From assembly GCA_001784285.1 (NCBI GenBank), contig MFQC01000003.1:221517-285516 (forward strand): 64,000 nucleotides of DNA. The letters are read 5' to 3'. A program made the translations under genes and the position numbers. The notes under the pieces were generated by a model. It saw only the letters and a list, made by a program, of their open reading frames with translations. It did no database searches and was not told the DNA's origin. The DNA is from Candidatus Magasanikbacteria bacterium RIFCSPHIGHO2_02_FULL_48_18 (GTDB taxonomy: Bacteria; Patescibacteriota; Patescibacteriia; Magasanikbacterales; UBA922). Positions 1 to 64,000 of this stretch are shown one piece after another; within the stretch, counting starts at the first letter, position 1, and each line of letters starts with the position of its first letter.

Positions 1-94
1 AAAACACGTCATACGCCACGGCCATGGCAAGCGCAAAGCCAAGAAAACCAAGACGCACATATCGCAGTTTGTTATCAGTAAGAAGTGAGCTCAT
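1..94 (-). CDS. 5' fragment of a membrane protein gene running off the window start (MSSLLTDNKLRYVRLGFLGFALAMAVAYDVF...)
   Basis: ATG at 94 on minus strand, open to position 1. Hydrophobic N-terminus. Not in ORF track because it is truncated. Confidence 0.3.
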   Translation of the reverse strand, partial: MSSLLTDNKLRYVRLGFLGFALAMAVAYDVF

Positions 95-103
95 AGAACA
101 AAA

Positions 104-1237
104 TTAAATTATCTCTTGTATTTCTGAAATAACACCGCCCCCGAGACATCGCCCCTTCTGGTAAAAAACCGCAAACTGACCCGGAGTGACCGCGCGCTGA
201 GGCAACGCGCAAGAGACAAGAAACGTTCCATCATCTTCTCGTATGGTTGCTTTTTGCAGGGCCTGGCGATGACGAAGCCGTACCGTGCAGTATACGGGAA
301 ATGAAGGCGCCTGTCCAAAAATCCAATGCGGATCTGAAATGAGAATATCCCTGACATAAAGCAACGGATCGTCGGCAGAACCAAGGACAAGTTCATTGGT
401 CTTTGCCCGTTTTTGGACGACGTAAAGAGGATCTGTCTTATGATTGCCCCGAAGAAGAGAAGGCCGTCCCCACGCAATATGCGCATGCCGTTCGCCAATC
501 GTATAAAAACTCAAGCCATCATGCGTGCCGAGGCGCGTCCCGTCAGACGATACCACTTTTCCGGGTTTTTTTGGGATGCGCTTTTCCAAAAATGCTTTCA
601 TTGGCTTTTCACCCACAAAACAAATCCCCATGCTTTCCGGACGGTTCGCGGTCGGCAAATGGAAACGGCGCGCGAGCGCCCGAACCTGTTTTTTGGTATA
701 CCCGCCAATGGGAAAAAGAACGGATGAGAGCTGTTCTTGAGAAAGCTGATGGAGAAAATATGTCTGATCTTTGTTCTTATCTTTTGGTATCGCGAGATGA
801 AAAAACATTTTTCCTTTTTGCCGTGCCTCTTCAATCATGGCATAATGGCCGGTCGCAAGCGCGTCATACCCAAGCTCGCGCGCCTTTTTGAGCCAAATAC
901 CAAACTTGAGATATGTGTTGCATAACACGTCTGGATTTGGCGTTCTTCCGGCTGTGTATTCCGCAAAGAGATAACGCAAGACATGCGTTTCATATTCTTT
1001 GATAAAATCAAATCGAAACAAAGGAATCCCAAGCGTTGCGGCAACTCGAAGCGCGTCGCGGTAGTCATCTTTCCAGCATGATACCGCCGCCTCCCGACTG
1101 CTGTCAGTCCGGTCGTCATATTGAATCATAAAAGCGCCGGCGACGTCATGCCCGTCCCGAATCAACAATGCGGCGGCAACCGACGAATCAACGCCTCCGG
1201 ACATGGCAACGAGAATTTTTTTCCTTTTTCGTGGCAT
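104..1237 (-). CDS. mnmA: tRNA-specific 2-thiouridylase MnmA
   Basis: PP-loop motif SGGVDSS near N-terminus and overall MnmA-like sequence. ORF extends to 1291, but MPRKRKKILVAMSGGVDSS at 1237 is the likely start. Confidence 0.9.
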   Translation of the reverse strand: MPRKRKKILVAMSGGVDSSVAAALLIRDGHDVAGAFMIQYDDRTDSSREAAVSCWKDDYRDALRVAATLGIPLFRFDFIKEYETHVLRYLFAEYTAGRTPNPDVLCNTYLKFGIWLKKARELGYDALATGHYAMIEEARQKGKMFFHLAIPKDKNKDQTYFLHQLSQEQLSSVLFPIGGYTKKQVRALARRFHLPTANRPESMGICFVGEKPMKAFLEKRIPKKPGKVVSSDGTRLGTHDGLSFYTIGERHAHIAWGRPSLLRGNHKTDPLYVVQKRAKTNELVLGSADDPLLYVRDILISDPHWIFGQAPSFPVYCTVRLRHRQALQKATIREDDGTFLVSCALPQRAVTPGQFAVFYQKGRCLGGGVISEIQEII

Positions 1238-1365
1238 AGCATCTTTCGTCTGCGTGTCTTCCAATGTATAGAAAAACGCGCGTCCCGTCAATGAACTCCC
1301 CTGACGAAAAAAAACACATCCCGTGCCAAGAAGACACGGGATGTTGTTCTTTTTGATTCAGCCGC

Positions 1366-1674
1366 TTATCGTCCGCGACGGGTTTTATTGCATTCAAAGC
1401 AATAAATGGGCGCGTCACCTTTTGGCTGGAATGGCAGTTGAGAAATGTGGGTTCCACATTCCGCACACGTGACATCCACGTCAAACATTTGACGAGGAGG
1501 ACGTGGGCCGCCAAATCCGCCGCCGCGAGGTCTGTCGTTTCGGCGCTGTCGGAGACATTCGGTGCAATACACCGGACGATCGCCGCTTGGCTGGAATGGC
1601 AATTGAGTGATCTTGGTGTTGCATTGAGCGCAGTCCACATCAACATCAAACATTTGCCTATTGTCGTTGTCCAT
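1366..1674 (-). CDS. tandem zinc-ribbon protein (2 x CxxC-x17-CxxC) with RGG/Pro-rich linker
   Basis: Two near-identical 30-aa modules QMFDVDV(D/T)CA(Q/E)C(N/G)T(K/H)I(T/S)QLPFQP.GD.P(V/I)YC.EC separated by NDRPRGGGFGGPRPPR. The duplication is also visible at DNA level. Confidence 0.6.
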   Translation of the reverse strand: MDNDNRQMFDVDVDCAQCNTKITQLPFQPSGDRPVYCTECLRQRRNDRPRGGGFGGPRPPRQMFDVDVTCAECGTHISQLPFQPKGDAPIYCFECNKTRRGR

Positions 1675-1853
1675 ACTGTTTGTTCGAAAAACGTTAGTTA
1701 ATTAACCGACCTTTTTCCCTTTGTGGGGAAGTACACAGACTGATGCTGTATACCTGGCCGGCAAGCGTGAGCTCGTGTATGGACAGGTTCACTGTTTTTG
1801 CAAACGTGGCACCGTTGTGTTTGACGCCAGTATAGCATAAAGGAGAAACACCG

Positions 1854-2255
1854 TCAAGTCTGTTCCCGTTTGGTATATGTGCGATCATATTCAAACCCGG
1901 CGGCCGTCGTTAAAACCAGCATTTCGAGAAGACCAACATACAATCTCCAATCACCGAAAAATTCGGCGTAGGAGTGGACAAACAACGGAACGGTGATGAG
2001 CGAATCCAAGAGACTCCCGACAATAATGGCCACAATGCCAAGCATGATTCCTTTCTGAATACTCGGAGGATCCTGTTTGAAATACCATTTCGCGGTGAGA
2101 AACACCACGGGAATTTCTGCAAGCCACCAGCCAAAGTATATCCTCGTTTCGTTATCTTTGAGTCCCGGGAGAAACATGAGGATAGAAATCACAACAAAAA
2201 TAAAAACCCATAACAAAATACCAAAACCGATTGCCCGTTTCAAGTTTATGGTCAT
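1854..2255 (-). CDS. hypothetical integral membrane protein (4 predicted TM helices)
   Basis: 133-aa ORF with hydrophobic segments. No recognisable motif. Confidence 0.45.
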   Translation of the reverse strand: MTINLKRAIGFGILLWVFIFVVISILMFLPGLKDNETRIYFGWWLAEIPVVFLTAKWYFKQDPPSIQKGIMLGIVAIIVGSLLDSLITVPLFVHSYAEFFGDWRLYVGLLEMLVLTTAAGFEYDRTYTKREQT

Positions 2256-2358
2256 AGTTGTCTAAGTTAAAACTAAGTTTGCTAAGTTGTCTCAGTTTGC
2301 TAAGTTGTCCCGGTTAATTTGGTTAACTAAGAAAACTGAACCAACTGAGCGAACCAAG

Positions 2359-3045
2359 CTAACCCAGCAACATCTCTTTTGTAATCTCAAAAAGACTGTT
2401 GACTTCAATATCCGCCTTCGACAAATCTTGTTTCGCCATTGCATTGCTTCCGGAATAATGAACGCCAATACAGCGCATCCCGGCGGCTTTTGCGGCGATA
2501 ACTCCCTTAGCCGCGTCTTCCAAAACGACGCAATGTTCTTCCGGCAGAGCAAGCTGTTGCGCCGTCACCAAAAACGTTTCCGGATCTGGTTTGCCTCGAT
2601 GTAGATTTTCTCCAGACACAACCACATCAAAATATGACTCAAGGCCCAACTGGAGGAGACACAGAGTAATATACTCGAAAGACCCGGAAGAAGCAACGGC
2701 CTTTTTCAATCGTAAATCAAGGACCAGTTCGGTTATTTCTCGGACACCCGGCATGGATTTCCCGTGGCGCTTCACCAAATCAACAAAAAGACGCTGGCGT
2801 TCTCTATACATGTCACCAAAAAATTCTTGAGGAATATGATGGATGGTCATAAGGTCTTTGATCATGTCGCTCACTCGCATCCCCATATATTGTGGATCTG
2901 CATCGTCTCGCAAAAACGGGCCGCTCACATACCGCTCCAAAACCAAACGCGTGGCTTCTGTATGACAAGATACATTATCCACCAACACTTCATCCAAATC
3001 AAAAATAATGGCATCTGTCTGTGTCATATCGTTTATACTACTCAT
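2359..3045 (-). CDS. HAD-superfamily hydrolase (beta-phosphoglucomutase-like phosphatase)
   Basis: N-terminal DxD motif IIFDLDEVLVDN and HAD-IA like C-terminus (GDxxxD). ATG at 3045 overlaps the upstream stop (ATGA) at 3042-3045. Confidence 0.8.
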   Translation of the reverse strand: MSSINDMTQTDAIIFDLDEVLVDNVSCHTEATRLVLERYVSGPFLRDDADPQYMGMRVSDMIKDLMTIHHIPQEFFGDMYRERQRLFVDLVKRHGKSMPGVREITELVLDLRLKKAVASSGSFEYITLCLLQLGLESYFDVVVSGENLHRGKPDPETFLVTAQQLALPEEHCVVLEDAAKGVIAAKAAGMRCIGVHYSGSNAMAKQDLSKADIEVNSLFEITKEMLLG

Positions 3046-4007
3046 ACGCGTCGCAAGGTGGTTATCGGACGGCTTTGCGTAATAAAAAATTTTCCGTTTG
3101 CGTATGCCCATTCAATATCGCATGGAAATCCATAGTGGCATTCTACGGCTTTGCAGAGAGCGGCCAGCTCCAAAATATGGCTCGTATCCATTTTTTGTTT
3201 TTGCCCTTCTTCGCCAAGAGACACCCATATATTTTGCGCTGAGTGCTCTGTTTCAACAGCAGACGCTCGGACCAATTTTTTTGTTTGATGCCCAACACAC
3301 GTCTCTTCAATCGTCATCGCATCTTTCGCAATCACATAGCTATCGGGCGTGACATAGCCCCCGACAATGGCTTCGCCCAAGCCAAACGCGGCTTCGATAA
3401 TCATATGATTTGGATTTTCCGTCACCGGATGGACCGTAAAGGCCACCCCGGATAGTTCGGACTGAACCATTGTCTGGACGACCACCGCCACTGAAACATC
3501 GTGATCAATCAAATTTTTTTCATGGCGATAAAAAATTGCTCTTGCGGTAAACAAAGAAGACCAGCATTGTTTGATACGAGGCACTATATATTCTCTCGTG
3601 GTGTTGAGATATGTTTCGAGCTCCCCTGCCCAACTGGCGACATCAGAATCTTCCGCAGTCGCGCTCGATCGAACGGCAACGAATGGCGAGTGTAATTGAT
3701 CAAATGCGTGATAGATCTCCTCTATAATCTCAGCCGGAAAAGGAGTGTCATGAATCACATCGCGCAATATAGCGCTGGATCGTTCAATGGAGTTAATATC
3801 CTCCGGATGCGTTTCAGCGAGCCGCGCCGCAATTTCTTGTTTGATCTGTGTTGCCGCTATAAACGAATCAAAGGCGGATGACGGAATAACAAAACCCGGC
3901 GGAACCGGAATGCCTGCCTGCGTCAATTCTCCAAGCGATGCGCCCTTGCCGCCGGCAATCGCAACATCCTTTTTTGTGAGTTGTGAAAACCAAAGAATGG
4001 CGCTCAT
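3042..4007 (-). CDS. stand-alone PEP synthase / PPDK N-terminal nucleotide-binding domain protein (PPDK_N, ATP-grasp-like)
   Basis: GGKGASLGEL, AVRSSATAEDSDVASWAGELETYLN and C-terminal CDIEWA motifs typical of PPDK_N. No swivel or TIM-barrel domain follows (321 aa only). Confidence 0.85.
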   Translation of the reverse strand: MSAILWFSQLTKKDVAIAGGKGASLGELTQAGIPVPPGFVIPSSAFDSFIAATQIKQEIAARLAETHPEDINSIERSSAILRDVIHDTPFPAEIIEEIYHAFDQLHSPFVAVRSSATAEDSDVASWAGELETYLNTTREYIVPRIKQCWSSLFTARAIFYRHEKNLIDHDVSVAVVVQTMVQSELSGVAFTVHPVTENPNHMIIEAAFGLGEAIVGGYVTPDSYVIAKDAMTIEETCVGHQTKKLVRASAVETEHSAQNIWVSLGEEGQKQKMDTSHILELAALCKAVECHYGFPCDIEWAYANGKFFITQSRPITTLRRV

Positions 4008-4198
4008 GAGGCATGCGTGACAGAACGAATAAATCCAACCGTATCAAGTTTGAATTTCTTTTCGAGAATTGCTTCAAGCGCTGTGAGAAAATCATGATTG
4101 TCGCAATGTTCAAGCGCCAATTGCATGAGTTCTTTTCTTTTTTCCACCGGAATTGTTTCAAGAGAAAAAAGAAGGGAAAAAATATGCTGTATCACCAT
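4004..4198 (-). CDS. small hypothetical protein (64 aa) translationally coupled to PPDK_N gene
   Basis: Stop TGA overlaps downstream ATG (ATGA at 4004-4007). Alpha-helical-looking sequence. Sits inside the operon. Confidence 0.4.
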   Translation of the reverse strand: MVIQHIFSLLFSLETIPVEKRKELMQLALEHCDNHDFLTALEAILEKKFKLDTVGFIRSVTHAS

Positions 4199-4216
4199 AT
4201 CATGCGACGAAAAAAA

Positions 4217-5323
4217 TTAAATTTTGGTCCGTTTATTTGCAAGCCATTCAAAGGTTGGACCAAAAAATTCACGCCCAAGCGTGGGATACGCTCTTTGCGG
4301 ATCAATAAGAGCACGCACATCCTCAACCGTCATCCCTGCTTTTTTGCCAAGCTCCCAAAGACGGCTGGCATAATCAACCAGGGCACGCTGACCGGAGGAA
4401 AGATTGCCGGACACCTGAACAATTTCCCCTCCAAAATTCACCGTAAAATCTTTCCCCGGCTCCCGCGTGGGATAATCGGTTCCAACCGGAATTTCCGGAT
4501 GGTGTTGCGTAGAAAATGCCTGATCTTTCCCTTCAAATGCGTCCCGGTACGACAGCGCGGCCCATAGACCGGTCGTCGGGCTTTCCGTTAAGACCGCGAC
4601 ACCGCTTATGCCTTCTTTTTGGGGCACCGCAACCGTATTATAGGCCTGAGCGCCAAAGGTATCCCCGAGCCGAGAATACACCGGATGACTCTGCCCGGCG
4701 GCTGTGGGAGTTTCAATCTGCGACCCGGCATTGATAATGCCCGGGATCATTGGCGCGCCGGCTATATGCGCGAGATCCTGATGGCCAAGGCAGACACCCA
4801 CCATAGGCGTTTTTTCACGCAACGCCGCTTCCAGTTCCCGAAGAAGCGGTGTCCGCGATGGGTCGCTTGGATATCCCGGCCCACCGCCGATGCAAACGCC
4901 AATACGATTTTGCAACAAACGATGCATTTTTTCTTGATCTTCAAGAGTAATCGTCCCATCTATACTGACATGGATAACATTTTCCGCAAATCGAGGATCA
5001 ATTTGTACGATTCTTCCTTCGACTTGATAATATATTTCCTCAATATGAGGACGAAACTGTTCTGGCGTGGCGTCGCGGACCCAGCCTGCCGTGAATGGAG
5101 AGGTGACAATGTGAAGTATAGGATCAAAACCATCCACTCGAATGAGCCGCTCCATGGTTTCTGCCGCTTTGTCTGCCTCTTCATCCGTATAGGGCCGGAC
5201 ATCCCGATTGACGCCGAGGTACTCCGCGACATTGGTGATAATTCGCCGCTCTTCGGGAGGCAGGTTCATGCCCTCCAAAAATTCCGGCGTGCGAAATGAT
5301 GTTCCTATTTCTCGTGAATTCAT
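4217..5323 (-). CDS. class I glutamine amidotransferase-like protein (peptidase C26 / gamma-glutamyl hydrolase-like)
   Basis: Nucleophile elbow GVCLGHQ and overall GATase1 topology, with a long N-terminal extension. Confidence 0.7.
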   Translation of the reverse strand: MNSREIGTSFRTPEFLEGMNLPPEERRIITNVAEYLGVNRDVRPYTDEEADKAAETMERLIRVDGFDPILHIVTSPFTAGWVRDATPEQFRPHIEEIYYQVEGRIVQIDPRFAENVIHVSIDGTITLEDQEKMHRLLQNRIGVCIGGGPGYPSDPSRTPLLRELEAALREKTPMVGVCLGHQDLAHIAGAPMIPGIINAGSQIETPTAAGQSHPVYSRLGDTFGAQAYNTVAVPQKEGISGVAVLTESPTTGLWAALSYRDAFEGKDQAFSTQHHPEIPVGTDYPTREPGKDFTVNFGGEIVQVSGNLSSGQRALVDYASRLWELGKKAGMTVEDVRALIDPQRAYPTLGREFFGPTFEWLANKRTKI

Positions 5324-5333
5324 AAAAACGCAA

Positions 5334-6740
5334 TTATTGTTTCTTCACCTGTCCCACAATTTGAAAACATCCATCCTGCATAAGATTGGTCACCAGATTG
5401 TGAGATGACCGAGCCATGGCGCCGACATATCTTCCTTGAATCATGTACGGCCCAAAATCGTGATTGATATATTTTAAGGAAACCTTGTTGTCCTCAACAA
5501 ACGGCTCCGCATGCTGGGGAATCGTTATATATTCCTGCACAATCCACCCGCCGTCTTTGACGCCCCGCGCAATAACTTTTTTCCATTGCGGTTTTGTCAT
5601 TTTTTTGCCAATGCATATATTTGCGCCATAGGTGCCGATGGATGGCTTGATCAAAAGATGTTTTTGTTCTTTGATGAGATAATCAACCAGCTCAACCGTG
5701 TCTCCCATCACGTTCGTTGTTTTTCTCTTTTCAATAATTCTGGTCCACGGACACATATTTCCCAAAATCTGTTTTTGTTTTTCCGTAAGATACGATGAAA
5801 ATCGTTCGTCCGTGAAAAATGCAAAGAGCGCTTTGTGCGCGAATACTGAAGAACTCAGCGGATTGACAATACAGACCGCGCCATCATAAAACGCGCGAAG
5901 AATATCCTGGTAAAGAGGCGTGGTGTCTTCCAAAAGATGGCTCAAATCAAACCATCGCAAAACCAAATCATACGCTGTTCCATGATACCATACTTTTTTG
6001 TCTCGGTAATGGACCTGCTGGACGTCTCCGACAAAAGCATGGCTCCCAAATTTTTGAAATTCCTGGCACAAAAAATCCGAATCCTGATTGTACTGCCCGC
6101 TCCATCGAAGAATCAAGATATTCGGATGCGACGCAGTTCCTCCCCACTGTTTGTATGAATCAAGGAGCGCCCGATACATCTTTTTGGCCCATGTACTATA
6201 GTAGCGTATGTGATATTTTTTTTGAAATGATGCCCAAAAGGGAAACCGTTCAAGGACATCAGTCAAATCTTCAACCCAGCCGGGCGTTGCCGCGCAATTG
6301 GTGTTGAGTTCGTAGACGCGCAACCCATGTTCCGGAGTAATCACGCTGTCAAAACGCGCAAAAATTACCGGATGAGGAAAGGGTGTCGGCGCGCGCAATA
6401 ACTGGACCTCTGTTGTGGTAAGATGAAAATAGGTCTGGACGGCTTTTGACGAAGAAAGGACCTTTTGGAGGGTGGGAAGGACATCAAAAAATGTTTCCGT
6501 CCGCTCTCTGACGTGCCGCTCTATCCGCGGCGTGACAAACCGAGGCTTGATGCCGCCCGCAATAAGGCGGCCATTAAAAAATTTACCGTCCTCAAGCATT
6601 TTGTACCCGTGAAATGCCAGATAATGCGGCAATGTTTTTTTCGTCGCGGCAACATGTTTCTTGAACTCGGCAATATAGTCTTGATCAACCTTGTCAAGAA
6701 ATGCGAATTCTTCTTTTGGGATGATGAGGGTCTGTTTCAT
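5334..6740 (-). CDS. glutathionylspermidine-synthase-like / circularly permuted ATP-grasp family carboxylate-amine ligase (putative)
   Basis: 468 aa. Resembles the GspS/CP-ATP-grasp (DUF407-like) fold by eye (LIKPS.G..G, VQEYI patterns). Not verified. Confidence 0.5.
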   Translation of the reverse strand: MKQTLIIPKEEFAFLDKVDQDYIAEFKKHVAATKKTLPHYLAFHGYKMLEDGKFFNGRLIAGGIKPRFVTPRIERHVRERTETFFDVLPTLQKVLSSSKAVQTYFHLTTTEVQLLRAPTPFPHPVIFARFDSVITPEHGLRVYELNTNCAATPGWVEDLTDVLERFPFWASFQKKYHIRYYSTWAKKMYRALLDSYKQWGGTASHPNILILRWSGQYNQDSDFLCQEFQKFGSHAFVGDVQQVHYRDKKVWYHGTAYDLVLRWFDLSHLLEDTTPLYQDILRAFYDGAVCIVNPLSSSVFAHKALFAFFTDERFSSYLTEKQKQILGNMCPWTRIIEKRKTTNVMGDTVELVDYLIKEQKHLLIKPSIGTYGANICIGKKMTKPQWKKVIARGVKDGGWIVQEYITIPQHAEPFVEDNKVSLKYINHDFGPYMIQGRYVGAMARSSHNLVTNLMQDGCFQIVGQVKKQ

Positions 6741-6749
6741 AAAAAATGA

Positions 6750-8249
6750 TTATAAGATCGTGACAATGCCGCGCGTGGCATCAACCTCGACACGCATCCC
6801 ATCCTTTAGGACATGCGTTGCCGTTGCCGTGCCAACCAAGCACGGAATACCCAACTCTCGACATATAATGGCCGCGTGGCAGTTGAGGCCTCCTTCATCG
6901 GTAATCACGGCGGCGGCTTTTTTCATTGCAGGCACATATTCCGGTTGCGTCATACATGCAACCAGGATATCGCCAACTTCCACATTGGCAATTTCTTTTT
7001 CTCCTCGACACACTTTTACTCGTCCGCATGCTTTTCCAAGGGATGCGCAATTTCCTTTCAATTGCTTTGAATTCGACACGGCAGAGGAGACAAATGAATC
7101 TTGGATATTTTTTCGCTGAAACAAATGGAACAGCTGTTTTGCTTCTTCCCCCGCAAAAAGATATTCCGAAGCATTCTGAAGAAGAACATATAAACTTCCG
7201 GTCCGGCGCTTCGCGAGTTCGTCTTTCATTGTGGAAAGATCTTCCAATTCTGAAATGCGCGTATACCGCGCGTCCTCGATCGGCACACCGGCTCGCTTCG
7301 CAATTTCCGCCAATAAAAAGTCAAGATAATGAACGGATATGGTGAGACACTCCTTTCTTCTGTCATGAATTTGGAATATAGTGTCCTGCATCCGCAACAA
7401 ATCAATCAGTTCGACATTGGATATTTTTTGAAGCAGTGCGCGTTTTTTTTCCAAATGCTCGGGCAGACGTTCATATTCTTGTATGGTTTTTCCAATATCT
7501 TCCGGATGAGTGCTATATCCTTCCAATTCTTTCGTAAAATCTTCTGTTGTGACATACTTCGCCGATGTATAACTATTCAGCTTCCAAAAATATTTTTGCT
7601 GATGACGGCGTATCTTTTCTTGTATAACGGAATCCAATAGCAATGATCCTGCTGTTATTGCCGAGATTTCTTTTTGTGTGGCAAGACGCAAAATACAGCA
7701 CAAATCGTATCGTTCGGTGGTGATAAAAGAATGACGCGATGGCATCGTAAGAAGCATCATCGTATCTGTATCGTCGCCATATTCCTGTGCAACCAAATTC
7801 CGAATACGGCCCTCTGTCACAAGCGTAAACCCCTCAATACAATGAGAAACAGAAAGAAGCCGCCCGCACAAGCGGTTTACCTCCCGCCACAGCGAATAGA
7901 CAATATCCGGTGAAAGAACGGCCCAATTTTCTGATCCAATTTTTTGATATGCGGCCAAAACTTCTGTGCAAATGCGTTCATTTTCTCTCTCTATATACGT
8001 AAGGTACCCGGCATCCTTTGTATATCTTTCCCACAATTCACGAAAGATGCGTTCAAGGTCATCCCATGCGTACAAATAATAGGCTTTTTCCTGTTCAAAG
8101 AAAATAACTGATGCCGTATAACCATACCCCAAAAAAGCCGGCATGTCGCGAACCATCGAAAATGCAGGGCCATAGAGAAGAGCCGGAACGGCATTAAACC
8201 CTTGAAAATACCATTCCTTTTTTGTGAGGTCGGCAAAAAATGATTCCAT
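6750..8249 (-). CDS. PEP-utilizing enzyme mobile (phosphohistidine swivel) domain protein with ~380-aa uncharacterised N-terminal domain
   Basis: C-terminal GDILVACMTQPEYVPAMKKAAAVITDEGGLNCHAAIICRELGIPCLVG is a canonical PEP-utilizers swivel domain with catalytic His. It is paralogous to 61984-63396 and 63393-63986. Confidence 0.8.
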   Translation of the reverse strand: MESFFADLTKKEWYFQGFNAVPALLYGPAFSMVRDMPAFLGYGYTASVIFFEQEKAYYLYAWDDLERIFRELWERYTKDAGYLTYIERENERICTEVLAAYQKIGSENWAVLSPDIVYSLWREVNRLCGRLLSVSHCIEGFTLVTEGRIRNLVAQEYGDDTDTMMLLTMPSRHSFITTERYDLCCILRLATQKEISAITAGSLLLDSVIQEKIRRHQQKYFWKLNSYTSAKYVTTEDFTKELEGYSTHPEDIGKTIQEYERLPEHLEKKRALLQKISNVELIDLLRMQDTIFQIHDRRKECLTISVHYLDFLLAEIAKRAGVPIEDARYTRISELEDLSTMKDELAKRRTGSLYVLLQNASEYLFAGEEAKQLFHLFQRKNIQDSFVSSAVSNSKQLKGNCASLGKACGRVKVCRGEKEIANVEVGDILVACMTQPEYVPAMKKAAAVITDEGGLNCHAAIICRELGIPCLVGTATATHVLKDGMRVEVDATRGIVTIL

Positions 8250-8253
8250 AGTG

Positions 8254-9072
8254 CTATCCCTTGCCCCCCTCTTGTTCCCCCCATACTCTCCCCGCTTCTT
8301 GAATCAAATCTTCGGCATTAAAAAAGGTCCCCACACGCTGATGCAGTCGGTCGCCGGCAAAACCATTGAGGTACGTGCCGGCGAGAGCAGAAACAAGCGT
8401 CTCATTTACGGTGTACAGTCCCGCAATAAGCCCAACAAGCACATCCCCGGTTCCCCCTTTGGTCATACCCACATTGCCGGTGGTGTTGGCAAAGAGCACT
8501 GCTCCATCGCTAATATAGTCCGTGGCGCCGGTCAAAACGATGGTGCAGGCGTATTGTTGTGCCATTTTTTGGACATTTTCTTTCGTGGCGTCGCAATGAA
8601 ATACATTTTCAAACTCGCGAGAATGCGGCGTGAGAATGCAGTTTTTATGGAGATATCCGGGTTCTACATGCCACAAGGCCGTTGCATCCACAATGATTTT
8701 TTTGTTTGGATATTTTTCCAAAATGTCGTGAACCAACGCAATCGTTTGCTCATCTTCCGGCAACCCCGGACCCATGGCAATCACGTCAACGAGTTCAATA
8801 ACTTCCCATAATTTTTTTGCTGAAACCGCAATAAACGTCGCAATGTTTTGACGAAGTTTTTGTATAAGTTTAAGATTTTCTTTTGTGGAGTGGACATACA
8901 CCATGTCAACCAGTCGAGACGCGGCCTCTACCGTGAGGACAAGGGCACCATGAAAGGTATCCGAACCGGCAATGATAAGCAGGCGCCCATTTTGCCCTTT
9001 ATGGCTCATCGGAAGAGGCCGTGCGATACGTTCCAATATGGTGTGATCAAGGATATTCATACGCAAAAACAC
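8254..9072 (-). CDS. nnrD: ADP-dependent (S)-NAD(P)H-hydrate dehydratase (YjeF C-terminal domain)
   Basis: KGQNGRLLIIAGS...HGA and GGTGDVLVGLIAGL signature motifs. Confidence 0.85.
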   Translation of the reverse strand: MFLRMNILDHTILERIARPLPMSHKGQNGRLLIIAGSDTFHGALVLTVEAASRLVDMVYVHSTKENLKLIQKLRQNIATFIAVSAKKLWEVIELVDVIAMGPGLPEDEQTIALVHDILEKYPNKKIIVDATALWHVEPGYLHKNCILTPHSREFENVFHCDATKENVQKMAQQYACTIVLTGATDYISDGAVLFANTTGNVGMTKGGTGDVLVGLIAGLYTVNETLVSALAGTYLNGFAGDRLHQRVGTFFNAEDLIQEAGRVWGEQEGGKG

Positions 9073-9075
9073 CCC

Positions 9076-10968
9076 TTAATCAAACCGTATAATCTCATCC
9101 TGGTCAAGGACCATTGGCCGAGGAGGTGGCGGTATATTGTTAGGAGCTTGTGGAGAACTGTCCGGAACAATGTTCTGATTCTCTGCCGCCGGTTGGGGCG
9201 CGGGCTGATTGTGCAATTGAAGTCGAAGAGGAGGTTGGGGCTTGGGTCTTGACTCAGCCGGAGGCTGAGTTGATGGTTGGGGTTGAACCGATGAATCAGC
9301 GCTCTTTTTTTTCTTGCGCTTGCGTTTTCTTTTCTTTTTTCCCTCCGGGAGAGGTTCTCTAACGTCATATTCTTTTGGCTGTGCTGTCATTTCTTCTTTT
9401 TTTTCTTTTGGCAACAAATCTTTAAGAGAAATACTTGGCGCCGGCGGCGGTTCTTCTTTTTTTTCTTGTTTTTTTGGCGGTGCTACGATCTGCGACGGCC
9501 CTTTGGGGCGGGAATCATCATTGCTTTTTTCTTTTGACACGGCATTATCCACATGTTTTGGCGCGTCATTCTTTTTTTCAGCTTTTTCTTCCTTTTTGAC
9601 CGAGGGCGCCAAATCGATTGATTCGTCATCGTCTTCATCATCGTCTTCTCCGGCTTCCATACCGCTCCATCGCATAATTTTATCCTCTATGGTATTTCTT
9701 GCTTTTGCATATCGTTCCCGAGACACGCGAATTATTTTTTCAGTGGATCCGGTTGGCGACCCGATGGGAGAAAGCGTGGTCGCGGTAAACGGCAAGGAGG
9801 CAACGCCGTTAATCATAAGCTTGAGAATAACTTGAAACTTTGCAAGGTTGACAATGTCTTCTTCCAAAAACTGCGGCGTGAATTCTTTGACCAACAGTTC
9901 CGCATCCGCGCCGCCAACGCGAAAGGTGACAATGGTCCCTACGTTTCCAAACACTGCGTCAGACACAAGTTCATCAAGTTGCGCCACATATTGGTGACCC
10001 ATAATGAGACTGAGGCGGTATTTTCTCGCTTCGGACAAGATATTCGCGAAACTGGGCGTGGCAAAATTTTGAAACTCATCCACATACAGAAAAAAATCAC
10101 GCCGCTTTTCTTCCGGTGTATCCACGCGTTCCATGGCAGAGAGCTGAATTTTGGTGATCAGCATGCCGCCCAAAAGACGGCTATTATCTTCTCCAATGCG
10201 TCCTTTGGACAAATTCATGATAAAAATTTTTCCTGAATCCATAATTTCGCGCACATCAATCGTGGATTTCACCTGCGCCACCATATTTCGGATAATATTC
10301 GCGGACAAAAATTGGCCAATTTTATTTTGAATCGGCGCGACAGCTTCGGTCATATACCGATCTGGATAATTGGCGAATTCCGTATTCCAAAAGGATTTGA
10401 TCACTGGGTCTTTGAGCTGTTTCACGACTTTTTTCCGATATTTTTTATCGGCAAGCAGGCGGTTGATGCCAAGAAGCGTGGAATTGGGATAATCCAAAAG
10501 CGCAAGAAGCGTATTGTTCAAAATATATTCCATGCGCGCGCTCCACACGTCCGGCCATATTTTTTTGAATGTGCCCATCATTCCTGCGGCCACCAAATGC
10601 TTTTGCTCTTCGCTTTTCACCTCGAGGATATTAAATCCGATTGGGTATTGTACATCGGCAGGATTGAGATAGACCACGTCGTTAACACGGCTTGACGGAA
10701 TATAATCAATAATTTTTTCCGCAAAATCGCCGTGCGGATCCACAATACCAACCCCGTGGCCGCTGTAGATATCGTTCAAGACCATGTTTTCCATCATGGT
10801 CGTCTTGCCCATGCCGGTTTTTCCGATCACATACATGTGGCGGCGCCGATCGTCGAGTTTAATGCCAAAACGCCGCATTTGATTGCGGAAATTGGTTTTG
10901 GCGAAAACGCAGATTGGTTCCTCTTCTCTTTTTTCGCCGTCTTTTTGCGTCAGATGATGCATTGGCAT
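9076..10968 (-). CDS. TraD/VirD4-like (T4SS coupling protein / DUF87-type) P-loop ATPase with ~200-aa low-complexity K/E/P-rich C-terminal tail
   Basis: Walker A GKTGMGKTT, then VDPHGD. Long disordered tail (DDDEDDDE..KKEEK..PPAP..KKKRKRKRKKKK..PQP). Confidence 0.5.
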   Translation of the reverse strand: MPMHHLTQKDGEKREEEPICVFAKTNFRNQMRRFGIKLDDRRRHMYVIGKTGMGKTTMMENMVLNDIYSGHGVGIVDPHGDFAEKIIDYIPSSRVNDVVYLNPADVQYPIGFNILEVKSEEQKHLVAAGMMGTFKKIWPDVWSARMEYILNNTLLALLDYPNSTLLGINRLLADKKYRKKVVKQLKDPVIKSFWNTEFANYPDRYMTEAVAPIQNKIGQFLSANIIRNMVAQVKSTIDVREIMDSGKIFIMNLSKGRIGEDNSRLLGGMLITKIQLSAMERVDTPEEKRRDFFLYVDEFQNFATPSFANILSEARKYRLSLIMGHQYVAQLDELVSDAVFGNVGTIVTFRVGGADAELLVKEFTPQFLEEDIVNLAKFQVILKLMINGVASLPFTATTLSPIGSPTGSTEKIIRVSRERYAKARNTIEDKIMRWSGMEAGEDDDEDDDESIDLAPSVKKEEKAEKKNDAPKHVDNAVSKEKSNDDSRPKGPSQIVAPPKKQEKKEEPPPAPSISLKDLLPKEKKEEMTAQPKEYDVREPLPEGKKKRKRKRKKKKSADSSVQPQPSTQPPAESRPKPQPPLRLQLHNQPAPQPAAENQNIVPDSSPQAPNNIPPPPRPMVLDQDEIIRFD

Positions 10969-11002
10969 AGGGTATAGTATAGCAATTCGGAAGTGAAATG
11001 TT

Positions 11003-11031
11003 AAGAAAACCCCGATACTGTTCGGGGTTTT
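11003..11031 (-). terminator. Rho-independent terminator after the DsbA-like gene
   Basis: Hairpin aaaaccccga-tactgt-tcggggtttt followed by a U-run on the minus strand. Confidence 0.5.
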
Positions 11032-11057
11032 CTCGCCTATCTTTTCAGAAAAAAATG

Positions 11058-11867
11058 TTATTCGAGAAATTGTTGAATTGCGGCCTCAACCGCGGCAAAG
11101 GATTGGGCTCCGTTTATGACGGACGTCTCTCCGTTCGGCCCAATAACAATACTATACGGCGTTCCCCTGCCGCCCGATTGCTGTACTTCGGTTTCGTCAT
11201 CCACAATATCCTTTGCATATTTTTTACTTTGAAGACACGTCGTAAACTGGTTGGTCTTCAGCCCAAGCGCTGAGGCGAAACTTTTAAGTCCGGATTCTCC
11301 CAGATTGTTCTGATCGGCAAACATCATATCGGAAAATTCCCAAAATTTCCCCTGCTCGGAGGCGCATTCAGAGGCCAAGGCGGCGTTTCGAGCGTTGGGA
11401 TGGAGACTATCAAGCGGAAAATGACGATAGACCCATCGCACATCGTCGCCATAGGTTTCTATCACTTGTTTCATGGTGGCATCAAAACTTTTGCAAAATG
11501 GACATTGAAAATCAGAAAATTCGATAACGCTGATTGTGGCATTTTTATTGCCGCGGATGTGGTCGGTCTTCACATCAACAGGCCGAATGGCGACAGGACC
11601 GGAAACCGTGTCATCAACGACGGCAGACCCCGCAGTGTCCTCAACAGATGGCACGAAGTCACTGCCGGCAGACAGATATGACCCCAAGGCGCCGCTGCCC
11701 CGAAGGAGTATGGACAACAGCAGAAAAAAACCAATGGTGCAAAGGACAAGAAAACCTTCCACAATGCCAAGCACAAAAATTTGTATCGGGCTCATTTGAT
11801 CAAAAATACCGCTTTTTTCTTCCTGTGTTTCTGTCAAACTCTTACCGGATTGTGTGGGCGATTCCAT
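11058..11867 (-). CDS. membrane-anchored DsbA-like thiol:disulfide oxidoreductase
   Basis: N-terminal TM helix. Thioredoxin-fold with CPFC active site (FQCPFCKSF). Confidence 0.8.
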   Translation of the reverse strand: MESPTQSGKSLTETQEEKSGIFDQMSPIQIFVLGIVEGFLVLCTIGFFLLLSILLRGSGALGSYLSAGSDFVPSVEDTAGSAVVDDTVSGPVAIRPVDVKTDHIRGNKNATISVIEFSDFQCPFCKSFDATMKQVIETYGDDVRWVYRHFPLDSLHPNARNAALASECASEQGKFWEFSDMMFADQNNLGESGLKSFASALGLKTNQFTTCLQSKKYAKDIVDDETEVQQSGGRGTPYSIVIGPNGETSVINGAQSFAAVEAAIQQFLE

Positions 11868-12104
11868 AAAAAAATAAATTTAATTTTTAATTTTCACTCT
11901 GTTGAAAAAGATATATATTAAGAAGAATGAGTATATCATACGTCATGTTTTTTCCACAAGTGCGTTCCAATTATTGCTGAATTGTTCCAAACCCGTGTCG
12001 GTCAATGGGTAGCGAATGTTAAAAATGGCTTCTCCAAGCTGTATACCGGTGCATATACTTGCCACGAAAATTCGACATGGCAATGTGAGGACGAGGCATA
12101 AGAA

Positions 12105-12698
12105 CTATGGGGCATCATTCGACATATTTTCCAATAACACCAACGCTTTCTCTTGGAGACTCTCAAATGCAACATATCCTTTTTCATGAAAAAGGATATC
12201 TCTTTCAGGCGTCACAAAAAGAATCTCCGGCAGAGAAGAACCCCCAATCGTTCGATAAAAAAAATCTTCGTTATCCACGGCCAGAGAGAGTTCGTTGGTG
12301 ATGCCCAAACTATCGGTAAAAGCTTTTGCCACTGACGATGGTTCGCGGCGGTTGATCGCAATAAATGGAATAACGCCGCCGAGTTGCCGCCGCACAAACG
12401 CGGCCTGAATCAATTGCTCCCCGCACCGCTCACAGGCGGTTTCCCAAGAGATAATCACCAGTGGCTTCCCATAAAACGCCGCAAGCGAAAACGATGTCCC
12501 ATCATAGGTTTGAAGGCCCGGAATATCGGGGAGGCGTGAAACCAGCGGTGCGTCGTTTTCCACAGTGTTTGACGCTGGCGTATTGATGATTCGACCGCCG
12601 CACCCAGCCACGAATGGCAGGAGAAAAAAAATTAGGATACGCATCGATAAATACTGAGTTGACATATAATACAAAAATGGTATGATTCTTTTATGCAC
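12105..12698 (-). CDS. TlpA/ResA-like redoxin (thioredoxin-fold lipoprotein)
   Basis: Lipobox-like LLPFVAGCGG and WETACERC (CxxC) active site. True start may be an internal Met (about 12665). Confidence 0.7.
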   Translation of the reverse strand: MHKRIIPFLYYMSTQYLSMRILIFFLLPFVAGCGGRIINTPASNTVENDAPLVSRLPDIPGLQTYDGTSFSLAAFYGKPLVIISWETACERCGEQLIQAAFVRRQLGGVIPFIAINRREPSSVAKAFTDSLGITNELSLAVDNEDFFYRTIGGSSLPEILFVTPERDILFHEKGYVAFESLQEKALVLLENMSNDAP

Positions 12699-12807
12699 AT
12701 CATATCACATATCATCGATCGACCAAATCAAGGTGTACGGCACGTTCAAGTATAAAAAATTTTTTTATATTTCACCATCTGTGGATAAGTAATATATATT
12801 TTCTTTC

Positions 12808-13416
12808 ATGTATATGATGCACGAATCATGCCATTGTCATCCAAATCAAGAAACATCTTTCATCAATACGCAGATTCCCGATCTTTCATTTGACATATTT
12901 CACAATAACCAAATACAGCGGGTGAATTTTTCCAACTACAAAGGAAAATGGCTTATTCTCTTCTTTTACCCCGCAGATTTTACATTTGTCTGTCCAACCG
13001 AACTTGAAGAAATGGCAGACCTTTACCCGCAATTCACCGCACTCAACTGCGAAGTGGTCAGCGTCAGCACCGATACGGCCTTTGTCCACAAAGCCTGGCA
13101 TGACACATCGCCAGCCATTAAAAAAATTAACTATCCAATGGCGGCAGACCCCACTGGAACCATCTGCAAAACGTTTAGAACCTACATTCCGGAAGAAGGC
13201 CTTTCATACCGCGCGAGTATTGTTATCAACCCCGATGGCGTTGTGAAAGCGTTTGAAATGCACGACAACAGTATTGGCCGAAGCGCGGAAGAGCTCCTTC
13301 GCAAGCTTCAAGCCGCGCAATATGTCAGCGAACATAGCGGCGAAGTATGCCCGGCAAAATGGAAACCGGGAAGCGCAACCTTGCGCCCAGGATTGGATTT
13401 GGTGGGGAAAATCTAA
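12808..13416 (+). CDS. 2-Cys peroxiredoxin (AhpC/Prx1 family)
   Basis: FTFVCPTE peroxidatic Cys motif and VCPAKW resolving Cys motif. Confidence 0.9.
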   Translation: MYMMHESCHCHPNQETSFINTQIPDLSFDIFHNNQIQRVNFSNYKGKWLILFFYPADFTFVCPTELEEMADLYPQFTALNCEVVSVSTDTAFVHKAWHDTSPAIKKINYPMAADPTGTICKTFRTYIPEEGLSYRASIVINPDGVVKAFEMHDNSIGRSAEELLRKLQAAQYVSEHSGEVCPAKWKPGSATLRPGLDLVGKI

Positions 13417-13473
13417 AATGTCAGTTTTCTTCCTTAACCGAATCAACCAATATAACTTAGCCAACCTCCACAT

Positions 13474-14052
13474 ATGCTCTACACACCAAAAAACTTCACC
13501 CAATTGTTGGGTATGGAAGGATTCAGCGACCAATTGCTGAAAAATCATTTTACGCTCTATGAAGGGTATGCCAAAAATACAAATACCCTTCTTGAAAAAC
13601 TCCCTGTCCTGGATCCCGGCTCGCCGGAATTTAACGAACTCAACCGTCGGTTCGGCTGGGAATTTAACGGCATGCGTTTGCATGAAATCTACTTTGAAAA
13701 TCTCTCCAAAGAAAATACATCTCTTGACAGCGGACATCCGCTGGCAAAAAAAATAGATGAATGTTTTGGCTCATTCGAAAAATGGCAGATGCATTTTAAC
13801 GGTATGGGGACCATTCGCGGCATTGGCTGGGTATTGCTGTATTACGATACGGAAATGAAGCGTTTATTCAATGTGTGGATTGACGAACATGACCGCAATC
13901 ATCTTGCGGGGGAGGCCCCTATTCTCCTCATGGATATGTGGGAACATGCGTTTATGATTGACTACGGACTGGATAAAAAAGGGTATATTGGAGCATTTTT
14001 GAAAAATGCGAATTGGCGTATTGCCATGGAACGATTCAACATGGCGAAGTAA
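13474..14052 (+). CDS. Fe/Mn superoxide dismutase
   Basis: DMWEHAF metal-binding signature and overall SOD_Fe length of about 190 aa. Confidence 0.85.
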   Translation: MLYTPKNFTQLLGMEGFSDQLLKNHFTLYEGYAKNTNTLLEKLPVLDPGSPEFNELNRRFGWEFNGMRLHEIYFENLSKENTSLDSGHPLAKKIDECFGSFEKWQMHFNGMGTIRGIGWVLLYYDTEMKRLFNVWIDEHDRNHLAGEAPILLMDMWEHAFMIDYGLDKKGYIGAFLKNANWRIAMERFNMAK

Positions 14053-14061
14053 AATGGGATA

Positions 14062-15417
14062 TCAATAATCTCTCAATTTGCCCACAATATCAAAACCTTG
14101 TATTTTCTCGAGCGCCTTCGCTTCAATTTGACGGATGCGTTCGCGCGTCACATCGAATTCTTTTCCCACTTCTTCAAGCGTGTGGGTCACTCCATCTTTG
14201 AGTCCAAACCGCATCTCAAGAATTTTTTGCTCGCGCGCCGAGAGATGCTGAATTGCATCGCTGATATAGTCTTTCAAAAGCTGGACCCCGGCCACATGCG
14301 ACGGACTCGCGTTTTTGACGTCTTCAATAAAGTCGGAAAGCGACGTGTCGTCGTCATCGTCGTCGCCCACCGATGTTTCCAAGGAAACCGTATCCTGAGA
14401 AATTTTGATAATGTGTTTGATTTTGTCGAGTTCTTCGCCCATTTCGGCGGCCAGCTCTTCCGGCGTCGGGTCGCGCCCCAAATCCTGGAGCAGACGACGT
14501 TGCATTTGTTGGAATCGGTTGATGGTTTCCACCATGTGGACCGGAATGCGAATGGTGCGCGACTGATCGGCGAGAGCGCGCGTGACGGCTTGGCGGATCC
14601 ACCATGTGGCATAGGTGGAAAATTTATAGCCTTTGCGATAATCAAATTTTTTGACTGCGCGAAACAACCCGATATTTCCTTCCTGGATAAGATCAAGCAG
14701 GGACAATTGCTTGCCGACAAATTTTTTTGCGATAGAAACCACAAGGCGGAGGTTCGCTTCAATCATTTGACGCTCGGCCGCTTTGTCGCCTCTTTCTTTT
14801 CGCTTGGCAAGAGAAATTTCCTCTTCCGCGGTAAGAAGCGGAATTTTTCCAATTTCGCGCAAATACATTTGGATGGAGTCCCGTGAAATGCTCCCCAAAT
14901 CAAATTCGCCCTCAACATCCGGCTGTTCTCCCTGGAGTTGGGTCAAAATTTCTTCGCGATCGGTCGAAGACGCCTGCCCAAGAAGCCCTCCCTGGACCGA
15001 AACAATGGAAACGCTATTTTTATCAAGGACATCCAAAAAACCCTCATACAAAGGAATACTGCATTCCAGTCGAGAAAATGTTTGGAGAATTTCCGTCTCG
15101 GTCAGAAAACCGCGGCCCCTTCCCTTGTGGATCACCTGCCACAGCTCTTGATCGGTTGGCTCACGCCACGATTCTGGCATGGCATCTCGCGGGCGGGAGG
15201 GAACGCTTCTTTTTTTTTCTTTTGGCGATTTTCCAAAAGAAACAGTTCCCCGCCCTCCTTTTGGAGTGTGTTTTCCTTGGGTATGTTTTTTTCGAGACTG
15301 GTTTCCCCGTCTTGATGGCGTGCGGGAAGTGCGTGTCCTCGAAAGTAATTTTTTTGCCGCATTATTTTTACGTCCTGCTGATGCTTTTTTCGCGCTCGAC
15401 GTTTTTTTACTTCGCAT
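14062..15417 (-). CDS. rpoD: RNA polymerase sigma-70 factor RpoD
   Basis: Region 2-4 motifs ([29 protein letters not shown]). Basic K/R-rich N-terminal extension. Confidence 0.95.
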
Positions 15418-15534
15418 ACGTACGGCTTTTTTACCGAGAGCCTTTAGAGTGGCTGTTTTTTCTTTTTGCTGTTTTTTTTGAAAGCGGCGATTTTTTTAAT
15501 GGTATTGTGCGTTTGTAGAATGGCATGGAGGGTT

Positions 15535-17316
15535 CTATATATGCTGAAACTCCTGCAACAATCGCTCCAATTCCTCTTTATTTCCTTTTTCTTCAGCGAC
15601 ACGAATGTGTTGGGCAAGAAATTCACGACGTCGTTTTTTTGATTCTTCCTCCAAAAAACGCTGGTATTCTTCCATGCGCCGCGGCGCTTCTTCTTTGGTG
15701 ATATCAGAAAATTCAAGATCGCCTTTCATTAAAAAAACATCAACCGAATTTTCTGTTCCGTTAAGAAAAAAAAACCGAAGCGCTTCTCTGTCTACGGAAC
15801 CTTTTTCAGTATACTGATTTTTTATTGCTTCGTAAAGGGAAAAATAGGGGTCTGTGGACAAAAAAATATCCGATCCTTCAAATACGCTCGCCGAAATGGC
15901 ATCGGGAAACCGAAGAATGAGCGCCAAATATGATTCCGCGAGACGATCAAACCGAGTCTTTTCAACCGGCGCGCTGTCTCTTTTTCTCTCTTCCCCTGGC
16001 TTTTCCGCCTTCTTTTGCCGCTGAAGACGTTTGGTATCCTCAAGAAGCACCGGCACATCCACCCCAATCCTGTTTGCCACTATTTTCATCCAATGATCTC
16101 TTTCGACCGCATACGGAATAGCCATGATTTTCGGCAAAAGCATATTAACAATCTGTTGTTTTTGTTTTGGATCAGACAAATTTTTCCCCGCGAACGCCCG
16201 CTCCAAAAGCCATTCCATGATTCCCCGGGCATGTTCCACTGCATCAAACCAAACAGACGAATTTTTTTTCACGCATTCATCAGGGTCTTTTCCCGCGCCA
16301 TCGGGAATCTGAATAACCCGCACGGAAAATCCTTCGGCAATTGCCAAATCGATCCCCCGCTTTGCCGCGTTTTCCCCTGCCGCGTCCGTGTCAAACGCCA
16401 TGGCCATATTGAACGCGTATCGTTTGAGTAATGTAAGTTGATGCTCCGTTAAGGCAGTTCCACTGGTTGCGACCACGTTCTTCATTCCCGCTTCATGGCA
16501 CGCGATCACGTCCATTTGTCCTTCTACCATGACCATTTCATTTTTTGTTTTTATGTCTTGTTTTGCCTTGTCGAGGCCAAACACCACGCGCGATTTGTCG
16601 TATACAAGTGTTTGCGGTGAATTCACGTATTTTCCTCCCGACCGTTCGGTTTCCACCAATACTCTGCCGGTAAATCCGACAACCGTTCCATGAACGTCAG
16701 AAATGGGAAACATAATCCGTCCGCGAAATCGGTCATAGAGTCCCCTGCCGGTTTGCACGTCTGCGCCGTCGCGCCGAATGGTGAGGCCGGCGGCAATAAG
16801 GTCGTCAATGCCATGGCCTTTTTTGAGCAAGTATTGCGTGAGCAAATCCCATTGATCGGGAATAAACCCAACCTGCCACGCTTCGATCGTTTCGTCTTTC
16901 ATGCCACGGGACGCAAGGTATTCGCGCGCCGGACGAGAGGCGTCCATCTGGACCAAAAATTTATGAAAAAAACGCGCGGCTTCGGCGTTGATGTCTTTCA
17001 TTCTATTTTTTTGACTGCTGTTGATGTCGGCTCTGGTGTTGGTGAGAGTCACTCCGGCGCGATTGGCAAGATATTTCAACGCTTCCACAAATTCCATGCC
17101 TTCAATTTCTTGGATAAAGGTGAAGAGATCGCCGCCCTTGCCGCAACCGAAACATTTAAAACTCTGCCGTTCGCGGTTGACCATAAACGACGGACTTTTT
17201 TCATGATGAAACGGACAAAGCCCCTTCTGGTTTACGCCGGCCGGCTTGAGCTCTACATATTCGCCGACAATATCGGCGATGTCGAGTTTATCTTTAATTT
17301 GTTCAACGTCGGTCAT
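15535..17316 (-). CDS. dnaG: DNA primase DnaG
   Basis: CHC2 zinc finger (CPFHHEKSPSF..CFGCG) and TOPRIM region. Lies upstream of rpoD (macromolecular synthesis operon arrangement). Confidence 0.95.
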   Translation of the reverse strand: MTDVEQIKDKLDIADIVGEYVELKPAGVNQKGLCPFHHEKSPSFMVNRERQSFKCFGCGKGGDLFTFIQEIEGMEFVEALKYLANRAGVTLTNTRADINSSQKNRMKDINAEAARFFHKFLVQMDASRPAREYLASRGMKDETIEAWQVGFIPDQWDLLTQYLLKKGHGIDDLIAAGLTIRRDGADVQTGRGLYDRFRGRIMFPISDVHGTVVGFTGRVLVETERSGGKYVNSPQTLVYDKSRVVFGLDKAKQDIKTKNEMVMVEGQMDVIACHEAGMKNVVATSGTALTEHQLTLLKRYAFNMAMAFDTDAAGENAAKRGIDLAIAEGFSVRVIQIPDGAGKDPDECVKKNSSVWFDAVEHARGIMEWLLERAFAGKNLSDPKQKQQIVNMLLPKIMAIPYAVERDHWMKIVANRIGVDVPVLLEDTKRLQRQKKAEKPGEERKRDSAPVEKTRFDRLAESYLALILRFPDAISASVFEGSDIFLSTDPYFSLYEAIKNQYTEKGSVDREALRFFFLNGTENSVDVFLMKGDLEFSDITKEEAPRRMEEYQRFLEEESKKRRREFLAQHIRVAEEKGNKEELERLLQEFQHI

Positions 17317-17442
17317 ACACCCTCACAGTACTGAAATTTGAAGGAAAAAGCAAATGGATCAACGCCCAGCTATTGACATCCACCCCTTCATTATGTTTGT
17401 GTAGAGAACAAACAAAACTCTAGGGGGCAAAAGGGAGACATT

Positions 17443-17691
17443 ATGCAACCGACACAAACAAACCTGCAAGGTCTTCTAACCGAGCAGGTTGTTGTGGAAA
17501 TCCAACAAGAGGGGGCGGAGGCCGAAGGAAAACTCATACAGTTTGATGAAACGACACTCATGCTTTCCAGCCTGGACAAAGGTAAAATTAAGTGGCGTGT
17601 CATTGAACTATCCAAAGTTCGCTCGATTCGGAGGAAGACATCATCCTCTGATCCGGGCGGAGCACTGTATCGCACTTTTTCAAGGAGATAA
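17443..17691 (+). CDS. small hypothetical protein (82 aa), possibly Sm-like fold
   Basis: Strong SD (aagGGAGacatt-ATG). Downstream hairpin ggcgacg..cgtcgcc plus T-run. Confidence 0.35.
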   Translation: MQPTQTNLQGLLTEQVVVEIQQEGAEAEGKLIQFDETTLMLSSLDKGKIKWRVIELSKVRSIRRKTSSSDPGGALYRTFSRR

Positions 17692-17788
17692 AAAAATAGG
17701 AAAGGAGAACACAAACGGCGACGCGTGGAGAACGTCGCCGAAAGAACACCCTTGCTATTTTTGAGAATGGCAGGGGTATTTTTTTAAA

Positions 17789-18337
17789 TTATTCGTCTTT
17801 CAATGAAATATATTTTCCTTCTGCGATATTTTTTGCGACTTCATTTGGCTTAAATACGCGCGCGTTCATACATACATAAACGCCCGGATCCAAATCTTGA
17901 ATTTTTGCAATTGCAAAACCGATGTTGAACGGCGCATCGGAGGGAGTAAATCCTTTGAGTGGAATAAACGAACCAGTCAAAATAACCGTTTGATCTTTGC
18001 GCTTCAAATTTCTCTCAAGAAAACGGGCTGTGTCGGGAATGGTATACGTCCCGTGCGTAATAATAATCTTTTTGTGTTTGGTATTTTCTATTTTGCCTAA
18101 AATGGTGTACATGTCGTTTTTTGTAACCTCACGGCTGTCTTTCATCATAATTTCGTCAAAACTCGCCTTGAGATGCACCTCGGAAAAAATCGACTCATTG
18201 TATAAATTGAGTCCTATGATATAATCCGGAATACAAGAGCTTTTATATGGGACAACCGTATCTCGAAGCCCGTCATAATACGAGTCAATGGTTCCGCCGG
18301 TGAGAATAAAATGAATTTGTTGGTCATTTTTTTTCAT
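17789..18337 (-). CDS. asparaginase/glutaminase family protein, N-terminal catalytic domain only (182 aa)
   Basis: ILTGGTIDS threonine-nucleophile motif near N-terminus. Lacks the C-terminal domain of type I/II asparaginases. Confidence 0.6.
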   Translation of the reverse strand: MKKNDQQIHFILTGGTIDSYYDGLRDTVVPYKSSCIPDYIIGLNLYNESIFSEVHLKASFDEIMMKDSREVTKNDMYTILGKIENTKHKKIIITHGTYTIPDTARFLERNLKRKDQTVILTGSFIPLKGFTPSDAPFNIGFAIAKIQDLDPGVYVCMNARVFKPNEVAKNIAEGKYISLKDE

Positions 18338-18675
18338 AGAAAAAGGATAAATAATTTGATCTCAACATAGCATAAAATGCGAAAAAGGTCAAAAAAATTA
18401 ATATTGGAAACGAACTTGTATACAATACTCCAGCCACAAATGATTTTTCTCTTTGTTGAACACAATAAACAAACATGTGCTGTGGACAACCCAATTGACG
18501 AACACACAAAAATCCGTTAGAGTATACCCACTCTATGAAGAACTCCCACACAATACACCTGCGCCGTCGTGCATGCCGTAGCCTGCGCCACAAGCGTGAT
18601 GTGTTTTGTGTATAACGAATTCTCTCCACAACACCCAATCATTCTTCTGGCGCGAGTCAGAAATTTTTATTTATG

Positions 18676-18790
18676 TACGAAACTACGAAATATACGAAAA
18701 TACGAAAGTGAATTGCGAATGGGCTCCCAAATAAAAGAAAAAAATAATAAAAAATGTTCGTAATTTCGTACTGTTCGTATGTTCGCACAT
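18676..18790. repeat. TACGAA(A) x4 direct repeats, A-rich spacer, TTCGTA x4 inverted repeats upstream of argG (copy 1)
   Basis: tgtacgaaactacgaaatatacgaaaatacgaaagtg ... tgttcgtaatttcgtactgttcgtatgttcgcaca. Same family as 20097-20196. Confidence 0.7.
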
Positions 18791-18815
18791 ATTATAATTA
18801 ACTTTAATCACTACT

Positions 18816-20090
18816 ATGAACCACACAACGACTTATAAAAAAATCGCCTCACACGAGGCTGAGAAAGGAGAATTTGATACCTGTCTTCTTCTCTACTCCG
18901 GCGGGCTCGACACATCCGTTATGCTCAAATGGATCCAAGAAGAATATGAATGTACCGTCATCGCCCTCACCATTGATCTTGGCCAAACCGCGGATAACTT
19001 GGAAGAAATAAAACAAAAAGCATTGAACCTTGGGGCCAAAGACGCGATTGTCTATGACGCAAAAGATGAATTTGCTGATATTTTACTGACCGAAGCGATT
19101 AAAGCCAACGCGGATTACCAGGGCGGGTACGCCCTCAGCTGTCCCTTGGGACGGGTGATGATCGCGAAGGTGGCGGTGAAGATTGCGAAACAATACAACT
19201 GCCAAGTGATTGCCCACGGCTCGACCGGAAAAGGAAACGACCAAGTTCGATTTGAAGGATATATTACAACCCTTGATCCTACGCTTAAAACCATAGCGCC
19301 GGTCCGAGAATGGGGCATGGGACGAGATGAAGAAATTGAATACGCCGAAAAAAATAATATTCCGGTAAAACAAAAGAAAGAAAGCCCGTATTCGTACGAC
19401 GAAAATATGTGGGGCAACACCGGAGAAGGCGGAGAAATTGAAAATCCGGAACTTATTCCCCCGCTCCCCAATATTCTCCAATGGTGTGTGACGCCGGAGA
19501 ACGCGCCAAACGAACCGGAACTGCTTGACATTGGATTTGAAAAAGGTATACCGGTTTCAGTGAATGGTGAAAAAAAGAAACTCAGTGATATTGTTAAAAT
19601 ATGCAACGCGATCGGCGCAAAACACGGCGTTGGCGTTATTCATCTTATTGAAGATCGGCTCGTGGGTCTTAAAGTACGGGGCGTCTACGAACAGCCGGGC
19701 GCAACGATTCTTATTGAAGCACACAAAAAACTGGAAAAGCTCGTGTCGACGAGAGAAGAAAACGAGTTAAAAACCATTCTCGACAACAAGTGGGCATATT
19801 TGACCTACGCGGCCAAGTGGTACGACCCGGTGATGTACCATATTCACGCCTACCTCAATAGCCAAAACAAAAAAGTGACCGGCTCGGTCACAGTAAAACT
19901 CCAAAAAGGCGTGGCGACCGTGGTGTCACTCAGTTCGCCATATTCGCTTTTCAACCACAATCTCGCGACGTTCAATAAAAATCCAACATTCAACCAAAAC
20001 GCGTCCGCGGGATTTATTGAAATTTACAACATGGCGCAAAAAACCGCGTATAATGTATATAATTTTGAAAAAGAATTGGATACTAATTAA
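18816..20090 (+). CDS. argG: argininosuccinate synthase
   Basis: YSGGLDTS PP-loop and AHGSTGKGNDQVRFE signature. Confidence 0.95.
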   Translation: MNHTTTYKKIASHEAEKGEFDTCLLLYSGGLDTSVMLKWIQEEYECTVIALTIDLGQTADNLEEIKQKALNLGAKDAIVYDAKDEFADILLTEAIKANADYQGGYALSCPLGRVMIAKVAVKIAKQYNCQVIAHGSTGKGNDQVRFEGYITTLDPTLKTIAPVREWGMGRDEEIEYAEKNNIPVKQKKESPYSYDENMWGNTGEGGEIENPELIPPLPNILQWCVTPENAPNEPELLDIGFEKGIPVSVNGEKKKLSDIVKICNAIGAKHGVGVIHLIEDRLVGLKVRGVYEQPGATILIEAHKKLEKLVSTREENELKTILDNKWAYLTYAAKWYDPVMYHIHAYLNSQNKKVTGSVTVKLQKGVATVVSLSSPYSLFNHNLATFNKNPTFNQNASAGFIEIYNMAQKTAYNVYNFEKELDTN

Positions 20091-20096
20091 ACTCTA

Positions 20097-20196
20097 TGTA
20101 CGAAACTATTTATATACGAAATTACGAACAGTACGAAATTACGAACAGATTTTTATTTCTGATTTCGTATTTTCGTATATTTCGTACTTTCGTACA
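20097..20196. repeat. TACGAA/TTCGTA repeat element (copy 2) in the argG-argH intergenic region
   Basis: tgtacgaaactatttatatacgaaattacgaacagtacgaaattacgaacag / atttcgtattttcgtatatttcgtactttcgtaca. The inverted arm is about 33/35 identical to the direct arm of copy 1. Confidence 0.7.
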
Positions 20197-20233
20197 TACA
20201 TCTCTCCCTGCTTCATTATAAAAATATACGTTT

Positions 20234-21529
20234 ATGTCTAAACTGTGGCAAAAAAAAGAAACCAAACTGCATCCATTGGTGGAGGCCTATACGGTTGGCG
20301 AAGATTATATATTGGATCAGCAACTCATGCCGTTTGATATTGTGGCAAGCAAGGCGCATGCGAAGGGTCTTGAGCGTATTGGTGTACTAGTACATGAAGA
20401 ATTAATACAAATTCTTTCCGCGCTTGAAGCACTCGAAGACGAATGGCGAAACGGAAAAATCACCATTACCATAGAAGATGAGGACTGCCACACGGTGATT
20501 GAAAATTATCTGGTAGAGAAGCTGGGCGACATTGGAAAAAAAATCCATACCGGACGGAGCAGAAACGACCAAGTTTTGGTCGCGATGCGTTTGTTTATGA
20601 AAGCGTCGGCAAAGGACATTATTGACGCGGCAAAAAAATTGGCCGCCACGTTTCTTGCGTTTGGCGAACAATACCAAAATGTGCCGCTTCCCGGCTATAC
20701 TCACACCCAGCAAGCGATGCTTTCAAGCGTGGGCCACTATATGGCAAGCTTTGTTGAAAGTCTGCTTGATGATATTGATCTTTTGATTGCGATACAAAAA
20801 CACATTGACAAAAATCCGTTGGGCAGCGCGGCCGGATTTGGCGTGTCGTTTCCGCTGGATCGAGCGTTTACGACGAAGGAACTTGGATTTAACACAACGC
20901 AAATAAATTCTCTGTATTGCCAAAACAGCAAAGGAAAATTTGAAACGCTGTTTTTGGAAGGACTCACGCAAATCATGATGACGCTCAATAAATTCGCGCA
21001 CGACATGCTGATTTTCACCTCCAAAGAATCGGACTTCTTTGATATTGATGATTCTCTTGTGACCGGATCAAGCATTATGCCGCAAAAACGAAACCTCGAC
21101 ATTATGGAAATTTTACGGGCGAACGCGAGCGTTCTCATGTCGGGCCACGCCATGATTCAATCCATGTCAAAAAATTTGATGTCCGGGTATAACCGTGATT
21201 TGCAGCTTATTAAAAAACCGGTGATGGAAGGGGTGCGTCTGGTCAACGACAGCCTGAACGTGCTTGCGGTATTTATGCAAGGTATCAAACCGAACCAAAA
21301 AAATATTGAAGAAAAAATTACCAAAGATATTTTTATGGCTGATATAGCGAACGACCTCGTGAAAGAAAAAAATATCCCCTTTCGAGATGCCTACCGAGAA
21401 GCCGCGGCAAACAGAGACACATACGTCATAGACTTCCAAAAAAACATTGCGTCAAAAATGAGTCTTGGCGCGCCCGGGAATTTGAATTTGGATGTGTATA
21501 AAGAGCGTCTGAACATGTTGGAGAAATAA
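20234..21529 (+). CDS. argH: argininosuccinate lyase
   Basis: Fumarate-lyase signature GSSIMPQKRN. N-terminal KLWQKK typical of ArgH. Confidence 0.95.
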   Translation: MSKLWQKKETKLHPLVEAYTVGEDYILDQQLMPFDIVASKAHAKGLERIGVLVHEELIQILSALEALEDEWRNGKITITIEDEDCHTVIENYLVEKLGDIGKKIHTGRSRNDQVLVAMRLFMKASAKDIIDAAKKLAATFLAFGEQYQNVPLPGYTHTQQAMLSSVGHYMASFVESLLDDIDLLIAIQKHIDKNPLGSAAGFGVSFPLDRAFTTKELGFNTTQINSLYCQNSKGKFETLFLEGLTQIMMTLNKFAHDMLIFTSKESDFFDIDDSLVTGSSIMPQKRNLDIMEILRANASVLMSGHAMIQSMSKNLMSGYNRDLQLIKKPVMEGVRLVNDSLNVLAVFMQGIKPNQKNIEEKITKDIFMADIANDLVKEKNIPFRDAYREAAANRDTYVIDFQKNIASKMSLGAPGNLNLDVYKERLNMLEK

Positions 21530-21597
21530 ATAAAGATTGAAAAGAAAACATAATTTGCTATACTCTGAATATTCTTAAAAATTCTTGTATTTTTACT

Positions 21598-22278
21598 ATG
21601 ATCAAAGCCTACAAACATCTCGACACTATTACCGCGCTCTTTGTCGCCGTACTCCTTATTTCCAACGTTGCGTCAACAAAAATAGTGAATTTTGGGCCAC
21701 TGTCGTTTGACGCAGGGACGTTATTATTCCCGCTTGCGTACATTTTTGGCGATATTCTTACCGAAGTCTATGGCTACCGACGCTCACGAAAAGTAATCTG
21801 GCTTGGCTTTTTGTGCGCCGCGCTTATGTCGGCGGTCTTTATGATTGTTGGCAGACTTCCGGCTGCCGCAGACTGGCCTTTTCAAGAATCGTACATGAAC
21901 ATTCTCGGACTTACCCCGCGCATTGTGCTTGCCAGTCTTATCGCCTATTTTGCCGGAGAATTTTCCAATTCGTATGTGCTTGCCAAGATGAAAATAAAAA
22001 TGGCCGGAAAAAAACTCTGGGCCAGAACCATTGGATCAACACTCCTTGGCGAAGGGGTGGACACATTGTTGTTTATTGTCATTGCGTTTGTCGGCATCCT
22101 CCCCTCTTCACTCCTCATCACGCTTATTATTTCAAACTACATTTTTAAAGTTGGTATGGAAGTGGTGTTGACACCGGTGACGTATAAAGTGGTCAAATTT
22201 TTGAAACGATCCGAACAAGAAGATGCGTATGATACGGAAACGAATTTTAATCCGTTTGCCATTTCCAAACCAGCGTGA
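21598..22278 (+). CDS. yhhQ: queuosine-precursor transporter family membrane protein (YhhQ/DUF165)
   Basis: LFPLAYIFGDILTEVYGY motif. Multi-pass membrane protein of about 225 aa. Confidence 0.7.
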   Translation: MIKAYKHLDTITALFVAVLLISNVASTKIVNFGPLSFDAGTLLFPLAYIFGDILTEVYGYRRSRKVIWLGFLCAALMSAVFMIVGRLPAAADWPFQESYMNILGLTPRIVLASLIAYFAGEFSNSYVLAKMKIKMAGKKLWARTIGSTLLGEGVDTLLFIVIAFVGILPSSLLITLIISNYIFKVGMEVVLTPVTYKVVKFLKRSEQEDAYDTETNFNPFAISKPA

Positions 22279-22293
22279 TATTAACTCTATCAT

Positions 22294-22322
22294 AAAAAAA
22301 TCCCCAGGCCAGGGGATTTTTT
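22294..22322. terminator. bidirectional Rho-independent terminator between convergent yhhQ and ribH
   Basis: aaaaaaatcccc-aggccag-gggattttttt: perfect 12-bp stem with A/T tails on both sides. Confidence 0.7.
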
Positions 22323-22325
22323 TAT

Positions 22326-22787
22326 TTATTTCTTCTTATTTGCTATTTCAACCGCCGCAACCCCCCAATGATACCCAAGCGCTTTTTTGCCGCTTGATCG
22401 TTCTTTGGCCTGTTTCATGGTTGTACACGTCAGAACGCCAAACAAAACCGGCACGCCGGTTTCAAGACCAACCTGCATAATCCCCCGCGACACCGCAGAC
22501 GCAATATAGGTATAATGATCTGTTTCCCCACGAATAAGGCAACCAATCGCCAGGACCGCGTCCACTTTTTTTGTCTGGACCATTTTTTTCGCGGCAAGCG
22601 GGAGCTCAAACGAGCCGGGAACCATTTTGATGAAAATATTTTTTTTCTTCACACCGCAATCAGAAAGAGCACAGAGCACATCACTCAAAAGAGCCTGAAT
22701 AATTTTTTCGTGCCACACACTCATCACAATGCCGATCTTGAGCGGCATACCATTTGGAAGTATATTATTTGTTTTTTTTGGTTTCAT
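22326..22787 (-). CDS. ribH: 6,7-dimethyl-8-ribityllumazine synthase
   Basis: VPGSFELP and GCLIRGETDHY motifs. ORF extends to 22949, but MKPKKTNN at 22787 gives canonical length. Confidence 0.9.
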   Translation of the reverse strand: MKPKKTNNILPNGMPLKIGIVMSVWHEKIIQALLSDVLCALSDCGVKKKNIFIKMVPGSFELPLAAKKMVQTKKVDAVLAIGCLIRGETDHYTYIASAVSRGIMQVGLETGVPVLFGVLTCTTMKQAKERSSGKKALGYHWGVAAVEIANKKK

Positions 22788-22800
22788 AAAAACTATTCTT

Positions 22801-23439
22801 TTAAAAAGGGATTCTTCGTCCCGCCGTATGGCGGAACTCAGAATGACAGAAAAATCCATGGGTATATCGGGCAAGCATGTCGGCTTCAAAATTAACGGCA
22901 TCGCCTTTTTTGAGATTGCCAAGCGTTGTGTGTTTTGCGGTAAATTCAATAAGAGAAACGGTACATGTTTTCTTTGTGCGGTGACTCACCGTAAGACTCA
23001 CGCCATCCAAACATACCGACCCGCACAAGGCAATCAAATGATGAAACTGCGCCGGTATAGCAAATACCAAAGCAATGTTCCCTTTCTCCGTCTTTTTTTC
23101 TCGCAAATAAATCGGCGCATCCACATGGCCAAAGACAAAGTGGCCCGCGACGTCATCGCCCACTCGCAGTGACGGTTCCACATTGAGCCGATCACCAATC
23201 TTTTTTTCTCCAAGCGTCGTTTTTTTGAGTGTTTCCGGCATGACTTCTGCAAAAAATAAATTGCCTTTTTTATTGCGAACCGTAAGACACACGCCGGATA
23301 CCGAGATACTGGATCCTATTTTTAGTTTTTTCAAAAGAGACGCATTCGTTTGCGTGCCAAAAAGAAAACCATTGCGAAAAGGCTCTTTTGTCTTGAGCGT
23401 ACCAATGGATTGAACAATACCGGTGAACATAGACAACAA
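22801..23439 (-). CDS. ribE: riboflavin synthase alpha subunit
   Basis: MFTGIV N-terminus and duplicated lumazine-binding half-domains. Confidence 0.9.
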   Translation of the reverse strand: MLSMFTGIVQSIGTLKTKEPFRNGFLFGTQTNASLLKKLKIGSSISVSGVCLTVRNKKGNLFFAEVMPETLKKTTLGEKKIGDRLNVEPSLRVGDDVAGHFVFGHVDAPIYLREKKTEKGNIALVFAIPAQFHHLIALCGSVCLDGVSLTVSHRTKKTCTVSLIEFTAKHTTLGNLKKGDAVNFEADMLARYTHGFFCHSEFRHTAGRRIPF

Positions 23440-23472
23440 AATACATATGTCGCCCTCCTCATATAATTCGTG

Positions 23473-23844
23473 TTAATTCTCTATCCTCAAAAAATATTCT
23501 CTCACCTTTGCAACATCATTTTCTATTTTTTTAATCAATGCTTCGCGCGATTCATACTTTTTTATATCGCTCACCTTCTCAAACAGTGTTACCTCAACCG
23601 TTTTACCATAATATGACCCTTTGTCAAGATCGAGAAGAAACGCTTCGCACTGCGGCGGCGTATCCAAAATCGCGATAGCCGCGCGATACGACGCGGTATT
23701 TACAAGCACATGACCCGCATAGACGCCGCAATATGTCTTCGCGTCATCCGAATTCATAATGATATTGAGGGTAGGAAAACCAAACGTACGGCCTTCGCCT
23801 TTGCCTGCCACTACCTCGCCGCGTATGTGAGAAAATTCTGTCAT
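23473..23844 (-). CDS. riboflavin kinase (monofunctional flavokinase domain)
   Basis: GKGEGRTFGFPTLN motif. Start MTEFSHIRGEVV at 23844 overlaps the upstream stop. Confidence 0.7.
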   Translation of the reverse strand: MTEFSHIRGEVVAGKGEGRTFGFPTLNIIMNSDDAKTYCGVYAGHVLVNTASYRAAIAILDTPPQCEAFLLDLDKGSYYGKTVEVTLFEKVSDIKKYESREALIKKIENDVAKVREYFLRIEN

Positions 23845-25043
23845 ACGGTTTTTCGTTCCACCAATTCCTGATAATACGCGTCGAGAGATTGAATAATCCG
23901 AGGCCACGCGTAGGTGGTTTCCGCGACAAAACGCGCTCGTTTTTTCCACTCGTCGCGATCGACCGCATCGCTGAAATATGCTTGCATTTGTTTTGCCAAT
24001 TCTTCAACATTTCCCGGAGGAAACGTGAGCCCGCCTTTTTCCGCAACCGTCCGAACTCCGGGCAAATCACTTGCCAATACCGGAACACCGCTCGCCATAG
24101 CCTCGAGCAACACCATGCCAAACGCTTCGCCGGTGTTGATAGACGGCAGGACCAACAAATCAGCCAACGTGTAATACGAGGGCAGATCGGCATCATCAAC
24201 CGCGCCAACAAACTGGACGTCCTTCTCAAGACCTAAGCCCCTGGCTTCCAGCATATATTCTTCACGCAAATCTCCTTCGCCCACAAAAATTGTTTGGACT
24301 GGCGTATTATTTTTTTTGAGAAGAAAAAGCGCTTTTAACAAAACCATTATCCCTTTAAAATAATGCGCACGGTCCATACCCCCCACAAAAAGAACAACGG
24401 GTGCGGCAGGATCAAACGCCAATTCTTGAAACAATCGTTGCGGCTTTTCTCGTGGCTGAAACCGCTCAATATCCACGCCAAATGGCAGTTCTTTCCAAGA
24501 AGACGGACGCTCTCTCAACAAAGACGCCGCCTGGCTTGCGGCAATAAAATCAAACGAACTTGCAAGTATTCCATCGGCTACGTCAAGAATTTTGGGCATC
24601 CAATACCGCGCATAATAGGAAAAAAAGAGCCCTTTCCAGCCCGTCCCGCGCGTATCCATGTGATAGGTTATGACAAGCGGCTTGTCCGGATTTTGTTCTT
24701 TCCATTTTCGCACCGTGTTTGCAGTGCCAAAAAAAGGATAATGCAGATGAACCACATCAAACACATCCAATTCTTTTTTGACTTTCGGCATAACCGCCGC
24801 GTTGCCATACAAAAAGGCCGGAGCTATTCTCTGCACGGTCGCAATCGTCGTCTTCAGTTTTTTTGAATGGACCGGTGCGGATGGCTCGTGCGCCGGACGA
24901 ATTTCTTTGGGTTCATACCGATCCGGCGTATACACGACGACATCATGCCCCAAATGGACCAAACCGCCCGCCATCTGAAATGCCGCATTGCCCATGCCGC
25001 CATAATAGGGCGGATAGGTGGAAACAATATGGGCGATCTTCAT
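23841..25043 (-). CDS. glycosyltransferase family 4
   Basis: MKIAHIVSTYPPYYGGMG N-terminus and C-terminal GT4 EX7E-like region. Confidence 0.85.
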   Translation of the reverse strand: MKIAHIVSTYPPYYGGMGNAAFQMAGGLVHLGHDVVVYTPDRYEPKEIRPAHEPSAPVHSKKLKTTIATVQRIAPAFLYGNAAVMPKVKKELDVFDVVHLHYPFFGTANTVRKWKEQNPDKPLVITYHMDTRGTGWKGLFFSYYARYWMPKILDVADGILASSFDFIAASQAASLLRERPSSWKELPFGVDIERFQPREKPQRLFQELAFDPAAPVVLFVGGMDRAHYFKGIMVLLKALFLLKKNNTPVQTIFVGEGDLREEYMLEARGLGLEKDVQFVGAVDDADLPSYYTLADLLVLPSINTGEAFGMVLLEAMASGVPVLASDLPGVRTVAEKGGLTFPPGNVEELAKQMQAYFSDAVDRDEWKKRARFVAETTYAWPRIIQSLDAYYQELVERKTV

Positions 25044-25057
25044 ATCGTATCAATTGT

Positions 25058-25402
25058 TTACTTTTTCTTTTCAAGAGTCTCTTGAAGCGCGTGTTCTCGC
25101 ACCACGCGCGTCACATCCCGACCGATGGATTCTATTTTGATATGGAGTTTGAACAAAAGAAAAAACACTAAGGCAACAGAAACATATAAGACCACATCGG
25201 TTCCTCGCCCAATGCCAAGCTTTTGTGCGAAGAGAACCGTACTGTTTGGCCACAACACGACGACGAGCGCAACCAGCCAAAACAACATCCAAAACCATGC
25301 GCCCCGCTTGCCGAGCTCTGCCGCGCGATAGCGGCGAAACACGCCCGCAATCGCGAGAATAAAAAAACATGCGAAAAGAATTTGAAATAGATTAATCGTC
25401 AT
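25058..25402 (-). CDS. DUF2304-family small membrane protein
   Basis: Three TM helices plus a basic C-terminus. Sits next to a GT2 gene, as is typical for DUF2304. Confidence 0.55.
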   Translation of the reverse strand: MTINLFQILFACFFILAIAGVFRRYRAAELGKRGAWFWMLFWLVALVVVLWPNSTVLFAQKLGIGRGTDVVLYVSVALVFFLLFKLHIKIESIGRDVTRVVREHALQETLEKKK

Positions 25403-25408
25403 ACCATT

Positions 25409-26068
25409 TTATTTTATAAACCGCGCGAATAAAAGATCTTTGATGATTTGCGCTCCCCCGCGAACGCCCTGCCCATACTCATGGTACGTGACCTTCACCG
25501 GAAATTCAATATATGACAGATGATGTTTTTTGACCAGCGCGGGAATTTCAGTGGCATGCGCCATGCGGTCGTGGGTCATTCGAATTTTTGAAAGCGCGGA
25601 TTGATTGAAAATGCGAAAACCATTATGGGCGTCACTTAGTTTGAGACCGGTAAAAAACGCGTTGATACGCCGCGCGGCAGGTAACACCAATTTTTTTTTG
25701 AACCACGGAATAGTGGAACGACGATCCAAAAAACGAGAACCAAACAAAACATCCGCACCGCTGTCTTTGAGCGCGCGCAATGCCGGCGCAATGTCGTTTG
25801 GATCAAACTGGCCATCTCCATCAAAGTGAAGCACATAATCGGCATGAACGCGGCGCGCGTATACGTGGCCGGTTTCAAGCGCCGCTCCCTGGCCACGGTT
25901 GATGGAATGACGCAACACCACCGCGCCGGCAAGACGGGCAGTGTCAGCGGTTTTGTCGGAAGATCCGTCATCAATCACGACCACGCCATCCACACAATCA
26001 AAAAGGCTCCGAACCACGGAACCTATGCGCTGTTGTTCTTGAAACGCGGGGACAAGGGCAAGAAACAT
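25409..26068 (-). CDS. glycosyltransferase family 2 (dolichyl-phosphate mannosyltransferase-like)
   Basis: VVIDDGSSD, HFDGDGQ (DxD) motifs. Confidence 0.85.
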   Translation of the reverse strand: MFLALVPAFQEQQRIGSVVRSLFDCVDGVVVIDDGSSDKTADTARLAGAVVLRHSINRGQGAALETGHVYARRVHADYVLHFDGDGQFDPNDIAPALRALKDSGADVLFGSRFLDRRSTIPWFKKKLVLPAARRINAFFTGLKLSDAHNGFRIFNQSALSKIRMTHDRMAHATEIPALVKKHHLSYIEFPVKVTYHEYGQGVRGGAQIIKDLLFARFIK

Positions 26069-26079
26069 ACAGAAGAAAA

Positions 26080-27111
26080 CTATCGATCGGGGTCGTTCAT
26101 TTCAATAATTTCTCTGTGCGCGATAGTATAATCAATGGTTCGGCGAAGACCCTCTTCCACGGTAATCAATGGAATCCAATCAAGCATTTCTTTGGCACGG
26201 CGCAAATCCGGAATCCCTTTTGGCGTAAGAAAAACGAGCGGATTTTCAAACCGTACTTCGGACGATGAATTGGCCATGTCAATAATTTTTCGCGCCACAT
26301 CTGCCATTTTGTATACCTGATCATGACCGAGATTGACCAATGATACGCTTGTGTCCGCGTACATAAGACGAACCAACCCATCAACCATGTCGGAAACATA
26401 ACACAATGATTGGTCCAAATCACCATTGCCATAAATAACCAAATCGCTTCCTTCAAAAGCATCCAAAATAAAATCAGGAACCAAAAGGCCATCCCGCAAC
26501 TTCATACGCGGACCATACGTGGTAAACACCCGGGCAATTTTTGCGTCGAGCCCGTACACTTGTCGATAGGTTTCGACGCAGGTTTCGGCAAATCGCTTGC
26601 CTTCGTCATAACACCCGCGCGGCGACAAATGGTTGACAAGCCCCTCGTCTCCTTCGGAGAAAATCTTTTTTTCTGCCGTCGGCGGACCATACACCACAGA
26701 ACTTGATGCAAACACGTATTTGGCGTGATATTTGACGGCCAAGTCAAGCGTCGCAATCATGGATGTGGAGTTTGCCCAGAGCGAATGGAGCTTTTTTTCT
26801 TCAAAATTTTTTGGGCTCGTGGGGCATGCCAGATGATACATTTCTTGAATGCCTTGATAGCGAATTTTAAATTTTTCTAATTCTGGAAAATCAAGCGGCT
26901 CAAAAGGTTTGTTCGCATCAAATTTAATAAATTCAAAATCAGGATATTGGAGTAGATGATCAATGTTGTGGATGGAAGAATTGGAAAGATCATCCACACA
27001 AATAACATTGGCTTCTTTCAAGAGACGCTCGCACAAATGCGAACCGATAAACCCGGAACCCCCGGTTACCAATACATTTTTTCTTTCAAAGATAGGCGTG
27101 CCCGTCATCAT
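26080..27111 (-). CDS. NAD-dependent epimerase/dehydratase (UDP-glucuronate decarboxylase-like SDR)
   Basis: VTGGSGFIGSHL Rossmann motif. Length and YxxxK-type core consistent with UXS/RmlB family. Confidence 0.85.
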   Translation of the reverse strand: MMTGTPIFERKNVLVTGGSGFIGSHLCERLLKEANVICVDDLSNSSIHNIDHLLQYPDFEFIKFDANKPFEPLDFPELEKFKIRYQGIQEMYHLACPTSPKNFEEKKLHSLWANSTSMIATLDLAVKYHAKYVFASSSVVYGPPTAEKKIFSEGDEGLVNHLSPRGCYDEGKRFAETCVETYRQVYGLDAKIARVFTTYGPRMKLRDGLLVPDFILDAFEGSDLVIYGNGDLDQSLCYVSDMVDGLVRLMYADTSVSLVNLGHDQVYKMADVARKIIDMANSSSEVRFENPLVFLTPKGIPDLRRAKEMLDWIPLITVEEGLRRTIDYTIAHREIIEMNDPDR

Positions 27112-27184
27112 AGAATACCTTCAAGTTTATATATCGCAGTATACTCAAAAAAAATGAAAAATTCAAGATTGATATCTATTGATT

Positions 27185-27670
27185 TTATTGGCCAAGCGTC
27201 AACTCATCCCCAATGGCAATGCTATGCGCGAGGACCCATCCGGCAGGGAATTCGAGAACGAGATTTGCGGGAAGACGAGGATAATAAACAGCGAGCGCTT
27301 CCTCGGAAACACCCAGCTCAATCGGAACATTGGAAGCGATATCAACGACTTTGCCTCCCTGGATCCACACGATATCAATAGGAAACCTCATGTCGCGCAT
27401 GACAAAACCGTGCTGATCGCTTTTTGGAAAAACAAAAAGCATGCCATCGAACGGCCGAAGGCTGTCTTTTCCGCCCAAGCCGCGATGCCGGTGTTCGGCC
27501 GTGTTTGCGACCAACACAGTGAGATCTTCTCCTCCAAAATGGATGACTGTCTCCGGCCATCGATTTTGCCAAATTTTTAATCCGACAAATGCGACCATGA
27601 GAAGGCCAATAACAACAAAAAAAATATACTCACGAAACGCCCTCTTGCTGTGCTCTGTGCTTTGAATCAT
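27185..27670 (-). CDS. DUF192 family protein
   Basis: ARGLGG...HGFVMRDMRFPIDIVWI pattern matches DUF192. Confidence 0.6.
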   Translation of the reverse strand: MIQSTEHSKRAFREYIFFVVIGLLMVAFVGLKIWQNRWPETVIHFGGEDLTVLVANTAEHRHRGLGGKDSLRPFDGMLFVFPKSDQHGFVMRDMRFPIDIVWIQGGKVVDIASNVPIELGVSEEALAVYYPRLPANLVLEFPAGWVLAHSIAIGDELTLGQ

Positions 27671-27680
27671 ATAAATACGA

Positions 27681-28739
27681 TTATTTCGCAGTTTTTTTGG
27701 AAAACCAAATACCTACAAACAGCATGAGCATCCCTAAAAAAAGAAGCGCTACCATTTTTTGTCTGCTTTGCAAAAACAATGTCGTAATGCCAAACGAAAA
27801 AGAAATACCATACAAAATCAACACGGCCTGGCGATGCGACATGCCGGATTCAAGGAGTTTAAAATGCAAGTGTTCCCTATCGCCCACGTACAACGGACGG
27901 TTTGCCCGCAGACGACGCGCCATAACCCGAATCATATCAAGCATGGGAACACCCACCACAAGAAGGGTTGTTGCAATTTTTCCTCCGGAAATAATGGCAA
28001 GCGACCCCAAAAGAAAACCGGAAAACAAACTGCCACCTTGACCGAGAAATATCTTTGCCGGGTGCCAATTCCAAAACAAAAAACCAAGACACGATCCTGC
28101 AAACACAATCGCGAGGAGCGCCACGTCCGGCTGGTACCACTGTTTTTGCAGACTCAAGAAAAAAATCATAAGCGCGCCTATTGCCACGATCCCAGTTACC
28201 AAACCGTCGAGCCCATCAAGAAGTTTGGTCGTAAACATCATGCCCATAAGCCAAAAAAAGACCACGATGTCCGCAAGCACGACCCAGTTTCCCAATCCAT
28301 CAATAGGGATAACGAAACGATCCAAACGAATTTCCCCGCCAAACGGATTAGTAATCATGTGCGGACCAATACCAAAAGCGATAATAATGAGTGCGGCAAA
28401 GACAGCAAAAAAAAGTTGATATCGCGCTTTCAAATTTTTTCGATCATCAAGAATGCCGCCAATCATCAAAACCAATGAGCCAAAAAAAAGACCCCACAGG
28501 TGTCTTGGCAAAACAGTATGTTCCGCGGGGGTTTGCACAAAAGAAAATATAATCCAGACCAGGAAAAAAAATGATACAAAAATGGCAATCCCTCCGCCAA
28601 GAGGGATGGTTTTGGTATGAATTTTTCGATCAAGCGCTTTGGGCCGGTCCACAATATCGAGCCGCAACATAAGGCGGCGAATGCCCGCGGTAAGGCAAAA
28701 AGAAAGGGTAAGGGCAAAGAAGAAAAAAAAGAAATACAT
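27681..28739 (-). CDS. MraY/WecA-family polyprenol-phosphate N-acetylhexosamine-1-phosphate transferase
   Basis: Multi-TM protein with the conserved DD..D cytoplasmic loops. The ORF track extends to 29144, but that 5' extension lies in an antisense high-GC region, so MYFFFF at 28739 was chosen. Confidence 0.75.
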   Translation of the reverse strand: MYFFFFFFALTLSFCLTAGIRRLMLRLDIVDRPKALDRKIHTKTIPLGGGIAIFVSFFFLVWIIFSFVQTPAEHTVLPRHLWGLFFGSLVLMIGGILDDRKNLKARYQLFFAVFAALIIIAFGIGPHMITNPFGGEIRLDRFVIPIDGLGNWVVLADIVVFFWLMGMMFTTKLLDGLDGLVTGIVAIGALMIFFLSLQKQWYQPDVALLAIVFAGSCLGFLFWNWHPAKIFLGQGGSLFSGFLLGSLAIISGGKIATTLLVVGVPMLDMIRVMARRLRANRPLYVGDREHLHFKLLESGMSHRQAVLILYGISFSFGITTLFLQSRQKMVALLFLGMLMLFVGIWFSKKTAK

Positions 28740-28862
28740 ACAGGTCTTTGGCAAAAACAGCCATACGGTATTCCAAAGTATACCTGACGACAGGTGGCCT
28801 TGACAACTCTCTCTCTTTGCTATGATCGGCGGTTGTTCGTCCGCATTTTTTGAGGTAAAAAC

Positions 28863-29222
28863 ATGAACTTCATCGCGAACAACATCGATTGGATTTTCCC
28901 CCTTCTCTGCATGGCCCTTTTCTTCGGGGGTTTTTTCTGGAGCAAGACCCTGTGGCTGCGGCGGCCCGGCAAGCCCCGGGCCAAGCCGGGGACGACGTGG
29001 AGTGTGGTCGCAAACCTCTCCCCCTCCTACCTCCTGGTCGTCCGCCCTTACGGGGGCGACGATGCGAGCTGCCAGCTCTGGCAGCTCCCGAGGAGCTCTG
29101 TGAGCCTCCTCTCCTACCCGGTCGGCACGAAATTCGTCGCCCAAAAGGGCGGCCGCTTCGCAAAGCTCGAGACCGAAAAGGAAGAGCCTTCTTCAAATGA
29201 CCGCAAGGTCAGGAGTATCTGA
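28863..29222 (+). CDS. small high-GC (GC3-biased) gene, foreign composition; N-terminal TM/signal-anchor
   Basis: Third codon positions are almost all G/C, unlike the host. Starts MNFIANNIDWIFPLLCMALFFGGFFWSK. Confidence 0.45.
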   Translation: MNFIANNIDWIFPLLCMALFFGGFFWSKTLWLRRPGKPRAKPGTTWSVVANLSPSYLLVVRPYGGDDASCQLWQLPRSSVSLLSYPVGTKFVAQKGGRFAKLETEKEEPSSNDRKVRSI

Positions 29223-29360
29223 AGACGGCGCATGGGGCAAGGACGGCGGCACATAATCCAACAATCGCGGACGAACACAACACGCCGCCCGAACCCCTGC
29301 AAGGTGTCTGAAAATCGGATATCTTGCAGGAGGATACGGGCGGCGTTTGTTGTTTTATCA

Positions 29361-29452
29361 CCCCTCCCTGCCCCTCCCCGGATGGGGAGGGAACTATTCT
29401 CCCCTGGTTAAACCGTTCCTCCCCCGAGAGGGGGAGGACAGGAGGGGGAATT
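29361..29452. repeat. G-rich hairpin cluster: perfect palindromes ccctcccc-ggat-ggggaggg (29372-29391) and tcctccccc-gaga-gggggagga (29417-29438), plus direct repeat ggaggacaggag
   Basis: Read directly from the sequence. The second hairpin has a GNRA (GAGA) tetraloop. Confidence 0.7.
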
Positions 29453-29830
29453 CTTCAAGTCACCATCCAACCGCCTGCACACTTCTCGTATTTTTTCCTT
29501 TACCCGATCACGATCAAACAACACCTCATCATTCGTAAAACGAAGAATACTATATCCCTGACGACGCAGCCAGTCTTCCCGCGCATGGTCATATTCTTTT
29601 TGAAAATAATGAATCGGTCCATCAACCTCAATAACCAATCGAAGCCATTTGCAATAAAAATCCACAATAAAAAATCCAATACTGGTCTGCCGTTGGAAGC
29701 GATATCCTAATTTTCTTTTCCTTATTTCCTGCCACAGCACCAACTCGGCTTTCGTCATGTGGCGACGAAGCCGACGGCGTCGCTCTTTTACAATGCGCCA
29801 ATACAACCTGTGATCACAATAAAAATTCAT
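29408..29830 (-). CDS. DUF559 endonuclease-domain protein (Vsr-like PD-(D/E)xK fold)
   Basis: LWQEIRKRKLGYRFQRQTSIGFFIVDFYCKWLRLVIEVDGPIH...ILRFTNDEV matches DUF559. The C-terminal about 15 codons are read-through of the hairpin region. Confidence 0.8.
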   Translation of the reverse strand: MNFYCDHRLYWRIVKERRRRLRRHMTKAELVLWQEIRKRKLGYRFQRQTSIGFFIVDFYCKWLRLVIEVDGPIHYFQKEYDHAREDWLRRQGYSILRFTNDEVLFDRDRVKEKIREVCRRLDGDLKNSPSCPPPLGGGTV

Positions 29831-29892
29831 ACCCCTCCTTTTGTATCATTATTGTCATTTTTTCACCAATCCTCATCTCACTACGGATAGGA

Positions 29893-29935
29893 TGTCCCTC
29901 CCCCTAAGGGAGGAGGACAGGAGAGGGGTCACTTC
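29893..29935. repeat. second G-rich hairpin (cctccc-cctaa-gggagg) plus second copy of direct repeat ggaggacaggag, upstream of DUF559 gene
   Basis: 12-nt identical direct repeat with 29435-29446. Confidence 0.6.
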
Positions 29936-32694
29936 GCCCCTTCCACCTTTATCTTCCCGCCCTCCCCAATGACCACAGTATCGCGCCGTTTCAACTTGCC
30001 GCCCAATACCAACTCTGCCAAGTTATTTTCTACGGTGTCCTGAATGGCGCGGCGCATTGGGCGCGCACCAAATTCAGGATCAAATCCCACATCGGCCAAT
30101 GATTCGAGCGCCGCGGCGTCCACGCGCAAAAAAACGCCGCGTTTTTCCAAATCTTTTTCAACGCGTTTCAACATGAGTCCTGCCACCTGTTTTATTTCTT
30201 CTCTATCCAACGCTCGAAAAAGAACAATGCCGTCAAAACGGTTGAGAAATTCCGGACGATAATATTTTTTTAATTCACCGCGAATCAACGACTGACGAAT
30301 TTCTTCGAGCTCGACGCCCTTCCCGAGCTGATCGGCAACATATTGCGTTCCTGCGTTTGAAGTCGCAATAATAATCGTATTGGTAAAATCAATGAGTCGG
30401 CCCACGCTGTCGGTCAAGCGTCCGTCGTCAAAGACCTGTAAAAATAAATTGAGCACATCCGGATCCGCTTTTTCCATTTCATCAAATAACACCAAGGAAA
30501 AAGGATGCTGACGCACAGCCTCGGTAAGAATGCCGCTCCCCTGCTGTCCGGGCTGGCCGATAAGACGATAGATCCCGCTTTTATCTTGATATTCGCTCAT
30601 GTCTACGCGAATCATGCGATCTTCCCCGCCAAAATACACATCCGCGATAGTTTTTGCCAATTCGGTTTTTCCAACACCGGTTGGCCCTAAAAAAAGAAAA
30701 TTCGCGATTGGTTTTTTTTGCGACCGAATTTCCGCGCGAGCGCGGCGCAAAGCATTGGCAACCAGGAGCACGGCTTGATGCTGGCCAATCACGCGCTTGT
30801 GCATCTCTTCTTCCAGGCGCAACAATTTTGATGATTCATCTTCGGAAATGGTCGTCACCGGAATACCGGTTTTTTCATGAATAATGGTGGCGACATCATC
30901 GGCCGCGACCAGCTGTTGTTCTCCTTTATGATTCCGCGTATAGCTTGCCGCCTCGGTCATAATGGAAATTGCGCTTTCCGGAAGTCGCTGATCTTGAAGA
31001 AATCTACCGGCCAATTTGACGGACTGCTCCAAAGCGGCGTATGAAAAAAAGACATTGTGTTTGTATTCAATGGATCCCACTTTCGATTCCAACACCTGAA
31101 TAGCCTGGTTTTCATCCATTTCGTTGATATCCACGCGTGAAAACACAGTGCCTAATTCGGAATTGAGAATGTGCTTGTTGTATGCATCGAGCGTGGTTGT
31201 CGCCAATGTTAAAAATTTTCCCGGCCCCAAAAACTCAGAAAGCGTTTCGGACACGTCGAGGCCTTCCTGCCCATTCGTGTTTTCAATGGTCATGAGGTCG
31301 TGGATATTTTTGATAAAAAGAATGATATTGCCCGCTTTCCCGACCTCGCGCATCATCGACATCAATCGCTCTTGCGCCCCGCTCATGGTGGCGCCGGCCA
31401 AGAGAGCGGATGTTGAAAGCTGTACCAATCGCTTGTCACGCAGACGTTGGGGCGTGTCGTCCGCAATCATTTTTTGGGTAATGCCTTCAATGATGCTCAT
31501 CTTCCCCACCCCATGCTCTCCAACCAACAGCACGCTATGACGGCCGCCTTCAATGATGCGAAAAATTTCTTCTATCTCTTTATCACGCGCCACGCACGGC
31601 GGCATGTAGCCGTATTTCGCCGCCATCGTCAGGTCTTGGCTAAAATTGTTGAGATACGGTGTCGCAACCGCGGTCATGGCCCGATCGAGCCCATATTTGC
31701 TTCTATGCGCCGCCGCGCGTTGCAGGCGCCGAAACTGCGTATGCAGGCGCTCCCGAATGCGTAACCACGCAACCACATTGGTCAATTTATTTTTATCAAT
31801 ATCCAAATCATAGAGCAATTCCTGAATGGCGTCCGACTGCTGGACGGTTGCCAAAAGCAATTCCGTGATATGGACATATTCTTGTTTTGCGTGATACGCG
31901 GACTCATACGCGTGAAACATAATTTGCTGGACGTCGGCCGATAAGCCGGGCTCTCGTGATTCTAGAGCGGATGATTGAAACGCCTGTTTGAGACGCGCCT
32001 GAACATTGTCGGGATGAATGCCAAGACGGATAAAGACCATCCCTATTTTTTGCGCGGACAGAAGGGCCGAAAATACATGAAACGGCGTCACTTCTCCGTG
32101 GCCGGATTGGTACGCCAGTATATAGGCACGTTCCAATACGGCCCGTGTCTCCGGGGTAAAGGTATCCGCGATATCCAGTCGTTTTCTATGCGGCATACGG
32201 CGAACCTCTTGCCACGAACCAAGCGTCGCACTCGATTCCTCAGGTGTTTTTTCTTTTGCCCCTTCGTAGCCCGCATGTTCCACCAATGTTTGGGGCTTTT
32301 GATCTGCGATAAGACGATACACAAAAAAACTGAACGATACGACAGAAAACCAAAAGAGCATGCGGGCAGAATCGGCGCTTGTCATCCAATAATGAAGGGT
32401 AAAGACATTATTCAAAATTGGTCTTGAAGAAAGGACATACAGGTATAGCGCCAAAAAGCCAACACCAAAAACAACAGATCCAGTCAGCTCAAACATTTTT
32501 TTCCATCGTCGCACATGCCGGACCGTCACATGATACCGGGTAAGCGGTTCGCCCCAATAGAGCAACACCCCCCGCGCTATTCGCGCAACCGTCATGCCAT
32601 GGCACGACGAACAACGGCGAAATCCGCGATATCCGGCTCCGTGACATGCACCACAACGAAGAAGCGCAAGTGAAGCATTTTTGGTGAAGAGCAT
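29929..32694 (-). CDS. ClpC/ClpB-family AAA+ chaperone ATPase with N-terminal Cys4 zinc-ribbon + 2 TM extension
   Basis: Clp_N (TPFHVFSALL), NBD1 (GEHGVGKMS, degenerate Walker A), NBD2 (GPTGVGKTELAK), sensor regions. N-terminal CGACHG..CSSCHG then hydrophobic helices. Alternative internal start MPHRKR at 32196. Confidence 0.9.
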   Translation of the reverse strand: MLFTKNASLALLRCGACHGAGYRGFRRCSSCHGMTVARIARGVLLYWGEPLTRYHVTVRHVRRWKKMFELTGSVVFGVGFLALYLYVLSSRPILNNVFTLHYWMTSADSARMLFWFSVVSFSFFVYRLIADQKPQTLVEHAGYEGAKEKTPEESSATLGSWQEVRRMPHRKRLDIADTFTPETRAVLERAYILAYQSGHGEVTPFHVFSALLSAQKIGMVFIRLGIHPDNVQARLKQAFQSSALESREPGLSADVQQIMFHAYESAYHAKQEYVHITELLLATVQQSDAIQELLYDLDIDKNKLTNVVAWLRIRERLHTQFRRLQRAAAHRSKYGLDRAMTAVATPYLNNFSQDLTMAAKYGYMPPCVARDKEIEEIFRIIEGGRHSVLLVGEHGVGKMSIIEGITQKMIADDTPQRLRDKRLVQLSTSALLAGATMSGAQERLMSMMREVGKAGNIILFIKNIHDLMTIENTNGQEGLDVSETLSEFLGPGKFLTLATTTLDAYNKHILNSELGTVFSRVDINEMDENQAIQVLESKVGSIEYKHNVFFSYAALEQSVKLAGRFLQDQRLPESAISIMTEAASYTRNHKGEQQLVAADDVATIIHEKTGIPVTTISEDESSKLLRLEEEMHKRVIGQHQAVLLVANALRRARAEIRSQKKPIANFLFLGPTGVGKTELAKTIADVYFGGEDRMIRVDMSEYQDKSGIYRLIGQPGQQGSGILTEAVRQHPFSLVLFDEMEKADPDVLNLFLQVFDDGRLTDSVGRLIDFTNTIIIATSNAGTQYVADQLGKGVELEEIRQSLIRGELKKYYRPEFLNRFDGIVLFRALDREEIKQVAGLMLKRVEKDLEKRGVFLRVDAAALESLADVGFDPEFGARPMRRAIQDTVENNLAELVLGGKLKRRDTVVIGEGGKIKVEGAK

Positions 32695-32717
32695 AGATCA
32701 AAGCGCCAAATATCGTT

Positions 32718-33080
32718 TTAAAAAATAAATGACAAAAACAACATGTACGACACCGCAAGCGGAAAAATCATCCATGCGAGAAAAAGACAAACCAAGACAC
32801 CAAACCATACCGTGAGCGCAATCGAGCGGCCGATCACATTGACAAAGCGCATAAAAATACTCATGAGCCTGCCCTGCAAATCGCGCTGGCCAAACATGGG
32901 CACAAAAAGATTTTTGAGCCACAGCAAGGGCGCAAAGGAAAGATTCGCGTCTTGAAACAACCGAACGCAAAACAAAAGCGTGTGCTTCGCTCCCGCGGTA
33001 TACCACCAGAGCGGGAAATACAAGACATCTAAAATAAATTCAATCGCGATTCTCTGGAAGACAAGAATCCACATAGACAT
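32718..33080 (-). CDS. hypothetical membrane protein
   Basis: 120-aa ORF with 3 hydrophobic helices. Confidence 0.4.
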   Translation of the reverse strand: MSMWILVFQRIAIEFILDVLYFPLWWYTAGAKHTLLFCVRLFQDANLSFAPLLWLKNLFVPMFGQRDLQGRLMSIFMRFVNVIGRSIALTVWFGVLVCLFLAWMIFPLAVSYMLFLSFIF

Positions 33081-33158
33081 GGGAAAAGAGATACCTGTAG
33101 TTTAGCACAAAAATAAAAAAACTCCCATGAAAAGGAGATTGCTATGACACAAAGAATG

Positions 33159-33521
33159 TCAGCGCTGGGCAACGGTTGTGTCCCCAAGAGTGATATATTG
33201 CGGCGCTTCCGCCCGAACCAAATCGGATTCTTGAAGCCGTGCTTCCACTGCTTGGAGCGAGCGATGCGATGCGATATCGGCTTCCATTTTTTTCACTTCA
33301 ATATGCAATTCCTCTTTTTTTTGCTCTAAATCACTGATGGCGAATCCTTTTGTGGATACGGCGGTGGTTTGGATCACATAGAGCACGCCAAACAATGCAA
33401 CCCACAAAAATAAACCAACGCGAACGGTGGCGCTCATGAGCCACTGCTTCATCGCAAGATTTTTTTGACGCAATGTTGGTTTTTTTCTGATGTAGGAATA
33501 CATGGAATGCTGAATACACAT
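33159..33521 (-). CDS. ftsL: FtsL-like septum formation protein (single TM + coiled coil)
   Basis: Sits after rsmH as in dcw clusters. ATG at 33521 overlaps the rsmH stop (TAATG). TM VGLFLWVALFGVLYVI followed by coiled coil. Start uncertain (alternatives 33503, 33452). Confidence 0.5.
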   Translation of the reverse strand: MCIQHSMYSYIRKKPTLRQKNLAMKQWLMSATVRVGLFLWVALFGVLYVIQTTAVSTKGFAISDLEQKKEELHIEVKKMEADIASHRSLQAVEARLQESDLVRAEAPQYITLGDTTVAQR

Positions 33522-34450
33522 TATAATTTTTTGACGACTCGTAATTTTGCGGAGCGCGCTCGCGGGTTGTTGTCCCATTCTTCCTGCGAAGACTGGATTG
33601 GTTTTTTCGTAAGACTTGCAAGCGTTTTCCCCTCGTGTGATTTGAAAAAATGTTTGACGATTCTGTCTTCCAAAGAATGAAAGGAAATAACTGCTAATCT
33701 TCCTTCCGGCTGAAGCACATTCACCGCTTGCGGCAGAGCTTTTTCCAAAACACCCAATTCATCATTGACCGCAATTCGAAGCGCTTGGAATACTTTGGTT
33801 GCCGGATGGAGACCCCCCACCCAGGGAATCTCTTTTTTGCTTTTCAACTTTGTGCGATATGCCGAGAGGACAATGGCCGTCAGATCTCCGGTAGTCGCAA
33901 TCTCCTGGCGCTTTCGCGACGCGACAATGGCTCCCGCGATTTCGCGGCTCAATTTTTCTTCCCCATACGTGCGAAAGAGGCGCACGAGCTCTTCTTGCGG
34001 CAAACCATTGACCAAATCTTTTGCCGTGCATCCGTCATACGGTCCGTCTGTGCCGCATTCCATCAATGGATCAAACCGCATATCGAGCGGCTCATCTTTT
34101 TGGAAGCTGAACCCCCGGCCTCGCTCTTCAAACTGCGGCGTGGACCACCCCAGATCAAACAGGATGGCATGGATTGGAGGAAACTGCTCTTTGTGAATGA
34201 TATCTTCCAAATGAACAAAATTTTCACGAGAATACACGATGCGATTACCAAACGGATACAGATAGTTTTTGACTCGCAACATGGACTCTGCATCCGCATC
34301 AATGGCAAGAAGTTTTCCATTTGGAGCGATGTGCTGAAGCAGTGCTTCCGCGTGCCCCGCGTCTCCGGCGGTCGCGTCAACCACATTCATCCCGGGCTTA
34401 AGATTGAGCCATGTCAACACTTCATGTTGTAAAACCGGGATATGTCTCAT
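33521..34450 (-). CDS. rsmH: 16S rRNA (cytosine1402-N4)-methyltransferase RsmH (MraW)
   Basis: MRHIPVLQHEVL..VDATAGDAGHAEALL N-terminus and SAM-MTase core. ORF track extends to 34717, but the canonical start is at 34450. Confidence 0.9.
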   Translation of the reverse strand: MRHIPVLQHEVLTWLNLKPGMNVVDATAGDAGHAEALLQHIAPNGKLLAIDADAESMLRVKNYLYPFGNRIVYSRENFVHLEDIIHKEQFPPIHAILFDLGWSTPQFEERGRGFSFQKDEPLDMRFDPLMECGTDGPYDGCTAKDLVNGLPQEELVRLFRTYGEEKLSREIAGAIVASRKRQEIATTGDLTAIVLSAYRTKLKSKKEIPWVGGLHPATKVFQALRIAVNDELGVLEKALPQAVNVLQPEGRLAVISFHSLEDRIVKHFFKSHEGKTLASLTKKPIQSSQEEWDNNPRARSAKLRVVKKL

Positions 34451-34463
34451 AGGTGGAGAAAAA

Positions 34464-34895
34464 CTATACGCCAAGCGCACCCATCTGTTCGGCAATTTCC
34501 GTGCTTTCCTGCTCGGTGCGTTTGGTGTATTCGCTCCACGTTTTCTGGTCCCAAATTTCGAGACGGTTGTACAGACCGGCCACAATGGTTCCTTTGGTGA
34601 GACCAGCAAATGTGCGCAAATAATCCGGCAACATGATTCGACCTTGTTTATCCACGGCGACATCCATGGCGCCGGCAAGCATAAGACGGGCGAACGCCCG
34701 CGTATTGGCTTGGGCAAAAGGCAGGTTGGAAAGTTTGTCGGCGAGAATGTGCCATTCCTGTTTGGTATACAAAAACAGACAATGATCTAGTCCTCTTGTG
34801 ACTACCGCGCCTTCGGCAAGCGCCGCACGAAATTTTTTGGGGATAGCGAGCCGACCTTTTTCATCCAAATTGTGGCTATATTCGCCAATAAACAT
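34464..34895 (-). CDS. mraZ: transcriptional regulator MraZ
   Basis: MFIGEYSHNLDEKGRLAIPKKFR, a duplicated MraZ domain of 143 aa. ORF track extends further 5', but the conserved start is at 34895. Confidence 0.9.
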   Translation of the reverse strand: MFIGEYSHNLDEKGRLAIPKKFRAALAEGAVVTRGLDHCLFLYTKQEWHILADKLSNLPFAQANTRAFARLMLAGAMDVAVDKQGRIMLPDYLRTFAGLTKGTIVAGLYNRLEIWDQKTWSEYTKRTEQESTEIAEQMGALGV

Positions 34896-35091
34896 AGAAG
34901 AAAAGCAATATACGTTGACAAGCATCGAACGTATTATTCCCCATTTATCCCCACTGAAACCCATAATACACCACTTTTCTTTCCTTTTCAATAATTTCTG
35001 TGGATAAACAGTGATAAAACAAAAAAACAACCATTCTCTGGTTATTGTGGGTAAGGGGAGGTCCTCCGGTCCTCCCCCGCGCAGATGTGTG

Positions 35092-35457
35092 CTAAGGACG
35101 AGAATCAGCAGAACCCAAAACCACGATTTCCTTATTGGAATACACGGTGGAGAGAGAAACAAACAAATTCTCACCCACCCATGCCCCAATCAAGGCGCCG
35201 GCCTTCAGGGTCGAGAGACACTCAAAGCTACCACCCTGGTCAACCCCATAAGGAAATTCGTACTCCCCAAGCGTGCCGAGACCGTGGAATCTGAGACTAA
35301 TAGAAACCATTTTCTGGCCGTTCAAGGAGAACCGCTCGACCTTAACACTGCTCAACGTCCCAACGAAGCCAAAACGCTTCCCCTCGAGATACCGGACCCC
35401 GTGCCCGACCATTCCCTTGAGGATCTTCTCGGTTTCGTGTACGGTTTTATCCGCCAT
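35092..35457 (-). CDS. hypothetical protein (121 aa)
   Basis: ORF with protein-like composition. Divergent from the ATP-grasp gene. Followed by a GGGGAGG..CCTCCCC hairpin at 35046-35070. Confidence 0.4.
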   Translation of the reverse strand: MADKTVHETEKILKGMVGHGVRYLEGKRFGFVGTLSSVKVERFSLNGQKMVSISLRFHGLGTLGEYEFPYGVDQGGSFECLSTLKAGALIGAWVGENLFVSLSTVYSNKEIVVLGSADSRP

Positions 35458-35529
35458 AATCCTTTCGCCTTCCCCCCGATGTTCCCCATCATCCAACCAA
35501 AAATGAGAAAGAATGTCAATAGAAAGACC

Positions 35530-35558
35530 TTGAAAAAGCACCAAAAATTGCTATACTT
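35530..35558 (+). promoter_or_regulatory. sigma-70-like promoter TTGAAA-16-TATACT giving a near-leaderless ATP-grasp transcript
   Basis: -10 ends 5 nt before the ATG at 35564. Confidence 0.4.
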
Positions 35559-35563
35559 GGGGA

Positions 35564-36787
35564 ATGAAGCAAGAAAAAAAAATAGGGAGCCGTCCCGTGA
35601 TCTATGTTACGCGAGACATCGAACGCGCCCTGGGGCTTCCACTCGATACGCGTGGGTATTTTGTTGTTGCCAACAAAACCGACTTTGCAGTGTCAATCGC
35701 CAAAAATAATAAAAATGTCTTATTGATAAAAGAAAAAAAACTGCTCGACACGCGGGAACTTTTAGCGCATAAAAAAACAAAAGCGTTCATCGCACCATTT
35801 GCACAACCCAAAATTATGGTGTTTAAAAATACCCCCCAGATTGAACGCATCTGTCATGAAAGCGGCTGGCCTCTTTTGAACCCACCCTCGTTGCTTTCAA
35901 ATCGGGTAGAAGAAAAATTGTCCCAACTCTCTTGGCTTGGCGCGCTCTCTTCTTATCTTCCGCCACACACCAAGGAAGAGTGCAACAACATCACATGGCA
36001 AGACATCCCCTTTATGCTCCAGTTTAATCGCGCGCATACCGGACTTGGGACCACATTCATTACATCAAAAAAACAACTCCGAGCGATTCAAAAAAAATTC
36101 CCCAAACGGGAGGCGCGCGTCACCGCGTATATTGACGGCCCCATGTTTACGGTAAACGCGGTTGTCACGGACAGCACCATTCTGGTTGGCAATATCAGTT
36201 ATCAAATTACCGGACTGAAACCGTTTACCGACGAACGATTCGCGACCGTCGGAAATGACTGGATGCTCCCATCCATACTTCTTAATGCCGAACAACGCAC
36301 CCGTATTGCAACCTTGGCGAGGTATGTCGGGAAACGTCTCAAAAAAGACGGTTGGCTTGGTCTCTTTGGCATTGACGTGATATGCGAAAAAAAAACGGGC
36401 AAACTTTTTCTTATCGAAATCAACGCGCGCCAGCCAGCATCAGCGGTCTTTGAGTCGTGGCTCCAAAAAAAACAAAAAAAAACACAGCCAAAAACACAAA
36501 CGATTTGTGAAGCCCATATATGCGCGCTTCTCAAAAAGAAAACCCATCTTCCTCTCACAAACATAAAAAACGGGGCGCAACTCGTTCAGCGCGTCACAAA
36601 AAAAAGACACACACTGCGGAAAATAATTCCCGGCCAACACCATGGATTTTTTGTGATCCCCTATGCCAATACCGATCACAACGCCGACCTTTTGCGTATC
36701 CAGTCCGATACATGGGTTATGCAAAAAAATGGTATACTGAATACGACGGGAAAGGAAATTCTTTCGCTGGTTCACGATATGGTGTAA
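35564..36787 (+). CDS. ATP-grasp domain carboxylate-amine ligase
   Basis: GLFGIDVICEKKTGKLFLIEINARQPAS is an ATP-grasp C-terminal motif. Confidence 0.75.
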   Translation: MKQEKKIGSRPVIYVTRDIERALGLPLDTRGYFVVANKTDFAVSIAKNNKNVLLIKEKKLLDTRELLAHKKTKAFIAPFAQPKIMVFKNTPQIERICHESGWPLLNPPSLLSNRVEEKLSQLSWLGALSSYLPPHTKEECNNITWQDIPFMLQFNRAHTGLGTTFITSKKQLRAIQKKFPKREARVTAYIDGPMFTVNAVVTDSTILVGNISYQITGLKPFTDERFATVGNDWMLPSILLNAEQRTRIATLARYVGKRLKKDGWLGLFGIDVICEKKTGKLFLIEINARQPASAVFESWLQKKQKKTQPKTQTICEAHICALLKKKTHLPLTNIKNGAQLVQRVTKKRHTLRKIIPGQHHGFFVIPYANTDHNADLLRIQSDTWVMQKNGILNTTGKEILSLVHDMV

Positions 36788-36792
36788 ACGCT

Positions 36793-37569
36793 ATGCAAAC
36801 AAAAACGCTTTCCGAATACGCCATGCGCGTGATTCATGAGTATTGTCACCTCCCTTTTTCGGCAGTCTCAGTCCCCTGCCCGTATTTTAATAATCGCCGA
36901 ATCAAAATGCGCGGCGCCCTCCGGGTTCTTATTGGCAAAGGAACGCCGCAAGAAATTGTGGATGAAGCGCATATTATTGCGCTCAAAGAACATCTCCCCA
37001 TTGATGAATATAACGCGGATACGCTCAGACAATTTTTGACCGATCACCAGCTGGGCGTTGATTGCTCCGGATTGGTCTACCATGTCCTCAATGCGGAACA
37101 CCGTGGACGACTCAAAAAAATGCTTTCCTTTCCCCATGCAAAAAATCCGATCAGAACATTGCTCACGCACTTGAGACCTGCAGAAAACACTGGCGTCAAA
37201 ACATTTTCACACGACGCAAACAGTCGCGTTGTTGCAATAAAAGACGCGAATCCGGGAGACATGATTGTGTTTTTGGAAACCGGAAAATTTGCGACGCCCG
37301 ACCACATGTTGGTTATCCATACCGTAGAATATGAAAATACTGTGCCCGTCATGCTCCATTATACGCATGCCTTGCCATGGTCAACTGATGGAAAAAATAA
37401 TACCCATGTGCGTCAAGGAATAATACATATTATAAATCCGGAAAATCCGCTCAGCGAACAAGAATGGAGAGAAGAAGAAAAGACGGGGGAAGAAAATGAG
37501 ACATTCCAGCTTGGAAGAAGCGCCAAACGACTTGAAATGAGAAAATTGAACTGCTGGAGCTGTGTATAG
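36793..37569 (+). CDS. NlpC/P60-family papain-like hydrolase (putative amidase), cytoplasmic
   Basis: GVDCSGLVYHVL (catalytic Cys), GDMIVFLETGKFATPDHMLVIH (His), HYTHA. No signal peptide. Start chosen at the ATG at 36793 just after the upstream stop. Confidence 0.5.
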   Translation: MQTKTLSEYAMRVIHEYCHLPFSAVSVPCPYFNNRRIKMRGALRVLIGKGTPQEIVDEAHIIALKEHLPIDEYNADTLRQFLTDHQLGVDCSGLVYHVLNAEHRGRLKKMLSFPHAKNPIRTLLTHLRPAENTGVKTFSHDANSRVVAIKDANPGDMIVFLETGKFATPDHMLVIHTVEYENTVPVMLHYTHALPWSTDGKNNTHVRQGIIHIINPENPLSEQEWREEEKTGEENETFQLGRSAKRLEMRKLNCWSCV

Positions 37570-37696
37570 ATGCTTCCGTGCCCATACACTTTGTAGGCAT
37601 ACGTGCCGGCCGCGGCTTTGAGTCGATAATCGACCAATCGATTGCCAGGATGAGGAACATAATTCTGAAATGCAATCGCGTCAATGCCGTCTTGCC

Positions 37697-37725
37697 TTGA
37701 CGAAAAAATAAAAAAATTATATACT
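37697..37725 (+). promoter_or_regulatory. promoter TTGACG-17-TATACT for tRNA-Thr(GGT)
   Basis: Consensus-like hexamers 15 nt upstream of the tRNA 5' end. Confidence 0.5.
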
Positions 37726-37739
37726 TTTTCTCGCGTCAA

Positions 37740-37812
37740 TGCCGTCTTAGCTCAGTTGGTAGAGCGCCGCCATGGTAAGGCTGAGGTCTCGGGTTCGATC
37801 CCCGAAGACGGC
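37740..37812 (+). tRNA. tRNA-Thr (anticodon GGT)
   Basis: Manual cloverleaf: acceptor GCCGTCT/AGACGGC, D stem GCTC/GAGC, anticodon loop AT-GGT-AA, T arm TCGGG-TTCGATC-CCCGA, discriminator T. No encoded CCA. Confidence 0.85.
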
Positions 37813-37978
37813 TCGAAAAATATGGAGGCTGGTCGGTTCTCTCTTCGAGCAGATCACAACCGAGCTGACGGCACGAACCGAAGCCGCCGTGGCGCGCGGG
37901 GCTGAGGACTCCTTCCTCACCGCCCTCCGCGCCCACATCGAGAGGGCGCTCGGCGTCACCCTGCCGCCGCTCTCCTGA
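37813..37978 (+). pseudogene. high-GC 3' gene remnant (C-terminal about 50 codons ...EQITTELTARTEAAVARGAEDSFLTALRAHIERALGVTLPPLS*) abutting the tRNA 3' end
   Basis: Strong GC3 bias. The reading frame runs back into the tRNA, so there is no possible N-terminus. Confidence 0.4.
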
Positions 37979-38116
37979 CCGAGCACACACCGCCCCGCCA
38001 GGCGTTCAACATTGTCGACCAATCTGGCGGGAGCGGTTGACACATTATATTTTTCTCCCGTTGAACTCTCTGCAAAATATTGATATGATCTCTGTATTTG
38101 AAAGATAATTCTCCCT

Positions 38117-38814
38117 ATGAATGTTACTGTCGCCCTTGTCCAATATGCTATTGCTCACCTTGAACCCAAAACAAATATAGAGCGGGCCGAATATTTTATA
38201 CAAAAAGCATCCAAAGAACACGCAAACGTCGTCGTGTTTCCTGAAGATTTCATCACTGCGTCAATTTTTGGCAATCAAGAAAATCTGAATCATGGCGATG
38301 AATACCGCCGCACATTCCAAAGGTTCTTGGGATCTACCACAAAAATCATCCCTATATTTCTGAAAAATCATTCATAGACCCGGGGACGGATATTACCGTA
38401 TTTAACACCGCATACGGCAAAGCCGGCATTATTATTTGCTGGGACATTGTATTCCTGGAGATATTTGAACGAATGAAACAATTGGGAGTGCGTGTCGTCT
38501 TTTGTCCCAGTTATTGGTATAAAGAAATTGCAGGAGAAGGCGCTAAATGGAATTCCACGTGTGAAGAAGATCATATTGACGCCCTCTGCCGTACGCGAGC
38601 CCTTGAAAACAACATCATGTTTATTTACGCAAACGCCGCCGGCGTGATGAAATTTCCAAACGGAACTGTGGATACCCTCATTGGACACTCGCAAATAACA
38701 CTCCCCATTGTTGGGCCGGTTGCAAAAACAGAACATAATAATGAAACCATGATCGTGCACACAGTGGATCTTTCTATTTTGGATATTGGCAGAAAAGAAT
38801 ACTGGCTCGTATAA
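38117..38814 (+). pseudogene. nitrilase-superfamily carbon-nitrogen hydrolase, frameshifted
   Basis: N-part (VVVFPEDFI, catalytic Glu) stops at 38375-38377. The catalytic Cys region (KAGIIICWDI) continues in the +2 frame from 38374. The junction lies in the poly-A run ctgaaaaatca. Confidence 0.7.
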
Positions 38815-38883
38815 CAACAACACTGCTATTGCATTTTGTGCATCATTATTATTGGACAATATTTTTTCCTAAATTTTTAACAG

Positions 38884-38914
38884 AAAACCCCCAGCTTGCG
38901 CCGGGGATTTTTTA
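38884..38914 (+). terminator. Rho-independent terminator after nitrilase-family gene
   Basis: aaaaccccc-agcttgcg-ccgggg-attttttat. Confidence 0.5.
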
Positions 38915-39013
38915 TACTTTTGATAATTTTTGCCGTTCCAAAAATTTATCCTGCACCTTTCCCGAAAATCCCGTAGCTTACTACGGGAATGAGGGAGCTG
39001 AAAGGTACGGGAT

Positions 39014-39259
39014 TTATTTGCTTTCCATGTCTCCGCTTTTGCACACCTTGCATTTGCATTTAAAGAGTGACATCACCGCGGCAAGACCGACCAACACATA
39101 GACCAAATTTTCCAGCCAGCTAACGCCTCCAAGAATAAGATTGACCACGTTCCAATTTCCTCCAAACCACCCCCCAAGGCCAACCAAGCCCCAGTTAAGG
39201 CCACCGATGACGAGGAGGGCAAAGCCTACTTTCGTTCCGGTGCATTTTCCTTTTTGCAT
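39014..39259 (-). CDS. DUF378 family small membrane protein
   Basis: FALLVIGGLNWGLVGL...NLVYVLVGLAAV pattern. Start MQKGKC at 39259. ORF track extends to 39421. Confidence 0.65.
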   Translation of the reverse strand: MQKGKCTGTKVGFALLVIGGLNWGLVGLGGWFGGNWNVVNLILGGVSWLENLVYVLVGLAAVMSLFKCKCKVCKSGDMESK

Positions 39260-39287
39260 ATGCAAAAATTTAAAAATAATTCTTTCT

Positions 39288-40253
39288 CTATTGTCTTCCG
39301 TTTTTTTGCATTCTTTTTCTGCGGATAACTCGACGAACAAGATACACGACAAGAAAAAGAAGAAGCCACAGCGGTATATAAATGACCACCCAAATAATGG
39401 CACTAACCAATCCCTTCCCAAGATCGGTCAAACTGCGCATCGCCTCTTTTACAACCGCAATAGGTTTCCAAGAATCGGAATCATCAATTGCCGGAAGCCC
39501 TTCCGGATCGGTCGACAGATACACGGTGAGTGTTGACAGGTCCGCGCTTTGTTTTAAATATTTCATGCGTCCTTCAATTTGTTCAATGTGCGCCCGCACG
39601 GTCGTGAGTTCTCTTTGGACTGCCAAAATATCATCAATTCTAATCGCTTTTTTCATAATTTCCAAAAACTGGCTCTCTGCCGCGCGAAGATTTCCGAGCT
39701 GAGCGTCAAGATCAACATATTCTTCCGTCACATCTTGTCCGTTGACCGAGCGATTCTCCACCTCTCCCATGTTGCTCACGGCCGCAACCGCCGCGTCAAA
39801 CCGCGCAGATGGGATGCGAATAGTAATACTTCCTGATGGAGCAATATCGGCTTGTGAAATTTGGCTCGCGACGACAAATCCTTTTTCTTGACCCGCAAAG
39901 GCGCTAATATCCGCTATCGTCTGTGCGACGTCTTCTACCACCATTGAGAGCGATCCAGTTTTAATAATAAGCCGATTGACTGATCCGTCGTCCGGCTGTC
40001 CCGGTTCTTTTGGACCCGGGGTAGCGGCTTCAAGATCTGCTTTTTGATCGCCAAGTCTATCTAAAGACAAACGCTGTGTCACCCCTCCCAGTGCACCTGT
40101 CTGAGATTCGGATTCGTCGCCTTCATAATATTGGTTATAGGGATAAGAAGTACCCATGGATGTTCCGTAGTAAAATAACACCTTGAACACCCCAACAATA
40201 ATCAAAAGGAGTAATAAAATTCCTCCCAGCCCATACAACATTTTTTTGTTCAT
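39288..40253 (-). CDS. DUF4349 domain membrane protein
   Basis: N-terminal TM, then DVTEEYVDLDAQLGNLRAAESQFLEIMKKA...AVQRELTTVRAHIEQIEGRMKYL typical of DUF4349. C-terminal TM. Confidence 0.7.
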   Translation of the reverse strand: MNKKMLYGLGGILLLLLIIVGVFKVLFYYGTSMGTSYPYNQYYEGDESESQTGALGGVTQRLSLDRLGDQKADLEAATPGPKEPGQPDDGSVNRLIIKTGSLSMVVEDVAQTIADISAFAGQEKGFVVASQISQADIAPSGSITIRIPSARFDAAVAAVSNMGEVENRSVNGQDVTEEYVDLDAQLGNLRAAESQFLEIMKKAIRIDDILAVQRELTTVRAHIEQIEGRMKYLKQSADLSTLTVYLSTDPEGLPAIDDSDSWKPIAVVKEAMRSLTDLGKGLVSAIIWVVIYIPLWLLLFLVVYLVRRVIRRKRMQKNGRQ

Positions 40254-40494
40254 AGAGGATACGTATAAGAGTTAAAAAGAATTGCCTTGAGTATAGCAAA
40301 AAAACAAAAAATAGTCCACGCGATGTGGACTATTTGAAACAGGTTCTAAGCACCCTATCTGCCTTGATTATGGTTCAAAACAGAAGAGGATGGTCGAGTG
40401 TGGGCTAGGACTCGACCGGCAGAGGCGTTTGCGCCTCCTTGTGGAAGAGTTCATCGAACGAACAGCGGGGCCCAGACCGCTGTGGGTGGGGGGA

Positions 40495-41949
40495 TTAGGC
40501 CTGCGCGACGGCCGGGAACGTGGTGATGGAGGTAGAACGGCTGGCCTGCATCGGCTCAACCGCTACCCCCGCCAGCACCTTGCCCGTGACCTCTTCAATA
40601 CCCCCATAGTGGGGGTATCCGGCCTCACGGTAATCCCGGATCATGTCGACCAGGACTTGCAGGGCGGCCCGGAGCTGGTCACCCTGCTTGGAGTGGGTCA
40701 CCCGAAGGCCACGGATGACCTGGCCGTTCTCGATGTCCTGGAAGCCGGACAGTGGGATGCAGTAGGTGAACTTCGGAAGATCACCGTTCCGCTCCCCGTC
40801 CCGAGCCGCGGCGATCGACGCGAGCAGACGGTGGAGAAGGAGCTGGACCTCGTCGAGTTGGGGGTCCTCGAACACCACGACGTCGTAGTAGGCCCCCTGG
40901 CCGGAAATGAGCCGAAGCCCAGAGACGTACCCCAGAACTTCTCTCGCGATGCGTCGGTTGTCGGCCATCTCCTGGTTGAGCGCCCAGAAGTAGGCAGGCA
41001 ACCCCTCCGGCCCGAAGTCGTTCACGAGTACAGCGAGGGCATGCTGTACGTTCATGAAGTTGTTGACTCCGAGCCAGAGGTTGCTCCAGGGGACCAGAAG
41101 TTGCCGGATGCGCCGGTCGAGGGTCGTGAGTCGGCCGAGCCGCGCAGACGTGATGCAGGCCGTCTTGGACCAGGCCGCGGTCGAGATCGTCCGCGAAAGC
41201 CCGAGTTCGAGGATTGAGCGCGGCAGTCCATCGCTGACGCCGTAGTACTCTTCGTCCGCAAGGACGCACGTCTCACGGCGTTGCGGGTCGAGAAGAAAAT
41301 CTCTGACTGCTCCGAGCTCATCGTCGTCCCAGTTCTTAGCGGTCGGGTTTCCCGGCCGCTCGATGACGACGAGACGGCTCTCCTGCTTGACCCGCCGCAA
41401 CAGACTCGGCGTCACACGGAATCCCTCGCTAGGGTCCGTGGTGATGGCCTGCACCGAACGGCCGAGAAGCTTGCAGATGACCGGTGTGTTCGGCCAGGAA
41501 GGCCGAAACACGGTTACCAGATCTCCTGGCCGTGTGACGAGATTGATCGCCCCAAAGACAGCCCCGATCCCCCCGGGGGTGATCATGCTGTCCTCGGAGG
41601 TGATCCGGACTCCAGTCATCCCTGTCAGGTTCTGGGCGAGCGCGTCGAGAAGCACCTGCTCGCCGAAGGCCTGAGGGTAGGACTCGGGGTGACGCGGGTC
41701 GGCCACGATCGCGCGATAGATGCGATCCGGCGGCAAACGCGACAGACTGCCGACCGCGAGATGTGTGACCGGAACGCCGAGCTTTTCCGCGGTGCGGACG
41801 AGTGGGCGAAGCCGCCGAAGAATCGGCGTCTCGCCCATCATGACCAGGTTTGTCGGGTTCAAGTGGTACGCCCCCTGGCTCGGGCGTTCCACCGTGGTTC
41901 TTGCGCCATAGCCAAGGGCGGCCATAAGCGCTTCACCGGTTGGAGCCAT
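40495..41949 (-). CDS. class I/II PLP-dependent aminotransferase, high-GC foreign gene
   Basis: AWSKTACITSARLGRL (PLP-lysine motif SxSKxxxxxGxRxG) and ERPGNPT. GC3-biased codons, roughly 62% GC versus about 45% background (visual estimate). Start MAPTGEAL at 41949. Confidence 0.8.
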   Translation of the reverse strand: MAPTGEALMAALGYGARTTVERPSQGAYHLNPTNLVMMGETPILRRLRPLVRTAEKLGVPVTHLAVGSLSRLPPDRIYRAIVADPRHPESYPQAFGEQVLLDALAQNLTGMTGVRITSEDSMITPGGIGAVFGAINLVTRPGDLVTVFRPSWPNTPVICKLLGRSVQAITTDPSEGFRVTPSLLRRVKQESRLVVIERPGNPTAKNWDDDELGAVRDFLLDPQRRETCVLADEEYYGVSDGLPRSILELGLSRTISTAAWSKTACITSARLGRLTTLDRRIRQLLVPWSNLWLGVNNFMNVQHALAVLVNDFGPEGLPAYFWALNQEMADNRRIAREVLGYVSGLRLISGQGAYYDVVVFEDPQLDEVQLLLHRLLASIAAARDGERNGDLPKFTYCIPLSGFQDIENGQVIRGLRVTHSKQGDQLRAALQVLVDMIRDYREAGYPHYGGIEEVTGKVLAGVAVEPMQASRSTSITTFPAVAQA

Positions 41950-42182
41950 AACTGCTCTCCTCTGGTTTTTGGTTTTGGCAGTCCCCTTGTGAAACTGCCG
42001 TGAATGGCGTTTTGCCTCAAAACCCAAATTCGGACAGACAGGATGTCCAAAACAGGGTCGCAAAAACGAGGGCGCCACCCTCGTTGAAGCCCGCGGTCCT
42101 CCATCTCCGCGGTTGAGAAAAAGTAAACTTGATTTTTGATGAACAAAGGACTTTACCCCGACAAAAGTCGGGACAAAGATCC

Positions 42183-42267
42183 TGGTGGGCCGGGCAGGAT
42201 TCGAACCTGCGAAGGCAGAGCCAACAGATTTACAGTCTGTCCTCGTTGACCGCTTGAGTACCGACCC
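42183..42267 (-). tRNA. tRNA-Tyr (anticodon GTA), long variable arm, CCA encoded
   Basis: Manual fold: acceptor GGGTCGG/CCGGCCC, anticodon stem ACAGA/TCTGT, loop CT-GTA-AA, T arm GCAGG-TTCGAAT-CCTGC, 85 nt. Confidence 0.85.
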
Positions 42268-42271
42268 CTCG

Positions 42272-42344
42272 AGCCATCTCGGGGATTCGAACCCCGGACC
42301 TTCACTTTACAAAAGTGTTGCTCTACCAGCTGAGCTAAGATGGC
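42272..42344 (-). tRNA. tRNA-Thr (anticodon TGT)
   Basis: Acceptor GCCATCT/AGATGGC, D stem GCTC/GAGC, anticodon loop TT-TGT-AA, T arm CGGGG-TTCGAAT-CCCCG, discriminator T. Lies 4 nt from tRNA-Tyr. Confidence 0.85.
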
Positions 42345-42349
42345 GTATG

Positions 42350-43264
42350 TTATGAAGAAGCCATGTGTTCTATTTTATCTTTGAGAATGTCAATTTTTTG
42401 ATTTTCCGGATTCACCATGCGCAACTGTTGCAAAGCCTGCTCTGCCAATTTTTTATCTCCGGCAAGTATACTGACCTCTGTGAGATTGTCAAGATATTTT
42501 GGATTTTGAGGCTCAAGTTCCACAGCTTCTTGTATGGCCGCAAGCGCGCTTTCTTGCTGTCCCGCCTCTCGCAACACATCGGCAAGCCGCGCAAAGCGGC
42601 TTGAAATATTGGGATTAAGAAGAATGGCTTGCTGATAGTATTCAATTGCTTGAACCACATTCCCTTCTTCTTCCTTCAATTCGCCCAGCCGGACAAACGT
42701 TTGATCCTCCTCCGGATCAAGCTGAATCAGAAATTGAAATGTTTCCTCCGCCTCATCAAATTTTTTTAATTTGTAATACACATCGCCAAGTCCGCGATAC
42801 GCGTCCACATTTTTTTGATCCAGCCGAATAACGGAGAGAAATTTTTCTTCCGCGTCTTCGTACGAGCCGTTCGCAAGCGCAAACTGCCCCTCCTGGAGAA
42901 ACGTGCGAATGTCTTCGGCCTGGGTTTTGTCTTTTGTTCCTGTGCCGCTGAATCGCCGTATTTTTTCTTGCATCAATAACCGTTCCACTTTTCCCACATA
43001 CTGACGAAATTGCAACTGGATGTCTTTCAGGCGTTGAAAAAACGGCCGCAAGCGCGCGGATAATTCTTTTTGGGATACCTTTGCTTTTTCTTCAACGCGT
43101 TTTTTCCAGAACTCGTCTTTTTTCCGCTCCAGTTTCACTTCCGGCAAATTGTCCACGTCGAGGAGAGAAATGCGCGGAAATTTTCGGATAACAATAACAA
43201 TGATCGTGGCTAACGAAAGAAGAATAAGAAAAAAAGGGAGAATCGTTGCCATACAAACACTCAA
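42350..43264 (-). CDS. TPR-repeat protein with N-terminal TM anchor
   Basis: Multiple TPR-like AxxAxxxYxxA repeats (AYRGLGDVYYKLKKFDEAEETF...). Confidence 0.75.
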   Translation of the reverse strand: MSVCMATILPFFLILLSLATIIVIVIRKFPRISLLDVDNLPEVKLERKKDEFWKKRVEEKAKVSQKELSARLRPFFQRLKDIQLQFRQYVGKVERLLMQEKIRRFSGTGTKDKTQAEDIRTFLQEGQFALANGSYEDAEEKFLSVIRLDQKNVDAYRGLGDVYYKLKKFDEAEETFQFLIQLDPEEDQTFVRLGELKEEEGNVVQAIEYYQQAILLNPNISSRFARLADVLREAGQQESALAAIQEAVELEPQNPKYLDNLTEVSILAGDKKLAEQALQQLRMVNPENQKIDILKDKIEHMASS

Positions 43265-44008
43265 TCAAGCAAGAGAGGCGCCGATTGCGTGAACAAGCGA
43301 GAGAAAAGAGTCGTACGTGGTGGACGCGCCGCCGACCAATACCCCGTCAACGCACGAACGCGAGGTATAGGATACTATATTTTCCGCGTTCACGCTACCC
43401 CCGTACAAGAGCGGAACGTTTGCACTGGCGTACTGGCGCACTTCTTCCCGGATCCATCCGTGCACGTCGTCCACATCGGCCGGAAGACATGGTTTGCCGG
43501 TTCCAATGGCCCACACGGGTTCATACGCGATAAACCACGATTTGTCCGACAGATCCATACCCTGAAGCGCGGTCATCAGTTGTTTTTTCAGACGATACTG
43601 CCGCTTGCCGCGGTCGAGATCCTCGGCGGTTTCGCCAATGCACAAAACGGGAGCAAGGCCAACGTCAAAACAGGCCTGCATTTTTTTCCGTATGTCCGGA
43701 TCCGATTCGCCAAAAATATGCCGTCGTTCCGAATGACCCACAAGCGCGTACGACGCGCCCGCTTCCCGGAACAAGAGCGCGGAAAGCGCTCCGGTATACG
43801 CGCCCTGCGGCACCCACGCCACATTTTGAGCGCCGAGCGATACGGAAGAGCCTGTGAGCGCGTCTTTCACCCGTGTCAATGCAAGACTGTCGGGAAACAC
43901 CGCCGCGGTTATGGCCGCGACATCAAATGAAATCGTCGAAATCTTTTTTGCGAGAGTCGCCGATTCTTCAAGAGAAAGATACATTTTCCAATTCGCGAAA
44001 AAAAACAT
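43265..44008 (-). CDS. tpiA: triosephosphate isomerase
   Basis: ANWKM, VGHSERR, IAYEPVWAIGTG motifs. Confidence 0.95.
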   Translation of the reverse strand: MFFFANWKMYLSLEESATLAKKISTISFDVAAITAAVFPDSLALTRVKDALTGSSVSLGAQNVAWVPQGAYTGALSALLFREAGASYALVGHSERRHIFGESDPDIRKKMQACFDVGLAPVLCIGETAEDLDRGKRQYRLKKQLMTALQGMDLSDKSWFIAYEPVWAIGTGKPCLPADVDDVHGWIREEVRQYASANVPLLYGGSVNAENIVSYTSRSCVDGVLVGGASTTYDSFLSLVHAIGASLA

Positions 44009-44012
44009 AGGG

Positions 44013-45272
44013 TTAAAATGTTATGGTCTCTTTTTTGACATCTCCAATAATCGCAATCCGCATTTCATGCATGCGAAAAATTCTCTTTGCAAGCGCCTGA
44101 ATCTGTTCTTTGGTCACGCGGTCAATTTTTTTCAAAACATCTTCCGGAGTTTCCACCATCGGATAAAAGAGCGCTCGTCTCGCATACCAATTGGCTTGCG
44201 CGCTGGAATCTTCCAATGACAACGTTACAGAACCCCGGATATGCGTTTTTGCGTCGCGGAGTTCCCGGTCTGTTACCGGACGTTCAACCATTTTTTTTAT
44301 TTCCTGCGCAATCACAGATAATGCTTTGTTGATATTTTTTGATTCAAGACCGGCTCGAATATATTGATATCCCGTATCGTGAAACGCTTCTGAGCCGCTT
44401 CGAATCATATAGGCAAGGCCGCGCCGTTCCCGAATTTGGATAAACAAACGCGAACTCATGGACGCGCCAAAAATGGCATTCAAAACAAAAAGCGTGTCAT
44501 TTTCTTTGGCCGCGTGCGCAAACCCGGGAAAACCAATCATGAGTTGCGTTTGATCGGTTTGTTTTTTTTGCAATCGTATCCGCTGTATTTTTTCGCCTGG
44601 GCCATATTGAAAGTGACGAAACGCGGCCGACGGACGCCGCGCGGATTGTTCTTTTGCAAAATACGCGTCAATAAGGGTTGTAATGTTTCCCGGAATATTC
44701 CCCGCAATAACAACGGTCATATTCCTCGGGACATAGTATTTTTCTTTATAGGCCAACACGTCTTCCCGGCGGTAGCTTTTCACATGCGTTTCCGTTCCGG
44801 CGATATCTCTCCCCAAAGGACAGCCCGCATACAGCAAATCTTCAAAAACATTTTCAATGTTCATAAGCGGGTTGTCGTTGTACATGCGAATTTCCTCTAT
44901 CACCGGCCCTTTTTCTCGCTCCATTTCTTTTGGGTCAAAGAGGGAAGAAAAAAGCATGTCGGACAAAATATCAAGCGACGTTTCGAGGTACTGCGCATCC
45001 GACTTGATATAATATCCCGTGTATTCTTTTCCGGTAAACGCATTATATTCCGCGCCCAGGCGATCAATTTCTCTCGTCAAAATCAGCGTATTTTTTCGTT
45101 TTTTTGTTCCCTTAAACATGAGGTGCTCAATATAGTGGGACACACCGGCCAATTTTTCCGGTTCATACCGTGACCCAACCGGGTACATAACCAATGTGGT
45201 CGCGGAATGGGTATCTTCTTGTGGAATCAATATGACCCGTGCATTGTTTTTTAGGGTGTATGAGGTAAACAT
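44013..45272 (-). CDS. M16 family zinc peptidase (insulinase-like)
   Basis: Inverted zinc motif HYIEHLMFKGT (HxxEH). Confidence 0.9.
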   Translation of the reverse strand: MFTSYTLKNNARVILIPQEDTHSATTLVMYPVGSRYEPEKLAGVSHYIEHLMFKGTKKRKNTLILTREIDRLGAEYNAFTGKEYTGYYIKSDAQYLETSLDILSDMLFSSLFDPKEMEREKGPVIEEIRMYNDNPLMNIENVFEDLLYAGCPLGRDIAGTETHVKSYRREDVLAYKEKYYVPRNMTVVIAGNIPGNITTLIDAYFAKEQSARRPSAAFRHFQYGPGEKIQRIRLQKKQTDQTQLMIGFPGFAHAAKENDTLFVLNAIFGASMSSRLFIQIRERRGLAYMIRSGSEAFHDTGYQYIRAGLESKNINKALSVIAQEIKKMVERPVTDRELRDAKTHIRGSVTLSLEDSSAQANWYARRALFYPMVETPEDVLKKIDRVTKEQIQALAKRIFRMHEMRIAIIGDVKKETITF

Positions 45273-45275
45273 ATT

Positions 45276-45590
45276 TTATATATATTTTTTCCAAACTAGG
45301 TCACCGATAAAATAAAAAAGAAAAAAATAAAAAAGTGTGTTATAGAAAAAAGCGTCTGCCAAAAACTCATCTTCGATAAAGCTGATATGGCCTACCACAG
45401 ATACGGAAAAACTATCAACCAAAAAGATAACAGGGAAACCAGCTACTTTACTCGGACAAAAATTATTTTCAATTCCCGGACAATCTCTGTGTAATTCACG
45501 GTGTATAAAAACAGAAAAATAAGAAACAACACAAGCAGTGACTATAAGAAAACAAAAAAAGAAAAATCTACGGGACTTCTGAATAATCAT
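45276..45590 (-). CDS. hypothetical small membrane protein
   Basis: Overlaps the glyQS stop by 4 nt. Hydrophobic. Confidence 0.35.
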   Translation of the reverse strand: MIIQKSRRFFFFCFLIVTACVVSYFSVFIHRELHRDCPGIENNFCPSKVAGFPVIFLVDSFSVSVVGHISFIEDEFLADAFFYNTLFYFFLFYFIGDLVWKKYI

Positions 45591-46954
45591 ACCTTCATCT
45601 TTTCCTTTATATACGCCTCTAATTCTTCAACCGCCACTCGTTCCTGTTCCATCGTATCCCGATCGCGAACTGTCACTTTTTTGTCTTCGAGGCTATCAAA
45701 ATCTACCGTCACACAAAATGGTGTTCCTGTTTCGTCCTGACGGCGATACCGTTTGCCAATCGAACCGGTTTCGTCGTACTGAGTCATCCATGTGGCCCGG
45801 AGGGTTTTTTGAATATCTTTCGCGAGCTGTTGCAGCGGCTCTTTTTTGGAAAGCGGTAAAATGGCGGCTTTTATGGGAGCCAATTGTTTGTGGAGCCGCA
45901 GCACCACTTCTTTTTCGTGTTTTGCGTCGTCGTCGCCGCTCCGCGCTTCCACCTCTTGATACGCATCAATCAAAAAAGCAAGGGTTGCCCGATCGGCGCC
46001 ATCGGATGTTTCCACAATATGTGGGGTATACCGCTCGCCCTTTTCCGGATCAAAATATTCCAAACTCTGTCCGCTAAACTCCTGATGGCGCGACAAATCC
46101 CAGTTTCCCCGATCGTGGATACCGGCCAATTCTTTAAAGCCTTGATCCGGATATAAATATTCAATGTCAGCCGCTGCTTTGGCATAGTGGGCCAATTCAT
46201 GCCCTTCGTGGTCTCGAAATCGCAGGTGATCTTTTTTGATTCCCAAATCTAAATACCATTGCATGCGCCGCGCTTTCCAATCTTCAAAATACGGACCGGT
46301 TTCTCCGGGCGCCACAAAAAATTGCTGTTCCATTTGTTCAAACTCGCGCGTGCGAAAGGTAAAGTGCCCTGGCGTAATTTCGTTGCGGAAGGCTTTCCCA
46401 ACCTGCGCGATGCCAAACGGCATCTTGAGCCGCATGGACTGCTGCACATTGAGAAAATTGACGTAAATGCCTTGACAAGTTTCCGGTCGTAAATAAATTT
46501 GACTTGCGTCATCTTCGACGGCGCCCATAAACGTTTTGAACATCAGGTTAAATTTTCTGACATCGGTAAGCTCCCCACCGCAACTGGGACAAACCACGGA
46601 TTTATCCCACGCGCCGGGCCGAAAATCCGGTTTCATGCCTTTTGCTTCCAACAAATGATCGGCACGCCACCGTTTTTTGCAGACTTTACAATCCACCAAG
46701 GGGTCGGTAAAGCCTTCCACGTGACCGCTGGCTTCCCACGTTTTGGGGTGCATAAGAATGGCCGAATCAAGCCCAACAACATCATCCCGATCTTGGACCA
46801 TAGCCTTCCACCACATGCGCTTTACATTATTTTTTAATTCCACGCCAAGAGGACCATAATCATAACACGACGACAAACCGCCATAAATTTCCGACGACTG
46901 AAAAATAAACCCCCGTCTCTTTGCAAGAGATACAATAGGCTCAAGTGACTTCAT
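45587..46954 (-). CDS. glyQS: glycine--tRNA ligase (alpha2 dimeric type)
   Basis: MKSLEPIVSLAKRRGFIFQSSEIYGGLSSCYDYGPLG N-terminus and class II aaRS motifs. Confidence 0.95.
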   Translation of the reverse strand: MKSLEPIVSLAKRRGFIFQSSEIYGGLSSCYDYGPLGVELKNNVKRMWWKAMVQDRDDVVGLDSAILMHPKTWEASGHVEGFTDPLVDCKVCKKRWRADHLLEAKGMKPDFRPGAWDKSVVCPSCGGELTDVRKFNLMFKTFMGAVEDDASQIYLRPETCQGIYVNFLNVQQSMRLKMPFGIAQVGKAFRNEITPGHFTFRTREFEQMEQQFFVAPGETGPYFEDWKARRMQWYLDLGIKKDHLRFRDHEGHELAHYAKAAADIEYLYPDQGFKELAGIHDRGNWDLSRHQEFSGQSLEYFDPEKGERYTPHIVETSDGADRATLAFLIDAYQEVEARSGDDDAKHEKEVVLRLHKQLAPIKAAILPLSKKEPLQQLAKDIQKTLRATWMTQYDETGSIGKRYRRQDETGTPFCVTVDFDSLEDKKVTVRDRDTMEQERVAVEELEAYIKEKMKV

Positions 46955-46993
46955 AGAACAAAAGAATAGTGGTGGTAGTATACCAACCGTGAT

Positions 46994-47023
46994 TCAAAAT
47001 AAAAAGACCATTGGTATGGTCTT
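46994..47023 (-). terminator. Rho-independent terminator after dtd
   Basis: aagaccat-tggt-atggtctt hairpin with a U-run on the minus strand. Confidence 0.5.
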
Positions 47024-47050
47024 GGGATCGTTACTCATACGACAAGACTA

Positions 47051-47503
47051 TCATGGGTTCTTTTTTGAGTCAAGAACGAGCGTTATTGGTCCATCATTGA
47101 CGAGCGACACGTCCATGTGCGCCTGAAAGACACCGGTTGCGACTGAAAGTCCGGCATCGCGCAGTTTTTGGACAAACAACTGATACAGTACTTCTGCCTC
47201 CTCTGGTCGCGCGGCGTCCGAAAAACTCGGCCGTGTTCCTTTTCGACAATCGCCATACAGGGTAAATTGCGAGACCACCAAAACCGACCCGCCGACTTCC
47301 TGAATATTTTTTTCCATAAATGTATCCGTCGTTTCGGAAAACAATCGGAGGGTGATTATTTTTTTTGTTATCCAGTCAACATCGGATTCCGTATCGTCAT
47401 GAGAAATGCCGACAAGTAATAAAAAACCATGAGCAATATCCCCTACGGTTTGTCCTCCAACCCCAACTGAAGCGCATTTTACTTTTTGGAGAACGATTTT
47501 CAT
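47051..47503 (-). CDS. dtd: D-aminoacyl-tRNA deacylase
   Basis: SQFTLYGD and NDGPITL motifs. Confidence 0.9.
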   Translation of the reverse strand: MKIVLQKVKCASVGVGGQTVGDIAHGFLLLVGISHDDTESDVDWITKKIITLRLFSETTDTFMEKNIQEVGGSVLVVSQFTLYGDCRKGTRPSFSDAARPEEAEVLYQLFVQKLRDAGLSVATGVFQAHMDVSLVNDGPITLVLDSKKNP

Positions 47504-47532
47504 AGAAGCACCATACCTCTGTTTGCAATAAA

Positions 47533-48453
47533 TTACAGACCTAAATTGGCCTTTATTTTTTCCAACATGGAAATATTGTCAGCCAATCCATCCTGTTGCC
47601 AGGAACATCTCCCAAGTGTTGCTTCCCCGGCGCCGATGGCCAAATCATGGGCGCACTCTTCTTGAAGGCTCTCGAGTTCGGACTGTGCTTCGGCAATTCT
47701 CAAGTCCAACCCACCGGGAAAAAATTTTTCCTCTGCGGCAATGTATTCCTTAAATGAAATATCACCGAGATTGCATGCCGCAGATTGTTCCAAAATTGCA
47801 GCGTATTGATTTGCCTCCTCAATAATGGTCTGCCCACCAAGTGCTATGGCCTCATAACGGATCCTGCCATTATATTGTCCCGGTGTGTAATAGGATTCCA
47901 AACGGGAAGTAACACGAAACGCCTGTTTTTCCAAATCATCTACGGTAATCATAATTGGCAGAGATGGGACCGGAACGCCATATTTGTCCTTTCTCCCTAT
48001 AATAACGTAGCGGTGTTGGCCAAGCTCATGGAGTGAATCCGGATCAAAAAGCGTCGCGTTTCGGGTAAACAAATCTTTCAAATACGCCATCTCGGCTTCT
48101 TTTTCTTGTTCTTTTTTTTCCTCTTCTCCTCCCATTCGCGGCAGGGCCTGAATTCGCTCTCGTTTTCTCGCATCTTCTACAGCCTCTTCAAGCGTGGCAA
48201 TCGCAGCATCCGCTTCTTCGCGTTCATCTTCCGGCATATCATCAAAATCTTTTGGATCTAATCCAAAAGACGGGTCTTCCGGTTCAGTGAGTTTTTCTGC
48301 TGCAGGATGATCACCGCTTCCTTCTCGACCCAGATACCACGCGCCGCCAATGGTCACCAACGCGCCAAGCGCAAGCCACCGTCTCCACGTACGCATGAAT
48401 GGTCGTTCTCTTTTGGGCTCGTCGTCTCTTCGTGCGCGTCTTTCAGGATTCAT
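47533..48453 (-). CDS. hypothetical membrane-anchored protein with acidic low-complexity region
   Basis: N-terminal TM (WLALGALVTIGGAWYL). DE-rich segment. No known domain recognised. Confidence 0.5.
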   Translation of the reverse strand: MNPERRARRDDEPKRERPFMRTWRRWLALGALVTIGGAWYLGREGSGDHPAAEKLTEPEDPSFGLDPKDFDDMPEDEREEADAAIATLEEAVEDARKRERIQALPRMGGEEEKKEQEKEAEMAYLKDLFTRNATLFDPDSLHELGQHRYVIIGRKDKYGVPVPSLPIMITVDDLEKQAFRVTSRLESYYTPGQYNGRIRYEAIALGGQTIIEEANQYAAILEQSAACNLGDISFKEYIAAEEKFFPGGLDLRIAEAQSELESLQEECAHDLAIGAGEATLGRCSWQQDGLADNISMLEKIKANLGL

Positions 48454-48458
48454 AACAG

Positions 48459-49010
48459 CTAGATGGTCTGAATTTCTTTTTCTTTTTCTTCGCCAATTTG
48501 TTTTATACTTTCATTGTAGTCCTTCACCATTTTTTCCAAATCTTCTTGCGAAGAAAATTTTTCATCTTCAGAAATCTGTTTTTCTTTTTCGGCTCGATCA
48601 ATGGTATCGCGGATCTCTTCACGAACTTTCCGAACCCCAATGCGCGCTTGCTCCAGCTTGGTGTGGAGCACTTTAATCAATTCTCCGCGTCTTTCTTGGG
48701 TAAGATCGGGTAAAACAAGCCGCAGCAGGACGCCGTCATTGACCGGGTTGATTCCCAAATTGGATGCCCGAATTCCCGCATCAAGATTTTGCAAAATACT
48801 TTTATCCCACGGCTGTACGGTAATGGTTTTTGCGTCAACCACGCTAATGGACGCGAGGGCTTTCACCGGCTGCCGTACATTGTAGGCTTCGACTATAATG
48901 TCTTCGACAAGGGCAGGCGTGGCGCGGCCGGTGCGCAGGCCGGAAATTTCCTGCTTCAAGTGATCAATGGTATTGACAAATTGTTCTTTGTACTGCTGAA
49001 GAGCAAACAT
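48459..49010 (-). CDS. frr: ribosome recycling factor
   Basis: ISGLRTGRATPALVEDI and C-terminal coiled coil. Start MFALQQ at 49010. ORF track extends to 49058. Confidence 0.9.
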   Translation of the reverse strand: MFALQQYKEQFVNTIDHLKQEISGLRTGRATPALVEDIIVEAYNVRQPVKALASISVVDAKTITVQPWDKSILQNLDAGIRASNLGINPVNDGVLLRLVLPDLTQERRGELIKVLHTKLEQARIGVRKVREEIRDTIDRAEKEKQISEDEKFSSQEDLEKMVKDYNESIKQIGEEKEKEIQTI

Positions 49011-49027
49011 AAAAAAATACGAAAAAA

Positions 49028-50110
49028 TTATGGCGTGGTATATCCGAGATACAGCCACGATTCATTTTCCGGGTGCACCCTCAACACGGCCGGAATTTGA
49101 CCGGAGGGTAGCTTTTTCGTCGTCCACGTTCTTCCCCCGTCAATGGTTTTATAAAACGTAGAACGGGTATTGTCCTTGAGCGTTGCCGTATAATACATTT
49201 CGTTATCGTTATGTCCGTTGATGTCGAAGGCATAGATATTCACGCTCCCGGGCGGCGTAATCAAATCCATGGCCGACCATGAATCGCCGCGGTCGTTGGA
49301 AAACAAAATACCATAGGTTGAAATCCAAAATAAAACGTCGGGTTTCTCCGGGTGGCGGAGAAAACGCCGGTAATCCAGCGCGCCCGCGAATTCTGCCAAA
49401 GGCGCCTGAAGCGAATCCCAGCTGTATCCCCGATCGACCGAGCGATACAGTCCCTGATTTTTGGTGATGAGATAAAACAGCCCGGACTCAAATTCATCTG
49501 CCTGTATGTCAACAACAGGAATTTTGAGGCGTTCGGTGACCGTCCAGCTTCTGCCGGCGTCGGTACTTCGTAAAATGTCTCCATTGGATTCTCCCACTAT
49601 AATATCATAGGGGTGAAACGGCTCAAACGCAATCGCGCTCATGCGGGCATCCGATCGCGTCTCAAGATACATATCTTCCCAACTGCGCCCGCAGTCGTTG
49701 GTTTTTAAAATTTCCGTGCCATTCGTGGTATACATCGTGCATTTATCTTTTGGATGGATGGCAATGCTATAGAGCAATCCTTCACGAAGACGGGCGTCAC
49801 TCGGCCGTTGCCATGTTTTGCCATCGTCATATGTATAAAACATTCCGCTTTGTTTGGACAACAGATATACGGTTTTTGTGTCTTGCGGATCCTCCACAAG
49901 CCGAAAAACACTCACGTTGCCAATGCTTTCAACGCCGGAGATCGTGGGCAAGGCGGCAATTTGTTGCCATGATTCGCCTTTATCAAGAGATAAAAACATG
50001 CCGGCTGGTCCGGTGGTTTGCGGTGCTTCTTTAGTGGACAAAAGACAGCCGGCGCCCAGTAAAAGAAAAAGAGGAAGCGCCACGCCAAAACGGTACCATG
50101 ATACTTTCAT
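49028..50110 (-). CDS. BNR-repeat beta-propeller lipoprotein (Ycf48/sortilin-like)
   Basis: Lipobox LLLGAGC. Repeated D.G.SW / DGG.TW BNR motifs. Confidence 0.8.
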   Translation of the reverse strand: MKVSWYRFGVALPLFLLLGAGCLLSTKEAPQTTGPAGMFLSLDKGESWQQIAALPTISGVESIGNVSVFRLVEDPQDTKTVYLLSKQSGMFYTYDDGKTWQRPSDARLREGLLYSIAIHPKDKCTMYTTNGTEILKTNDCGRSWEDMYLETRSDARMSAIAFEPFHPYDIIVGESNGDILRSTDAGRSWTVTERLKIPVVDIQADEFESGLFYLITKNQGLYRSVDRGYSWDSLQAPLAEFAGALDYRRFLRHPEKPDVLFWISTYGILFSNDRGDSWSAMDLITPPGSVNIYAFDINGHNDNEMYYTATLKDNTRSTFYKTIDGGRTWTTKKLPSGQIPAVLRVHPENESWLYLGYTTP

Positions 50111-50121
50111 AAAAAAATAAA

Positions 50122-51072
50122 TTATGGAATACGAAGGAGAATATGTTCAAATAATAATCGGGGATGAACATTTTTTTGCAATAAATCTTTCGAATGTTGA
50201 ATTGTCTCCTCAAGAGATAAGAGATGAGACAGAGAAGCCGGAGCGGCGCAGGTAAACCGATGAATCATGCGTTCTTCCATATTTATGGCGGCCATAATAA
50301 GATCCCGCGCAAAGAATGACCACAGATGAAGAATGTGCCCCAGGCCGTCCCTGGTCGCGATATGATCATCCGGCGAACCAAAAAAATCTTCTATAGTCTT
50401 TAGTTTATCATGAAAGCGCGCGCCAATCAACGATTGAAACCGCGCAATTTCATTGAGAAACGCCTGATACGCGGCGTCGTCCTGTATCCACGATATGGCA
50501 AGTCCGGGGAGTCCTCGAGAAAAACGAGCAACCTCTTCGGCAAAAGGCGTCTCACAACCCCGATCCGCCAAACCAGACGCTATGGTGTCATGATGAACAG
50601 GGAAAAAATGGATATGCTGACAGCGGGAAAGAATGGTCGAAGGAAGACGCGCATCGTCGTCGGTCATTACAAAAAGAACGGCGCGGTCTCTTGGCTCTTC
50701 CAAGGTCTTGAGAAGCGCATTTGCCGCGCTTCGGCTGAGGTGTTCCGCGCCGTCAATGACGGCGATACGATACCCCCCGGCAAATGACCGCTGAGAGAAA
50801 AAACCGCGCACGCGATGGATCTGCTCAATGGAAATATCTTTTTTCATCTTCCCGGTCTTTTCATCGTTTTCACGAGCCACGAGAAAAAAATCCGGACTGA
50901 CCGACAGATGGGTGCTAAGAACGCCGAGCCACTGGGAGGAAAAATACTCCACCACCGCGCGTTTTCCCACTCGCTTTGGCCCAACACAACAATAGGCATG
51001 GGAAAGCCGTCCGTTTTTTGCGGCGGACTCAAAAAAATGAAGAATAGACGCGTGCCCAATAATGGAAGTCAT
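50122..51072 (-). CDS. holB: DNA polymerase III delta-prime subunit
   Basis: AAA+ clamp-loader-like N-terminus (HAYCCVGPKRVGKRAV) and SRC-like region (TILSRCQ). Confidence 0.75.
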   Translation of the reverse strand: MTSIIGHASILHFFESAAKNGRLSHAYCCVGPKRVGKRAVVEYFSSQWLGVLSTHLSVSPDFFLVARENDEKTGKMKKDISIEQIHRVRGFFSQRSFAGGYRIAVIDGAEHLSRSAANALLKTLEEPRDRAVLFVMTDDDARLPSTILSRCQHIHFFPVHHDTIASGLADRGCETPFAEEVARFSRGLPGLAISWIQDDAAYQAFLNEIARFQSLIGARFHDKLKTIEDFFGSPDDHIATRDGLGHILHLWSFFARDLIMAAINMEERMIHRFTCAAPASLSHLLSLEETIQHSKDLLQKNVHPRLLFEHILLRIP

Positions 51073-51115
51073 GGAAAAAGTGTACCATAAAACGAAAAAG
51101 ATGACATCTTTTTGT

Positions 51116-52306
51116 TCATGTTGTCATCGCGTTCAACAAAACATCCACTGTTTTTTCCGCCGAAGAACGCCAAGAAAATTTTCTCACACGAGACAACCCT
51201 TTTTGCGCGTATTCCTCTCTCAAATGTGAATCGGTCACAAGCCGAAAGAGTGCCTCCTCGACCTGTTTTAAATCTGTTGGATCCGCATACAGCGCGGCAG
51301 AGCCGCCGACTTCTTCCAGGCTGTTTCCTTTTGAAACAACGGCTGGCGTTCCTGACGCAAACGCTTCAAGAACCGGCATGCCAAATCCCTCATAGAGACT
51401 GGGAAAAACAAAAACATCTGCCACTTTCATAAGACATCGCGCGTCGAGGTTGGAAATCCATCCGGTTTCAATAATATCCTTTCTATAGGGACTTGCCTCG
51501 CGAATTGATGCAATTGTCTCGTATCCAACCCCTGGTTTGCCGGCAAGGACTAACGCGAGGTTCTGCACTCTTTCGCCGCCGCGTTGTTTGATATTTTCAA
51601 ATGCGTGAATGAGGATCGCCGTATTTTTTTTGTATTCCAGCCGGCCGATGGCCAGCAAAAACGGCCCGCCAATACCAAATTTTTTCCGAGTTGCATCAAT
51701 CGCGGCCGGTGACACCGGCGCCCCATACGCCGGATCATATCCGTGCGGAATAACCATAATGCGTTCGCTATCATAAACGGCATCCGGCCGATTTCCTGCT
51801 GTAAGAAGCGCGAGCAATTCCTTTTTACTAAAAAATGAAGGAACAATTACCTTCCACAATCTTCGTGCGGCGTATGACGCGGACCAGATGCTGTACCATC
51901 GTTCAAACCAGCTATATGCTTTTGGAAAACGAAATGCCGCGACGTCATGCACGGTCATCACGGTTTTTTTCGGATGAATAATTGGAAATACATGAGCGGG
52001 AATAAACAAAACATCCGGAGGATGCAACAACATTTCCCAACTTAGACGGAACTGCGTCCATAACCGCCTTGGCGGCCAACTGAGTACTTTTTGTGTCCAA
52101 TGCTGGGGCATGCGCGCCAATGATCCGCGGAGCGGTTGATCCGCATACAGCACAACCCGAAGATTGGGATACGCGCCGGTCAATTTTTTCATTTCTTCAA
52201 TGAGAAAAAACGCGTACCACTCCACGCCGGTTTTTTGATCGTGATTCGCGCGCGAGGCGTCTATGCCGAGGATCATAGGATCAATACAAAGTAAAAACCC
52301 CATCAA
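51116..52306 (-). CDS. glycosyltransferase family 4
   Basis: EGFGMPVLEAFASGTPAVVS GT4 C-terminal motif. Confidence 0.85.
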   Translation of the reverse strand: MMGFLLCIDPMILGIDASRANHDQKTGVEWYAFFLIEEMKKLTGAYPNLRVVLYADQPLRGSLARMPQHWTQKVLSWPPRRLWTQFRLSWEMLLHPPDVLFIPAHVFPIIHPKKTVMTVHDVAAFRFPKAYSWFERWYSIWSASYAARRLWKVIVPSFFSKKELLALLTAGNRPDAVYDSERIMVIPHGYDPAYGAPVSPAAIDATRKKFGIGGPFLLAIGRLEYKKNTAILIHAFENIKQRGGERVQNLALVLAGKPGVGYETIASIREASPYRKDIIETGWISNLDARCLMKVADVFVFPSLYEGFGMPVLEAFASGTPAVVSKGNSLEEVGGSAALYADPTDLKQVEEALFRLVTDSHLREEYAQKGLSRVRKFSWRSSAEKTVDVLLNAMTT

Positions 52307-53414
52307 CTTTCATATCAGACCCAACAAGAGACACATGTACATTTGTTAAAGACAGAACCGAAGAAATAGACCGCGTTCCGTTTCCCCCTACGACAGAAAG
52401 CGCCGATTTTCCTCCAATAATTTTTGGCGCGATGTAAAAAAGAACCCGGTCGAGAAGAAGCGGATTGGATAAAAACGCATCATAGAGCGACCCGTGGACG
52501 CCCGCACCGCCCTCAACAAAGATTCCCCGTACCCCCTGCCGGCCCAAAAAATCAAACAATTTTTTCCATGACACGCGACGGGTTCCCGCGCAATACAATG
52601 GAATATTTTTTTTGGTGAAAGCAATAATCTTTTGCGGAGACGCTTTTTTGGTATGCACAACCAAAACCTGTTCATCGCGAAACACGCGGCTTTTTTGATG
52701 TGATGAAAGCGCGGGATCAATGATAACCCGCAATAATTTTTTTGTTCGAAATTTTCCATAACTGCCAAGTCCGGGATTGTCCGCGTTCACGGTTCCAACG
52801 CCAACCACGACTGCGTCGCACATACTTCGTTCCAACCGGGCATCGTTGCGTGCGGCCGGTCCGGTTATCCATTGGGATTCACCGGTTCGGGTTGCAATTT
52901 TTCCATCCAAACTCACGCCCGCTTTCAACACAACATACGGAAGGCCGGTTTGAATATATTTGAGATGCGGCTGATTCAATAATCTGATTTCCTGTACTAT
53001 ATAATTATCCTTCACCATTGCCACGTCAATTCCGGCGCTCTTCAAAAGCCGCAACCCCTTGCCATTTACATCGTTATTCGGGTCTTTCATTCCAACAACC
53101 ACTCGAGAAATTCCGGCGCTGACAATAGCATCGGTGCATGGCGGCGTCCGGCCAAAAAAACAATGCGGCTCAAGCGTCACGTACATCGTGGCGCCCCGCG
53201 TGCGCTGTTTTGCTGAGTTCAGAGCAACAATTTCCGCGTGCGCTTTCCCCGGAGGCTGTGTGCATCCTTTTCCAACAATTTTTCCTTTCTTCACAATAAC
53301 CGCCCCCACCGCGGGATTGGGAGACGTCAAGCCAACCGCTTGCCGCGCAAGCCCTATTGCCTCCTCCATAACATAATAATCTTTTTGCGAAAACATCGAT
53401 AAAAAATCAGACAT
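52281..53414 (-). CDS. ribD: bifunctional riboflavin biosynthesis deaminase/reductase RibD
   Basis: CMP/dCMP deaminase zinc motifs HAEIVAL and PCxxC (TPPCTDAI). C-terminal RibD reductase domain. Confidence 0.9.
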   Translation of the reverse strand: MSDFLSMFSQKDYYVMEEAIGLARQAVGLTSPNPAVGAVIVKKGKIVGKGCTQPPGKAHAEIVALNSAKQRTRGATMYVTLEPHCFFGRTPPCTDAIVSAGISRVVVGMKDPNNDVNGKGLRLLKSAGIDVAMVKDNYIVQEIRLLNQPHLKYIQTGLPYVVLKAGVSLDGKIATRTGESQWITGPAARNDARLERSMCDAVVVGVGTVNADNPGLGSYGKFRTKKLLRVIIDPALSSHQKSRVFRDEQVLVVHTKKASPQKIIAFTKKNIPLYCAGTRRVSWKKLFDFLGRQGVRGIFVEGGAGVHGSLYDAFLSNPLLLDRVLFYIAPKIIGGKSALSVVGGNGTRSISSVLSLTNVHVSLVGSDMKVDGVFTLY

Positions 53415-54609
53415 TATTCAATATATGCCCCATTTTTTCTTTCTTTGTCTGAAGATACCCATTATTCACACCGTTCGGCGGCACTTCGATTGGGACCTGT
53501 GTTACCACGTCAATGCCATACCCGCTAATGCCCCCCATTTTTTTTGGGTTATTGGTCATAAGCAAAATTTTCTTTACCCCCAAATCCGCCAAAATTTGTG
53601 CGCCGATGCCGTATTCACGCAAATCTTCGGGAAAACCAAGCGCTTCATTTGCTTCCACGGTATCCAACCCCTTGGTGCGTTGCAATTCATAGGCTTTGAT
53701 TTTGTTTCCCAAACCAATGCCGCGGCCTTCCTGCTGTTTCATGTACACAACAACTCCTGATCCCGCTTTGTCAATCTGCGCCATCGCATGGCGGAGTTGC
53801 GCGCCGCAATCGCAGTGTTTCGAGCCAAAAATATCCCCGGTCATGCATTCGGAATGCACGCGAACCAACGTTGGTGTGATGGAACTGATTTCTCCTTTTA
53901 TCAGGGCAACGTGCTCCGCGTGGTGAAGCAAATCGGCATACACCTGCACGCGCCAAGGGCCGGTATCGGTTTCAATAACCGTTTCCGCGTCGCGGCGAAT
54001 AAACGTTTCGGTCTTATGGCGATAGGCAATAATATCCGCAATGGTGATGATGGGAAAACGATGTTCCGCGGCAAATTCCATCAACGCCGGAAGCCGCATC
54101 ATGGTGCCATTGTCATGCATGAGTTCGCTAATCACGGCTCCTTCGCGAAGGCCGGCGATACGGCACAGATCAACCGATGCCTCGGTATGGCCGCCGCGCC
54201 ACAAAACTCCGCCATGTTGGGCCCTCAGCGGAAAAACATGTCCGGGACGAACCAAGTCTTCCGGGCGCGCGTTTGGAGCAATTGCTTTGAGTACAGTTTG
54301 TGTTCGGTCATGCGCGGAAATACCCGTGCTCACGCCATCGACCGCTTCAATACTGACAGTAAAGGGCGTTCCCCGTTTACTGGTATTTTTCTCCACCATC
54401 GGCGGCAAGTTGAGCCGATCCGCGACTGAGTTGCTCAACGCAAGACACACGACACCGCCGGTATGTCGAATGAAAAACGCCATTTTTTCTGGCGTTATAT
54501 GCTCTGCCGCAATGACCAAATCGCCTTCGTTTTCCCGATTCTCGTCATCAACGATAATAATGATCTCCCCGCGTCTCAGCGCCTGAAGCGCGGTATCAAT
54601 AGTATCCAT
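53407..54609 (-). CDS. ribBA: bifunctional DHBP synthase / GTP cyclohydrolase II RibBA
   Basis: DDENRENEGDLV (DHBPS) and VRVHSECMTGDIFGSKHCDCG (GCHII zinc site). Confidence 0.95.
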   Translation of the reverse strand: MDTIDTALQALRRGEIIIIVDDENRENEGDLVIAAEHITPEKMAFFIRHTGGVVCLALSNSVADRLNLPPMVEKNTSKRGTPFTVSIEAVDGVSTGISAHDRTQTVLKAIAPNARPEDLVRPGHVFPLRAQHGGVLWRGGHTEASVDLCRIAGLREGAVISELMHDNGTMMRLPALMEFAAEHRFPIITIADIIAYRHKTETFIRRDAETVIETDTGPWRVQVYADLLHHAEHVALIKGEISSITPTLVRVHSECMTGDIFGSKHCDCGAQLRHAMAQIDKAGSGVVVYMKQQEGRGIGLGNKIKAYELQRTKGLDTVEANEALGFPEDLREYGIGAQILADLGVKKILLMTNNPKKMGGISGYGIDVVTQVPIEVPPNGVNNGYLQTKKEKMGHILNNV

Positions 54610-54615
54610 ACAAAA

Positions 54616-55623
54616 CTATCGAGTGGACATAATGCTCCGTTTATAATTTTCCAAATTTTCAAGTGCGATGCCGGTGCCTTTTGCCACGCATAACAGCGGC
54701 TCATCCGCCACATAACAGGCAACACCCGTGGCTTGCGCGATCAATTCGTCCAAATTGCGCAACTGGCTTGATCCGCCGGACATAATAATTCCCTTATCCA
54801 TGACATCGGCCGAGAGTTCTGGCGGCGTTTTGTGGAGCACTTCTTTGACTGCTTCAATCAGGCCTTCCAAATCATGCTGGAGTGCTTCGGTGGTATCGTC
54901 CGAGGTAATGGTAATGGTTTTTGGCAGACCCAAAATCATATCACGGCCCTTCACATCCATCTTGAGCGGTTCATTCATAAACATGGCAGACCCAATGCGA
55001 ATTTTTACGTCTTCTGACATGGATTCTCCAATGGCCAATCCATGTTTTCTCCGAATATATTCCGCAATCGACTGGTCAAAACGGGTTCCGCCGATACGGA
55101 CCGATCCGGACGACACAATGCCGCCAAGAGAAATGACCGCGATTTCCGCTGTTCCCCCGCCGATGTCAATAATCATGTGTCCCGACGCGCTCCCAATGGG
55201 AATATCGGACCCAATCGCCGCCACAATCGGTTCTTTAATAATGTATGCCGCCCGCGCGCCGGCGTTCATGGCCGCGTCAATCACCGCACGCCGCTCGGTT
55301 GAGGTAATCCCGGCAGGGACCGCAATCATCACTTCCGGACGAAAGAGCCGAACGCCGCCCAACGCTTTGTTGATAAAATAGCGAAGCATGGCTTCGGTGG
55401 TCCGATAGTTGGCAATGACGCCATCTTTAAGCGGCCGCTCCGCGATAATGGTATCGGGGGTGCGGCCAATCATGTCCTTTGCCTCAGCGCCAACTGCGAG
55501 CACTTTCTTGTCTTCTTGAGAAATCGCGACAACCGATGGTTCGTTAATCACAATGCCGCGTTTGGGAACGTGGACGAGCACATTGGTGGTGCCAAGATCA
55601 ATCGCGACTTTTTTAATTAACAT
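54616..55623 (-). CDS. mreB: rod shape-determining protein MreB
   Basis: VAIDLGTTN, actin-like ATPase motifs throughout. Confidence 0.95.
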   Translation of the reverse strand: MLIKKVAIDLGTTNVLVHVPKRGIVINEPSVVAISQEDKKVLAVGAEAKDMIGRTPDTIIAERPLKDGVIANYRTTEAMLRYFINKALGGVRLFRPEVMIAVPAGITSTERRAVIDAAMNAGARAAYIIKEPIVAAIGSDIPIGSASGHMIIDIGGGTAEIAVISLGGIVSSGSVRIGGTRFDQSIAEYIRRKHGLAIGESMSEDVKIRIGSAMFMNEPLKMDVKGRDMILGLPKTITITSDDTTEALQHDLEGLIEAVKEVLHKTPPELSADVMDKGIIMSGGSSQLRNLDELIAQATGVACYVADEPLLCVAKGTGIALENLENYKRSIMSTR

Positions 55624-55645
55624 AATTCTTGTACTGTGAAGATTG

Positions 55646-57130
55646 CTATTTTGCTATTGTGACTGCAAATTTTTTGTCAACGTTGAAATTCGTTTCAACC
55701 TGATACCGCGCGTCGCCCCACTGTTCAAAAATTTCGCCAGGGGTTGCGCCCGCTACGTTTATACCAAAATCAAGATCAAGCGTCAAACCGCTCCCGACAA
55801 CGCCGGGCTGTTTTTGAACAAAAAGTGTGTACGATCCTTCGTCAATTTTTTGCGTGAGAGATTCGGGCAAATCATATACGAAACTGAGGGTCCCGGTTTT
55901 CCCAGGCTCAATGGCAATAAAACTGCCAAACCATTGCTTTCCAAGCTCGGTCCCCTGATCCGTGCTTCCGGGCTCATTGCTTCTGTCCGTTTTCATGGAT
56001 CCTTTGGTTTCGACCCACGTTGAACCCTCCGGGACAAATACCCGCGCATAGGTGCGGTACCGCGTTGTCCGCCAATCAAACGCGCCACCATGCGTATACG
56101 TCATTGATGCAGTGGCCCGATAGCGGCCATTTTCTTGTCTTTGAAACGAGTAGGACAGCGTTCTTGCAATTGCATGATCTGTTTTGAGCGCCGCCACATT
56201 CGCATCCACCCACATGACAGAGTCCCCTTCTCCCTGCGCTATTTGTCCGGACCATTGCAAACGGTCTAATTTTTTCTGCAATTCGGGAAAAAGCGAATAC
56301 ACCAAAATTTGTTTTTCGTCAAAGAGCGCATGGATCGCGCCGAGATATTCCGGATAGCGGTGAAACATATCTTGTTTCAATCTGCCGACAATTTCCATCA
56401 TGAGCGGTTCCAAAATTTCCTTTCGCTGTTCAAAACTCAGCCCGCGCTTTTTATAGTCAAACTCCACTTCATATTCCAATGTTTCAACCGCTGTCTTAGC
56501 GTCAAACGTGATTCCATTCACCGTAACCGGCCCGGTAAACTCGAGCAATGTTTCAAGCACGGTTGGCGTCACGCCGACCACCGTATCAATACGGTCGGCC
56601 AAGGCGCCGCCCTCTCCTTTATACAATGCGACCGCTTGAATGGCGCTTGTGCCAAAATCCGGAGACCAATTGCTGTCGCGAAAATACCACCGATCCACGC
56701 CAAGATGTTCTGTCAAAGGCCCGGGCGCTTTTGGCGTCCATGTGTCGGGCGTTGCGGCATCCAAAACTTCGGTGCCTTCAATTTTTTCAATTCGGGTTTT
56801 GCCCCTGTCAACGGTAACGACCGCATAACTCCCTATAAATCCCCCGCCCGGACGAATTTCCGTATTATTCAAAAATAAAAACAAATACGTGCGAGGCCCC
56901 GTATATCCCAAAAAATCCGGAAGGAGCGACCACAACGCGACGCCCTCGTCACCGGCTTTTTTTTGTATTTCACGTTTGAGAATGGATGAGTCCAATACCT
57001 CGTCCAAAGTAAGCTGTTTTGCCCAAATATATAATCCCGCGCCGACCGTGATGCAAAAAAGAAAACCAAGAAACACAGCCCATGGCCACACTCGTCGTTT
57101 TTTTTTATGAAAAAACAGCATAGAACACAA
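55646..57130 (-). CDS. DUF4012 domain protein (N-terminal TM)
   Basis: FLNNTEIRPGGGFIGSY is the DUF4012 signature. Confidence 0.7.
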   Translation of the reverse strand: MCSMLFFHKKKRRVWPWAVFLGFLFCITVGAGLYIWAKQLTLDEVLDSSILKREIQKKAGDEGVALWSLLPDFLGYTGPRTYLFLFLNNTEIRPGGGFIGSYAVVTVDRGKTRIEKIEGTEVLDAATPDTWTPKAPGPLTEHLGVDRWYFRDSNWSPDFGTSAIQAVALYKGEGGALADRIDTVVGVTPTVLETLLEFTGPVTVNGITFDAKTAVETLEYEVEFDYKKRGLSFEQRKEILEPLMMEIVGRLKQDMFHRYPEYLGAIHALFDEKQILVYSLFPELQKKLDRLQWSGQIAQGEGDSVMWVDANVAALKTDHAIARTLSYSFQRQENGRYRATASMTYTHGGAFDWRTTRYRTYARVFVPEGSTWVETKGSMKTDRSNEPGSTDQGTELGKQWFGSFIAIEPGKTGTLSFVYDLPESLTQKIDEGSYTLFVQKQPGVVGSGLTLDLDFGINVAGATPGEIFEQWGDARYQVETNFNVDKKFAVTIAK

Positions 57131-57141
57131 GCACGTTGCAA

Positions 57142-58629
57142 TTACGAAACTCTCTTTTTTTGAGATACATTAAACCCTAAATATTTTCCAAACATCATGT
57201 GCGTCGCGGCGTCAATCGCGGGAATCGCGCTCATAAAGATAAGAGTAATCGGCAATAACGCCCATTGAAAAAACATAATGAGGTATTTGTGCGGCGGGTG
57301 GGAATGCGGACGCGGGGGCAAGAGCGGCACGCTTAACACTGCTGAACACACCATGCCAAGCATCGCCGACCCCATAAGCCAGGAAAGCATATGCGGCGTA
57401 TTGATAAACAGGGCGCTTTCCTTAACCCAATCCGGCGCCACCCATAGCGGCAGACGGCCGATAATGGTAATAAGCAACGCCACAAGCGCCCATGACCATT
57501 TTCCTTCCCACTCCACAAATACCCACTTGGCTTTTTTCCAAAATGGAATCGCTTTTCCTTTTTTTCGAAATTCCCACAATAAATATGGAATGTGTTCGCT
57601 CCCCCATGCCCAGCGGCGCTGTTGTTTGTATAAATTCTTTACACTCTGCCACCATGTATCATCTCGGACCGTATCCATGGAAACCGGAATATACATCGGC
57701 GTCACTTCGTACTCGCCATTATACGCCAAAAAACATTGGTAGAAAATGCGCGAGTCTTCGCTCACAATGCGCTTTTCATGATACCCTGCGTCTACAATCG
57801 CACGAAAGCTCATGGAGTGCGAAGAAAATGTGACGAGCGAATCTTGCCTCGCATGCGACGTCATCATCCAAAAGGTCGTTCCAAACGCCATGATGCGAAG
57901 CATGGCCGGCGACTCCCACATATTATTATTATAGAGCGCGATGGGTTGGAAAGAAGAACGGGTAGGGTTGGGATGCGTGCAATAGAGATAGGTAAGGTAT
58001 GCAAAATACTGCGCGTGGCAAACCGTATCAATATCAAAAATCGTCGCAACAGTCGTCGCGTAGTCCCATCCTTTTTTATCAATATACTCTTTCATCTGTC
58101 GTTCGGCATAATGAAGATTTGACCCTTTCCCCGGAATTTCGTCCGGAAGGTCTGTCGGGTGGCAGGTCCCCACAATATCAAAAAAACAATCGCCAAAGGT
58201 CTCGCGGATATGCTGAAAAATGGATTCATAATGCATTTTCTTTTTTTCTTCGCCGGCAACCACGATAACAAATTTTTTTCGGTCATACGCCGCGTTGCAA
58301 ATACTTTGAATGGCGGTTTTGACGACCGTCCAGGATTCATCATACAATGTAAGAAACACCACATGCCGGATGGTTTCCCATTTTGGCGCTTCCTCTTTCA
58401 TTTTTTTCTTCCAATCAATTTTTTTTACGACCGAAAACCGCCGCCAGGAAACCATAAGATAAAACGAAAAATTCAAAACGCGCAAAACCCAATACAAATC
58501 AAAGACAATGACAAAATAAATCATCCAAAGCGGCCGGACAAACGACAACACAATGGTGCCAATGAGGGTAAGCCAAATAGAAAGTCCGGGAAGAATTTCG
58601 TAAATGCGATAGCGGGTGTAGTCGGACAT
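57142..58629 (-). CDS. membrane glycosyltransferase family 2 (processive, cellulose-synthase-like)
   Basis: Multi-TM protein. QQRRWAWG (QxxRW) motif. DxD region. Confidence 0.8.
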   Translation of the reverse strand: MSDYTRYRIYEILPGLSIWLTLIGTIVLSFVRPLWMIYFVIVFDLYWVLRVLNFSFYLMVSWRRFSVVKKIDWKKKMKEEAPKWETIRHVVFLTLYDESWTVVKTAIQSICNAAYDRKKFVIVVAGEEKKKMHYESIFQHIRETFGDCFFDIVGTCHPTDLPDEIPGKGSNLHYAERQMKEYIDKKGWDYATTVATIFDIDTVCHAQYFAYLTYLYCTHPNPTRSSFQPIALYNNNMWESPAMLRIMAFGTTFWMMTSHARQDSLVTFSSHSMSFRAIVDAGYHEKRIVSEDSRIFYQCFLAYNGEYEVTPMYIPVSMDTVRDDTWWQSVKNLYKQQRRWAWGSEHIPYLLWEFRKKGKAIPFWKKAKWVFVEWEGKWSWALVALLITIIGRLPLWVAPDWVKESALFINTPHMLSWLMGSAMLGMVCSAVLSVPLLPPRPHSHPPHKYLIMFFQWALLPITLIFMSAIPAIDAATHMMFGKYLGFNVSQKKRVS

Positions 58630-58636
58630 AACTTAG

Positions 58637-58918
58637 CTAACTCAGAACCACTTCAAACGTATCAACGCTCTTTTCATCGATATTTTTCCACTGTTCTTCA
58701 ACACGCACAACCGCCGCCAACTCCGGGCCTTTTTTGCACCAATCACGAAGATTCTCGAGCGCGTCTTTTGGCCCTTCGGCAACCGCCTCAACCGTGCCAT
58801 CGGAACAATTTTTAACAAAACCAACAAGACCAAGACCGCGCGCGTAATCCCGGGTGCTGTCTCGAAAAAAAACTCCCTGAACGATTCCATGGATACGGAG
58901 GGTAATACGATAGAGCAT
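58637..58918 (-). CDS. acyP: acylphosphatase
   Basis: HGIVQGVFFR signature. Confidence 0.85.
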   Translation of the reverse strand: MLYRITLRIHGIVQGVFFRDSTRDYARGLGLVGFVKNCSDGTVEAVAEGPKDALENLRDWCKKGPELAAVVRVEEQWKNIDEKSVDTFEVVLS

Positions 58919-58939
58919 AAAGGAAACTTCTCCTATTTT

Positions 58940-59211
58940 ACGGGAAAAAAGGTGATTTGTCTATTTGACGTCAAACGTCGGACGCCTACTGGCAAGGCAG
59001 GCCAAACAATCAGTACTATTGTATTGATTGACAAACGCTCAATGTTATGATACAAAACCAAATCCAAAAAAAGACCGTTTTGGTCCATTTTGGGTGTGTT
59101 CTTTAAAAAAAGACATGGCGTGCCATGAGAAGACTTTTCTCTTTTCATGGGACGCTGTGTCAAAACTGACATGGCAATGTGAAGGCTTCGAAAGAAAAGA
59201 GGAGAAACGCC
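58940..59211 (+). promoter_or_regulatory. regulatory region of the M20 cassette: TTGATT-16-TATGAT promoter, palindromes TTGACGTCAA and CATGGC-gt-GCCATG, SD aaGAGGAGa
   Basis: Read directly from the sequence. SD is 8 nt before the ATG at 59212. Confidence 0.4.
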
Positions 59212-60384
59212 ATGGCTACGAAGAACATCGCCGCCGCCGTCCGCCACGTCCTTCCCGCCACCCGCGGATTCGCATTCCACCTCCACCGCGAGCCGGAGCT
59301 CTCCTGGGGCGAGGTGAGGACCATGGACAAGGTGACCGAGGCGATCGTGAACCACTTCACGGAGGCCAGGATCGTCCGGTGGAAGTCCGGATTCTGGACT
59401 GACGTGGTTGTCAACCCGGACGATCCGACGCTCACCATGTTTCGGGCCGACATGGACGCCCTCCCTGTCCAAGAGGCCACCGGCCTGCCCTACTCGAGTC
59501 GTATCCAGGGCGTCATGCACGCCTGCGGACACGACTTCCACACGGCCGGGCTCCTCGGCGCCTACCGCGCGATTGCCCGCGGCCTGGTCAGGCCAACCCG
59601 AAACATCCGGTTCGTGTTCCAGGCGGCCGAGGAATCCCCGGAGTCCGGGGCCAAGGCCATGATCGAGGAATGCGTTCTCGAGAACGTCGTCTCGGCCCAC
59701 GGCGCCCATGTCTGGCCGTACGCGCCGGTCGGTACCGCGCTGTGCCGGCCGGGGCCAATGATGGCCAACCCGGGTGTGCTCCGGCTCAAAATCCGGTCGG
59801 CCGGCGGCCACGTGGCCGATCCGGAGCACGGTTCGGGTGCTCTCCGCGGGGCGGTGTGCGCGATCTGGGGGCTCCTGTCGTCCCAGTTCAACGTGGTCCC
59901 CGAGGGCCAGCCGTTCGTGCTGGAGCCGGTCCAGTGCCAGGCTGGAGACGGTGTCGTCACCAATGTCCTCCCCTCGGAGGCAACGTTGGTGTTCAACATC
60001 CGGCATTTCCTGGTAGGGGACCAGCGCGACCTGCTCCAGGCCGCGATCGAGGGGGTGATCCGCACCTCGGTCGCGAAGGTCCCGGGCGCCGAGGTCGCCG
60101 ATCTCTCCTTCCAGTGGGGCGCGCCGGCACTTCACAACACGCCCGAGGACGTGGAGCGGGTCGGGGCGCTCCTCGGCGCCCAGGGGCTGACCGTCAAGGA
60201 GATGGCCCCGATCCTCGGGGCCGAGGACTTCTCCTACTTCCTCGGCGAGCGGCCCGGCTCATTCTGGTTCTTCGGTGCCCACACCGAGGGCACGGGGCCG
60301 ATCCACAGCCCCACCTTCGTGTGCAACCCGAAGGTCCTCCAGGGCCTCATCGCCTACTGGCTCGCGCTCGCGACCGCTCCGTAG
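59212..60384 (+). CDS. M20D-family amidohydrolase (hippurate hydrolase / N-acyl-amino acid amidohydrolase-like), high-GC foreign gene
   Basis: HACGHD, GAEDFS motifs. Roughly 65% GC with strong GC3 bias. ORF track starts at 59179, but the SD supports 59212. Confidence 0.85.
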   Translation: MATKNIAAAVRHVLPATRGFAFHLHREPELSWGEVRTMDKVTEAIVNHFTEARIVRWKSGFWTDVVVNPDDPTLTMFRADMDALPVQEATGLPYSSRIQGVMHACGHDFHTAGLLGAYRAIARGLVRPTRNIRFVFQAAEESPESGAKAMIEECVLENVVSAHGAHVWPYAPVGTALCRPGPMMANPGVLRLKIRSAGGHVADPEHGSGALRGAVCAIWGLLSSQFNVVPEGQPFVLEPVQCQAGDGVVTNVLPSEATLVFNIRHFLVGDQRDLLQAAIEGVIRTSVAKVPGAEVADLSFQWGAPALHNTPEDVERVGALLGAQGLTVKEMAPILGAEDFSYFLGERPGSFWFFGAHTEGTGPIHSPTFVCNPKVLQGLIAYWLALATAP

Positions 60385-60431
60385 GGCGGGCCAGTCCAGC
60401 GACAGGGGGGAACAAAAAGGGGGAAAAGGAA

Positions 60432-60490
60432 ACGCCCTCGTTGGTCACTGATCACGCACGATCATACCAACGAGGGCGTCTGTGTTTTTT
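60432..60490 (+). terminator. Rho-independent terminator of the M20 gene
   Basis: 14-bp stem acgccctcgttggt / accaacgagggcgt followed by a TTTTTT run. Confidence 0.7.
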
Positions 60491-60850
60491 ATCCTGAGCG
60501 AGCCCGCCGATAGGCGGACGAGTCGAAGGATCCTGTTTCAGATAGGATCCCGTTTCAGACAGAACGCTAAAAAGATTTTTCATCTGAGGATTCATCTTTT
60601 CAACCAAATCTATTTTTTTCTTTCTCGTCCACCCTTTCAATTGTTTCTCCCGGGCAGTTGCTTCTTCCGGAGAAAAATATTTTTCAAAATATATCAAGAT
60701 ATCAATATTGTATTTTGCAGTGAATGAATGTTTCTTTTGTTTCCTTACATGTTCACTAAATCTTCTTTTCAAATTATTGGTAACGCCAATATATAAAACT
60801 GTTTTTCGTCTGTTGGTCATTATGTATGTATAATAATATTTTCCACACAT
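60452..60850 (-). CDS. small GIY-YIG nuclease family protein
   Basis: YYTYIMTNRRKTVLYIGVTNNLKRRFSEH is a GIY-YIG motif. Strong SD aaGGGAGGg. The C-terminal tail is read through the opposite-strand terminator, so the real stop is probably earlier. Confidence 0.7.
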   Translation of the reverse strand: MCGKYYYTYIMTNRRKTVLYIGVTNNLKRRFSEHVRKQKKHSFTAKYNIDILIYFEKYFSPEEATAREKQLKGWTRKKKIDLVEKMNPQMKNLFSVLSETGSYLKQDPSTRPPIGGLAQDKKHRRPRWYDRA

Positions 60851-60874
60851 AAACCCTCCCTTTTTAATAGTCTA

Positions 60875-60946
60875 TTTCATCGGGATCCTTCGTCCCGCTT
60901 TCATCGGGATCCTTCGTCCCGCTTTCATCGGAATCCTTCGTCCCGC
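60875..60946. repeat. 3 x 24-bp tandem direct repeat tttcatcgg(g/a)atccttcgtcccgc, each able to form a cggga-N7-tcccg hairpin
   Basis: Units at 60875, 60899 and 60923, with one mismatch in the third. Followed by hairpin gtcccgcc-atcc-ggcgggac at 60940-60959. Confidence 0.8.
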
Positions 60947-60959
60947 CATCCGGCGGGAC

Positions 60960-61904
60960 TCAGGATAAAACTTCAATCCCCAACAAATACGTCACGACCG
61001 CAACCGCCACTTCTCGATACGGCGCGTACTTCATATGAAGAGACCTCGGATCCGGATCAACATCTTCGTTGACTTCGCCGCAACGCGGGGTAATCACGAC
61101 CAGTTGCGCGTCGTCTCGCATCATTTTCATTTTTTCACGATTCACCGGCACAAATGTTTTTTTCACGTGCTCGGTTAATTCCGGCGACAATGCCGATCCG
61201 CCGGCTTTGGTGAGAATGAGGGCGTCGACATCGCCGATAAAATTATCCAATGTGTCGTACGTCAAATTTTTTAATCCGTTTTGTTTTGCTGCGTCAACGG
61301 TTTCTTGTTTTATTGGAAATTTGCCGCCAAGGTCATCAATAACCAAATCAACGCCATAATGACCAAGAACCGGAATAAGCGACGTACAGCATCGGCCTCC
61401 CCCGCTTTTCGCGCCGGGTGTTCCGTAGATCCCAATTTTCATTCCTTGAAGCGGACGCTTCATGTGATACGTCATTTGCGCCAACAGCATAATACCGGCC
61501 AACGCGTGCTCGCGCGTTCCGGATCCGCCGTTAATAATGGGAATGCTCGACACCCGCGCCGCGCGCTCGGCCGCGTCGTCCTCGGGATGGCGCATGAGAA
61601 GACAATCAACAAATGACCCATACGTCACGATCAAATCTTCCCACGTTTCGCTTTTTCCAAGGGTTTCGTCTTTACCGATCGAGGACTCCGCAAAACCCAC
61701 CCATCCGCCGCCCGCGCGGATCATGCCGGATTGAAACGCGGTCATGGTGCGGATAGAGGTTTGCATAATGAGTGTGGCAATCACTTTGCCCTGGAGCAAT
61801 GTTGGCGGAATACCTTCATCAACAAATTTTTTTGTTCGACGAAGCAATTCGTCATAGCCCACCCTATCAATATCGCGGGCCGAAATAAAATGGTTTGGAG
61901 GCAT
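60960..61904 (-). CDS. aspartate/ornithine carbamoyltransferase-fold protein, divergent motifs
   Basis: MQTSIRTMTAF (compare STRTR), RHPED (compare HPxQ), ITPRCGE (compare HCLP). Both CP-binding and second-domain regions present, but non-canonical. Confidence 0.6.
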   Translation of the reverse strand: MPPNHFISARDIDRVGYDELLRRTKKFVDEGIPPTLLQGKVIATLIMQTSIRTMTAFQSGMIRAGGGWVGFAESSIGKDETLGKSETWEDLIVTYGSFVDCLLMRHPEDDAAERAARVSSIPIINGGSGTREHALAGIMLLAQMTYHMKRPLQGMKIGIYGTPGAKSGGGRCCTSLIPVLGHYGVDLVIDDLGGKFPIKQETVDAAKQNGLKNLTYDTLDNFIGDVDALILTKAGGSALSPELTEHVKKTFVPVNREKMKMMRDDAQLVVITPRCGEVNEDVDPDPRSLHMKYAPYREVAVAVVTYLLGIEVLS

Positions 61905-61983
61905 ATAAAATAATTAAAAAATAGAAAGCAATATACAATCCCCGACATTGTGGTACCAGTATACCCGGCTTTCGTAAAGAGGA

Positions 61984-63396
61984 CTATATCTTCTTTATGG
62001 TTCCTTTTTCCGCATCCACCTCAACCATATCGCCATCATGAAATATTTTTGTTGCATTTTTAGTGCCAATAACGCATGGAATTTGGAGTTCTCTTGAAAC
62101 AATCGCCGCGTGGCAGACAACACCCCCTTCGTCGGTGACAATGGCGCCTGCTTTGCGTATCCCAACCATGTACTCCGGATGGGTCATGGACGCCACAAGA
62201 ATTTCACCGTCCCGCAACAAACGAATATCTTTGGCATGTTGAATAATGCGCACACGGCCCCGGGCATTGCCAGGAAACGCGGACCTCCCACGGACGGTTT
62301 CTTTCCCGTCTTTCTCAAAATAATCCGGAATCAATTCCGCGAGAAATTGATCCCGCGCGTTTGGCTCGGCAATGACCGTGGTGTTCTTTTTTTGGAAATG
62401 CGTAATATACATCTCTTTCAAACGGTGATGCAGTATTTCCTCTTCCAAGACTCTCCCCGTCTCGCACGCATAAATAATCTCTTTTTTGGTTAAGTGCCCC
62501 GCAGAGCCGGACGGGAGCTGAAAATACCGTTCAAAGGCTCTATAAAATGGCGCGGCATTCATGAGTCCCCATTTATATCGGTCAATGCGTTCGGTGCGCA
62601 AAAAAACGTACATATGAATGGTGCGCGCCAGCTCGTACAACACCGGATCATCATGACGCAAGCGAGAAAAAATATGTTCTATTTTTTGACGCGTCTGTTC
62701 TCTCCCATCGCGCATCTCACGGAGCGCATCACGGGGATCGGCATATTCGGCAATAAGCCCCTCCAATTCTTTTTCGGTCCAGTATCGGTCATTCACAGAA
62801 TACCCATTGAGGTGGCCAAACTGCTGTTGTAATTGTTGAAGCCTTTCTCTGTCTCCTCCCGTTATTTTCCATTCAAGAAGCCCTTCAATCAATTGGTGCA
62901 TTTGTATGGATTCCGATGGCAACGCAAGTGTGTCGTATATAGCCTGCCAATCCGCATACCATTTTTGAAGGAGATCCCGCAATCGATCCTCAAGCACATA
63001 GGTAATAGACCAAGGAAACCATATATACGGCACATACCTGTCCCACACACGTGTAAACACTTCATAGAGGGGGAGGAGATTGTTTCCCCATCCATCCTCC
63101 GCGGCAGAACGCAATTCCAGGACAGCCCGCTCTATCACAGCCCAATCCTCTTCAAACGCCGACCGGTGCCGATCAATCGACCAGTCAGGGCGGTCAACAA
63201 GGCTTGCCCATGCATTCATCAGCCGTAAAAATTCCTTTTCCACATACCATGCTTCCCACTTTCCTCCCGTCCCAACATAAATTACTGTGCTTAATGGCGT
63301 TGGCGACATGCGCAGTGCGGGAGCAACCAAGGAAATTTCCATGTCTTGCGTTCTGGTGGGACGGGTATAAATGCGTATGAATCGTTTGTGTGTCAT
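61984..63396 (-). CDS. PEP-utilizer swivel (phosphohistidine) domain protein with Trp-rich uncharacterised N-terminal domain (paralog 2)
   Basis: C-terminus GEILVASMTHPEYMVGIRKAGAIVTDEGGVVCHAAIVSRELQIPCVIG. Overlaps the next gene by 4 nt. Confidence 0.8.
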   Translation of the reverse strand: MTHKRFIRIYTRPTRTQDMEISLVAPALRMSPTPLSTVIYVGTGGKWEAWYVEKEFLRLMNAWASLVDRPDWSIDRHRSAFEEDWAVIERAVLELRSAAEDGWGNNLLPLYEVFTRVWDRYVPYIWFPWSITYVLEDRLRDLLQKWYADWQAIYDTLALPSESIQMHQLIEGLLEWKITGGDRERLQQLQQQFGHLNGYSVNDRYWTEKELEGLIAEYADPRDALREMRDGREQTRQKIEHIFSRLRHDDPVLYELARTIHMYVFLRTERIDRYKWGLMNAAPFYRAFERYFQLPSGSAGHLTKKEIIYACETGRVLEEEILHHRLKEMYITHFQKKNTTVIAEPNARDQFLAELIPDYFEKDGKETVRGRSAFPGNARGRVRIIQHAKDIRLLRDGEILVASMTHPEYMVGIRKAGAIVTDEGGVVCHAAIVSRELQIPCVIGTKNATKIFHDGDMVEVDAEKGTIKKI

Positions 63397-64000
63397 AGTT
63401 TTGAAATTTGTTTTTTAATACTGCCATTTTCAGCGTCGACAATAACGGATTCTCCGCTTGCAAAAATCTCCATTGCGTTTTTCACGCCCACGATGCACGG
63501 AATATTCAACTCCCGAGAAATCACTGCCGCGTGCGAGGTCATGCCTCCTTGTTCGGCGACAATCGCCGCCGCTTTTTTCATGAGGGGGAGAAAATCCGGC
63601 GTCGTCTGGTTGGTAACAAGGATATCACCCCTCTCAAAGGAGTCAAATTGATCGCTTCCCAAAACCACGCGAACCGTCCCCGCCGCGCGTCCTCGGGATG
63701 CCGGCGTTCCTTTGGCTTCTTGAAGCATATGATAATCCTGAAAAAAATGAGCGAGGTCAATACCCTCAAGATCTTTTCGCAACAGAAGCGCGCACCCCTG
63801 CCTGTCAAACAATGCCAAACAGCCCTCGCGCCGTTCTGCGGCAAGAGAACGGAATGCGTCTGGATCGCGCAACAAATCTTTCAGCTCAAAAAACATGATA
63901 TAGCGTATAAGCTCGGGATCAAAACCAATCCGCCGCGCCAATTCATCAAGATAAAAAAATAAAAAATAATTTAACCGTAACACCACTTGCTTCCGACAAT
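63393..64000 (-). CDS. PEP-utilizer swivel domain protein (paralog 3), 5' end runs off the window
   Basis: C-terminus GDILVTNQTTPDFLPLMKKAAAIVAEQGGMTSHAAVISRELNIPCIVG. The listed ORF starts with GTG at 63986, but the frame stays open to 64000. Confidence 0.7.
   Translation of the reverse strand, partial: CRKQVVLRLNYFLFFYLDELARRIGFDPELIRYIMFFELKDLLRDPDAFRSLAAERREGCLALFDRQGCALLLRKDLEGIDLAHFFQDYHMLQEAKGTPASRGRAAGTVRVVLGSDQFDSFERGDILVTNQTTPDFLPLMKKAAAIVAEQGGMTSHAAVISRELNIPCIVGVKNAMEIFASGESVIVDAENGSIKKQISKL

Follow-up and report, generated by a model that had tools for sequence, protein, structure and literature searches.

What do an ATP-grasp ligase and a papain-fold cysteine enzyme do together when their genes directly follow one another? 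The question is raised by two genes, here called A and B (Table 1), of the window, i.e. the whole 64-kb stretch of Magasanikbacteria DNA that was analysed. Candidate-phyla-radiation bacteria are uncultured and host-dependent and possess minimal genomes, and the A-B pair may bear on how such bacteria, equipped with few biosynthetic genes, make their walls.

Table 1. Features of the A-B locus and their positions in the window.
Feature	Position	Strand	Remark
Sigma-70-type promoter, -35 TTGAAA (35530-35535), -10 TATACT (35552-35557)	35530-35557	+	10/12 matches
Gene A, three-domain ATP-grasp carboxylate-amine ligase	35564-36787	+	407 aa; stop TAA 36785-36787
Codons for LIEINARQP (residues 283-291), the E-x-N-x-R metal/acyl-phosphate motif of ATP-grasp enzymes	36410-36436	+	
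Spacer ACGCT between A stop and B start	36788-36792	+	5 nt; consistent with translational coupling
Gene B, cytoplasmic, divergent protein of the NlpC/P60/CHAP superfamily	36793-37569	+	258 aa
Codon of Cys91, predicted nucleophile (motif DCSG, N-terminus of helix 91-102)	37063-37065	+	
Codon of His171, predicted general base (start of strand 171-181)	37303-37305	+	
Codon of His192, predicted third triad residue (end of hairpin partner strand 184-193)	37366-37368	+	

Gene A and its relation to known ATP-grasp enzymes

An earlier note on this DNA had recognized an ATP-grasp gene by the motif IEINARQP. Its coordinates are right, and both fold and Pfam confirm the assignment: ATP-grasp_3 matches A with 27.2 bits, above the gathering score of 23.2, and in the AlphaFold model (pLDDT 93.5) the ATP-grasp fold is complete, all three of its domains (pre-ATP-grasp, central, C-terminal) being present. 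Foldseek comparison of this model with the PDB yielded 557 matches at E<=1e-3, the best being PurK, PurT, the L-amino-acid ligase 3vot and biotin carboxylase (E about 1e-16, TM 0.6-0.7); no Ddl occurs among the 50 top structural matches. A has an invariant N-terminal YxxRDxERxxG motif and the Mg/ATP motif D271...E285-x-N287-x-R289. Residues D271, E285, N287, R289, Q290 and P291 do not vary across 36 homologues, and the counterpart of LIEINARQP in an alignment with ITPK1 is ...IDINA. The activity predicted for A is an ATP-dependent ligation that proceeds by way of an acyl-phosphate.

Models of named ligases are matched weakly. The Ddl model TIGR01205 gives 18.6 bits with the A of the window (cut-off 245.65) and is matched by five of 36 family members, with E of at least 7e-4. 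The model of a putative pseudomurein ATP-grasp protein, Ddl_archaea (NF053643), matches 32 of the 36 (best 1e-8) and that of the L-Asp-L-Met ligase LdmS eleven, in both cases far below cut-off. A has the ATP-grasp fold in common with Ddl/VanA, with Asl(fm), the D-aspartate ligase of Enterococcus faecium and likewise a peptidoglycan-related ATP-grasp ligase, and with the pseudomurein protein; the profile matches, to Ddl and Ddl_archaea, are weak. Searches of PDB sequences with the A and B proteins and with both profiles found nothing significant.

The nearest named relative of the ATP-grasp core is PRK06524 'biotin carboxylase' (NF005096 of NCBIfam), partially matched by all 36 family members far below its cut-off; the A of the window scores 55.7 bits where 684 are required, and the match spans residues 66-290 only. 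The PRK06524 protein encoded on plasmid p1 of Roseobacter ponti (NZ_CP048789.1) aligns with A over the central domain alone (residues 151-289, 28% identity). As with A, its gene is directly followed by that of a cysteine-nucleophile amidohydrolase; unlike the NlpC/P60-like B, however, this partner is an Ntn-type C45 peptidase, and the surrounding genes encode a peptide ABC transporter, a CN hydrolase and an aminotransferase.

Gene B, a divergent relative of NlpC/P60 enzymes

The description of the second reading frame in the earlier note, as an NlpC/P60-like Cys-His hydrolase without signal peptide, is supported. The triad Cys91-His171-His192 is invariant in 36 diverse homologues, and the motifs DCSGLV and GDMIVF are present. 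A helical N-terminal extension of about 85 residues (with invariant PYFNN30-34 and GKG48-50) precedes the papain-like core. In the core, the GD motif (G155-D156) lies just before strand 157-161, ahead of His171, and R251 lies in strand 246-252; both are at least 90% conserved, R251 corresponding to the beta5 Arg of NlpC/P60-like amidases. A GD motif on beta1 and its partner Arg on beta5 define cluster II of PMC10318531.

The match to Pfam NLPC_P60 (PF00877), expected by the earlier note, is sub-threshold in the window protein, which reaches 17.1 bits (E 0.005), short of the gathering threshold of 23. With a limit of E<=0.1, however, NLPC_P60 is hit by 33 of 36 relatives (best 1e-5); 13 match CHAP (PF05257), and a few carry a precomputed PF00877 match. 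B can therefore be regarded as a superfamily relative standing outside the curated NlpC/P60 family. Structural comparison gave weak matches, the best PDB structures being of papain fold: IdeC/Mac-1, the NlpC/P60 proteins 4fdy and 4hpe, and CHAP 4csh, none of them better than E 7.5e-3 and all with a query-normalised TM<=0.30. BFVD structures give the same picture, and across both collections nothing is better than E 5e-3, with TM<=0.31.

No hydrophobic segment that might serve as signal peptide or membrane anchor was detected in 36 B and 36 A sequences. Since, in addition, B is fused to the cytoplasmic ATP-grasp protein in some species, it is cytoplasmic. B adds a very divergent new branch, acting inside the cell, to the NlpC/P60 superfamily.

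Among the NlpC/P60 (C40) enzymes, YkfC-type gamma-D-Glu-L-Lys endopeptidases and DUF1460 amidases are reported to recognize defined peptidoglycan fragments (Xu and colleagues 2014, as cited in PMC10318531). Like C40 amidases, B has a papain-like core, a C-H-H triad, the GD motif and the beta5 Arg. Unlike them, it stays below the Pfam threshold, has no structural neighbour at E<1e-3, lacks SH3b and signal peptide, and is strictly coupled to an ATP-grasp ligase. As in these enzymes, the accessory N-terminal domain of B probably shapes specificity, and a role on wall peptides is plausible.

Pairing, fusion and distribution

Lack of co-occurrence of the two genes had been named beforehand as an observation that would refute their connection. 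In 76 of 76 evaluable genome loci the gene next after A is B, and in four of these the two are fused. Starting from B in metagenomes, A was found adjacent or fused in 61 of 72 evaluable loci and within 1-3.8 kb in eight more, so that 69 of 72 are linked. Single-protein fusions make up approximately 5-17% of family members: among the best 150 B representatives, 26 are 612-779 aa long and carry B at the C-terminus, and in the fusions P0134, P0186, P0205 and P0222 A is N-terminal and B C-terminal. Each of the two genes is conserved in hundreds of genomes, which places the pair far beyond chance.

It is possible to read such coupling as that of an amidotransferase. B would then be a glutaminase-like subunit that splits a gamma-glutamyl amide (e.g. 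glutamine) and feeds ammonia or an amine to A, and A would amidate the ATP-activated carboxylate of a wall precursor, like MurT/GatD or carbamoyl-phosphate synthetase. Strict pairing, coupling over a 5-nt gap and frequent fusion are indeed typical of glutaminase/synthetase pairs, and gamma-glutamyl amide bonds are those that NlpC/P60 enzymes classically split (Anantharaman and Aravind 2003, as cited in PMC10318531). Four of 36 A members weakly match the CPSase large-subunit model, and the E-x-N-x-R motif of A is common to carbamoyl-phosphate synthetase and biotin carboxylase. However, no NlpC/P60-fold enzyme is known to work as an ammonia-channelling glutaminase. MurT/GatD resembles A-B in its adjacent genes for an ATP-dependent carboxylate activator and a Cys-His hydrolase, and its two proteins form a complex that modifies the stem peptide in the cytoplasm; its folds, a Mur ligase and a class-I-like GATase, differ from ATP-grasp and NlpC/P60-like, and the likeness is one of analogy only. 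We consider the amidotransferase reading quite improbable.

The fusions also recall E. coli GspSA and trypanothione synthetase-amidase, the parallel drawn by the earlier note. As in A-B, an ATP-grasp-type ligase goes together with a Cys-His amidase of papain fold (CHAP), both parts are cytoplasmic, and they may be encoded as one polypeptide or in one operon. The parallel is one of architecture, homology being unsupported: no Pfam match of A to GSP_synth was found at E<=1, and Gsp enzymes have an N-terminal amidase and a C-terminal synthetase, the reverse of the order in A-B fusions. B further differs from the Gsp amidase in its C-H-H triad and unique 85-aa N-terminal extension. A-B represents a second natural joining of ATP-grasp and papain-fold hydrolase, independent of glutathionylspermidine synthetase/amidase.

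A third domain is found in some A proteins. About 15% of them, in 13 of 80 genome loci and in 10 metagenome loci, end in a Nudix domain whose Nudix box is canonical but which is not assignable to any Nudix subfamily; no A-Nudix-B triple fusion was seen among the long representatives.

As the earlier note had supposed, the system is restricted in lineage: it is distributed in Magasanikbacteria and a few other Patescibacteria and, judging from sequence searches, is apparently confined to the latter phylum. A literature search on the ATP-grasp/NlpC/P60 pair, PRK06524 and peptidoglycan of Magasanikbacteria/Patescibacteria retrieved no description of the A-B pair. The term 'C40' in papers on pseudomurein denotes a phylogenetic model, not the peptidase family.

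Genomic neighbourhood

In most relatives A and B belong to one module, in which a divergent murB precedes A, B, mraY, an arginyltransferase-like gene and murC/mpl, these five being read in the same direction. Of the 80 genome loci, 70 have a divergent murB upstream; downstream, 50 have mraY, 45 the arginyltransferase-like gene and 39 a ligase of murC/mpl type. Metagenome loci show the same pattern, and in a Taylorbacteria locus mraY, murC and the arginyltransferase-like gene accompany A-B, murB being missing. A has murB, mraY and murC for neighbours, a position often taken by ddl in other bacteria; unlike Ddl-type ligases, it has an obligatory cysteine-hydrolase partner and, in part of the family, a Nudix fusion. 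Neither a canonical Ddl nor a second ATP-grasp was found in about 0.9 Mb of Magasanikbacteria loci (loci only, as distinct from whole genomes).

Within the 64-kb window, no murB, mraY or murC was found. Here, and in two related loci (L015 and L031), A-B lies opposite mraZ-rsmH-ftsL, which is a second, independent cell-division/wall context. Several candidates for further wall genes in the window were rejected: the supposed penicillin-binding protein at 29929-32694 is ClpB/ClpC-like, the presumed dcw cluster at 47.5-58.6 kb comprises RRF, a BNR protein, holB, a glycosyltransferase, ribD, ribBA, mreB and DUF4012, and the Glycos_transf_4 gene at 27681-29144 was not detectable as MraY by tblastn with the MraY of a relative.

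Nearly all neighbourhood evidence comes from one order-level lineage. The functionally unrelated hpf (62 of 80 loci) and secA are conserved within the same block, and part of the A-B synteny may therefore be inherited rather than functional. Eighteen other genes of the window (25.4-45.3 kb) were tested, and each is conserved next to A-B in at most 11 of 80 relatives. The CN hydrolase and the aminotransferase downstream of A-B in the window, considered as parts of the system because both occur at the Roseobacter PRK06524 locus, accompany A-B in 0 of 80 relatives and were discarded. The ligase/amidase pair at 4217-6740, outside the 18 genes tested, had been linked to A-B in the earlier note; it consists of a class-I GATase and a sub-threshold circularly permuted ATP-grasp of type 2, i.e. 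of different families, and the link is unsupported.

The neighbours also bear on two cycles between which the earlier note had hesitated, and which they disfavour by association. In the first, A would make a lineage-specific amide-linked small molecule comparable to glutathionylspermidine and B would hydrolyse it, the two giving a regulated synthetase/amidase couple unrelated to the wall. This follows the logic of E. coli Gsp, ligase and papain-fold (CHAP) amidase in one polypeptide (PMC10318531), and agrees with the A-B fusions, with the CHAP matches in the B family and with the lack of wall-precursor genes in the window. Against it speak the missing GSP_synth match, the opposite domain order and neighbours that are murB, mraY and murC/mpl or mraZ-rsmH-ftsL, with no thiol or polyamine genes; the Nudix fusion is left unexplained as well. 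We hold this cycle to be unlikely.

The second cycle concerns a protein or carrier peptide, to the carboxylate of which A would add an amino acid (cf. LysX acting on LysW, or RimK) and from which B would remove it. ATP-grasp/peptidase tagging systems have been predicted in the literature, reportedly by Iyer and colleagues in 2009, and 26 related loci contain, a few kb downstream and beside a PLP enzyme, a gene for a LysW-type zinc ribbon of 54 aa with the conserved C-terminus VDEGK. This gene, however, lies on the strand opposite to A-B, several genes off, and is absent from the window. In structure A stands closer to PurK and PurT, to biotin carboxylase and to L-amino-acid ligases than to RimK/LysX, the RimK-related model matching just one of 36 A members, and the small reading frame upstream of A (35092-35457, 121 aa), considered as a substrate protein, was rejected, having no homologue in 80 loci. 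We take a protein or carrier cycle to be very improbable.

A possible step in wall-precursor metabolism

The obligatory pairing and the wall-gene setting suggest an undescribed step in wall building or recycling. Our tentatively preferred explanation, which we regard as a reasonable possibility, is that A and B work as ligase and amidase on peptidoglycan precursors in the cytoplasm. A connection with the wall is suggested by murB, mraY and the murC/mpl-type ligase in relatives and by mraZ-rsmH-ftsL in the window; this guilt by association makes peptidoglycan precursors a better fit than protein tagging or a free small metabolite.

The two enzymes would constitute a self-contained, co-translated cytoplasmic module working on UDP-MurNAc-peptide or its peptide building blocks. 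With ATP, A would convert a carboxylate into an acyl-phosphate and join it to an amine, so as to extend the stem peptide by an amino acid or amine, or to make a short peptide destined for it. Cys91 of B, helped by His171 and His192, would attack an amide of the same pool via a thioester intermediate, B serving as a hydrolase or possibly as a transferase. It might remove or edit the bond made by A, or else trim salvaged wall peptides for reuse by A and the Mur ligases, and the product would pass on to MraY. Fusion of A to Nudix would be consistent with a nucleoside-diphosphate-linked substrate such as UDP-MurNAc-peptide.

Several considerations weigh against a wall-precursor couple, among them the single lineage behind most of the neighbourhood evidence, the window's lack of murB, mraY and murC, and a Nudix domain of no assignable subfamily. 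To judge by the comparisons above, neither A nor B appears to have a close characterised counterpart, which counts against it. Moreover, a cytoplasmic peptidase directed to wall precursors would be a waste if it were neither regulated nor restricted to peptides that are wrong or salvaged.

A bolder version, which we find rather doubtful, sees in A-B with its optional Nudix domain an unrecognised cytoplasmic step of peptidoglycan-precursor synthesis or salvage in candidate-phyla-radiation bacteria. An ATP-grasp/NlpC-P60 amidotransferase or tailoring ligase might be at work, leading to a non-canonical stem peptide. Alternatively, wall peptides derived from the host might be salvaged, with Ddl, MurT/GatD or another canonical enzyme being replaced. 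Located between murB and mraY, A-B is a testable candidate for non-canonical wall-precursor chemistry or for wall-peptide salvage. Should the wall link prove wrong, A and B would remain an uncharacterised couple of enzymes, of interest mainly to specialists of these families.

Promoter and transcript start

The promoter TTGAAA-16-TATACT indicated in the earlier note is present, but it ends 6 nt, not 5, before the ATG of A. Its spacer is 16 nt and its -10 element is of extended type (TGcTATACT). In 48 of 65 relatives a hexamer agreeing with TATAAT in at least five of six positions ends 6-10 nt ahead of the homologous ATG, compared with 6.4% in the background, and in the 56 relatives scored no Shine-Dalgarno-like motif precedes the ATG. 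The conserved -10 position and the missing Shine-Dalgarno motif make it plausible that A-B is transcribed as a leaderless mRNA, the proposal of the earlier note thereby gaining support at the sequence level. Confined to the window and not seen in relatives is an alternative start, GTG at 35597, with AGGGAG 7 nt upstream.

Pairing of an ATP-grasp gene with an NlpC/P60-like gene

Gene A, encoding an ATP-grasp protein, and gene B, encoding an NlpC/P60-like protein, are partners, whichever of the two is taken as the starting point. A genome scan with the A profile (one genome per species) yielded 409 relatives. Of the best 80 loci, 76 have B directly downstream of A in the same orientation and the remaining four end at a contig edge; a single fused A-B ORF is found in four. 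Starting from the B profile, a scan of metagenome contigs left 72 loci that could be evaluated: A is adjacent or fused to B in 61 and lies 1-3.8 kb away in eight more (two of them convergent), and it was not found in the available flank in three. The earlier note had read A and B as a ligase-hydrolase pair separated by 5 nt. The coordinates bear out this spacing, which is consistent with translational coupling, and the genes co-occur in 76 of 76 evaluable genome loci and 69 of 72 metagenome loci, with the fusions in addition.

The B family has 611 members (E<=1e-3) in a representative library of 1.84 billion proteins. Among its best 150 representatives, 26 are 612-779 aa long with B at the C-terminus; four long proteins inspected are clean A-B fusions, and a Pfam scan of five others returned ATP-grasp in two (sub-threshold to clear), NLPC_P60 in one and no match in two. 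A groundwater Candidatus Magasanikbacteria MAG (GCA_001783045.1, counterpart contig MFQL01000010.1) has both proteins of the window in identical form, annotated as hypothetical.

Features of the window in and around the A-B couple and the distal ligase cluster
Feature	Position	Strand	Remarks
PPDK N-terminal nucleotide-binding domain gene	3042-4007	-	flanks the amidotransferase gene
Class-I glutamine amidotransferase	4217-5323	-	
Circularly permuted ATP-grasp type 2	5334-6740	-	sub-threshold, 25.6 bits vs 32
PEP-utilising mobile domain protein gene	6750-8249	-	flanks ATP-grasp type 2
121-aa ORF	35092-35457	-	divergent from A; called as gene in public assemblies
Promoter-like site of A	35530-35557	+	TTGAAA (35530-35535)-16-TATACT (35552-35557), TG before -10; 10/12
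ORF A	35564-36787	+	407 aa; stop TAA 36785-36787
LIEINARQP motif of A	36410-36436	+	holds E285, N287, R289
ORF B	36793-37569	+	258 aa; begins five bases past stop of A
Promoter-like site of tRNA-Thr(GGT)	37697-37725	+	TTGACG-17-TATACT
tRNA-Thr(GGT) gene	37741-37814	+	directly downstream of B
CN hydrolase (nitrilase family), two ORFs	38117-38377, 38473-38814	+	86 + 113 aa
Class I/II aminotransferase gene	40495-42078	-	in 2-kb stretch of 59% G+C

Properties of the two proteins

The ATP-grasp assignment of the earlier note, which cited the motif IEINARQP, is borne out. A exceeds the gathering score of Pfam ATP-grasp_3 (27.2 bits against 23.2). Its AlphaFold model, computed with 36 homologues as input, is confident (pLDDT 93.5, pTM 0.91) and in a structure search superposes over its full length on three-domain ATP-grasp enzymes (E ~1e-16, TM 0.6-0.7), namely PurK, PurT, the Bacillus licheniformis L-amino-acid ligase 3vot, biotin carboxylases and PurD. 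Residues D271, E285, N287 and R289 are invariant among the 36 homologues, as is the N-terminal motif Y14-x-x-R17-D18-x-E20-R21-x-x-G24. No close named family was found among the profile matches, which are all partial: NCBIfam PRK06524 ('biotin carboxylase') in 36/36 members, a putative pseudomurein ATP-grasp model in 32, the L-Asp-L-Met ligase LdmS in 11, PurT and Ddl in five each. Identity of A with Ddl or PRK06524 was rejected on scores (55.7 bits for the window protein against a PRK06524 cut-off of 684). Given its fold, its invariant catalytic residues and the distance of all named families, A looks like an active member of an undescribed ATP-grasp subfamily, with a predicted carboxylate-amine ligase (or carboxylate-activating) function.

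The start of B at 36793 is supported by all 36 aligned homologues, which share this position. The NLPC_P60 match expected for B is sub-threshold in the window protein (17.1 bits, threshold 23) and appears among relatives, 33 of 36 reaching E<=0.1 (best 1e-5); CHAP is matched by 13 and Amidase_6 by 11. In the confident predicted model (pLDDT 90.9), the invariant Cys91 (motif DCSG) begins a helix, the invariant His171 begins a strand and the invariant His192 ends the partner strand of the hairpin (36 homologues). G155-D156 and the last-strand Arg, R251, are conserved in the family as well. A C-H-H triad, a GD motif and a last-strand Arg mark the NlpC/P60-like cluster in the papain-like classification (PMC10318531). 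All top structure matches have the papain fold (IdeC/Mac-1, the NlpC/P60 entries 4fdy and 4hpe, CHAP domains), at weak scores (E 5e-3 or worse, query-normalised TM <=0.31). Residues 1-85 are an extension peculiar to this family, in which the motifs PYFNN and GKG are invariant. No hydrophobic segment was found in any A or B family member examined, in keeping with the signal-peptide-free B noted earlier. Profile scores, triad, fold matches and the lack of such a segment together place B, predicted to be cytoplasmic, on a very divergent branch of the NlpC/P60/CHAP superfamily, outside the curated C40 family.

Genomic neighbourhood and possible function

Among the genes neighbouring them in the window, only A and B are kept side by side in relatives. 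Neighbour clustering of the 80 loci gave a usual order in which murB (70/80), hpf (62/80) and secA run divergently from A, and A-B is followed by mraY (50/80), an arginyltransferase-like gene (45/80), a murC/mpl-type Mur ligase (39/80) and, in part, a LysW-like zinc ribbon and a PLP enzyme. The murB neighbour scores 301 bits, over the cut-off. That of mraY carries the MraY signature and scores 184, slightly under 192; the Mur ligase scores 247 bits with both mpl and murC, under both cut-offs. A Taylorbacteria locus has mraY, the arginyltransferase-like gene and murC near A-B, with murB absent. In the window, a Paceibacter locus (L015) and L031, the divergent genes are instead mraZ, rsmH, ftsL, a membrane protein gene and ClpC, and in three further loci (L013, L071, L027) A-B stands beside other neighbours. 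These differing arrangements identify A-B as a mobile two-gene unit that, once rearranged, mostly stands beside genes of the cell wall or of division. The loci belong almost without exception to a single lineage, and the wall-gene neighbourhood is partly inherited synteny, since the unrelated hpf and secA are kept in the same block.

The arginyl-tRNA-protein-transferase-like gene between mraY and the Mur ligase (L085:11482-12144, e.g. L065:5944-6714) matches Pfam ATE_C and NCBIfam arginyltransferase (E 9e-12). Judging by its position, its product may be a Fem-like transferase that depends on aminoacyl-tRNA and acts on wall precursors.

A Nudix domain of 140 aa, complete with a canonical Nudix box, is fused to the C-terminus of A in 13 of the 80 genome loci and in 10 from metagenomes; B comes next there too. 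Separate Nudix-like genes also occur just past murC/mpl (L016:11846-12406, NudE-like, E 8.5e-11; L046:11993-12622; L059:7163-7717; L078:7236-7790), so the Nudix tie to the cluster goes beyond fusions with A. One A homologue (L054:5911-7593) has a different C-terminal extension of ~136 aa in place of Nudix, weakly matching SbnI (ParB-like/O-phospho-L-serine synthase; E 2.6e-5).

Intact ATP-grasp residues, a C-H-H papain fold, cytoplasmic location, pairing and fusion, Nudix domains and wall-gene neighbours lead us to propose, tentatively and at somewhat less than even chances, that the couple acts on wall precursors, A ligating and B hydrolysing an amide in the same pool. A would activate a carboxylate as acyl-phosphate and then form an amide bond destined for, or made directly on, the stem peptide that a UDP-linked precursor carries. 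B would form a thioester at Cys91 and hydrolyse an amide of that pool, so as to edit or reverse the ligation or to trim salvaged peptides. Alternatively, the couple might be an amidotransferase, B providing ammonia or an amine to A, which we consider distinctly unlikely.

A cycle tagging a protein or carrier appears very improbable. In its favour, relatives have a LysW-type zinc-ribbon gene nearby (54-56 aa; L085:13525-13689 (-), L084:15676-15846 (-) and 24 more loci), adjoining a threonine-synthase-like PLP enzyme gene just downstream of murC/mpl. Its product is strongly conserved at the C-terminal end (E-[IV]-V-D-E-G-K), where the last residue is Lys; genuine LysW carriers end in Glu. This gene was not found in the window.

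Relation to known systems

A wall-independent metabolite cycle resembling that of glutathionylspermidine synthetase/amidase is an unlikely alternative to action on wall precursors. The parallel, suggested before, holds for the architecture of ligase plus papain-fold hydrolase; however, A-B lacks the GSP_synth domain and has the reverse domain order, so that the defining features of that family are missing. A second parallel, with the pair at 4217-6740, fails: class-I amidotransferase and circularly permuted ATP-grasp type 2 are families different from those of A and B, and the argument from two pairs therefore adds nothing on A-B. Together with its flanking genes (3042-8249, minus strand), that pair makes up a cluster of four in which phosphotransfer and ligase domains are split among separate genes, an unusual arrangement.

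The closest named relative of the A core is a PRK06524-type gene on Roseobacter ponti plasmid p1 (NZ_CP048789.1 51932-58297), which likewise precedes a cysteine-nucleophile peptidase, there of family C45. The combination of an ATP-grasp enzyme with a Cys amidohydrolase may be a recurring design. On the plasmid, a CN hydrolase and an aminotransferase gene come before the PRK06524-type gene, with peptide ABC-transporter genes alongside. Genes of both kinds also lie downstream of A-B in the window; since relatives keep neither of them at that place, this resemblance is probably coincidence. No description of the A-B pair was found in the literature searched. New in the couple are the NlpC/P60-like branch, the ATP-grasp subfamily and the genomic context; the theme of ligase and papain-fold hydrolase is known.

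Transcription start and adjacent features

The promoter-like site TTGAAA-16-TATACT reported before A is present, its -10 ending 6 nt ahead of the ATG and not 5. Relatives consistently start A with ATG, 9-13 codons ahead of the conserved [IV]Y[VI]TRDIER motif, and no Shine-Dalgarno-like sequence precedes it in the 56 loci scored. A TATAAT-like hexamer (>=5/6) ends 6-10 nt before this ATG in 48 of 65 loci (random positions, 6.4%), usually paired with a -35 of TTGCCA or TTGCAA. Such conserved geometry supports the leaderless transcript suggested earlier, plausible on sequence grounds. An in-frame GTG at 35597, with AGGGAG 7 nt before, is a candidate alternative start peculiar to the window.

For the 121-aa ORF divergent from A, neither a Pfam match nor a homologue in the 80 related loci was found. 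The CN hydrolase split is called identically in three assemblies of the window's organism (L081-L083) and may represent a pseudogene or frameshift. The high G+C around the aminotransferase gene, against ~44-50% in the rest of the window, suggests that this stretch was recently acquired horizontally.

Follow-up and report, generated by a model that had tools for sequence, protein, structure and literature searches.

A probable site of gene gain and decay between two tRNA loci of a Magasanikbacteria genome

Analysis of a 64,000-nucleotide stretch of DNA (the window) from a groundwater Magasanikbacteria genome suggests, with a probability that we put at roughly 0.6, that the interval between two tRNA loci at 37.7-42.3 kb is a seam joining two gene blocks conserved among Magasanikbacteria, at which acquired DNA has gathered and is present at differing stages of decay. 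Our verdict is that the locus is a recurrent insertion site, devoid of mobile-element genes and subject to deletional decay, and that it represents ordinary gene-transfer turnover and no novel type of element. The initial annotation had described the interval as carrying insertion scars at the 3' ends of its tRNAs, and as an integration hotspot or a decayed composite island. The sequence features on which it relied are real, save for a GC boundary at tRNA-Tyr that is corrected below; of its interpretation, recurrent insertion on the tRNA-Tyr side stands, while att-type scars and a single composite island do not. The gene content it listed between the tRNA loci, namely a split nitrilase, DUF378, DUF4349 and a high-GC aminotransferase, is borne out by Pfam and by GC. 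Specifically, Pfam profiles run over the genes and longer ORFs at 37.7-42.3 kb, with part of the shorter ORFs covered, recovered CN_hydrolase, DUF378, DUF4349 and Aminotran_1_2 only, and no recombinase or transposase domain. An Rfam scan of the window at gathering threshold matched tRNAs alone, and a permissive scan of contig L058 and the aminotransferase contigs returned tRNAs and a far-sub-threshold BSnc120 match over a terminator, and nothing else.

Variable cargo beside the tRNA-Thr(TGT)/tRNA-Tyr pair

On the minus strand, tRNA-Thr(TGT) (42271-42344) and tRNA-Tyr(GTA) (42183-42267), both called by Rfam, form the end of a conserved GlyRS-M16-TIM-TPR block. The order TPR-tRNA-Thr(TGT)/tRNA-Tyr is conserved in three related lineages, with DUF378 lying beyond. 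In two of these lineages (L013/L021 and L014/L015) some 70-190 nt separate the tRNA pair from DUF378 (72 nt in L015, 186 nt in L013); in L017/L020 this gap is filled by an unrelated 7.6-kb cargo, which in L017 includes an IS66-like transposase; and in the window it measures 2.9 kb and holds the aminotransferase and DUF4349 genes, neither of which is present at any of the related Magasanikbacteria loci compared. The same conserved bounds thus enclose differing cargo (0, 2.9 and 7.6 kb) across lineages, and recurrent insertion on the tRNA-Tyr side is supported. The comparison of related genomes that had been recommended for finding an empty site succeeded on this right-hand side, at the level of gene order, while the left-hand side has no comparator. 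The housekeeping proteins of the flanks are only 42-56% identical between the window and its nearest available relatives, so that the empty site is defined by gene order and not to the base pair, and when and in what order the events took place falls below the resolution of the comparison. A GTDB scan with TIM returned one relative, at 56% identity, and a metagenome scan with a TPR alignment returned matches of at most 49% identity, so that neither collection held a close relative; the conspecific assemblies, in turn, are all 99.8-100% identical and display no indel at either tRNA.

DUF378, a small membrane protein recognized by Pfam (39014-39259, minus strand), is, by comparison with related genomes, the ancestral neighbor of the tRNA-Thr/Tyr pair, yet in the window it lies in the middle of the interval. 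Because it ancestrally adjoins the pair, the view of the interval as one decayed composite island does not hold. It lies 28 nt downstream of the DUF4349 gene (39288-40253, minus strand), which is low in GC (GC3 0.43), is preceded by a promoter-like site on the same strand (40318-40290), and may have been either acquired or relocated within the genome.

The initial annotation had GC-rich DNA beginning at 42180, directly at the end of tRNA-Tyr. A terminator-like hairpin (42151-42178, minus strand) and an AT-rich spacer (42130-42169, GC 0.38) come first, the hairpin directly following tRNA-Tyr and marking the native end of the tRNA operon; an analogous hairpin is found 3' of tRNA-Tyr in L013. GC climbs from about 42125, some 55 nt from the tRNA, reaching strongly high values only once the coding start at 41949 is passed.

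The tRNA-Thr(GGT) side and the question of site-specific integration

At the opposite end of the interval, tRNA-Thr(GGT) lies on the plus strand, as annotated, with its 3' end facing inward; the end earlier placed at 37812 falls at 37813 by Rfam, and the gene is called here at 37741-37814. A repeat search identified two exact 18-nt direct repeats, TCGCGTCAATGCCGTCTT, on the plus strand (37676-37693 and 37731-37748), the second of which overlaps the first 8 nt of the tRNA, and a promoter-like TTGACG-17-TATACT (37697-37725, plus strand) sits between the two copies. The window joins an ATP-grasp-C40 peptidase block to tRNA-Thr(GGT) where its relatives have a GT4 glycosyltransferase: in L059, L060 and L063 the C40 peptidase is followed by GT4 and the tRNA is absent. 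This side is a lineage-specific rearrangement junction that lacks an empty-site counterpart. Two further ideas concerning this junction were considered. The first, that an island was split at the C40/GT4 junction and that a GC-rich patch at 28.8-29.2 kb, beside a GT4 gene, is its second half, was rejected because the GT4 of the relatives finds no counterpart in the window at E < 1e-8, so that the window GT4 is not its ortholog. The second, an ancestral operon of the thrU-tyrU-glyT-thrT type in which tRNA-Thr(GGT) was later inverted, is unsupported since the relatives carry only the tRNA-Thr/Tyr pair within 10 kb.

Beyond the tRNA, the GC profile delimits a GC-rich orphan relic of 215 nt (37826-38040, plus strand), in which GC ranges from 0.57 to 0.78 in 40-nt bins. 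Foreign DNA had been said to abut this tRNA from the very next base; GC-rich DNA is indeed there, after a gap of 12 nt. The description of a GC3-biased frame running back into the tRNA proved accurate (ORF 37772-37978, with a GC3 of 0.76 over 37817-37978). The plus-strand frame at 37817-37978 resembles the 3' end of a GC-rich gene, with a stop codon at its end and, following it, a strong hairpin at ~37990-38037 (RNA fold z = -3.4). A codon model trained on the GC-rich genes of the window gives this frame +13.6 bits, a score reached by ~95% of true-frame and ~3% of wrong-frame windows, vs -1 or lower in the five other frames. By these codon statistics, taken over 53 codons, the relic looks like a coding remnant. 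Searches for homologs of its 53 amino acids returned self-matches or noise only, whether by a word-indexed search of 5.8 billion proteins, by full HMMER against 1.84 billion representatives, or by tblastn against plasmids. Matches to PqqD (Pfam, E = 0.19) and to thiovarsolin (NCBIfam, E = 0.019, 15 bits vs a cut-off of 35) fall short of threshold and carry no weight as evidence here. Additionally, the idea that the relic and the aminotransferase block are halves of one element was discarded, as the two share no similarity; nor does the relic resemble the flanks of the aminotransferase homologs.

The relic is followed by a pseudogene of the carbon-nitrogen hydrolase (nitrilase) superfamily with low, native-like GC (CN_hydrolase by Pfam; 38117-38814, plus strand). 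The frameshift reported earlier was confirmed and is accompanied by an internal deletion: the gene lies in two pieces, 38117-38377 and 38473-38814, with the frameshift near 38330-38370, and is short by about 40-50 codons, ~13 residues covering profile positions ~56-106. The N- and C-terminal parts lie in different frames, such that no single intact ORF spans the Glu-Lys-Cys catalytic core, and a functional CN_hydrolase enzyme is not encoded here. Independent assemblies show the identical defect.

tRNA genes are frequent targets of integrases (PMC5635113), as is also generally known, and the interval could in principle derive from two integrase-mediated islands, or one composite, inserted site-specifically at the 3' ends of tRNA-Thr(GGT) and tRNA-Tyr, with the integrases and att repeats since lost. 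Foreign-composition DNA 3' of both tRNAs, the pseudogene between the two loci, and the lineage-specific cargo of the tRNA-Tyr/DUF378 gap, including that with the IS66-like transposase, are all in keeping with such a history. We nevertheless regard it as unlikely. A second copy of either tRNA 3' end is absent from the 64 kb, with 1-3 mismatches allowed by pattern length, so that insertion scars in the integrase/att sense are not supported; direct repeats of the tRNA ends had been suggested as a sign to look for within the segment, and a pattern search found only the tRNAs themselves and a repeat finder no such repeat. The L017 cargo, likewise, is not flanked by a copy of a tRNA 3' end, and the Pfam-scanned genes and longer ORFs of the interval are free of recombinase domains. 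Moreover, the aminotransferase block starts past the terminator of the tRNA operon and its AT-rich spacer and not at the tRNA, and DUF378, within the supposed island, is ancestral at its position. Lastly, the GC-rich acquired genes of the window are not confined to tRNA sites: an M20 gene (59179-60384, GC3 0.89) and a small gene (28863-29222) lie away from tRNAs.

Composition of the aminotransferase gene

The GC-rich block on the tRNA-Tyr side spans 1.7 kb (40395-42125, minus strand) and comprises an intact coding sequence of 484 amino acids (40495-41949, minus strand), a GC-rich 3' tail of about 100 nt with hairpins, and a 5' leader of about 175 nt; a terminator-like hairpin with a T-run (40309-40335, minus strand) follows downstream in low-GC DNA. 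The predicted product scores 75.5 bits against PF00155 (cut-off 19.7), and retains the catalytic S-K motif, with S261-K262 in 'AWSK' invariant across an 8-member family alignment, together with 90+ family-invariant residues. Together these features assign it, by sequence, to the class-I/II PLP-dependent aminotransferases, with the PLP-binding lysine present. Its distant matches in the PDB are aspartate aminotransferases, and among NCBIfam equivalogs (AspAT, DapC, GntC, VioD and others) the best, GntC, reaches 85 bits vs a cut-off of 415, the rest being far below theirs. The family is rare and divergent, with 8 clusters among 5.8 billion proteins, and a search of IMG/VR found no phage-borne relative.

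With a GC of 0.64 and a GC3 of 0.78, the gene departs from a window gene mean GC3 of 0.49 (SD 0.09). When synonymous sites are compared with the two closest homologs (77% identity), both homologs carry G/C and the window A/T at 57 sites, and the reverse holds at 3; outgroup codons carry G/C in 95/115 cases. This excess indicates a probably foreign gene drifting toward the composition of its host. The word foreign refers here to composition and direction of substitution and not to a donor genome, because the five closest homologs are likewise GC-rich genes amid low-GC flanks; a donor with a compositionally matched high-GC context was not found among the close homologs.

The same pattern invites the alternative that a high GC3 is intrinsic to this family, or is maintained by selection or biased gene conversion wherever the gene resides, in which case the GC contrast would be no mark of insertion. 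Homologs of 51-80% identity (L011, L054, L055/56 and L057) have a GC3 of 0.81-0.95 between flanks with a GC of 0.40-0.54, in contigs of only 2-3 kb whose flank GC need not reflect that of the genome; in three of these four contigs the gene lies downstream of the same low-GC sugar-nucleotidyltransferase gene; and the want of a matched donor context fits the same explanation. It is, however, hard to reconcile with the 57 to 3 imbalance, by which the window gene is losing GC with nothing maintaining it, or with the distant members, of which that in L061 has a GC3 of 0.49 in a contig of matching GC (0.52) and that in L012 a GC3 of 0.65 in a contig with a GC of 0.69. The gene is also missing from the same site in all related Magasanikbacteria loci, and we hold intrinsic GC richness to be quite improbable. 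An equally doubtful thought is that the family travels as a self-contained GC-rich unit of coding sequence and structured 3' tail (~100-150 nt), as the recurrence of a GC3 of 0.78-0.95 between low-GC flanks in the window and four other distinct contigs might hint. Were this so, an unrecognized, cassette-like transfer would repeatedly carry the gene out of GC-rich donors and into genomes of low GC, possibly those of CPR bacteria, or else an extreme GC3 would be maintained long-term in a low-GC genome; the M20 gene and the relic next to tRNA-Thr(GGT) might then have arrived in a similar way. In either case, the odd composition of this rare, uncharacterized family across hosts merits follow-up.

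Probable course of events and relation to known systems

Both junctions of the interval recur in independent assemblies: that between tRNA-Tyr and the aminotransferase is 99.8-100% identical in L001-L004, L009 and L010, and that between tRNA-Thr(GGT) and the relic is identical in L001, L002 and L058. The mosaic is therefore not an assembly artifact. That it might be an assembly or binning chimera, or a 4.4-kb segment invertible or inverted by recombination between the oppositely oriented tRNA-Thr genes, is extremely improbable: these genes do form a 76-nt inverted repeat, and Logan contigs do end inside tRNAs (L058 covers exactly 37752-42212 and L006 stops at 42310), but the junctions agree across differing samples and pipelines, the two genes agree at only about 75-78% of their positions and share an exact run of at most 11 nt, which does not suffice for homologous recombination or shared assembly k-mers, no contig in the alternative orientation was seen, and breaks at tRNAs would be expected because tRNA k-mers are presumably common to several species of a metagenome.

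For the right half, the ancestral order would have been GlyRS-M16-TIM-TPR-tRNA-Thr(TGT)/tRNA-Tyr-[terminator]-DUF378, into which, in the lineage of the window, 2.9 kb would have been inserted between the terminator and DUF378. This insert probably consisted of the GC-rich aminotransferase gene and the low-GC DUF4349 gene, the latter now apparently driving DUF378 as part of a two-gene unit. The aminotransferase, intact and now amid host-like low-GC signals, would derive from a lineage with very GC-rich codons and have been resident long enough to see its GC3 partly eroded by synonymous G/C->A/T changes. In the left half, a GC-rich gene would have been deleted except for its last ~160 nt and a 3' hairpin, and a decaying nitrilase-superfamily gene comes next. 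We infer that the cell took up foreign DNA, which illegitimate or short-homology recombination placed in transcriptionally neutral DNA 3' of tRNA terminators, and that deletions later removed whatever was useless as far as the nearest indispensable feature, the tRNA; the relic would adjoin the 3' end of tRNA-Thr(GGT) because deletion would stop there. No site-specific recombinase would be involved, a view suggested by the absence of mobile-element signatures, old examples of which could have decayed. Inspection of the aminotransferase block boundaries by eye revealed no convincing microhomology.

Patescibacteria are presumed to be naturally competent. The locus resembles hotspots of horizontal transfer that are free of mobile elements, in that an interval bounded by conserved genes holds 0, 2.9 or 7.6 kb of accessory DNA and its copy in the window lacks integrase, transposase and att repeats (Oliveira et al. 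2017, PMC5635113). About half of transfer hotspots in general are without recognizable mobile elements and only 29% hold tRNA or tmRNA genes (PMC5635113). Those hotspots were defined in species pangenomes, whereas the present comparison spans lineages at ~42-56% protein identity and conspecific assemblies are identical. Genomic islands, prophages and ICEs that are inserted at tRNAs by tyrosine recombinases share with the locus foreign-composition DNA 3' of tRNAs and pseudogenes nearby; the locus, in contrast, lacks both an integrase and a duplication of the tRNA 3' segment, its insert is a single gene lying beyond the tRNA terminator, and ancestral DNA occupies the middle of the interval. A GC-rich patch adjoining a tRNA, in other words, need not mean an integrase scar.

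Horizontal transfer of single genes and of islands into Patescibacteria is documented (PMC12455944), and the locus is similar to transfers described in groundwater members in combining a streamlined aquifer CPR genome with scattered metabolic genes of foreign composition (the PLP enzyme and the M20 amidohydrolase). The donors in that study were inferred to lie mostly within Patescibacteria (PMC12455944), whereas a GC3 of 0.78-0.89 points to far more GC-rich sources here, and no donor was found. By itself the locus raises no new question; it offers a concrete, independently re-assembled case of gene gain and loss in a streamlined CPR genome, in which a permissive site 3' of a tRNA operon is filled differently between Magasanikbacteria lineages, and an intact acquired PLP enzyme, seemingly part-way in its drift to host composition, sits beside terminally decaying DNA. 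The strong bias of synonymous changes from G/C toward A/T, seen here in a GC-rich gene of a lower-GC genome, is the textbook pattern that the model of Lawrence and Ochman reportedly describes for the amelioration of horizontally acquired genes.

Layout and assembly of the interval

The interval, with tRNA genes placed by ARAGORN and Rfam, is bounded by tRNA-Thr(GGT) (37741-37814, plus strand) on the left and by tRNA-Tyr(GTA) (42183-42267) and tRNA-Thr(TGT) (42271-42344), both on the minus strand, on the right. The mean GC of the window is 0.476, and GC3 across its genes averages 0.49 (SD 0.09). Beginning 12 nt past the end of tRNA-Thr(GGT), GC reaches 0.57-0.78 (40-nt bins) over roughly 37826-38040, while 3' of tRNA-Tyr a terminator-like hairpin (42151-42178) is followed by AT-rich DNA; here GC climbs from approximately 42125, and high values (0.60-0.66) are sustained only over the aminotransferase coding sequence, 40495-41949. 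Pfam identifies within the interval the N- and C-terminal pieces of CN_hydrolase in two frames, DUF378, DUF4349 and a PF00155 aminotransferase. The initial annotation, which had named a frameshifted nitrilase and the same three further genes between GC-rich segments abutting each tRNA, is largely correct, its error being the start of GC-rich DNA at tRNA-Tyr, ahead of which lie the hairpin and the AT-rich DNA.

The mosaic is no chimera, since the same DNA has been assembled independently from several samples and by several pipelines: GCA_001783045.1 (RIFCSPLOWO2_12_FULL Magasanikbacteria, contig MFQL01000010.1, 290 kb) encodes aminotransferase and TIM proteins identical to those of the window, the tRNA-Tyr/aminotransferase junction is 100% identical to the window in contigs L001-L004 and 99.8-99.97% identical in L009 and L010, and the tRNA-Thr(GGT)/GC-rich junction is covered by L001, L002 and L058. 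The assemblies matching the window represent one species, and their comparison carries no strain-level indel information. L058 corresponds to window positions 37752-42212, nearly exactly the interval in one contig, and the contigs L006 and L007 end at window positions 42310 and 42359. The breaks of Logan contigs from this organism fall within tRNA genes on both sides of the interval and likely reflect metagenome species sharing tRNA k-mers, not structural variation.

The tRNA-Tyr/DUF378 gap in related lineages

Relatives were identified by a GTDB scan with the TIM protein and a metagenome scan with the TPR alignment, yielding three related lineages, each a pair of contigs (L013 and L021, L014 and L015, L017 and L020) whose members are 99.5-99.99% identical. 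Flanking proteins of these lineages share 42-63% identity with those of the window, and the block GlyRS-M16-TIM-TPR, followed by tRNA-Thr(TGT) and tRNA-Tyr, is kept in all three. In L013 a terminator hairpin succeeds tRNA-Tyr and the DUF378 gene lies 186 nt on; 72 nt separate the tRNAs from the DUF378 start in L015; and in L017/L020 DUF378 is found 7.6 kb downstream of the tRNAs, beyond genes encoding a UvrD-like helicase, MscL, a Ser/Thr protein kinase, an IS66-like transposase, a metallophosphoesterase and a peroxiredoxin. The 7.6-kb cargo of L017 is not flanked by tRNA-derived repeats, and neither an aminotransferase nor a DUF4349 homolog occurs at the loci of the three lineages. As DUF378 follows the tRNAs in all three, gene order indicates that it ancestrally adjoined the tRNA pair.

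In the window, the same gap holds a 2.9-kb insertion comprising the aminotransferase and DUF4349; two of the lineages have nothing inserted at this site, and the third carries different cargo there. This empty-site comparison, suggested initially as a check and made here at gene-order resolution, supports the tRNA-Tyr/DUF378 gap as a recurrent insertion site, and for this gap the integration hotspot that had been proposed finds support.

Two further features of these loci were observed. The L017 cargo (3329-10968, as in L020) also encodes a protein with TTQN tandem repeats. The tRNA order is reversed (Tyr, then Thr(TGT)) in L014 (3645-3876) and L015 (5380-5611), with 74 nt between the two genes; the spacing in the window and L013 is 1-3 nt.

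The left junction and the test for integration scars

A C40-family peptidase gene, located 5' of tRNA-Thr(GGT) in the window, is widespread among Magasanikbacteria, and three relatives (L059, L060, L063) display the order ATP-grasp-C40-GT4-...-Mur ligase, GT4 being a glycosyltransferase, without the tRNA. The window order is C40, tRNA-Thr(GGT), a GC-rich relic and the nitrilase pseudogene. With C40 leading into GT4 in the relatives, the 4.4-kb interval lies between two conserved blocks that the relatives do not place side by side, and the left junction is lineage-specific and without a comparator. The alternative first offered, a single decayed island, finds no support, the 4.4 kb forming a seam between conserved blocks and DUF378 belonging ancestrally with the tRNAs.

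In the lineage of the window the cell-wall gene neighbourhood has been rearranged. Following ATP-grasp-C40 in the three relatives are GT4, a hypothetical gene, a RimK-like ATP-grasp gene (in two of the three) and a Mur ligase gene, and MurB precedes in both relative loci that reach upstream; the window's ATP-grasp-C40 (35564-37569) has the start of the dcw cluster (mraZ) before it and the tRNA after it.

Att-type scars at the tRNA 3' ends are also unsupported. When the 13-25 nt at the 3' end of each tRNA were compared with all 64 kb of the window, with 1-3 mismatches tolerated according to pattern length, no copies other than the tRNAs themselves were found, leaving the direct repeats anticipated inside the segment undetected; a repeat finder returned no tRNA-derived repeat within the interval, and Pfam detected no recombinase or transposase domain in its scanned genes and longer ORFs. 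The sole notable repeat is an exact 18-mer direct repeat 5' of tRNA-Thr(GGT) (37676-37748). Its copies, at 37676 and 37731, lie 55 nt apart and bracket the promoter-like TTGACG-17-TATACT of this tRNA, and the second overlaps the start of the tRNA by 8 nt. A position 5' of the tRNA does not fit an att scar; the repeat may have been left by the rearrangement that joined this tRNA to the C40 block.

The relic is a 215-nt GC-rich orphan stretch (37826-38040, plus strand). Using a codon model trained on the three GC-rich genes of the window, its plus-strand frame 37817-37978 scores +13.6 bits, a value reached by ~95% of true-frame and ~3% of wrong-frame 53-codon windows, and the remaining five frames score -1 or lower. 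The frame closes with a stop codon followed by a strong hairpin (plus-strand fold z = -3.4), and its 53-aa translation ends in ...LRAHIERALGVTLPPLS. No homologs were found in either large protein library, and family matches were sub-threshold. Codon statistics suggest that the relic is the 3' end of a foreign gene, the rest of which was deleted. Its position against tRNA-Thr(GGT) would be explained most simply by a deletion that stopped at a needed tRNA.

In the adjoining nitrilase pseudogene, residues 3-57 of the conceptually repaired product cover positions 1-55 of the profile, and residues 70-229 cover 107-265; as profile positions are skipped, ~40-50 codons are missing in addition to the frameshift. 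The region between the convergent pseudogene and DUF378 holds a bidirectional terminator-like hairpin and is covered by a weak Rfam match (~38845-38930; L058 1094-1179) to the Brucella sRNA BSnc120, at 31 bits vs a gathering score of 114 (E = 6e-4), which is probably without meaning.

Origin of the aminotransferase and other GC-rich genes

GC by codon position in the aminotransferase is 0.67/0.46/0.78 vs ~0.55/0.38/0.46 in neighbouring genes. Its family is rare, with eight clusters in 5.8 billion proteins and identity below 30% beyond them. Synonymous sites were compared with the two closest homologs (77% identity), taking codons that agree in amino acid and in their first two bases. At 57 sites the window carries A/T and both homologs G/C; the reverse holds at 3. 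More distant homologs carry G/C in 95 of 115 comparable codons at these sites, which argues that the A/T of the window is derived, and a difference of ~0.64 from the closest homologs at four-fold sites argues that acquisition was not recent relative to them. Codon comparisons thus point to an acquired gene that is drifting toward host composition. The gene is set between host-like signals. Upstream these are the terminator of the tRNA genes and an AT-rich leader; downstream, a low-GC hairpin carrying a T-run comes first, and after it a promoter-like site that would serve DUF4349.

The 484-aa protein retains the S-K PLP motif and every residue that is invariant in the family, and it matches PF00155 above threshold. 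It reaches no NCBIfam equivalog cut-off, its nearest named models (GntC, VioD, aspartate aminotransferases) all scoring far below theirs, and its PDB matches are distant aspartate aminotransferases.

Homologs in L011, L054, L055/56 and L057 have GC3 of 0.81-0.95 inside flanks of GC 0.40-0.54, on contigs of only 2-3 kb. In L011, L055/56 and L057 the homolog is preceded, across a spacer of ~270-500 nt, by a conserved sugar-1-phosphate nucleotidyltransferase gene of low GC (GC3 0.34-0.52). Among distant family members, L061 (GC3 0.49) is matched in composition to its contig and L012 lies below the GC of its own. That the GC-rich homologs in low-GC flanks reflect repeated transfer or maintained GC has a low probability.

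Two more GC-rich genes lie away from tRNAs: an intact M20 amidohydrolase gene (59179-60384) with GC3 of 0.89, above that of the aminotransferase, and a 119-aa ORF (28863-29222) with an N-terminal hydrophobic segment and a GAGG ribosome-binding site, for which no family match was found. Acquisition from GC-rich sources is therefore general across this genome rather than tied to its tRNA sites. The immediate neighbour of the M20 gene is a GIY-YIG nuclease-domain gene of low GC on the minus strand (60452-60850), and the 119-aa ORF lies beside a DUF559 gene (Vsr-like endonuclease fold; 29408-29830), so that both adjoin small nuclease-family genes. Hundreds of islands and singly transferred genes have been reported in aquifer Patescibacteria (PMC12455944), and about half of horizontal transfer hotspots lack recognisable mobile elements, with tRNA or tmRNA genes in only 29% (PMC5635113). 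The locus belongs to a known kind, sites of horizontal transfer and decay that lack mobile-element genes; it lies at a synteny seam in a CPR genome.

On its other side, the 119-aa ORF is bordered by a GT4 glycosyltransferase gene. Approximately 100 nt past the aminotransferase stop, L054 (1919-1966) and L057 (2293-2342) share a ~50-nt stretch, absent from the window, that is 82% identical, sits within a GAGGAGA...TCTCCTC inverted repeat and can be translated as a peptide common to both, (I/M)SLVLANLSS, the differences falling at third codon positions.

What the first reader, a model, noticed from the sequence alone, without database searches (positions are those of the whole stretch)
40330..42182. 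High-GC aminotransferase cassette inserted exactly at the 3' end of tRNA-Tyr
The region is roughly 62% GC by eye with near-saturated GC3. The flanks are about 45% GC with A/T-rich third positions. The GC-rich block ends within 1-2 nt of the encoded CCA of tRNA-Tyr (42183). Its other edge lies just past the stop of the aminotransferase. Immediately downstream of that stop, 40481-40506 (tgggtggggggattaggcctgcg) loosely resembles the tRNA-Tyr 3' end (tggtgggccgggcaggattcgaacctgcg), as expected for a degenerate att repeat. This is the classic footprint of integrase-mediated island insertion at a tRNA. No integrase gene remains, so the island appears decayed or minimal. The aminotransferase also has a non-canonical extra C-terminal tail of about 100 aa. 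Host-to-symbiont transfer from a high-GC host is a plausible source, given a CPR-like background.
Basis: partly seen in the sequence, partly recalled or inferred. Interest (0 to 1): 0.7.

Follow-up and report, generated by a model that had tools for sequence, protein, structure and literature searches.

The report
Foreign high-GC aminotransferase gene in CPR genome
A single GC-rich aminotransferase gene was acquired by horizontal transfer into a small symbiont-type (Magasanikbacteria) genome and is slowly drifting towards the host's base composition; it lies near a tRNA gene, but nothing shows that it was inserted into that tRNA by an integrase.

Summary
The composition anomaly is real. A block of about 1.56 kb (40392-41947, 64% GC) coincides with one intact gene, 40495-41949 on the minus strand, 484 aa, plus about 100 nt of hairpin-rich 3' UTR. 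Its GC3 is 0.78, against 0.41-0.62 (median 0.49) for the host ORFs of the window apart from one other outlier.

The window is Candidatus Magasanikbacteria (MFQL01000010). Six contigs from five data sets are 100% identical across both junctions, so the join is not chimeric.

The tRNA/integrase reading fails:
- The block stops 70-235 nt from the tRNA-Tyr CCA end.
- The tRNA's own terminator hairpin sits intact in between.
- The proposed att repeat is at chance level.
- No integrase is present.

The gene is a divergent fold-type I PLP aminotransferase from a very small family. Its sister clade lies next to type I PKS genes in higher-GC contigs.

On the window lineage, polarised synonymous changes are 35 GC>AT to 0 AT>GC, which shows amelioration in progress.

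The closest homologues are also single GC-rich genes. At least three of them sit in low-GC Patescibacteria-type contexts, at a locus that is empty in one relative and holds a different GC-rich aminotransferase in another.

The same window holds a second such island, an M20 amidohydrolase with GC3 0.89. Verdict: ordinary horizontal transfer, with a mildly interesting recurrent pattern.

The parts
40495..41949 (-). Aminotransferase CDS: 484 aa, ATG at 41949, TAA at 40495-40497. Fold-type I (class I/II) PLP enzyme, 63.9% GC, GC3 0.78.
   Evidence: ORF and translation. PF00155 at 75.8 bits, gathering score 19.7. PDB profile hit 2gb3, E 6e-38. Foldseek 2gb3, E 5e-23. Invariant S261-K262, N201, D232, Y235, R270, R416 across the family. 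Composition.
40392..40494 (-). GC-rich 3' UTR inside the compositional block, with three short GC hairpins. Probably co-transferred donor DNA, such as a donor-type terminator.
   Evidence: Change point at 40392. Fold -35.9 kcal/mol, z -2.3. Every homologue has a GC-rich hairpin right after its stop codon.
41950..42112 (-). 5' leader, about 50% GC. Shine-Dalgarno GGAGAG at 41955-41960. Two GC hairpins at 42062-42112, one followed by a U-run. Origin (donor remnant or host) is undecided, and no convincing sigma-70 promoter was found.
   Evidence: Sequence. 30-nt GC windows. Fold of 42055-42115, -27.1 kcal/mol. Promoter scan found none on the minus strand here. No Rfam family matched.
42114..42182 (-). 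Host-like, partly AT-rich spacer. It carries the tRNA operon's terminator hairpin (42151-42178) directly after tRNA-Tyr and separates the tRNA from the GC-rich block.
   Evidence: -20.5 kcal/mol, z -4.8. The relative L015 also has a terminator hairpin directly after its tRNA-Tyr.
42183..42267 (-). tRNA-Tyr (GTA), intact, with encoded CCA.
   Evidence: ARAGORN. Rfam RF00005 at 56.2 bits.
42271..42344 (-). tRNA-Thr (TGT), immediately upstream of tRNA-Tyr on the same strand (3-nt spacer; a shared operon is inferred).
   Evidence: The same pair is present in L015.
40309..40335 (-). Host-composition intrinsic terminator: an 11-bp stem followed by a U-run, downstream of the aminotransferase. It overlaps a promoter-like site at 40290-40318 for the next gene.
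   Evidence: Fold -14.4 kcal/mol, z -6.2.
39288..40253 (-). DUF4349 gene. This is a native Magasanikbacteria gene flanking the island on the far side: 46% GC, GC3 0.43.
   Evidence: About 400 homologues, mostly Magasanikbacteria, at 45-62% identity. Composition.

Best explanation
The block is one horizontally acquired gene. It encodes a divergent class I/II (fold-type I) PLP-dependent aminotransferase whose recent ancestry lies in a high-GC organism. It is now fixed in a roughly 48% GC Candidatus Magasanikbacteria genome.

The gene sits in a rearrangement-prone intergenic slot, downstream of the terminator of the tRNA-Thr/tRNA-Tyr operon and upstream of native genes (DUF4349, DUF378). It was not inserted into the tRNA.

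Shown here:
- The composition and codon-usage anomaly.
- Reproducible junctions across assemblies.
- Absence of the gene at the syntenic site of a related genome.
- An intact gene with conserved catalytic residues.
- Strongly one-directional GC>AT synonymous decay, meaning amelioration is under way with roughly one third of the GC3 excess already lost.

Inferred:
- Entry was by uptake of foreign DNA and illegitimate or microhomology recombination into non-essential intergenic DNA. Deletion then trimmed the donor flanks down to the CDS plus about 100 nt of 3' hairpins.
- The enzyme is kept because it interconverts amino and keto acids scavenged by a bacterium of a group that generally lacks amino-acid biosynthesis. 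The second island in the window encodes an M20 N-acyl-amino-acid amidohydrolase/carboxypeptidase-type enzyme, which fits the same theme.
- The substrate is unknown.
For: Composition:
- GC 0.64 and GC3 0.78, against a host GC3 median of 0.49 with a narrow spread.
- RSCU correlation with host genes is 0.21. With the window's other GC-rich gene it is 0.87, and with homologues 0.80-0.81.
- GARP residues are 32%, against 25% in host proteins.

Assembly: six contigs from five data sets (of 17 contigs read that carry the protein) are 100% identical over 2.5 kb spanning both junctions.

Synteny: the related Magasanikbacteria locus L015 has GlyRS-M16-TIM-TPR-tRNAThr-tRNATyr-terminator-DUF378, with no aminotransferase and no GC island. 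The native Magasanikbacteria aminotransferase (467 aa, 37% GC) is only 22% identical.

Family:
- There are 8 close relatives among 5.8e9 proteins.
- There are about 6 clusters among 1.84e9 representatives, followed by a drop from 212 to 151 bits.
- The sister clade P0007/P0008 sits after a KS-AT-ACP-TE type I PKS or a thioesterase in 52-63% GC contigs.
- A deeper member sits at matching 35-38% GC, so high GC is not intrinsic to the family.

Amelioration: synonymous changes polarised by an outgroup on the window lineage are 35 GC>AT to 0 AT>GC. Unpolarised they are 47:2, binomial p about 4e-12. L007 shows 9:6.

Functionality: Pfam, PDB and Foldseek matches and invariant catalytic residues. A Shine-Dalgarno sequence is present.

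Against a tRNA/integrase mechanism.
Against: - No donor was identified. No high-GC genome carrying a copy more than 50% identical was found in any collection.
- The closest relatives are themselves GC-rich single genes. L007, L010/L011 and L012 are at a locus found in Patescibacteria MAGs, so the immediate donor could have been another CPR bacterium.
- The only syntenic relative available is distant (TIM 56% identical). It gives no exact empty site, so the true insertion boundaries are not defined to the nucleotide.
- No promoter was recognised upstream, and two terminator-like hairpins precede the gene. Expression is unproven.
- Insertion near a tRNA operon is compatible with an old integrase event whose traces have been erased.
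Confidence: 0.8

Rival explanations
1. One reading: a genomic island inserted by a tyrosine integrase into the 3' end of tRNA-Tyr. The integrase was later lost and a degenerate att repeat remains at 40481-40506.
For: The island lies on the 3' side of a tRNA gene. It has a composition anomaly. The region between the two convergent tRNA 3' ends (37815-42182) looks like a variable region: it holds a split nitrilase and a GC-rich gene remnant abutting tRNA-Thr(GGT).
Against: - The boundary is 70-235 nt from the CCA, with an intact terminator hairpin in between.
- The att alignment is at chance level: 15.7% of shuffles reach its score.
- No other copy of the tRNA 3' end exists.
- No integrase or recombinase Pfam hit is on record for the called genes within +/-4 kb.
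- No homologous island has a tRNA nearby. The second island in this window (59212-60384) is not next to a tRNA either.
Confidence: 0.05
2. The immediate donor was another Patescibacteria (CPR) bacterium. The gene circulates among CPR lineages and only its deeper origin is in a high-GC organism.
For: The closest homologues (77-80% and 51-52% aa) are GC-rich genes in 41-50% GC flanks. L007, L010 and L012 share an upstream NDP-sugar pyrophosphorylase gene that is found in named Patescibacteria MAGs, L023 and L024. The literature reports that Patescibacteria preferentially exchange genes with one another (PMC12455944).
Against: - Four-fold sites between the window copy and L007/L009 are fully saturated: 0.35-0.36 observed against 0.36-0.38 expected.
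- Despite this, L007 keeps GC3 0.95 with a near-balanced substitution pattern of 9:6.
- Time enough to saturate synonymous sites inside low-GC genomes should have erased the GC3 excess. The copies therefore spent most of their separate history in high-GC genomes.
Confidence: 0.12
3. Assembly chimera: a high-GC contig fragment wrongly joined into a CPR scaffold.
For: Abrupt composition change at both edges.
Against: Six contigs from five data sets are 100% identical through both junctions: two ENA contigs named k141_, one named k127_, one scaffold-type ENA record, a JGI assembly and the NCBI MAG, of 17 contigs read that carry the protein. The longest contigs are 290 kb. Host-type terminator, promoter and Shine-Dalgarno signals frame the gene.
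Confidence: 0.01
4. A native or long-resident gene whose high GC is actively maintained, by selection on mRNA or codons or by GC-biased conversion, rather than being a transfer footprint.
For: Every clade member whose DNA could be read is GC-rich in low-GC flanks, although the copies share only 45-79% aa identity. Three of them share the same upstream neighbour, with synonymous sites saturated in both genes.
Against: - Decay on the window lineage is strongly directional (35:0). It is also directional in L010 (26:0) and L009 (10:0).
- The shared locus is empty in L023. In L024 and L020 it holds a different, only distantly related GC-rich aminotransferase. This points to repeated acquisition at a hot spot.
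- A deeper family member sits at native low GC.
- The gene is absent from L015.
Confidence: 0.05

Closest known systems
Horizontally acquired single-gene compositional islands undergoing amelioration (Lawrence-Ochman type), as reported for genomic islands and HGT genes in groundwater Patescibacteria (PMC12455944).
   Same: Atypical GC, GC3 and codon usage confined to one gene. Absence at the syntenic site of a relative. Patchy family distribution. Directional decay towards the host's composition.
   Different: The cargo is an amino-acid-metabolism enzyme, a class that the paper reports as rarely acquired by Patescibacteria. No mobility gene is present. The same kind of cargo (GC-rich PLP aminotransferases) recurs in several Patescibacteria-type contexts.
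tRNA-targeted integrative islands and prophages (tyrosine-integrase, att-flanked).
   Same: Located on the 3' side of a tRNA gene, with foreign composition.
   Different: No integrase, no att direct repeat, and a boundary at least 70 nt from the tRNA with an intact terminator in between. The cargo is a single gene of 1.5 kb.
Subgroup-I aspartate/aromatic/prephenate-type aminotransferases. The best solved relative is Thermotoga maritima TM1698 (PDB 2gb3). The best NCBIfam models are PRK07568 and GntC-like.
   Same: PF00155 domain and fold-type I architecture. The SxxK lysine, the NPT asparagine, the D-x-x-Y motif and the C-terminal substrate arginine are all conserved.
   Different: - Only about 20% identical to the solved structure.
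- 484 aa rather than about 400.
- An N-terminal extension and internal insertions are present.
- A family-specific C-terminal motif, DY.EAG.P.YG.IEEV.GKV.
- All NCBIfam scores are far below the family cut-offs, so no equivalog and no substrate assignment.

Membership tests
tRNA-targeted integrase-mediated genomic island | Integrase or recombinase gene at one end of the island | tested here: not met
   Of the called genes within +/-4 kb, those with Pfam hits on record are GlyRS, M16, TIM, TPR, Aminotran_1_2, DUF4349, DUF378, CN_hydrolase and ATP-grasp. The rest have no hit. None is an integrase.
tRNA-targeted integrase-mediated genomic island | Direct repeat of the tRNA 3' end (attL/attR) at the distal boundary | tested here: not met
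   The best gapped alignment scores 16, a value reached by 15.7% of shuffles and 3.2% of all windows. No match with up to 3 mismatches occurs elsewhere. No repeat family was found.
tRNA-targeted integrase-mediated genomic island | Foreign DNA begins within or immediately at the tRNA 3' end | tested here: not met
   The GC block ends at 41947 (strict) or 42112 (lenient), while the tRNA ends at 42183. A terminator hairpin at 42151-42178 lies in between.
Horizontally transferred gene (compositional island) | GC, GC3 and codon usage are outliers relative to the resident genes | tested here: met
   GC3 0.78 against a median of 0.49. RSCU correlation with host genes 0.21.
Horizontally transferred gene (compositional island) | Absent from the syntenic position in related genomes | tested here: met
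   L015 (Magasanikbacteria CG10_47_10) has the same upstream synteny and DUF378 downstream, but no aminotransferase. Caveat: this relative is distant (TIM 56% identical).
Horizontally transferred gene (compositional island) | Directional substitution towards the host composition (amelioration) | tested here: met
   35 GC>AT to 0 AT>GC among polarised synonymous changes.
Horizontally transferred gene (compositional island) | Identified donor lineage or phylogenetic nesting within a donor clade | tested here: inconclusive
   The sister clade is PKS-linked in 52-63% GC contigs of unknown taxon. No named high-GC organism carries a close homologue.
Class I/II (fold-type I) PLP-dependent aminotransferase, PF00155 | Sequence match above the curated threshold | tested here: met
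   PF00155 at 75.8 bits against a cut-off of 19.7.
Class I/II (fold-type I) PLP-dependent aminotransferase, PF00155 | Catalytic lysine and PLP/substrate-binding residues conserved | tested here: met
   Invariant N201, D232, Y235, S261, K262, R270 and R416 in all 8 family members. Their roles are assigned from general knowledge of the family, not from an explicit residue-by-residue mapping onto a structure.
Class I/II (fold-type I) PLP-dependent aminotransferase, PF00155 | Fold-type I three-dimensional architecture | tested here: met
   The AF2 model has pLDDT 72.6. Foldseek finds 2gb3 at E 5e-23, with TM 0.79 normalised on the target.
Class I/II (fold-type I) PLP-dependent aminotransferase, PF00155 | Transaminase activity and substrate | not testable with these tools
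   All NCBIfam equivalog scores are far below their cut-offs, for example GntC at 85 against 415.

The most novel reading that the evidence does not exclude
Several Patescibacteria lineages have independently and repeatedly captured GC-rich PLP aminotransferase genes from one as yet unsampled clade of high-GC, PKS-bearing bacteria.
- The lineages are this Magasanikbacterium and a separate lineage with an NDP-sugar-pyrophosphorylase 'slot'.
- That slot is empty in one genome and filled by at least two unrelated GC-rich aminotransferases in others.
- An M20 amidohydrolase was captured in this window as well.

This would be a footprint of host-to-episymbiont gene flow that supplies amino-acid salvage functions. 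Such one-gene compositional islands could then be used to infer the unknown hosts of CPR bacteria.
Probability: 0.2. Interest if true: 0.6.

Novelty: new member of a known kind. Interest (0 to 1): 0.38.

Why it matters
On its own this is one more horizontally acquired gene in a CPR genome. The event is cleanly documented, with reproducible junctions, measured amelioration and a functional-looking enzyme.

Its wider value comes from two patterns:
- Foreign genes for amino-acid handling appear twice in 64 kb of a bacterium from a group (Patescibacteria) that generally lacks amino-acid biosynthesis.
- GC-rich aminotransferase genes recur as single-gene islands in several low-GC Patescibacteria-type contexts.

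If the donors can be found, these islands could point to the physical partners (hosts) of CPR lineages, which are unknown for almost all of them. The finding is also a caution that proximity to a tRNA does not by itself indicate integrase-mediated insertion.

Tried and rejected
- att-repeat hypothesis: local alignment with shuffle and genome-wide controls, plus mismatch searches. The result is at chance level.
- Riboswitch or leader RNA upstream, or a known RNA inside the block: Rfam at the gathering threshold and at E<=1 found only the tRNAs and one chance hit.
- Mobile-element carriers: tblastn against plasmids and phages gave at most 25-28% identity. The IMG/VR scan and the first JGI contig scan with the family profile found nothing.
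- Exact empty site: the genome-contig scan with the TIM protein returned only one, distant relative. The DUF4349 homologue search showed nothing between 62% and 100% identity, so no close sister genome is available.
- Integron-cassette idea: the 3' hairpins were inspected by eye only and showed no attC-like R''/R' cores. This was not formally tested and was dropped.
- Shared 3' element between the window and L009/L012/L024: the GAGGAGA...TCTCCTC hairpin is clear in those three loci but not convincingly present in the window.
- Vertical inheritance versus repeated acquisition, tested by comparing synonymous divergence of the gene and of the flanking gene: both are saturated, so the test is uninformative.
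- The L020 and L024 aminotransferases turned out to be a different, distantly related family, not members of this one.
Full report
**1. The observation**

The window has a mean GC of 47.6%, with an sd of 6.7% for 200-nt windows. From about 40350 to 42000, 300-nt windows run at 61-66% GC, and the adjacent flanks are at 39-48%. A cumulative-GC change-point analysis places the block at 40392-41947, which is 1,556 nt at 64.1% GC. Only with a lenient threshold does it extend to 42112.

The block coincides with one ORF on the minus strand, 40495-41949. It has an ATG preceded by GGAGAG. Its GC at codon positions 1/2/3 is 0.67/0.46/0.78. The other long ORFs of the window are very uniform, with GC3 0.34-0.62 and a median of 0.49. 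The single exception is 59212-60384, with GC3 0.89.

tRNA-Tyr(GTA) lies at 42183-42267(-) and tRNA-Thr(TGT) at 42271-42344(-). The compositional island and the neighbouring tRNA are therefore real.

**2. What is not as described**

The GC-rich block does not abut the tRNA. Directly after the CCA comes a host-like spacer (42114-42182) that is only 27-30% GC at 42110-42154. It carries a 12-bp hairpin at 42151-42178 (-20.5 kcal/mol, z -4.8) followed by a U-rich tract, which is the tRNA operon's terminator. The 5' leader of the gene (41950-42112) is about 50% GC.

The proposed att remnant at 40481-40506 aligns to the tRNA-Tyr 3' end only with two gaps, for a score of 16.
- 15.7% of shuffles of that segment reach this score.
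- 3.2% of all 51-nt windows of the sequence reach it.
- 5 of 172 windows inside the block itself reach it.
- The segment also overlaps the stop codon.

No further copy of the tRNA 3' end, at 23 nt with up to 3 mismatches or 15 nt with up to 2, exists in 64 kb. No direct-repeat family links the tRNA to the far edge. The called genes within 4 kb either side carry no integrase or recombinase hit.

**3. Not an assembly artefact**

The protein is identical to 'hypothetical protein A3G08_02715' of Candidatus Magasanikbacteria RIFCSPLOWO2_12_FULL (GCA_001783045.1) and was read on 17 contigs. Six of those contigs, from five data sets, are 100% identical to the window over 2.5 kb spanning both junctions. 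They are three ENA contigs named k127_/k141_, one scaffold-type ENA record, a JGI assembly and the NCBI MAG.

**4. Genomic setting**

A related Magasanikbacteria genome is L015 (CG10_47_10, TIM 56% identical). It has the same upstream synteny of GlyRS, M16 peptidase, TIM, TPR protein, tRNA-Thr and tRNA-Tyr. A terminator hairpin follows directly, and then comes a DUF378 gene. There is no aminotransferase and no GC island.

In the window, two genes lie between tRNA-Tyr and DUF378:
- the GC-rich aminotransferase;
- a DUF4349 gene that is native in composition and has hundreds of Magasanikbacteria homologues. In other Magasanikbacteria it sits after a thioredoxin gene.

The slot downstream of the tRNA operon is therefore prone to rearrangement. 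The aminotransferase found near DUF4349 in two other Magasanikbacteria contigs (467 aa, 37% GC) is only 22% identical to this protein. No genome closer than about 62% (DUF4349 identity) exists in the databases, so an exact empty site could not be obtained.

**5. The gene product**

- PF00155 scores 75.8 bits.
- NCBIfam hits are all far below their cut-offs. The best are GntC-like at 85 bits and PRK07568 at 84 bits, the latter covering residues 38-442.
- A profile of the family finds T. maritima AspAT 2gb3 at E 6e-38.
- An AlphaFold model (pLDDT 72.6) matches 2gb3 at E 5e-23, with TM 0.79 on the target.
- The residues expected of a class I aminotransferase are invariant in all eight relatives: N201, D232, Y235, S261-K262, R270 and R416.

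The extra length compared with enzymes of about 400 aa is spread over three places: an N-terminal extension, internal insertions, and a C-terminal part of about 45 aa. Sequence alignments to canonical enzymes run to about residue 430-442. Beyond the helix at 423-442 lies a family-conserved motif (DY.EAG.P.YG.IEEV.GKV, helix 451-459), and then 25 disordered, non-conserved residues. A 100-aa tail is not supported. The substrate cannot be assigned.

**6. Family and origin**

The family is very small.
- It has eight close relatives among 5.8 billion proteins.
- In an exhaustive HMM scan of 1.84 billion representatives, only about six clusters appear before scores fall from 212 to 151 bits into generic aminotransferases.
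- A neighbour-joining tree gives a clade P0001-P0006.
- Its sister, P0007/P0008, lies directly after a KS-AT-ACP-TE type I PKS (L008, 63% GC) or a thioesterase-domain protein (L013, 52% GC), with gene GC matching the contig.
- A deeper member, P0221, sits in a 35% GC contig at matching GC3 of 0.29. High GC is therefore not an intrinsic property of the family.

The window protein has a high-GC type of amino-acid composition, with GARP at 32% against 25% in host proteins. Its codon usage is uncorrelated with that of the host (r 0.21).

**7. Amelioration**

In a codon alignment with L007, L009 and outgroup L012, synonymous changes unique to the window copy are 35 GC>AT to 0 AT>GC. Unpolarised they are 47:2, binomial p about 4e-12. 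L007, with GC3 0.95, shows 9:6.

Assume an ancestral GC3 of about 0.89-0.95 and a host equilibrium of 0.49. About 63-73% of the excess then remains, which gives a relaxation parameter of about 0.3-0.5. This estimate is an inference from a simple model. The gene is thus neither newly arrived nor ancient, and it is clearly out of compositional equilibrium.

**8. The homologues show the same pattern**

Every other P0001-P0006 clade copy whose DNA could be read is a gene of 64-69% GC, with GC3 0.81-0.95, in flanks of 41-53% GC. These are L007, L009, L010/L011 and L012. The 400 nt downstream of L007 (61% GC) is an exception. None has a tRNA nearby. Each has a GC-rich hairpin just after the stop codon.

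L007, L010 and L012 share an upstream NDP-sugar pyrophosphorylase gene with GC3 0.34-0.52. That gene occurs in two long contigs annotated as Patescibacteria MAGs.
- In L023 it abuts a convergent gdh gene, so the site is empty.
- In L024 the same site holds a RayT transposase gene and a different aminotransferase of 484 aa, 63% GC and GC3 0.82. That protein is only distantly related to this family (27% identity over 154 aa).
- L020 has a third arrangement, with a distant aminotransferase at GC3 0.60 against 0.35 in the flank gene.

Four-fold sites are saturated between all copies and also in the flank gene. Vertical co-descent in low-GC genomes should therefore have erased the GC3 excess. The simplest reading is repeated acquisition of GC-rich aminotransferase genes from related high-GC donors into Patescibacteria, at a hot spot in one lineage and beside the tRNA operon in this one. 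The donors remain unidentified. This part is inference and is recorded as unexplained in the notebook.

**9. A second island in the window**

The gene at 59212-60384(+) has 68% GC and GC3 0.89. It encodes an M20 amidohydrolase: PF01546 at 125 bits, and TIGR01891 at 209 bits against a cut-off of 154. It has host-type upstream sequence and a shared terminator with a GIY-YIG gene, and no tRNA is nearby. Its codon usage correlates with that of the aminotransferase (r 0.87) and not with the host (r 0.12). Foreign GC-rich genes in this genome are therefore not tied to tRNAs. Both encode enzymes that would help to salvage amino acids.

**10. Mechanism and verdict**

Shown: the gene is foreign in composition, fixed, intact and ameliorating, and there are no integrase or att features.

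Inferred:
- Entry was by DNA uptake and illegitimate recombination into a dispensable intergenic slot, followed by deletional trimming to the CDS plus 3' hairpins.
- The gene is retained for amino-acid/keto-acid interconversion.

HGT and genomic islands in groundwater Patescibacteria are already described, and amino-acid metabolism genes are reported as rare cargo (PMC12455944). This is a new member of a known kind. The recurrent GC-rich aminotransferase islands in Patescibacteria are the one aspect worth following up.

Noticed in passing
window 59212-60384 (+): A second single-gene GC-rich island, with 68% GC and GC3 0.89. It encodes an M20 amidohydrolase (TIGR01891 above its cut-off). The upstream region is host-like and AT-rich. 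The gene shares a hairpin terminator with a convergent GIY-YIG gene at 60452-60850(-). No tRNA is nearby. Codon usage resembles the aminotransferase (r 0.87). In some GenBank records the gene is annotated only as fragments of 190-207 aa.
   Followed up: partly
window 37815-38045: A GC-rich patch (about 59-68% GC) starts 8 nt after the 3' end of tRNA-Thr(GGT) (37741-37814). It contains an open frame ending at 37978 with GC3 0.78 and no plausible start codon outside the tRNA. It looks like the 3' remnant of another foreign GC-rich gene. No Pfam or NCBIfam hit.
   Followed up: partly
window 38117-38377 and 38473-38814 (+): Two adjacent ORFs in different frames. The first matches the N-terminus of nitrilase/CN_hydrolase models. 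Together they look like a frameshifted nitrilase pseudogene, lying in the 4.4-kb region between the two convergent tRNA 3' ends.
   Followed up: partly
window 37676-37693 and 37731-37748: An exact 18-nt direct repeat, TCGCGTCAATGCCGTCTT. The second copy includes the first 8 nt of tRNA-Thr(GGT). The 37 nt between the copies contain a TTGAC...TATACT promoter-like sequence.
   Followed up: no
window 28863-29450: Another GC-rich patch (about 61%). It holds a 119-aa ORF (28863-29222, +) with an N-terminal hydrophobic segment and no family hit, followed by GGGGAGG/CCTCCCC-type repeats next to a small gene at 29408-29830(-).
   Followed up: no
L023 10411/10412 versus L024 10415-13808: In two syntenic Patescibacteria MAG contigs, the site between an NDP-sugar pyrophosphorylase gene and a convergent gdh gene differs. 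It is empty in L023. In L024 it holds a RayT (REP-associated tyrosine transposase) gene plus a GC-rich 484-aa aminotransferase of a different family, with GC3 0.82 against about 0.37 in the flanks. L007, L010 and L012 have this finding's family at the same site.
   Followed up: partly
L009 1919-1966, L012 2293-2342, L024 about 12950-13030: A shared hairpin motif, GAGGAGA(A/C)...loop...TCTCCTC, lies about 100-190 nt downstream of the stop codon of the GC-rich aminotransferase genes. The genes in L012 and L024 belong to different families, so the motif probably belongs to the recipient locus. It was not found in the window.
   Followed up: partly
L024 about 13140-13190 and about 13520-13570: Two copies of a roughly 45-nt GC-rich repeat, GGGGTGAGCGCATG..GCGCTC.AACCCCCG, in the intergenic region downstream of the GC-rich aminotransferase. 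They are possibly REP-like elements associated with the neighbouring RayT gene.
   Followed up: no
L008 458-6658; L013 2-2428: The sister clade of the family lies directly downstream of a single-module type I PKS (KS-AT-ACP-TE, 1383 aa) plus a lipocalin-like protein in a 63-69% GC contig, or of a thioesterase-domain protein. This suggests that the family's ancestral role is in a small polyketide-amine pathway.
   Followed up: partly
window 42183-42185 versus L015 11840-11842: tRNA-Tyr encodes its CCA end in this genome but not in the related Magasanikbacteria genome L015.
   Followed up: no
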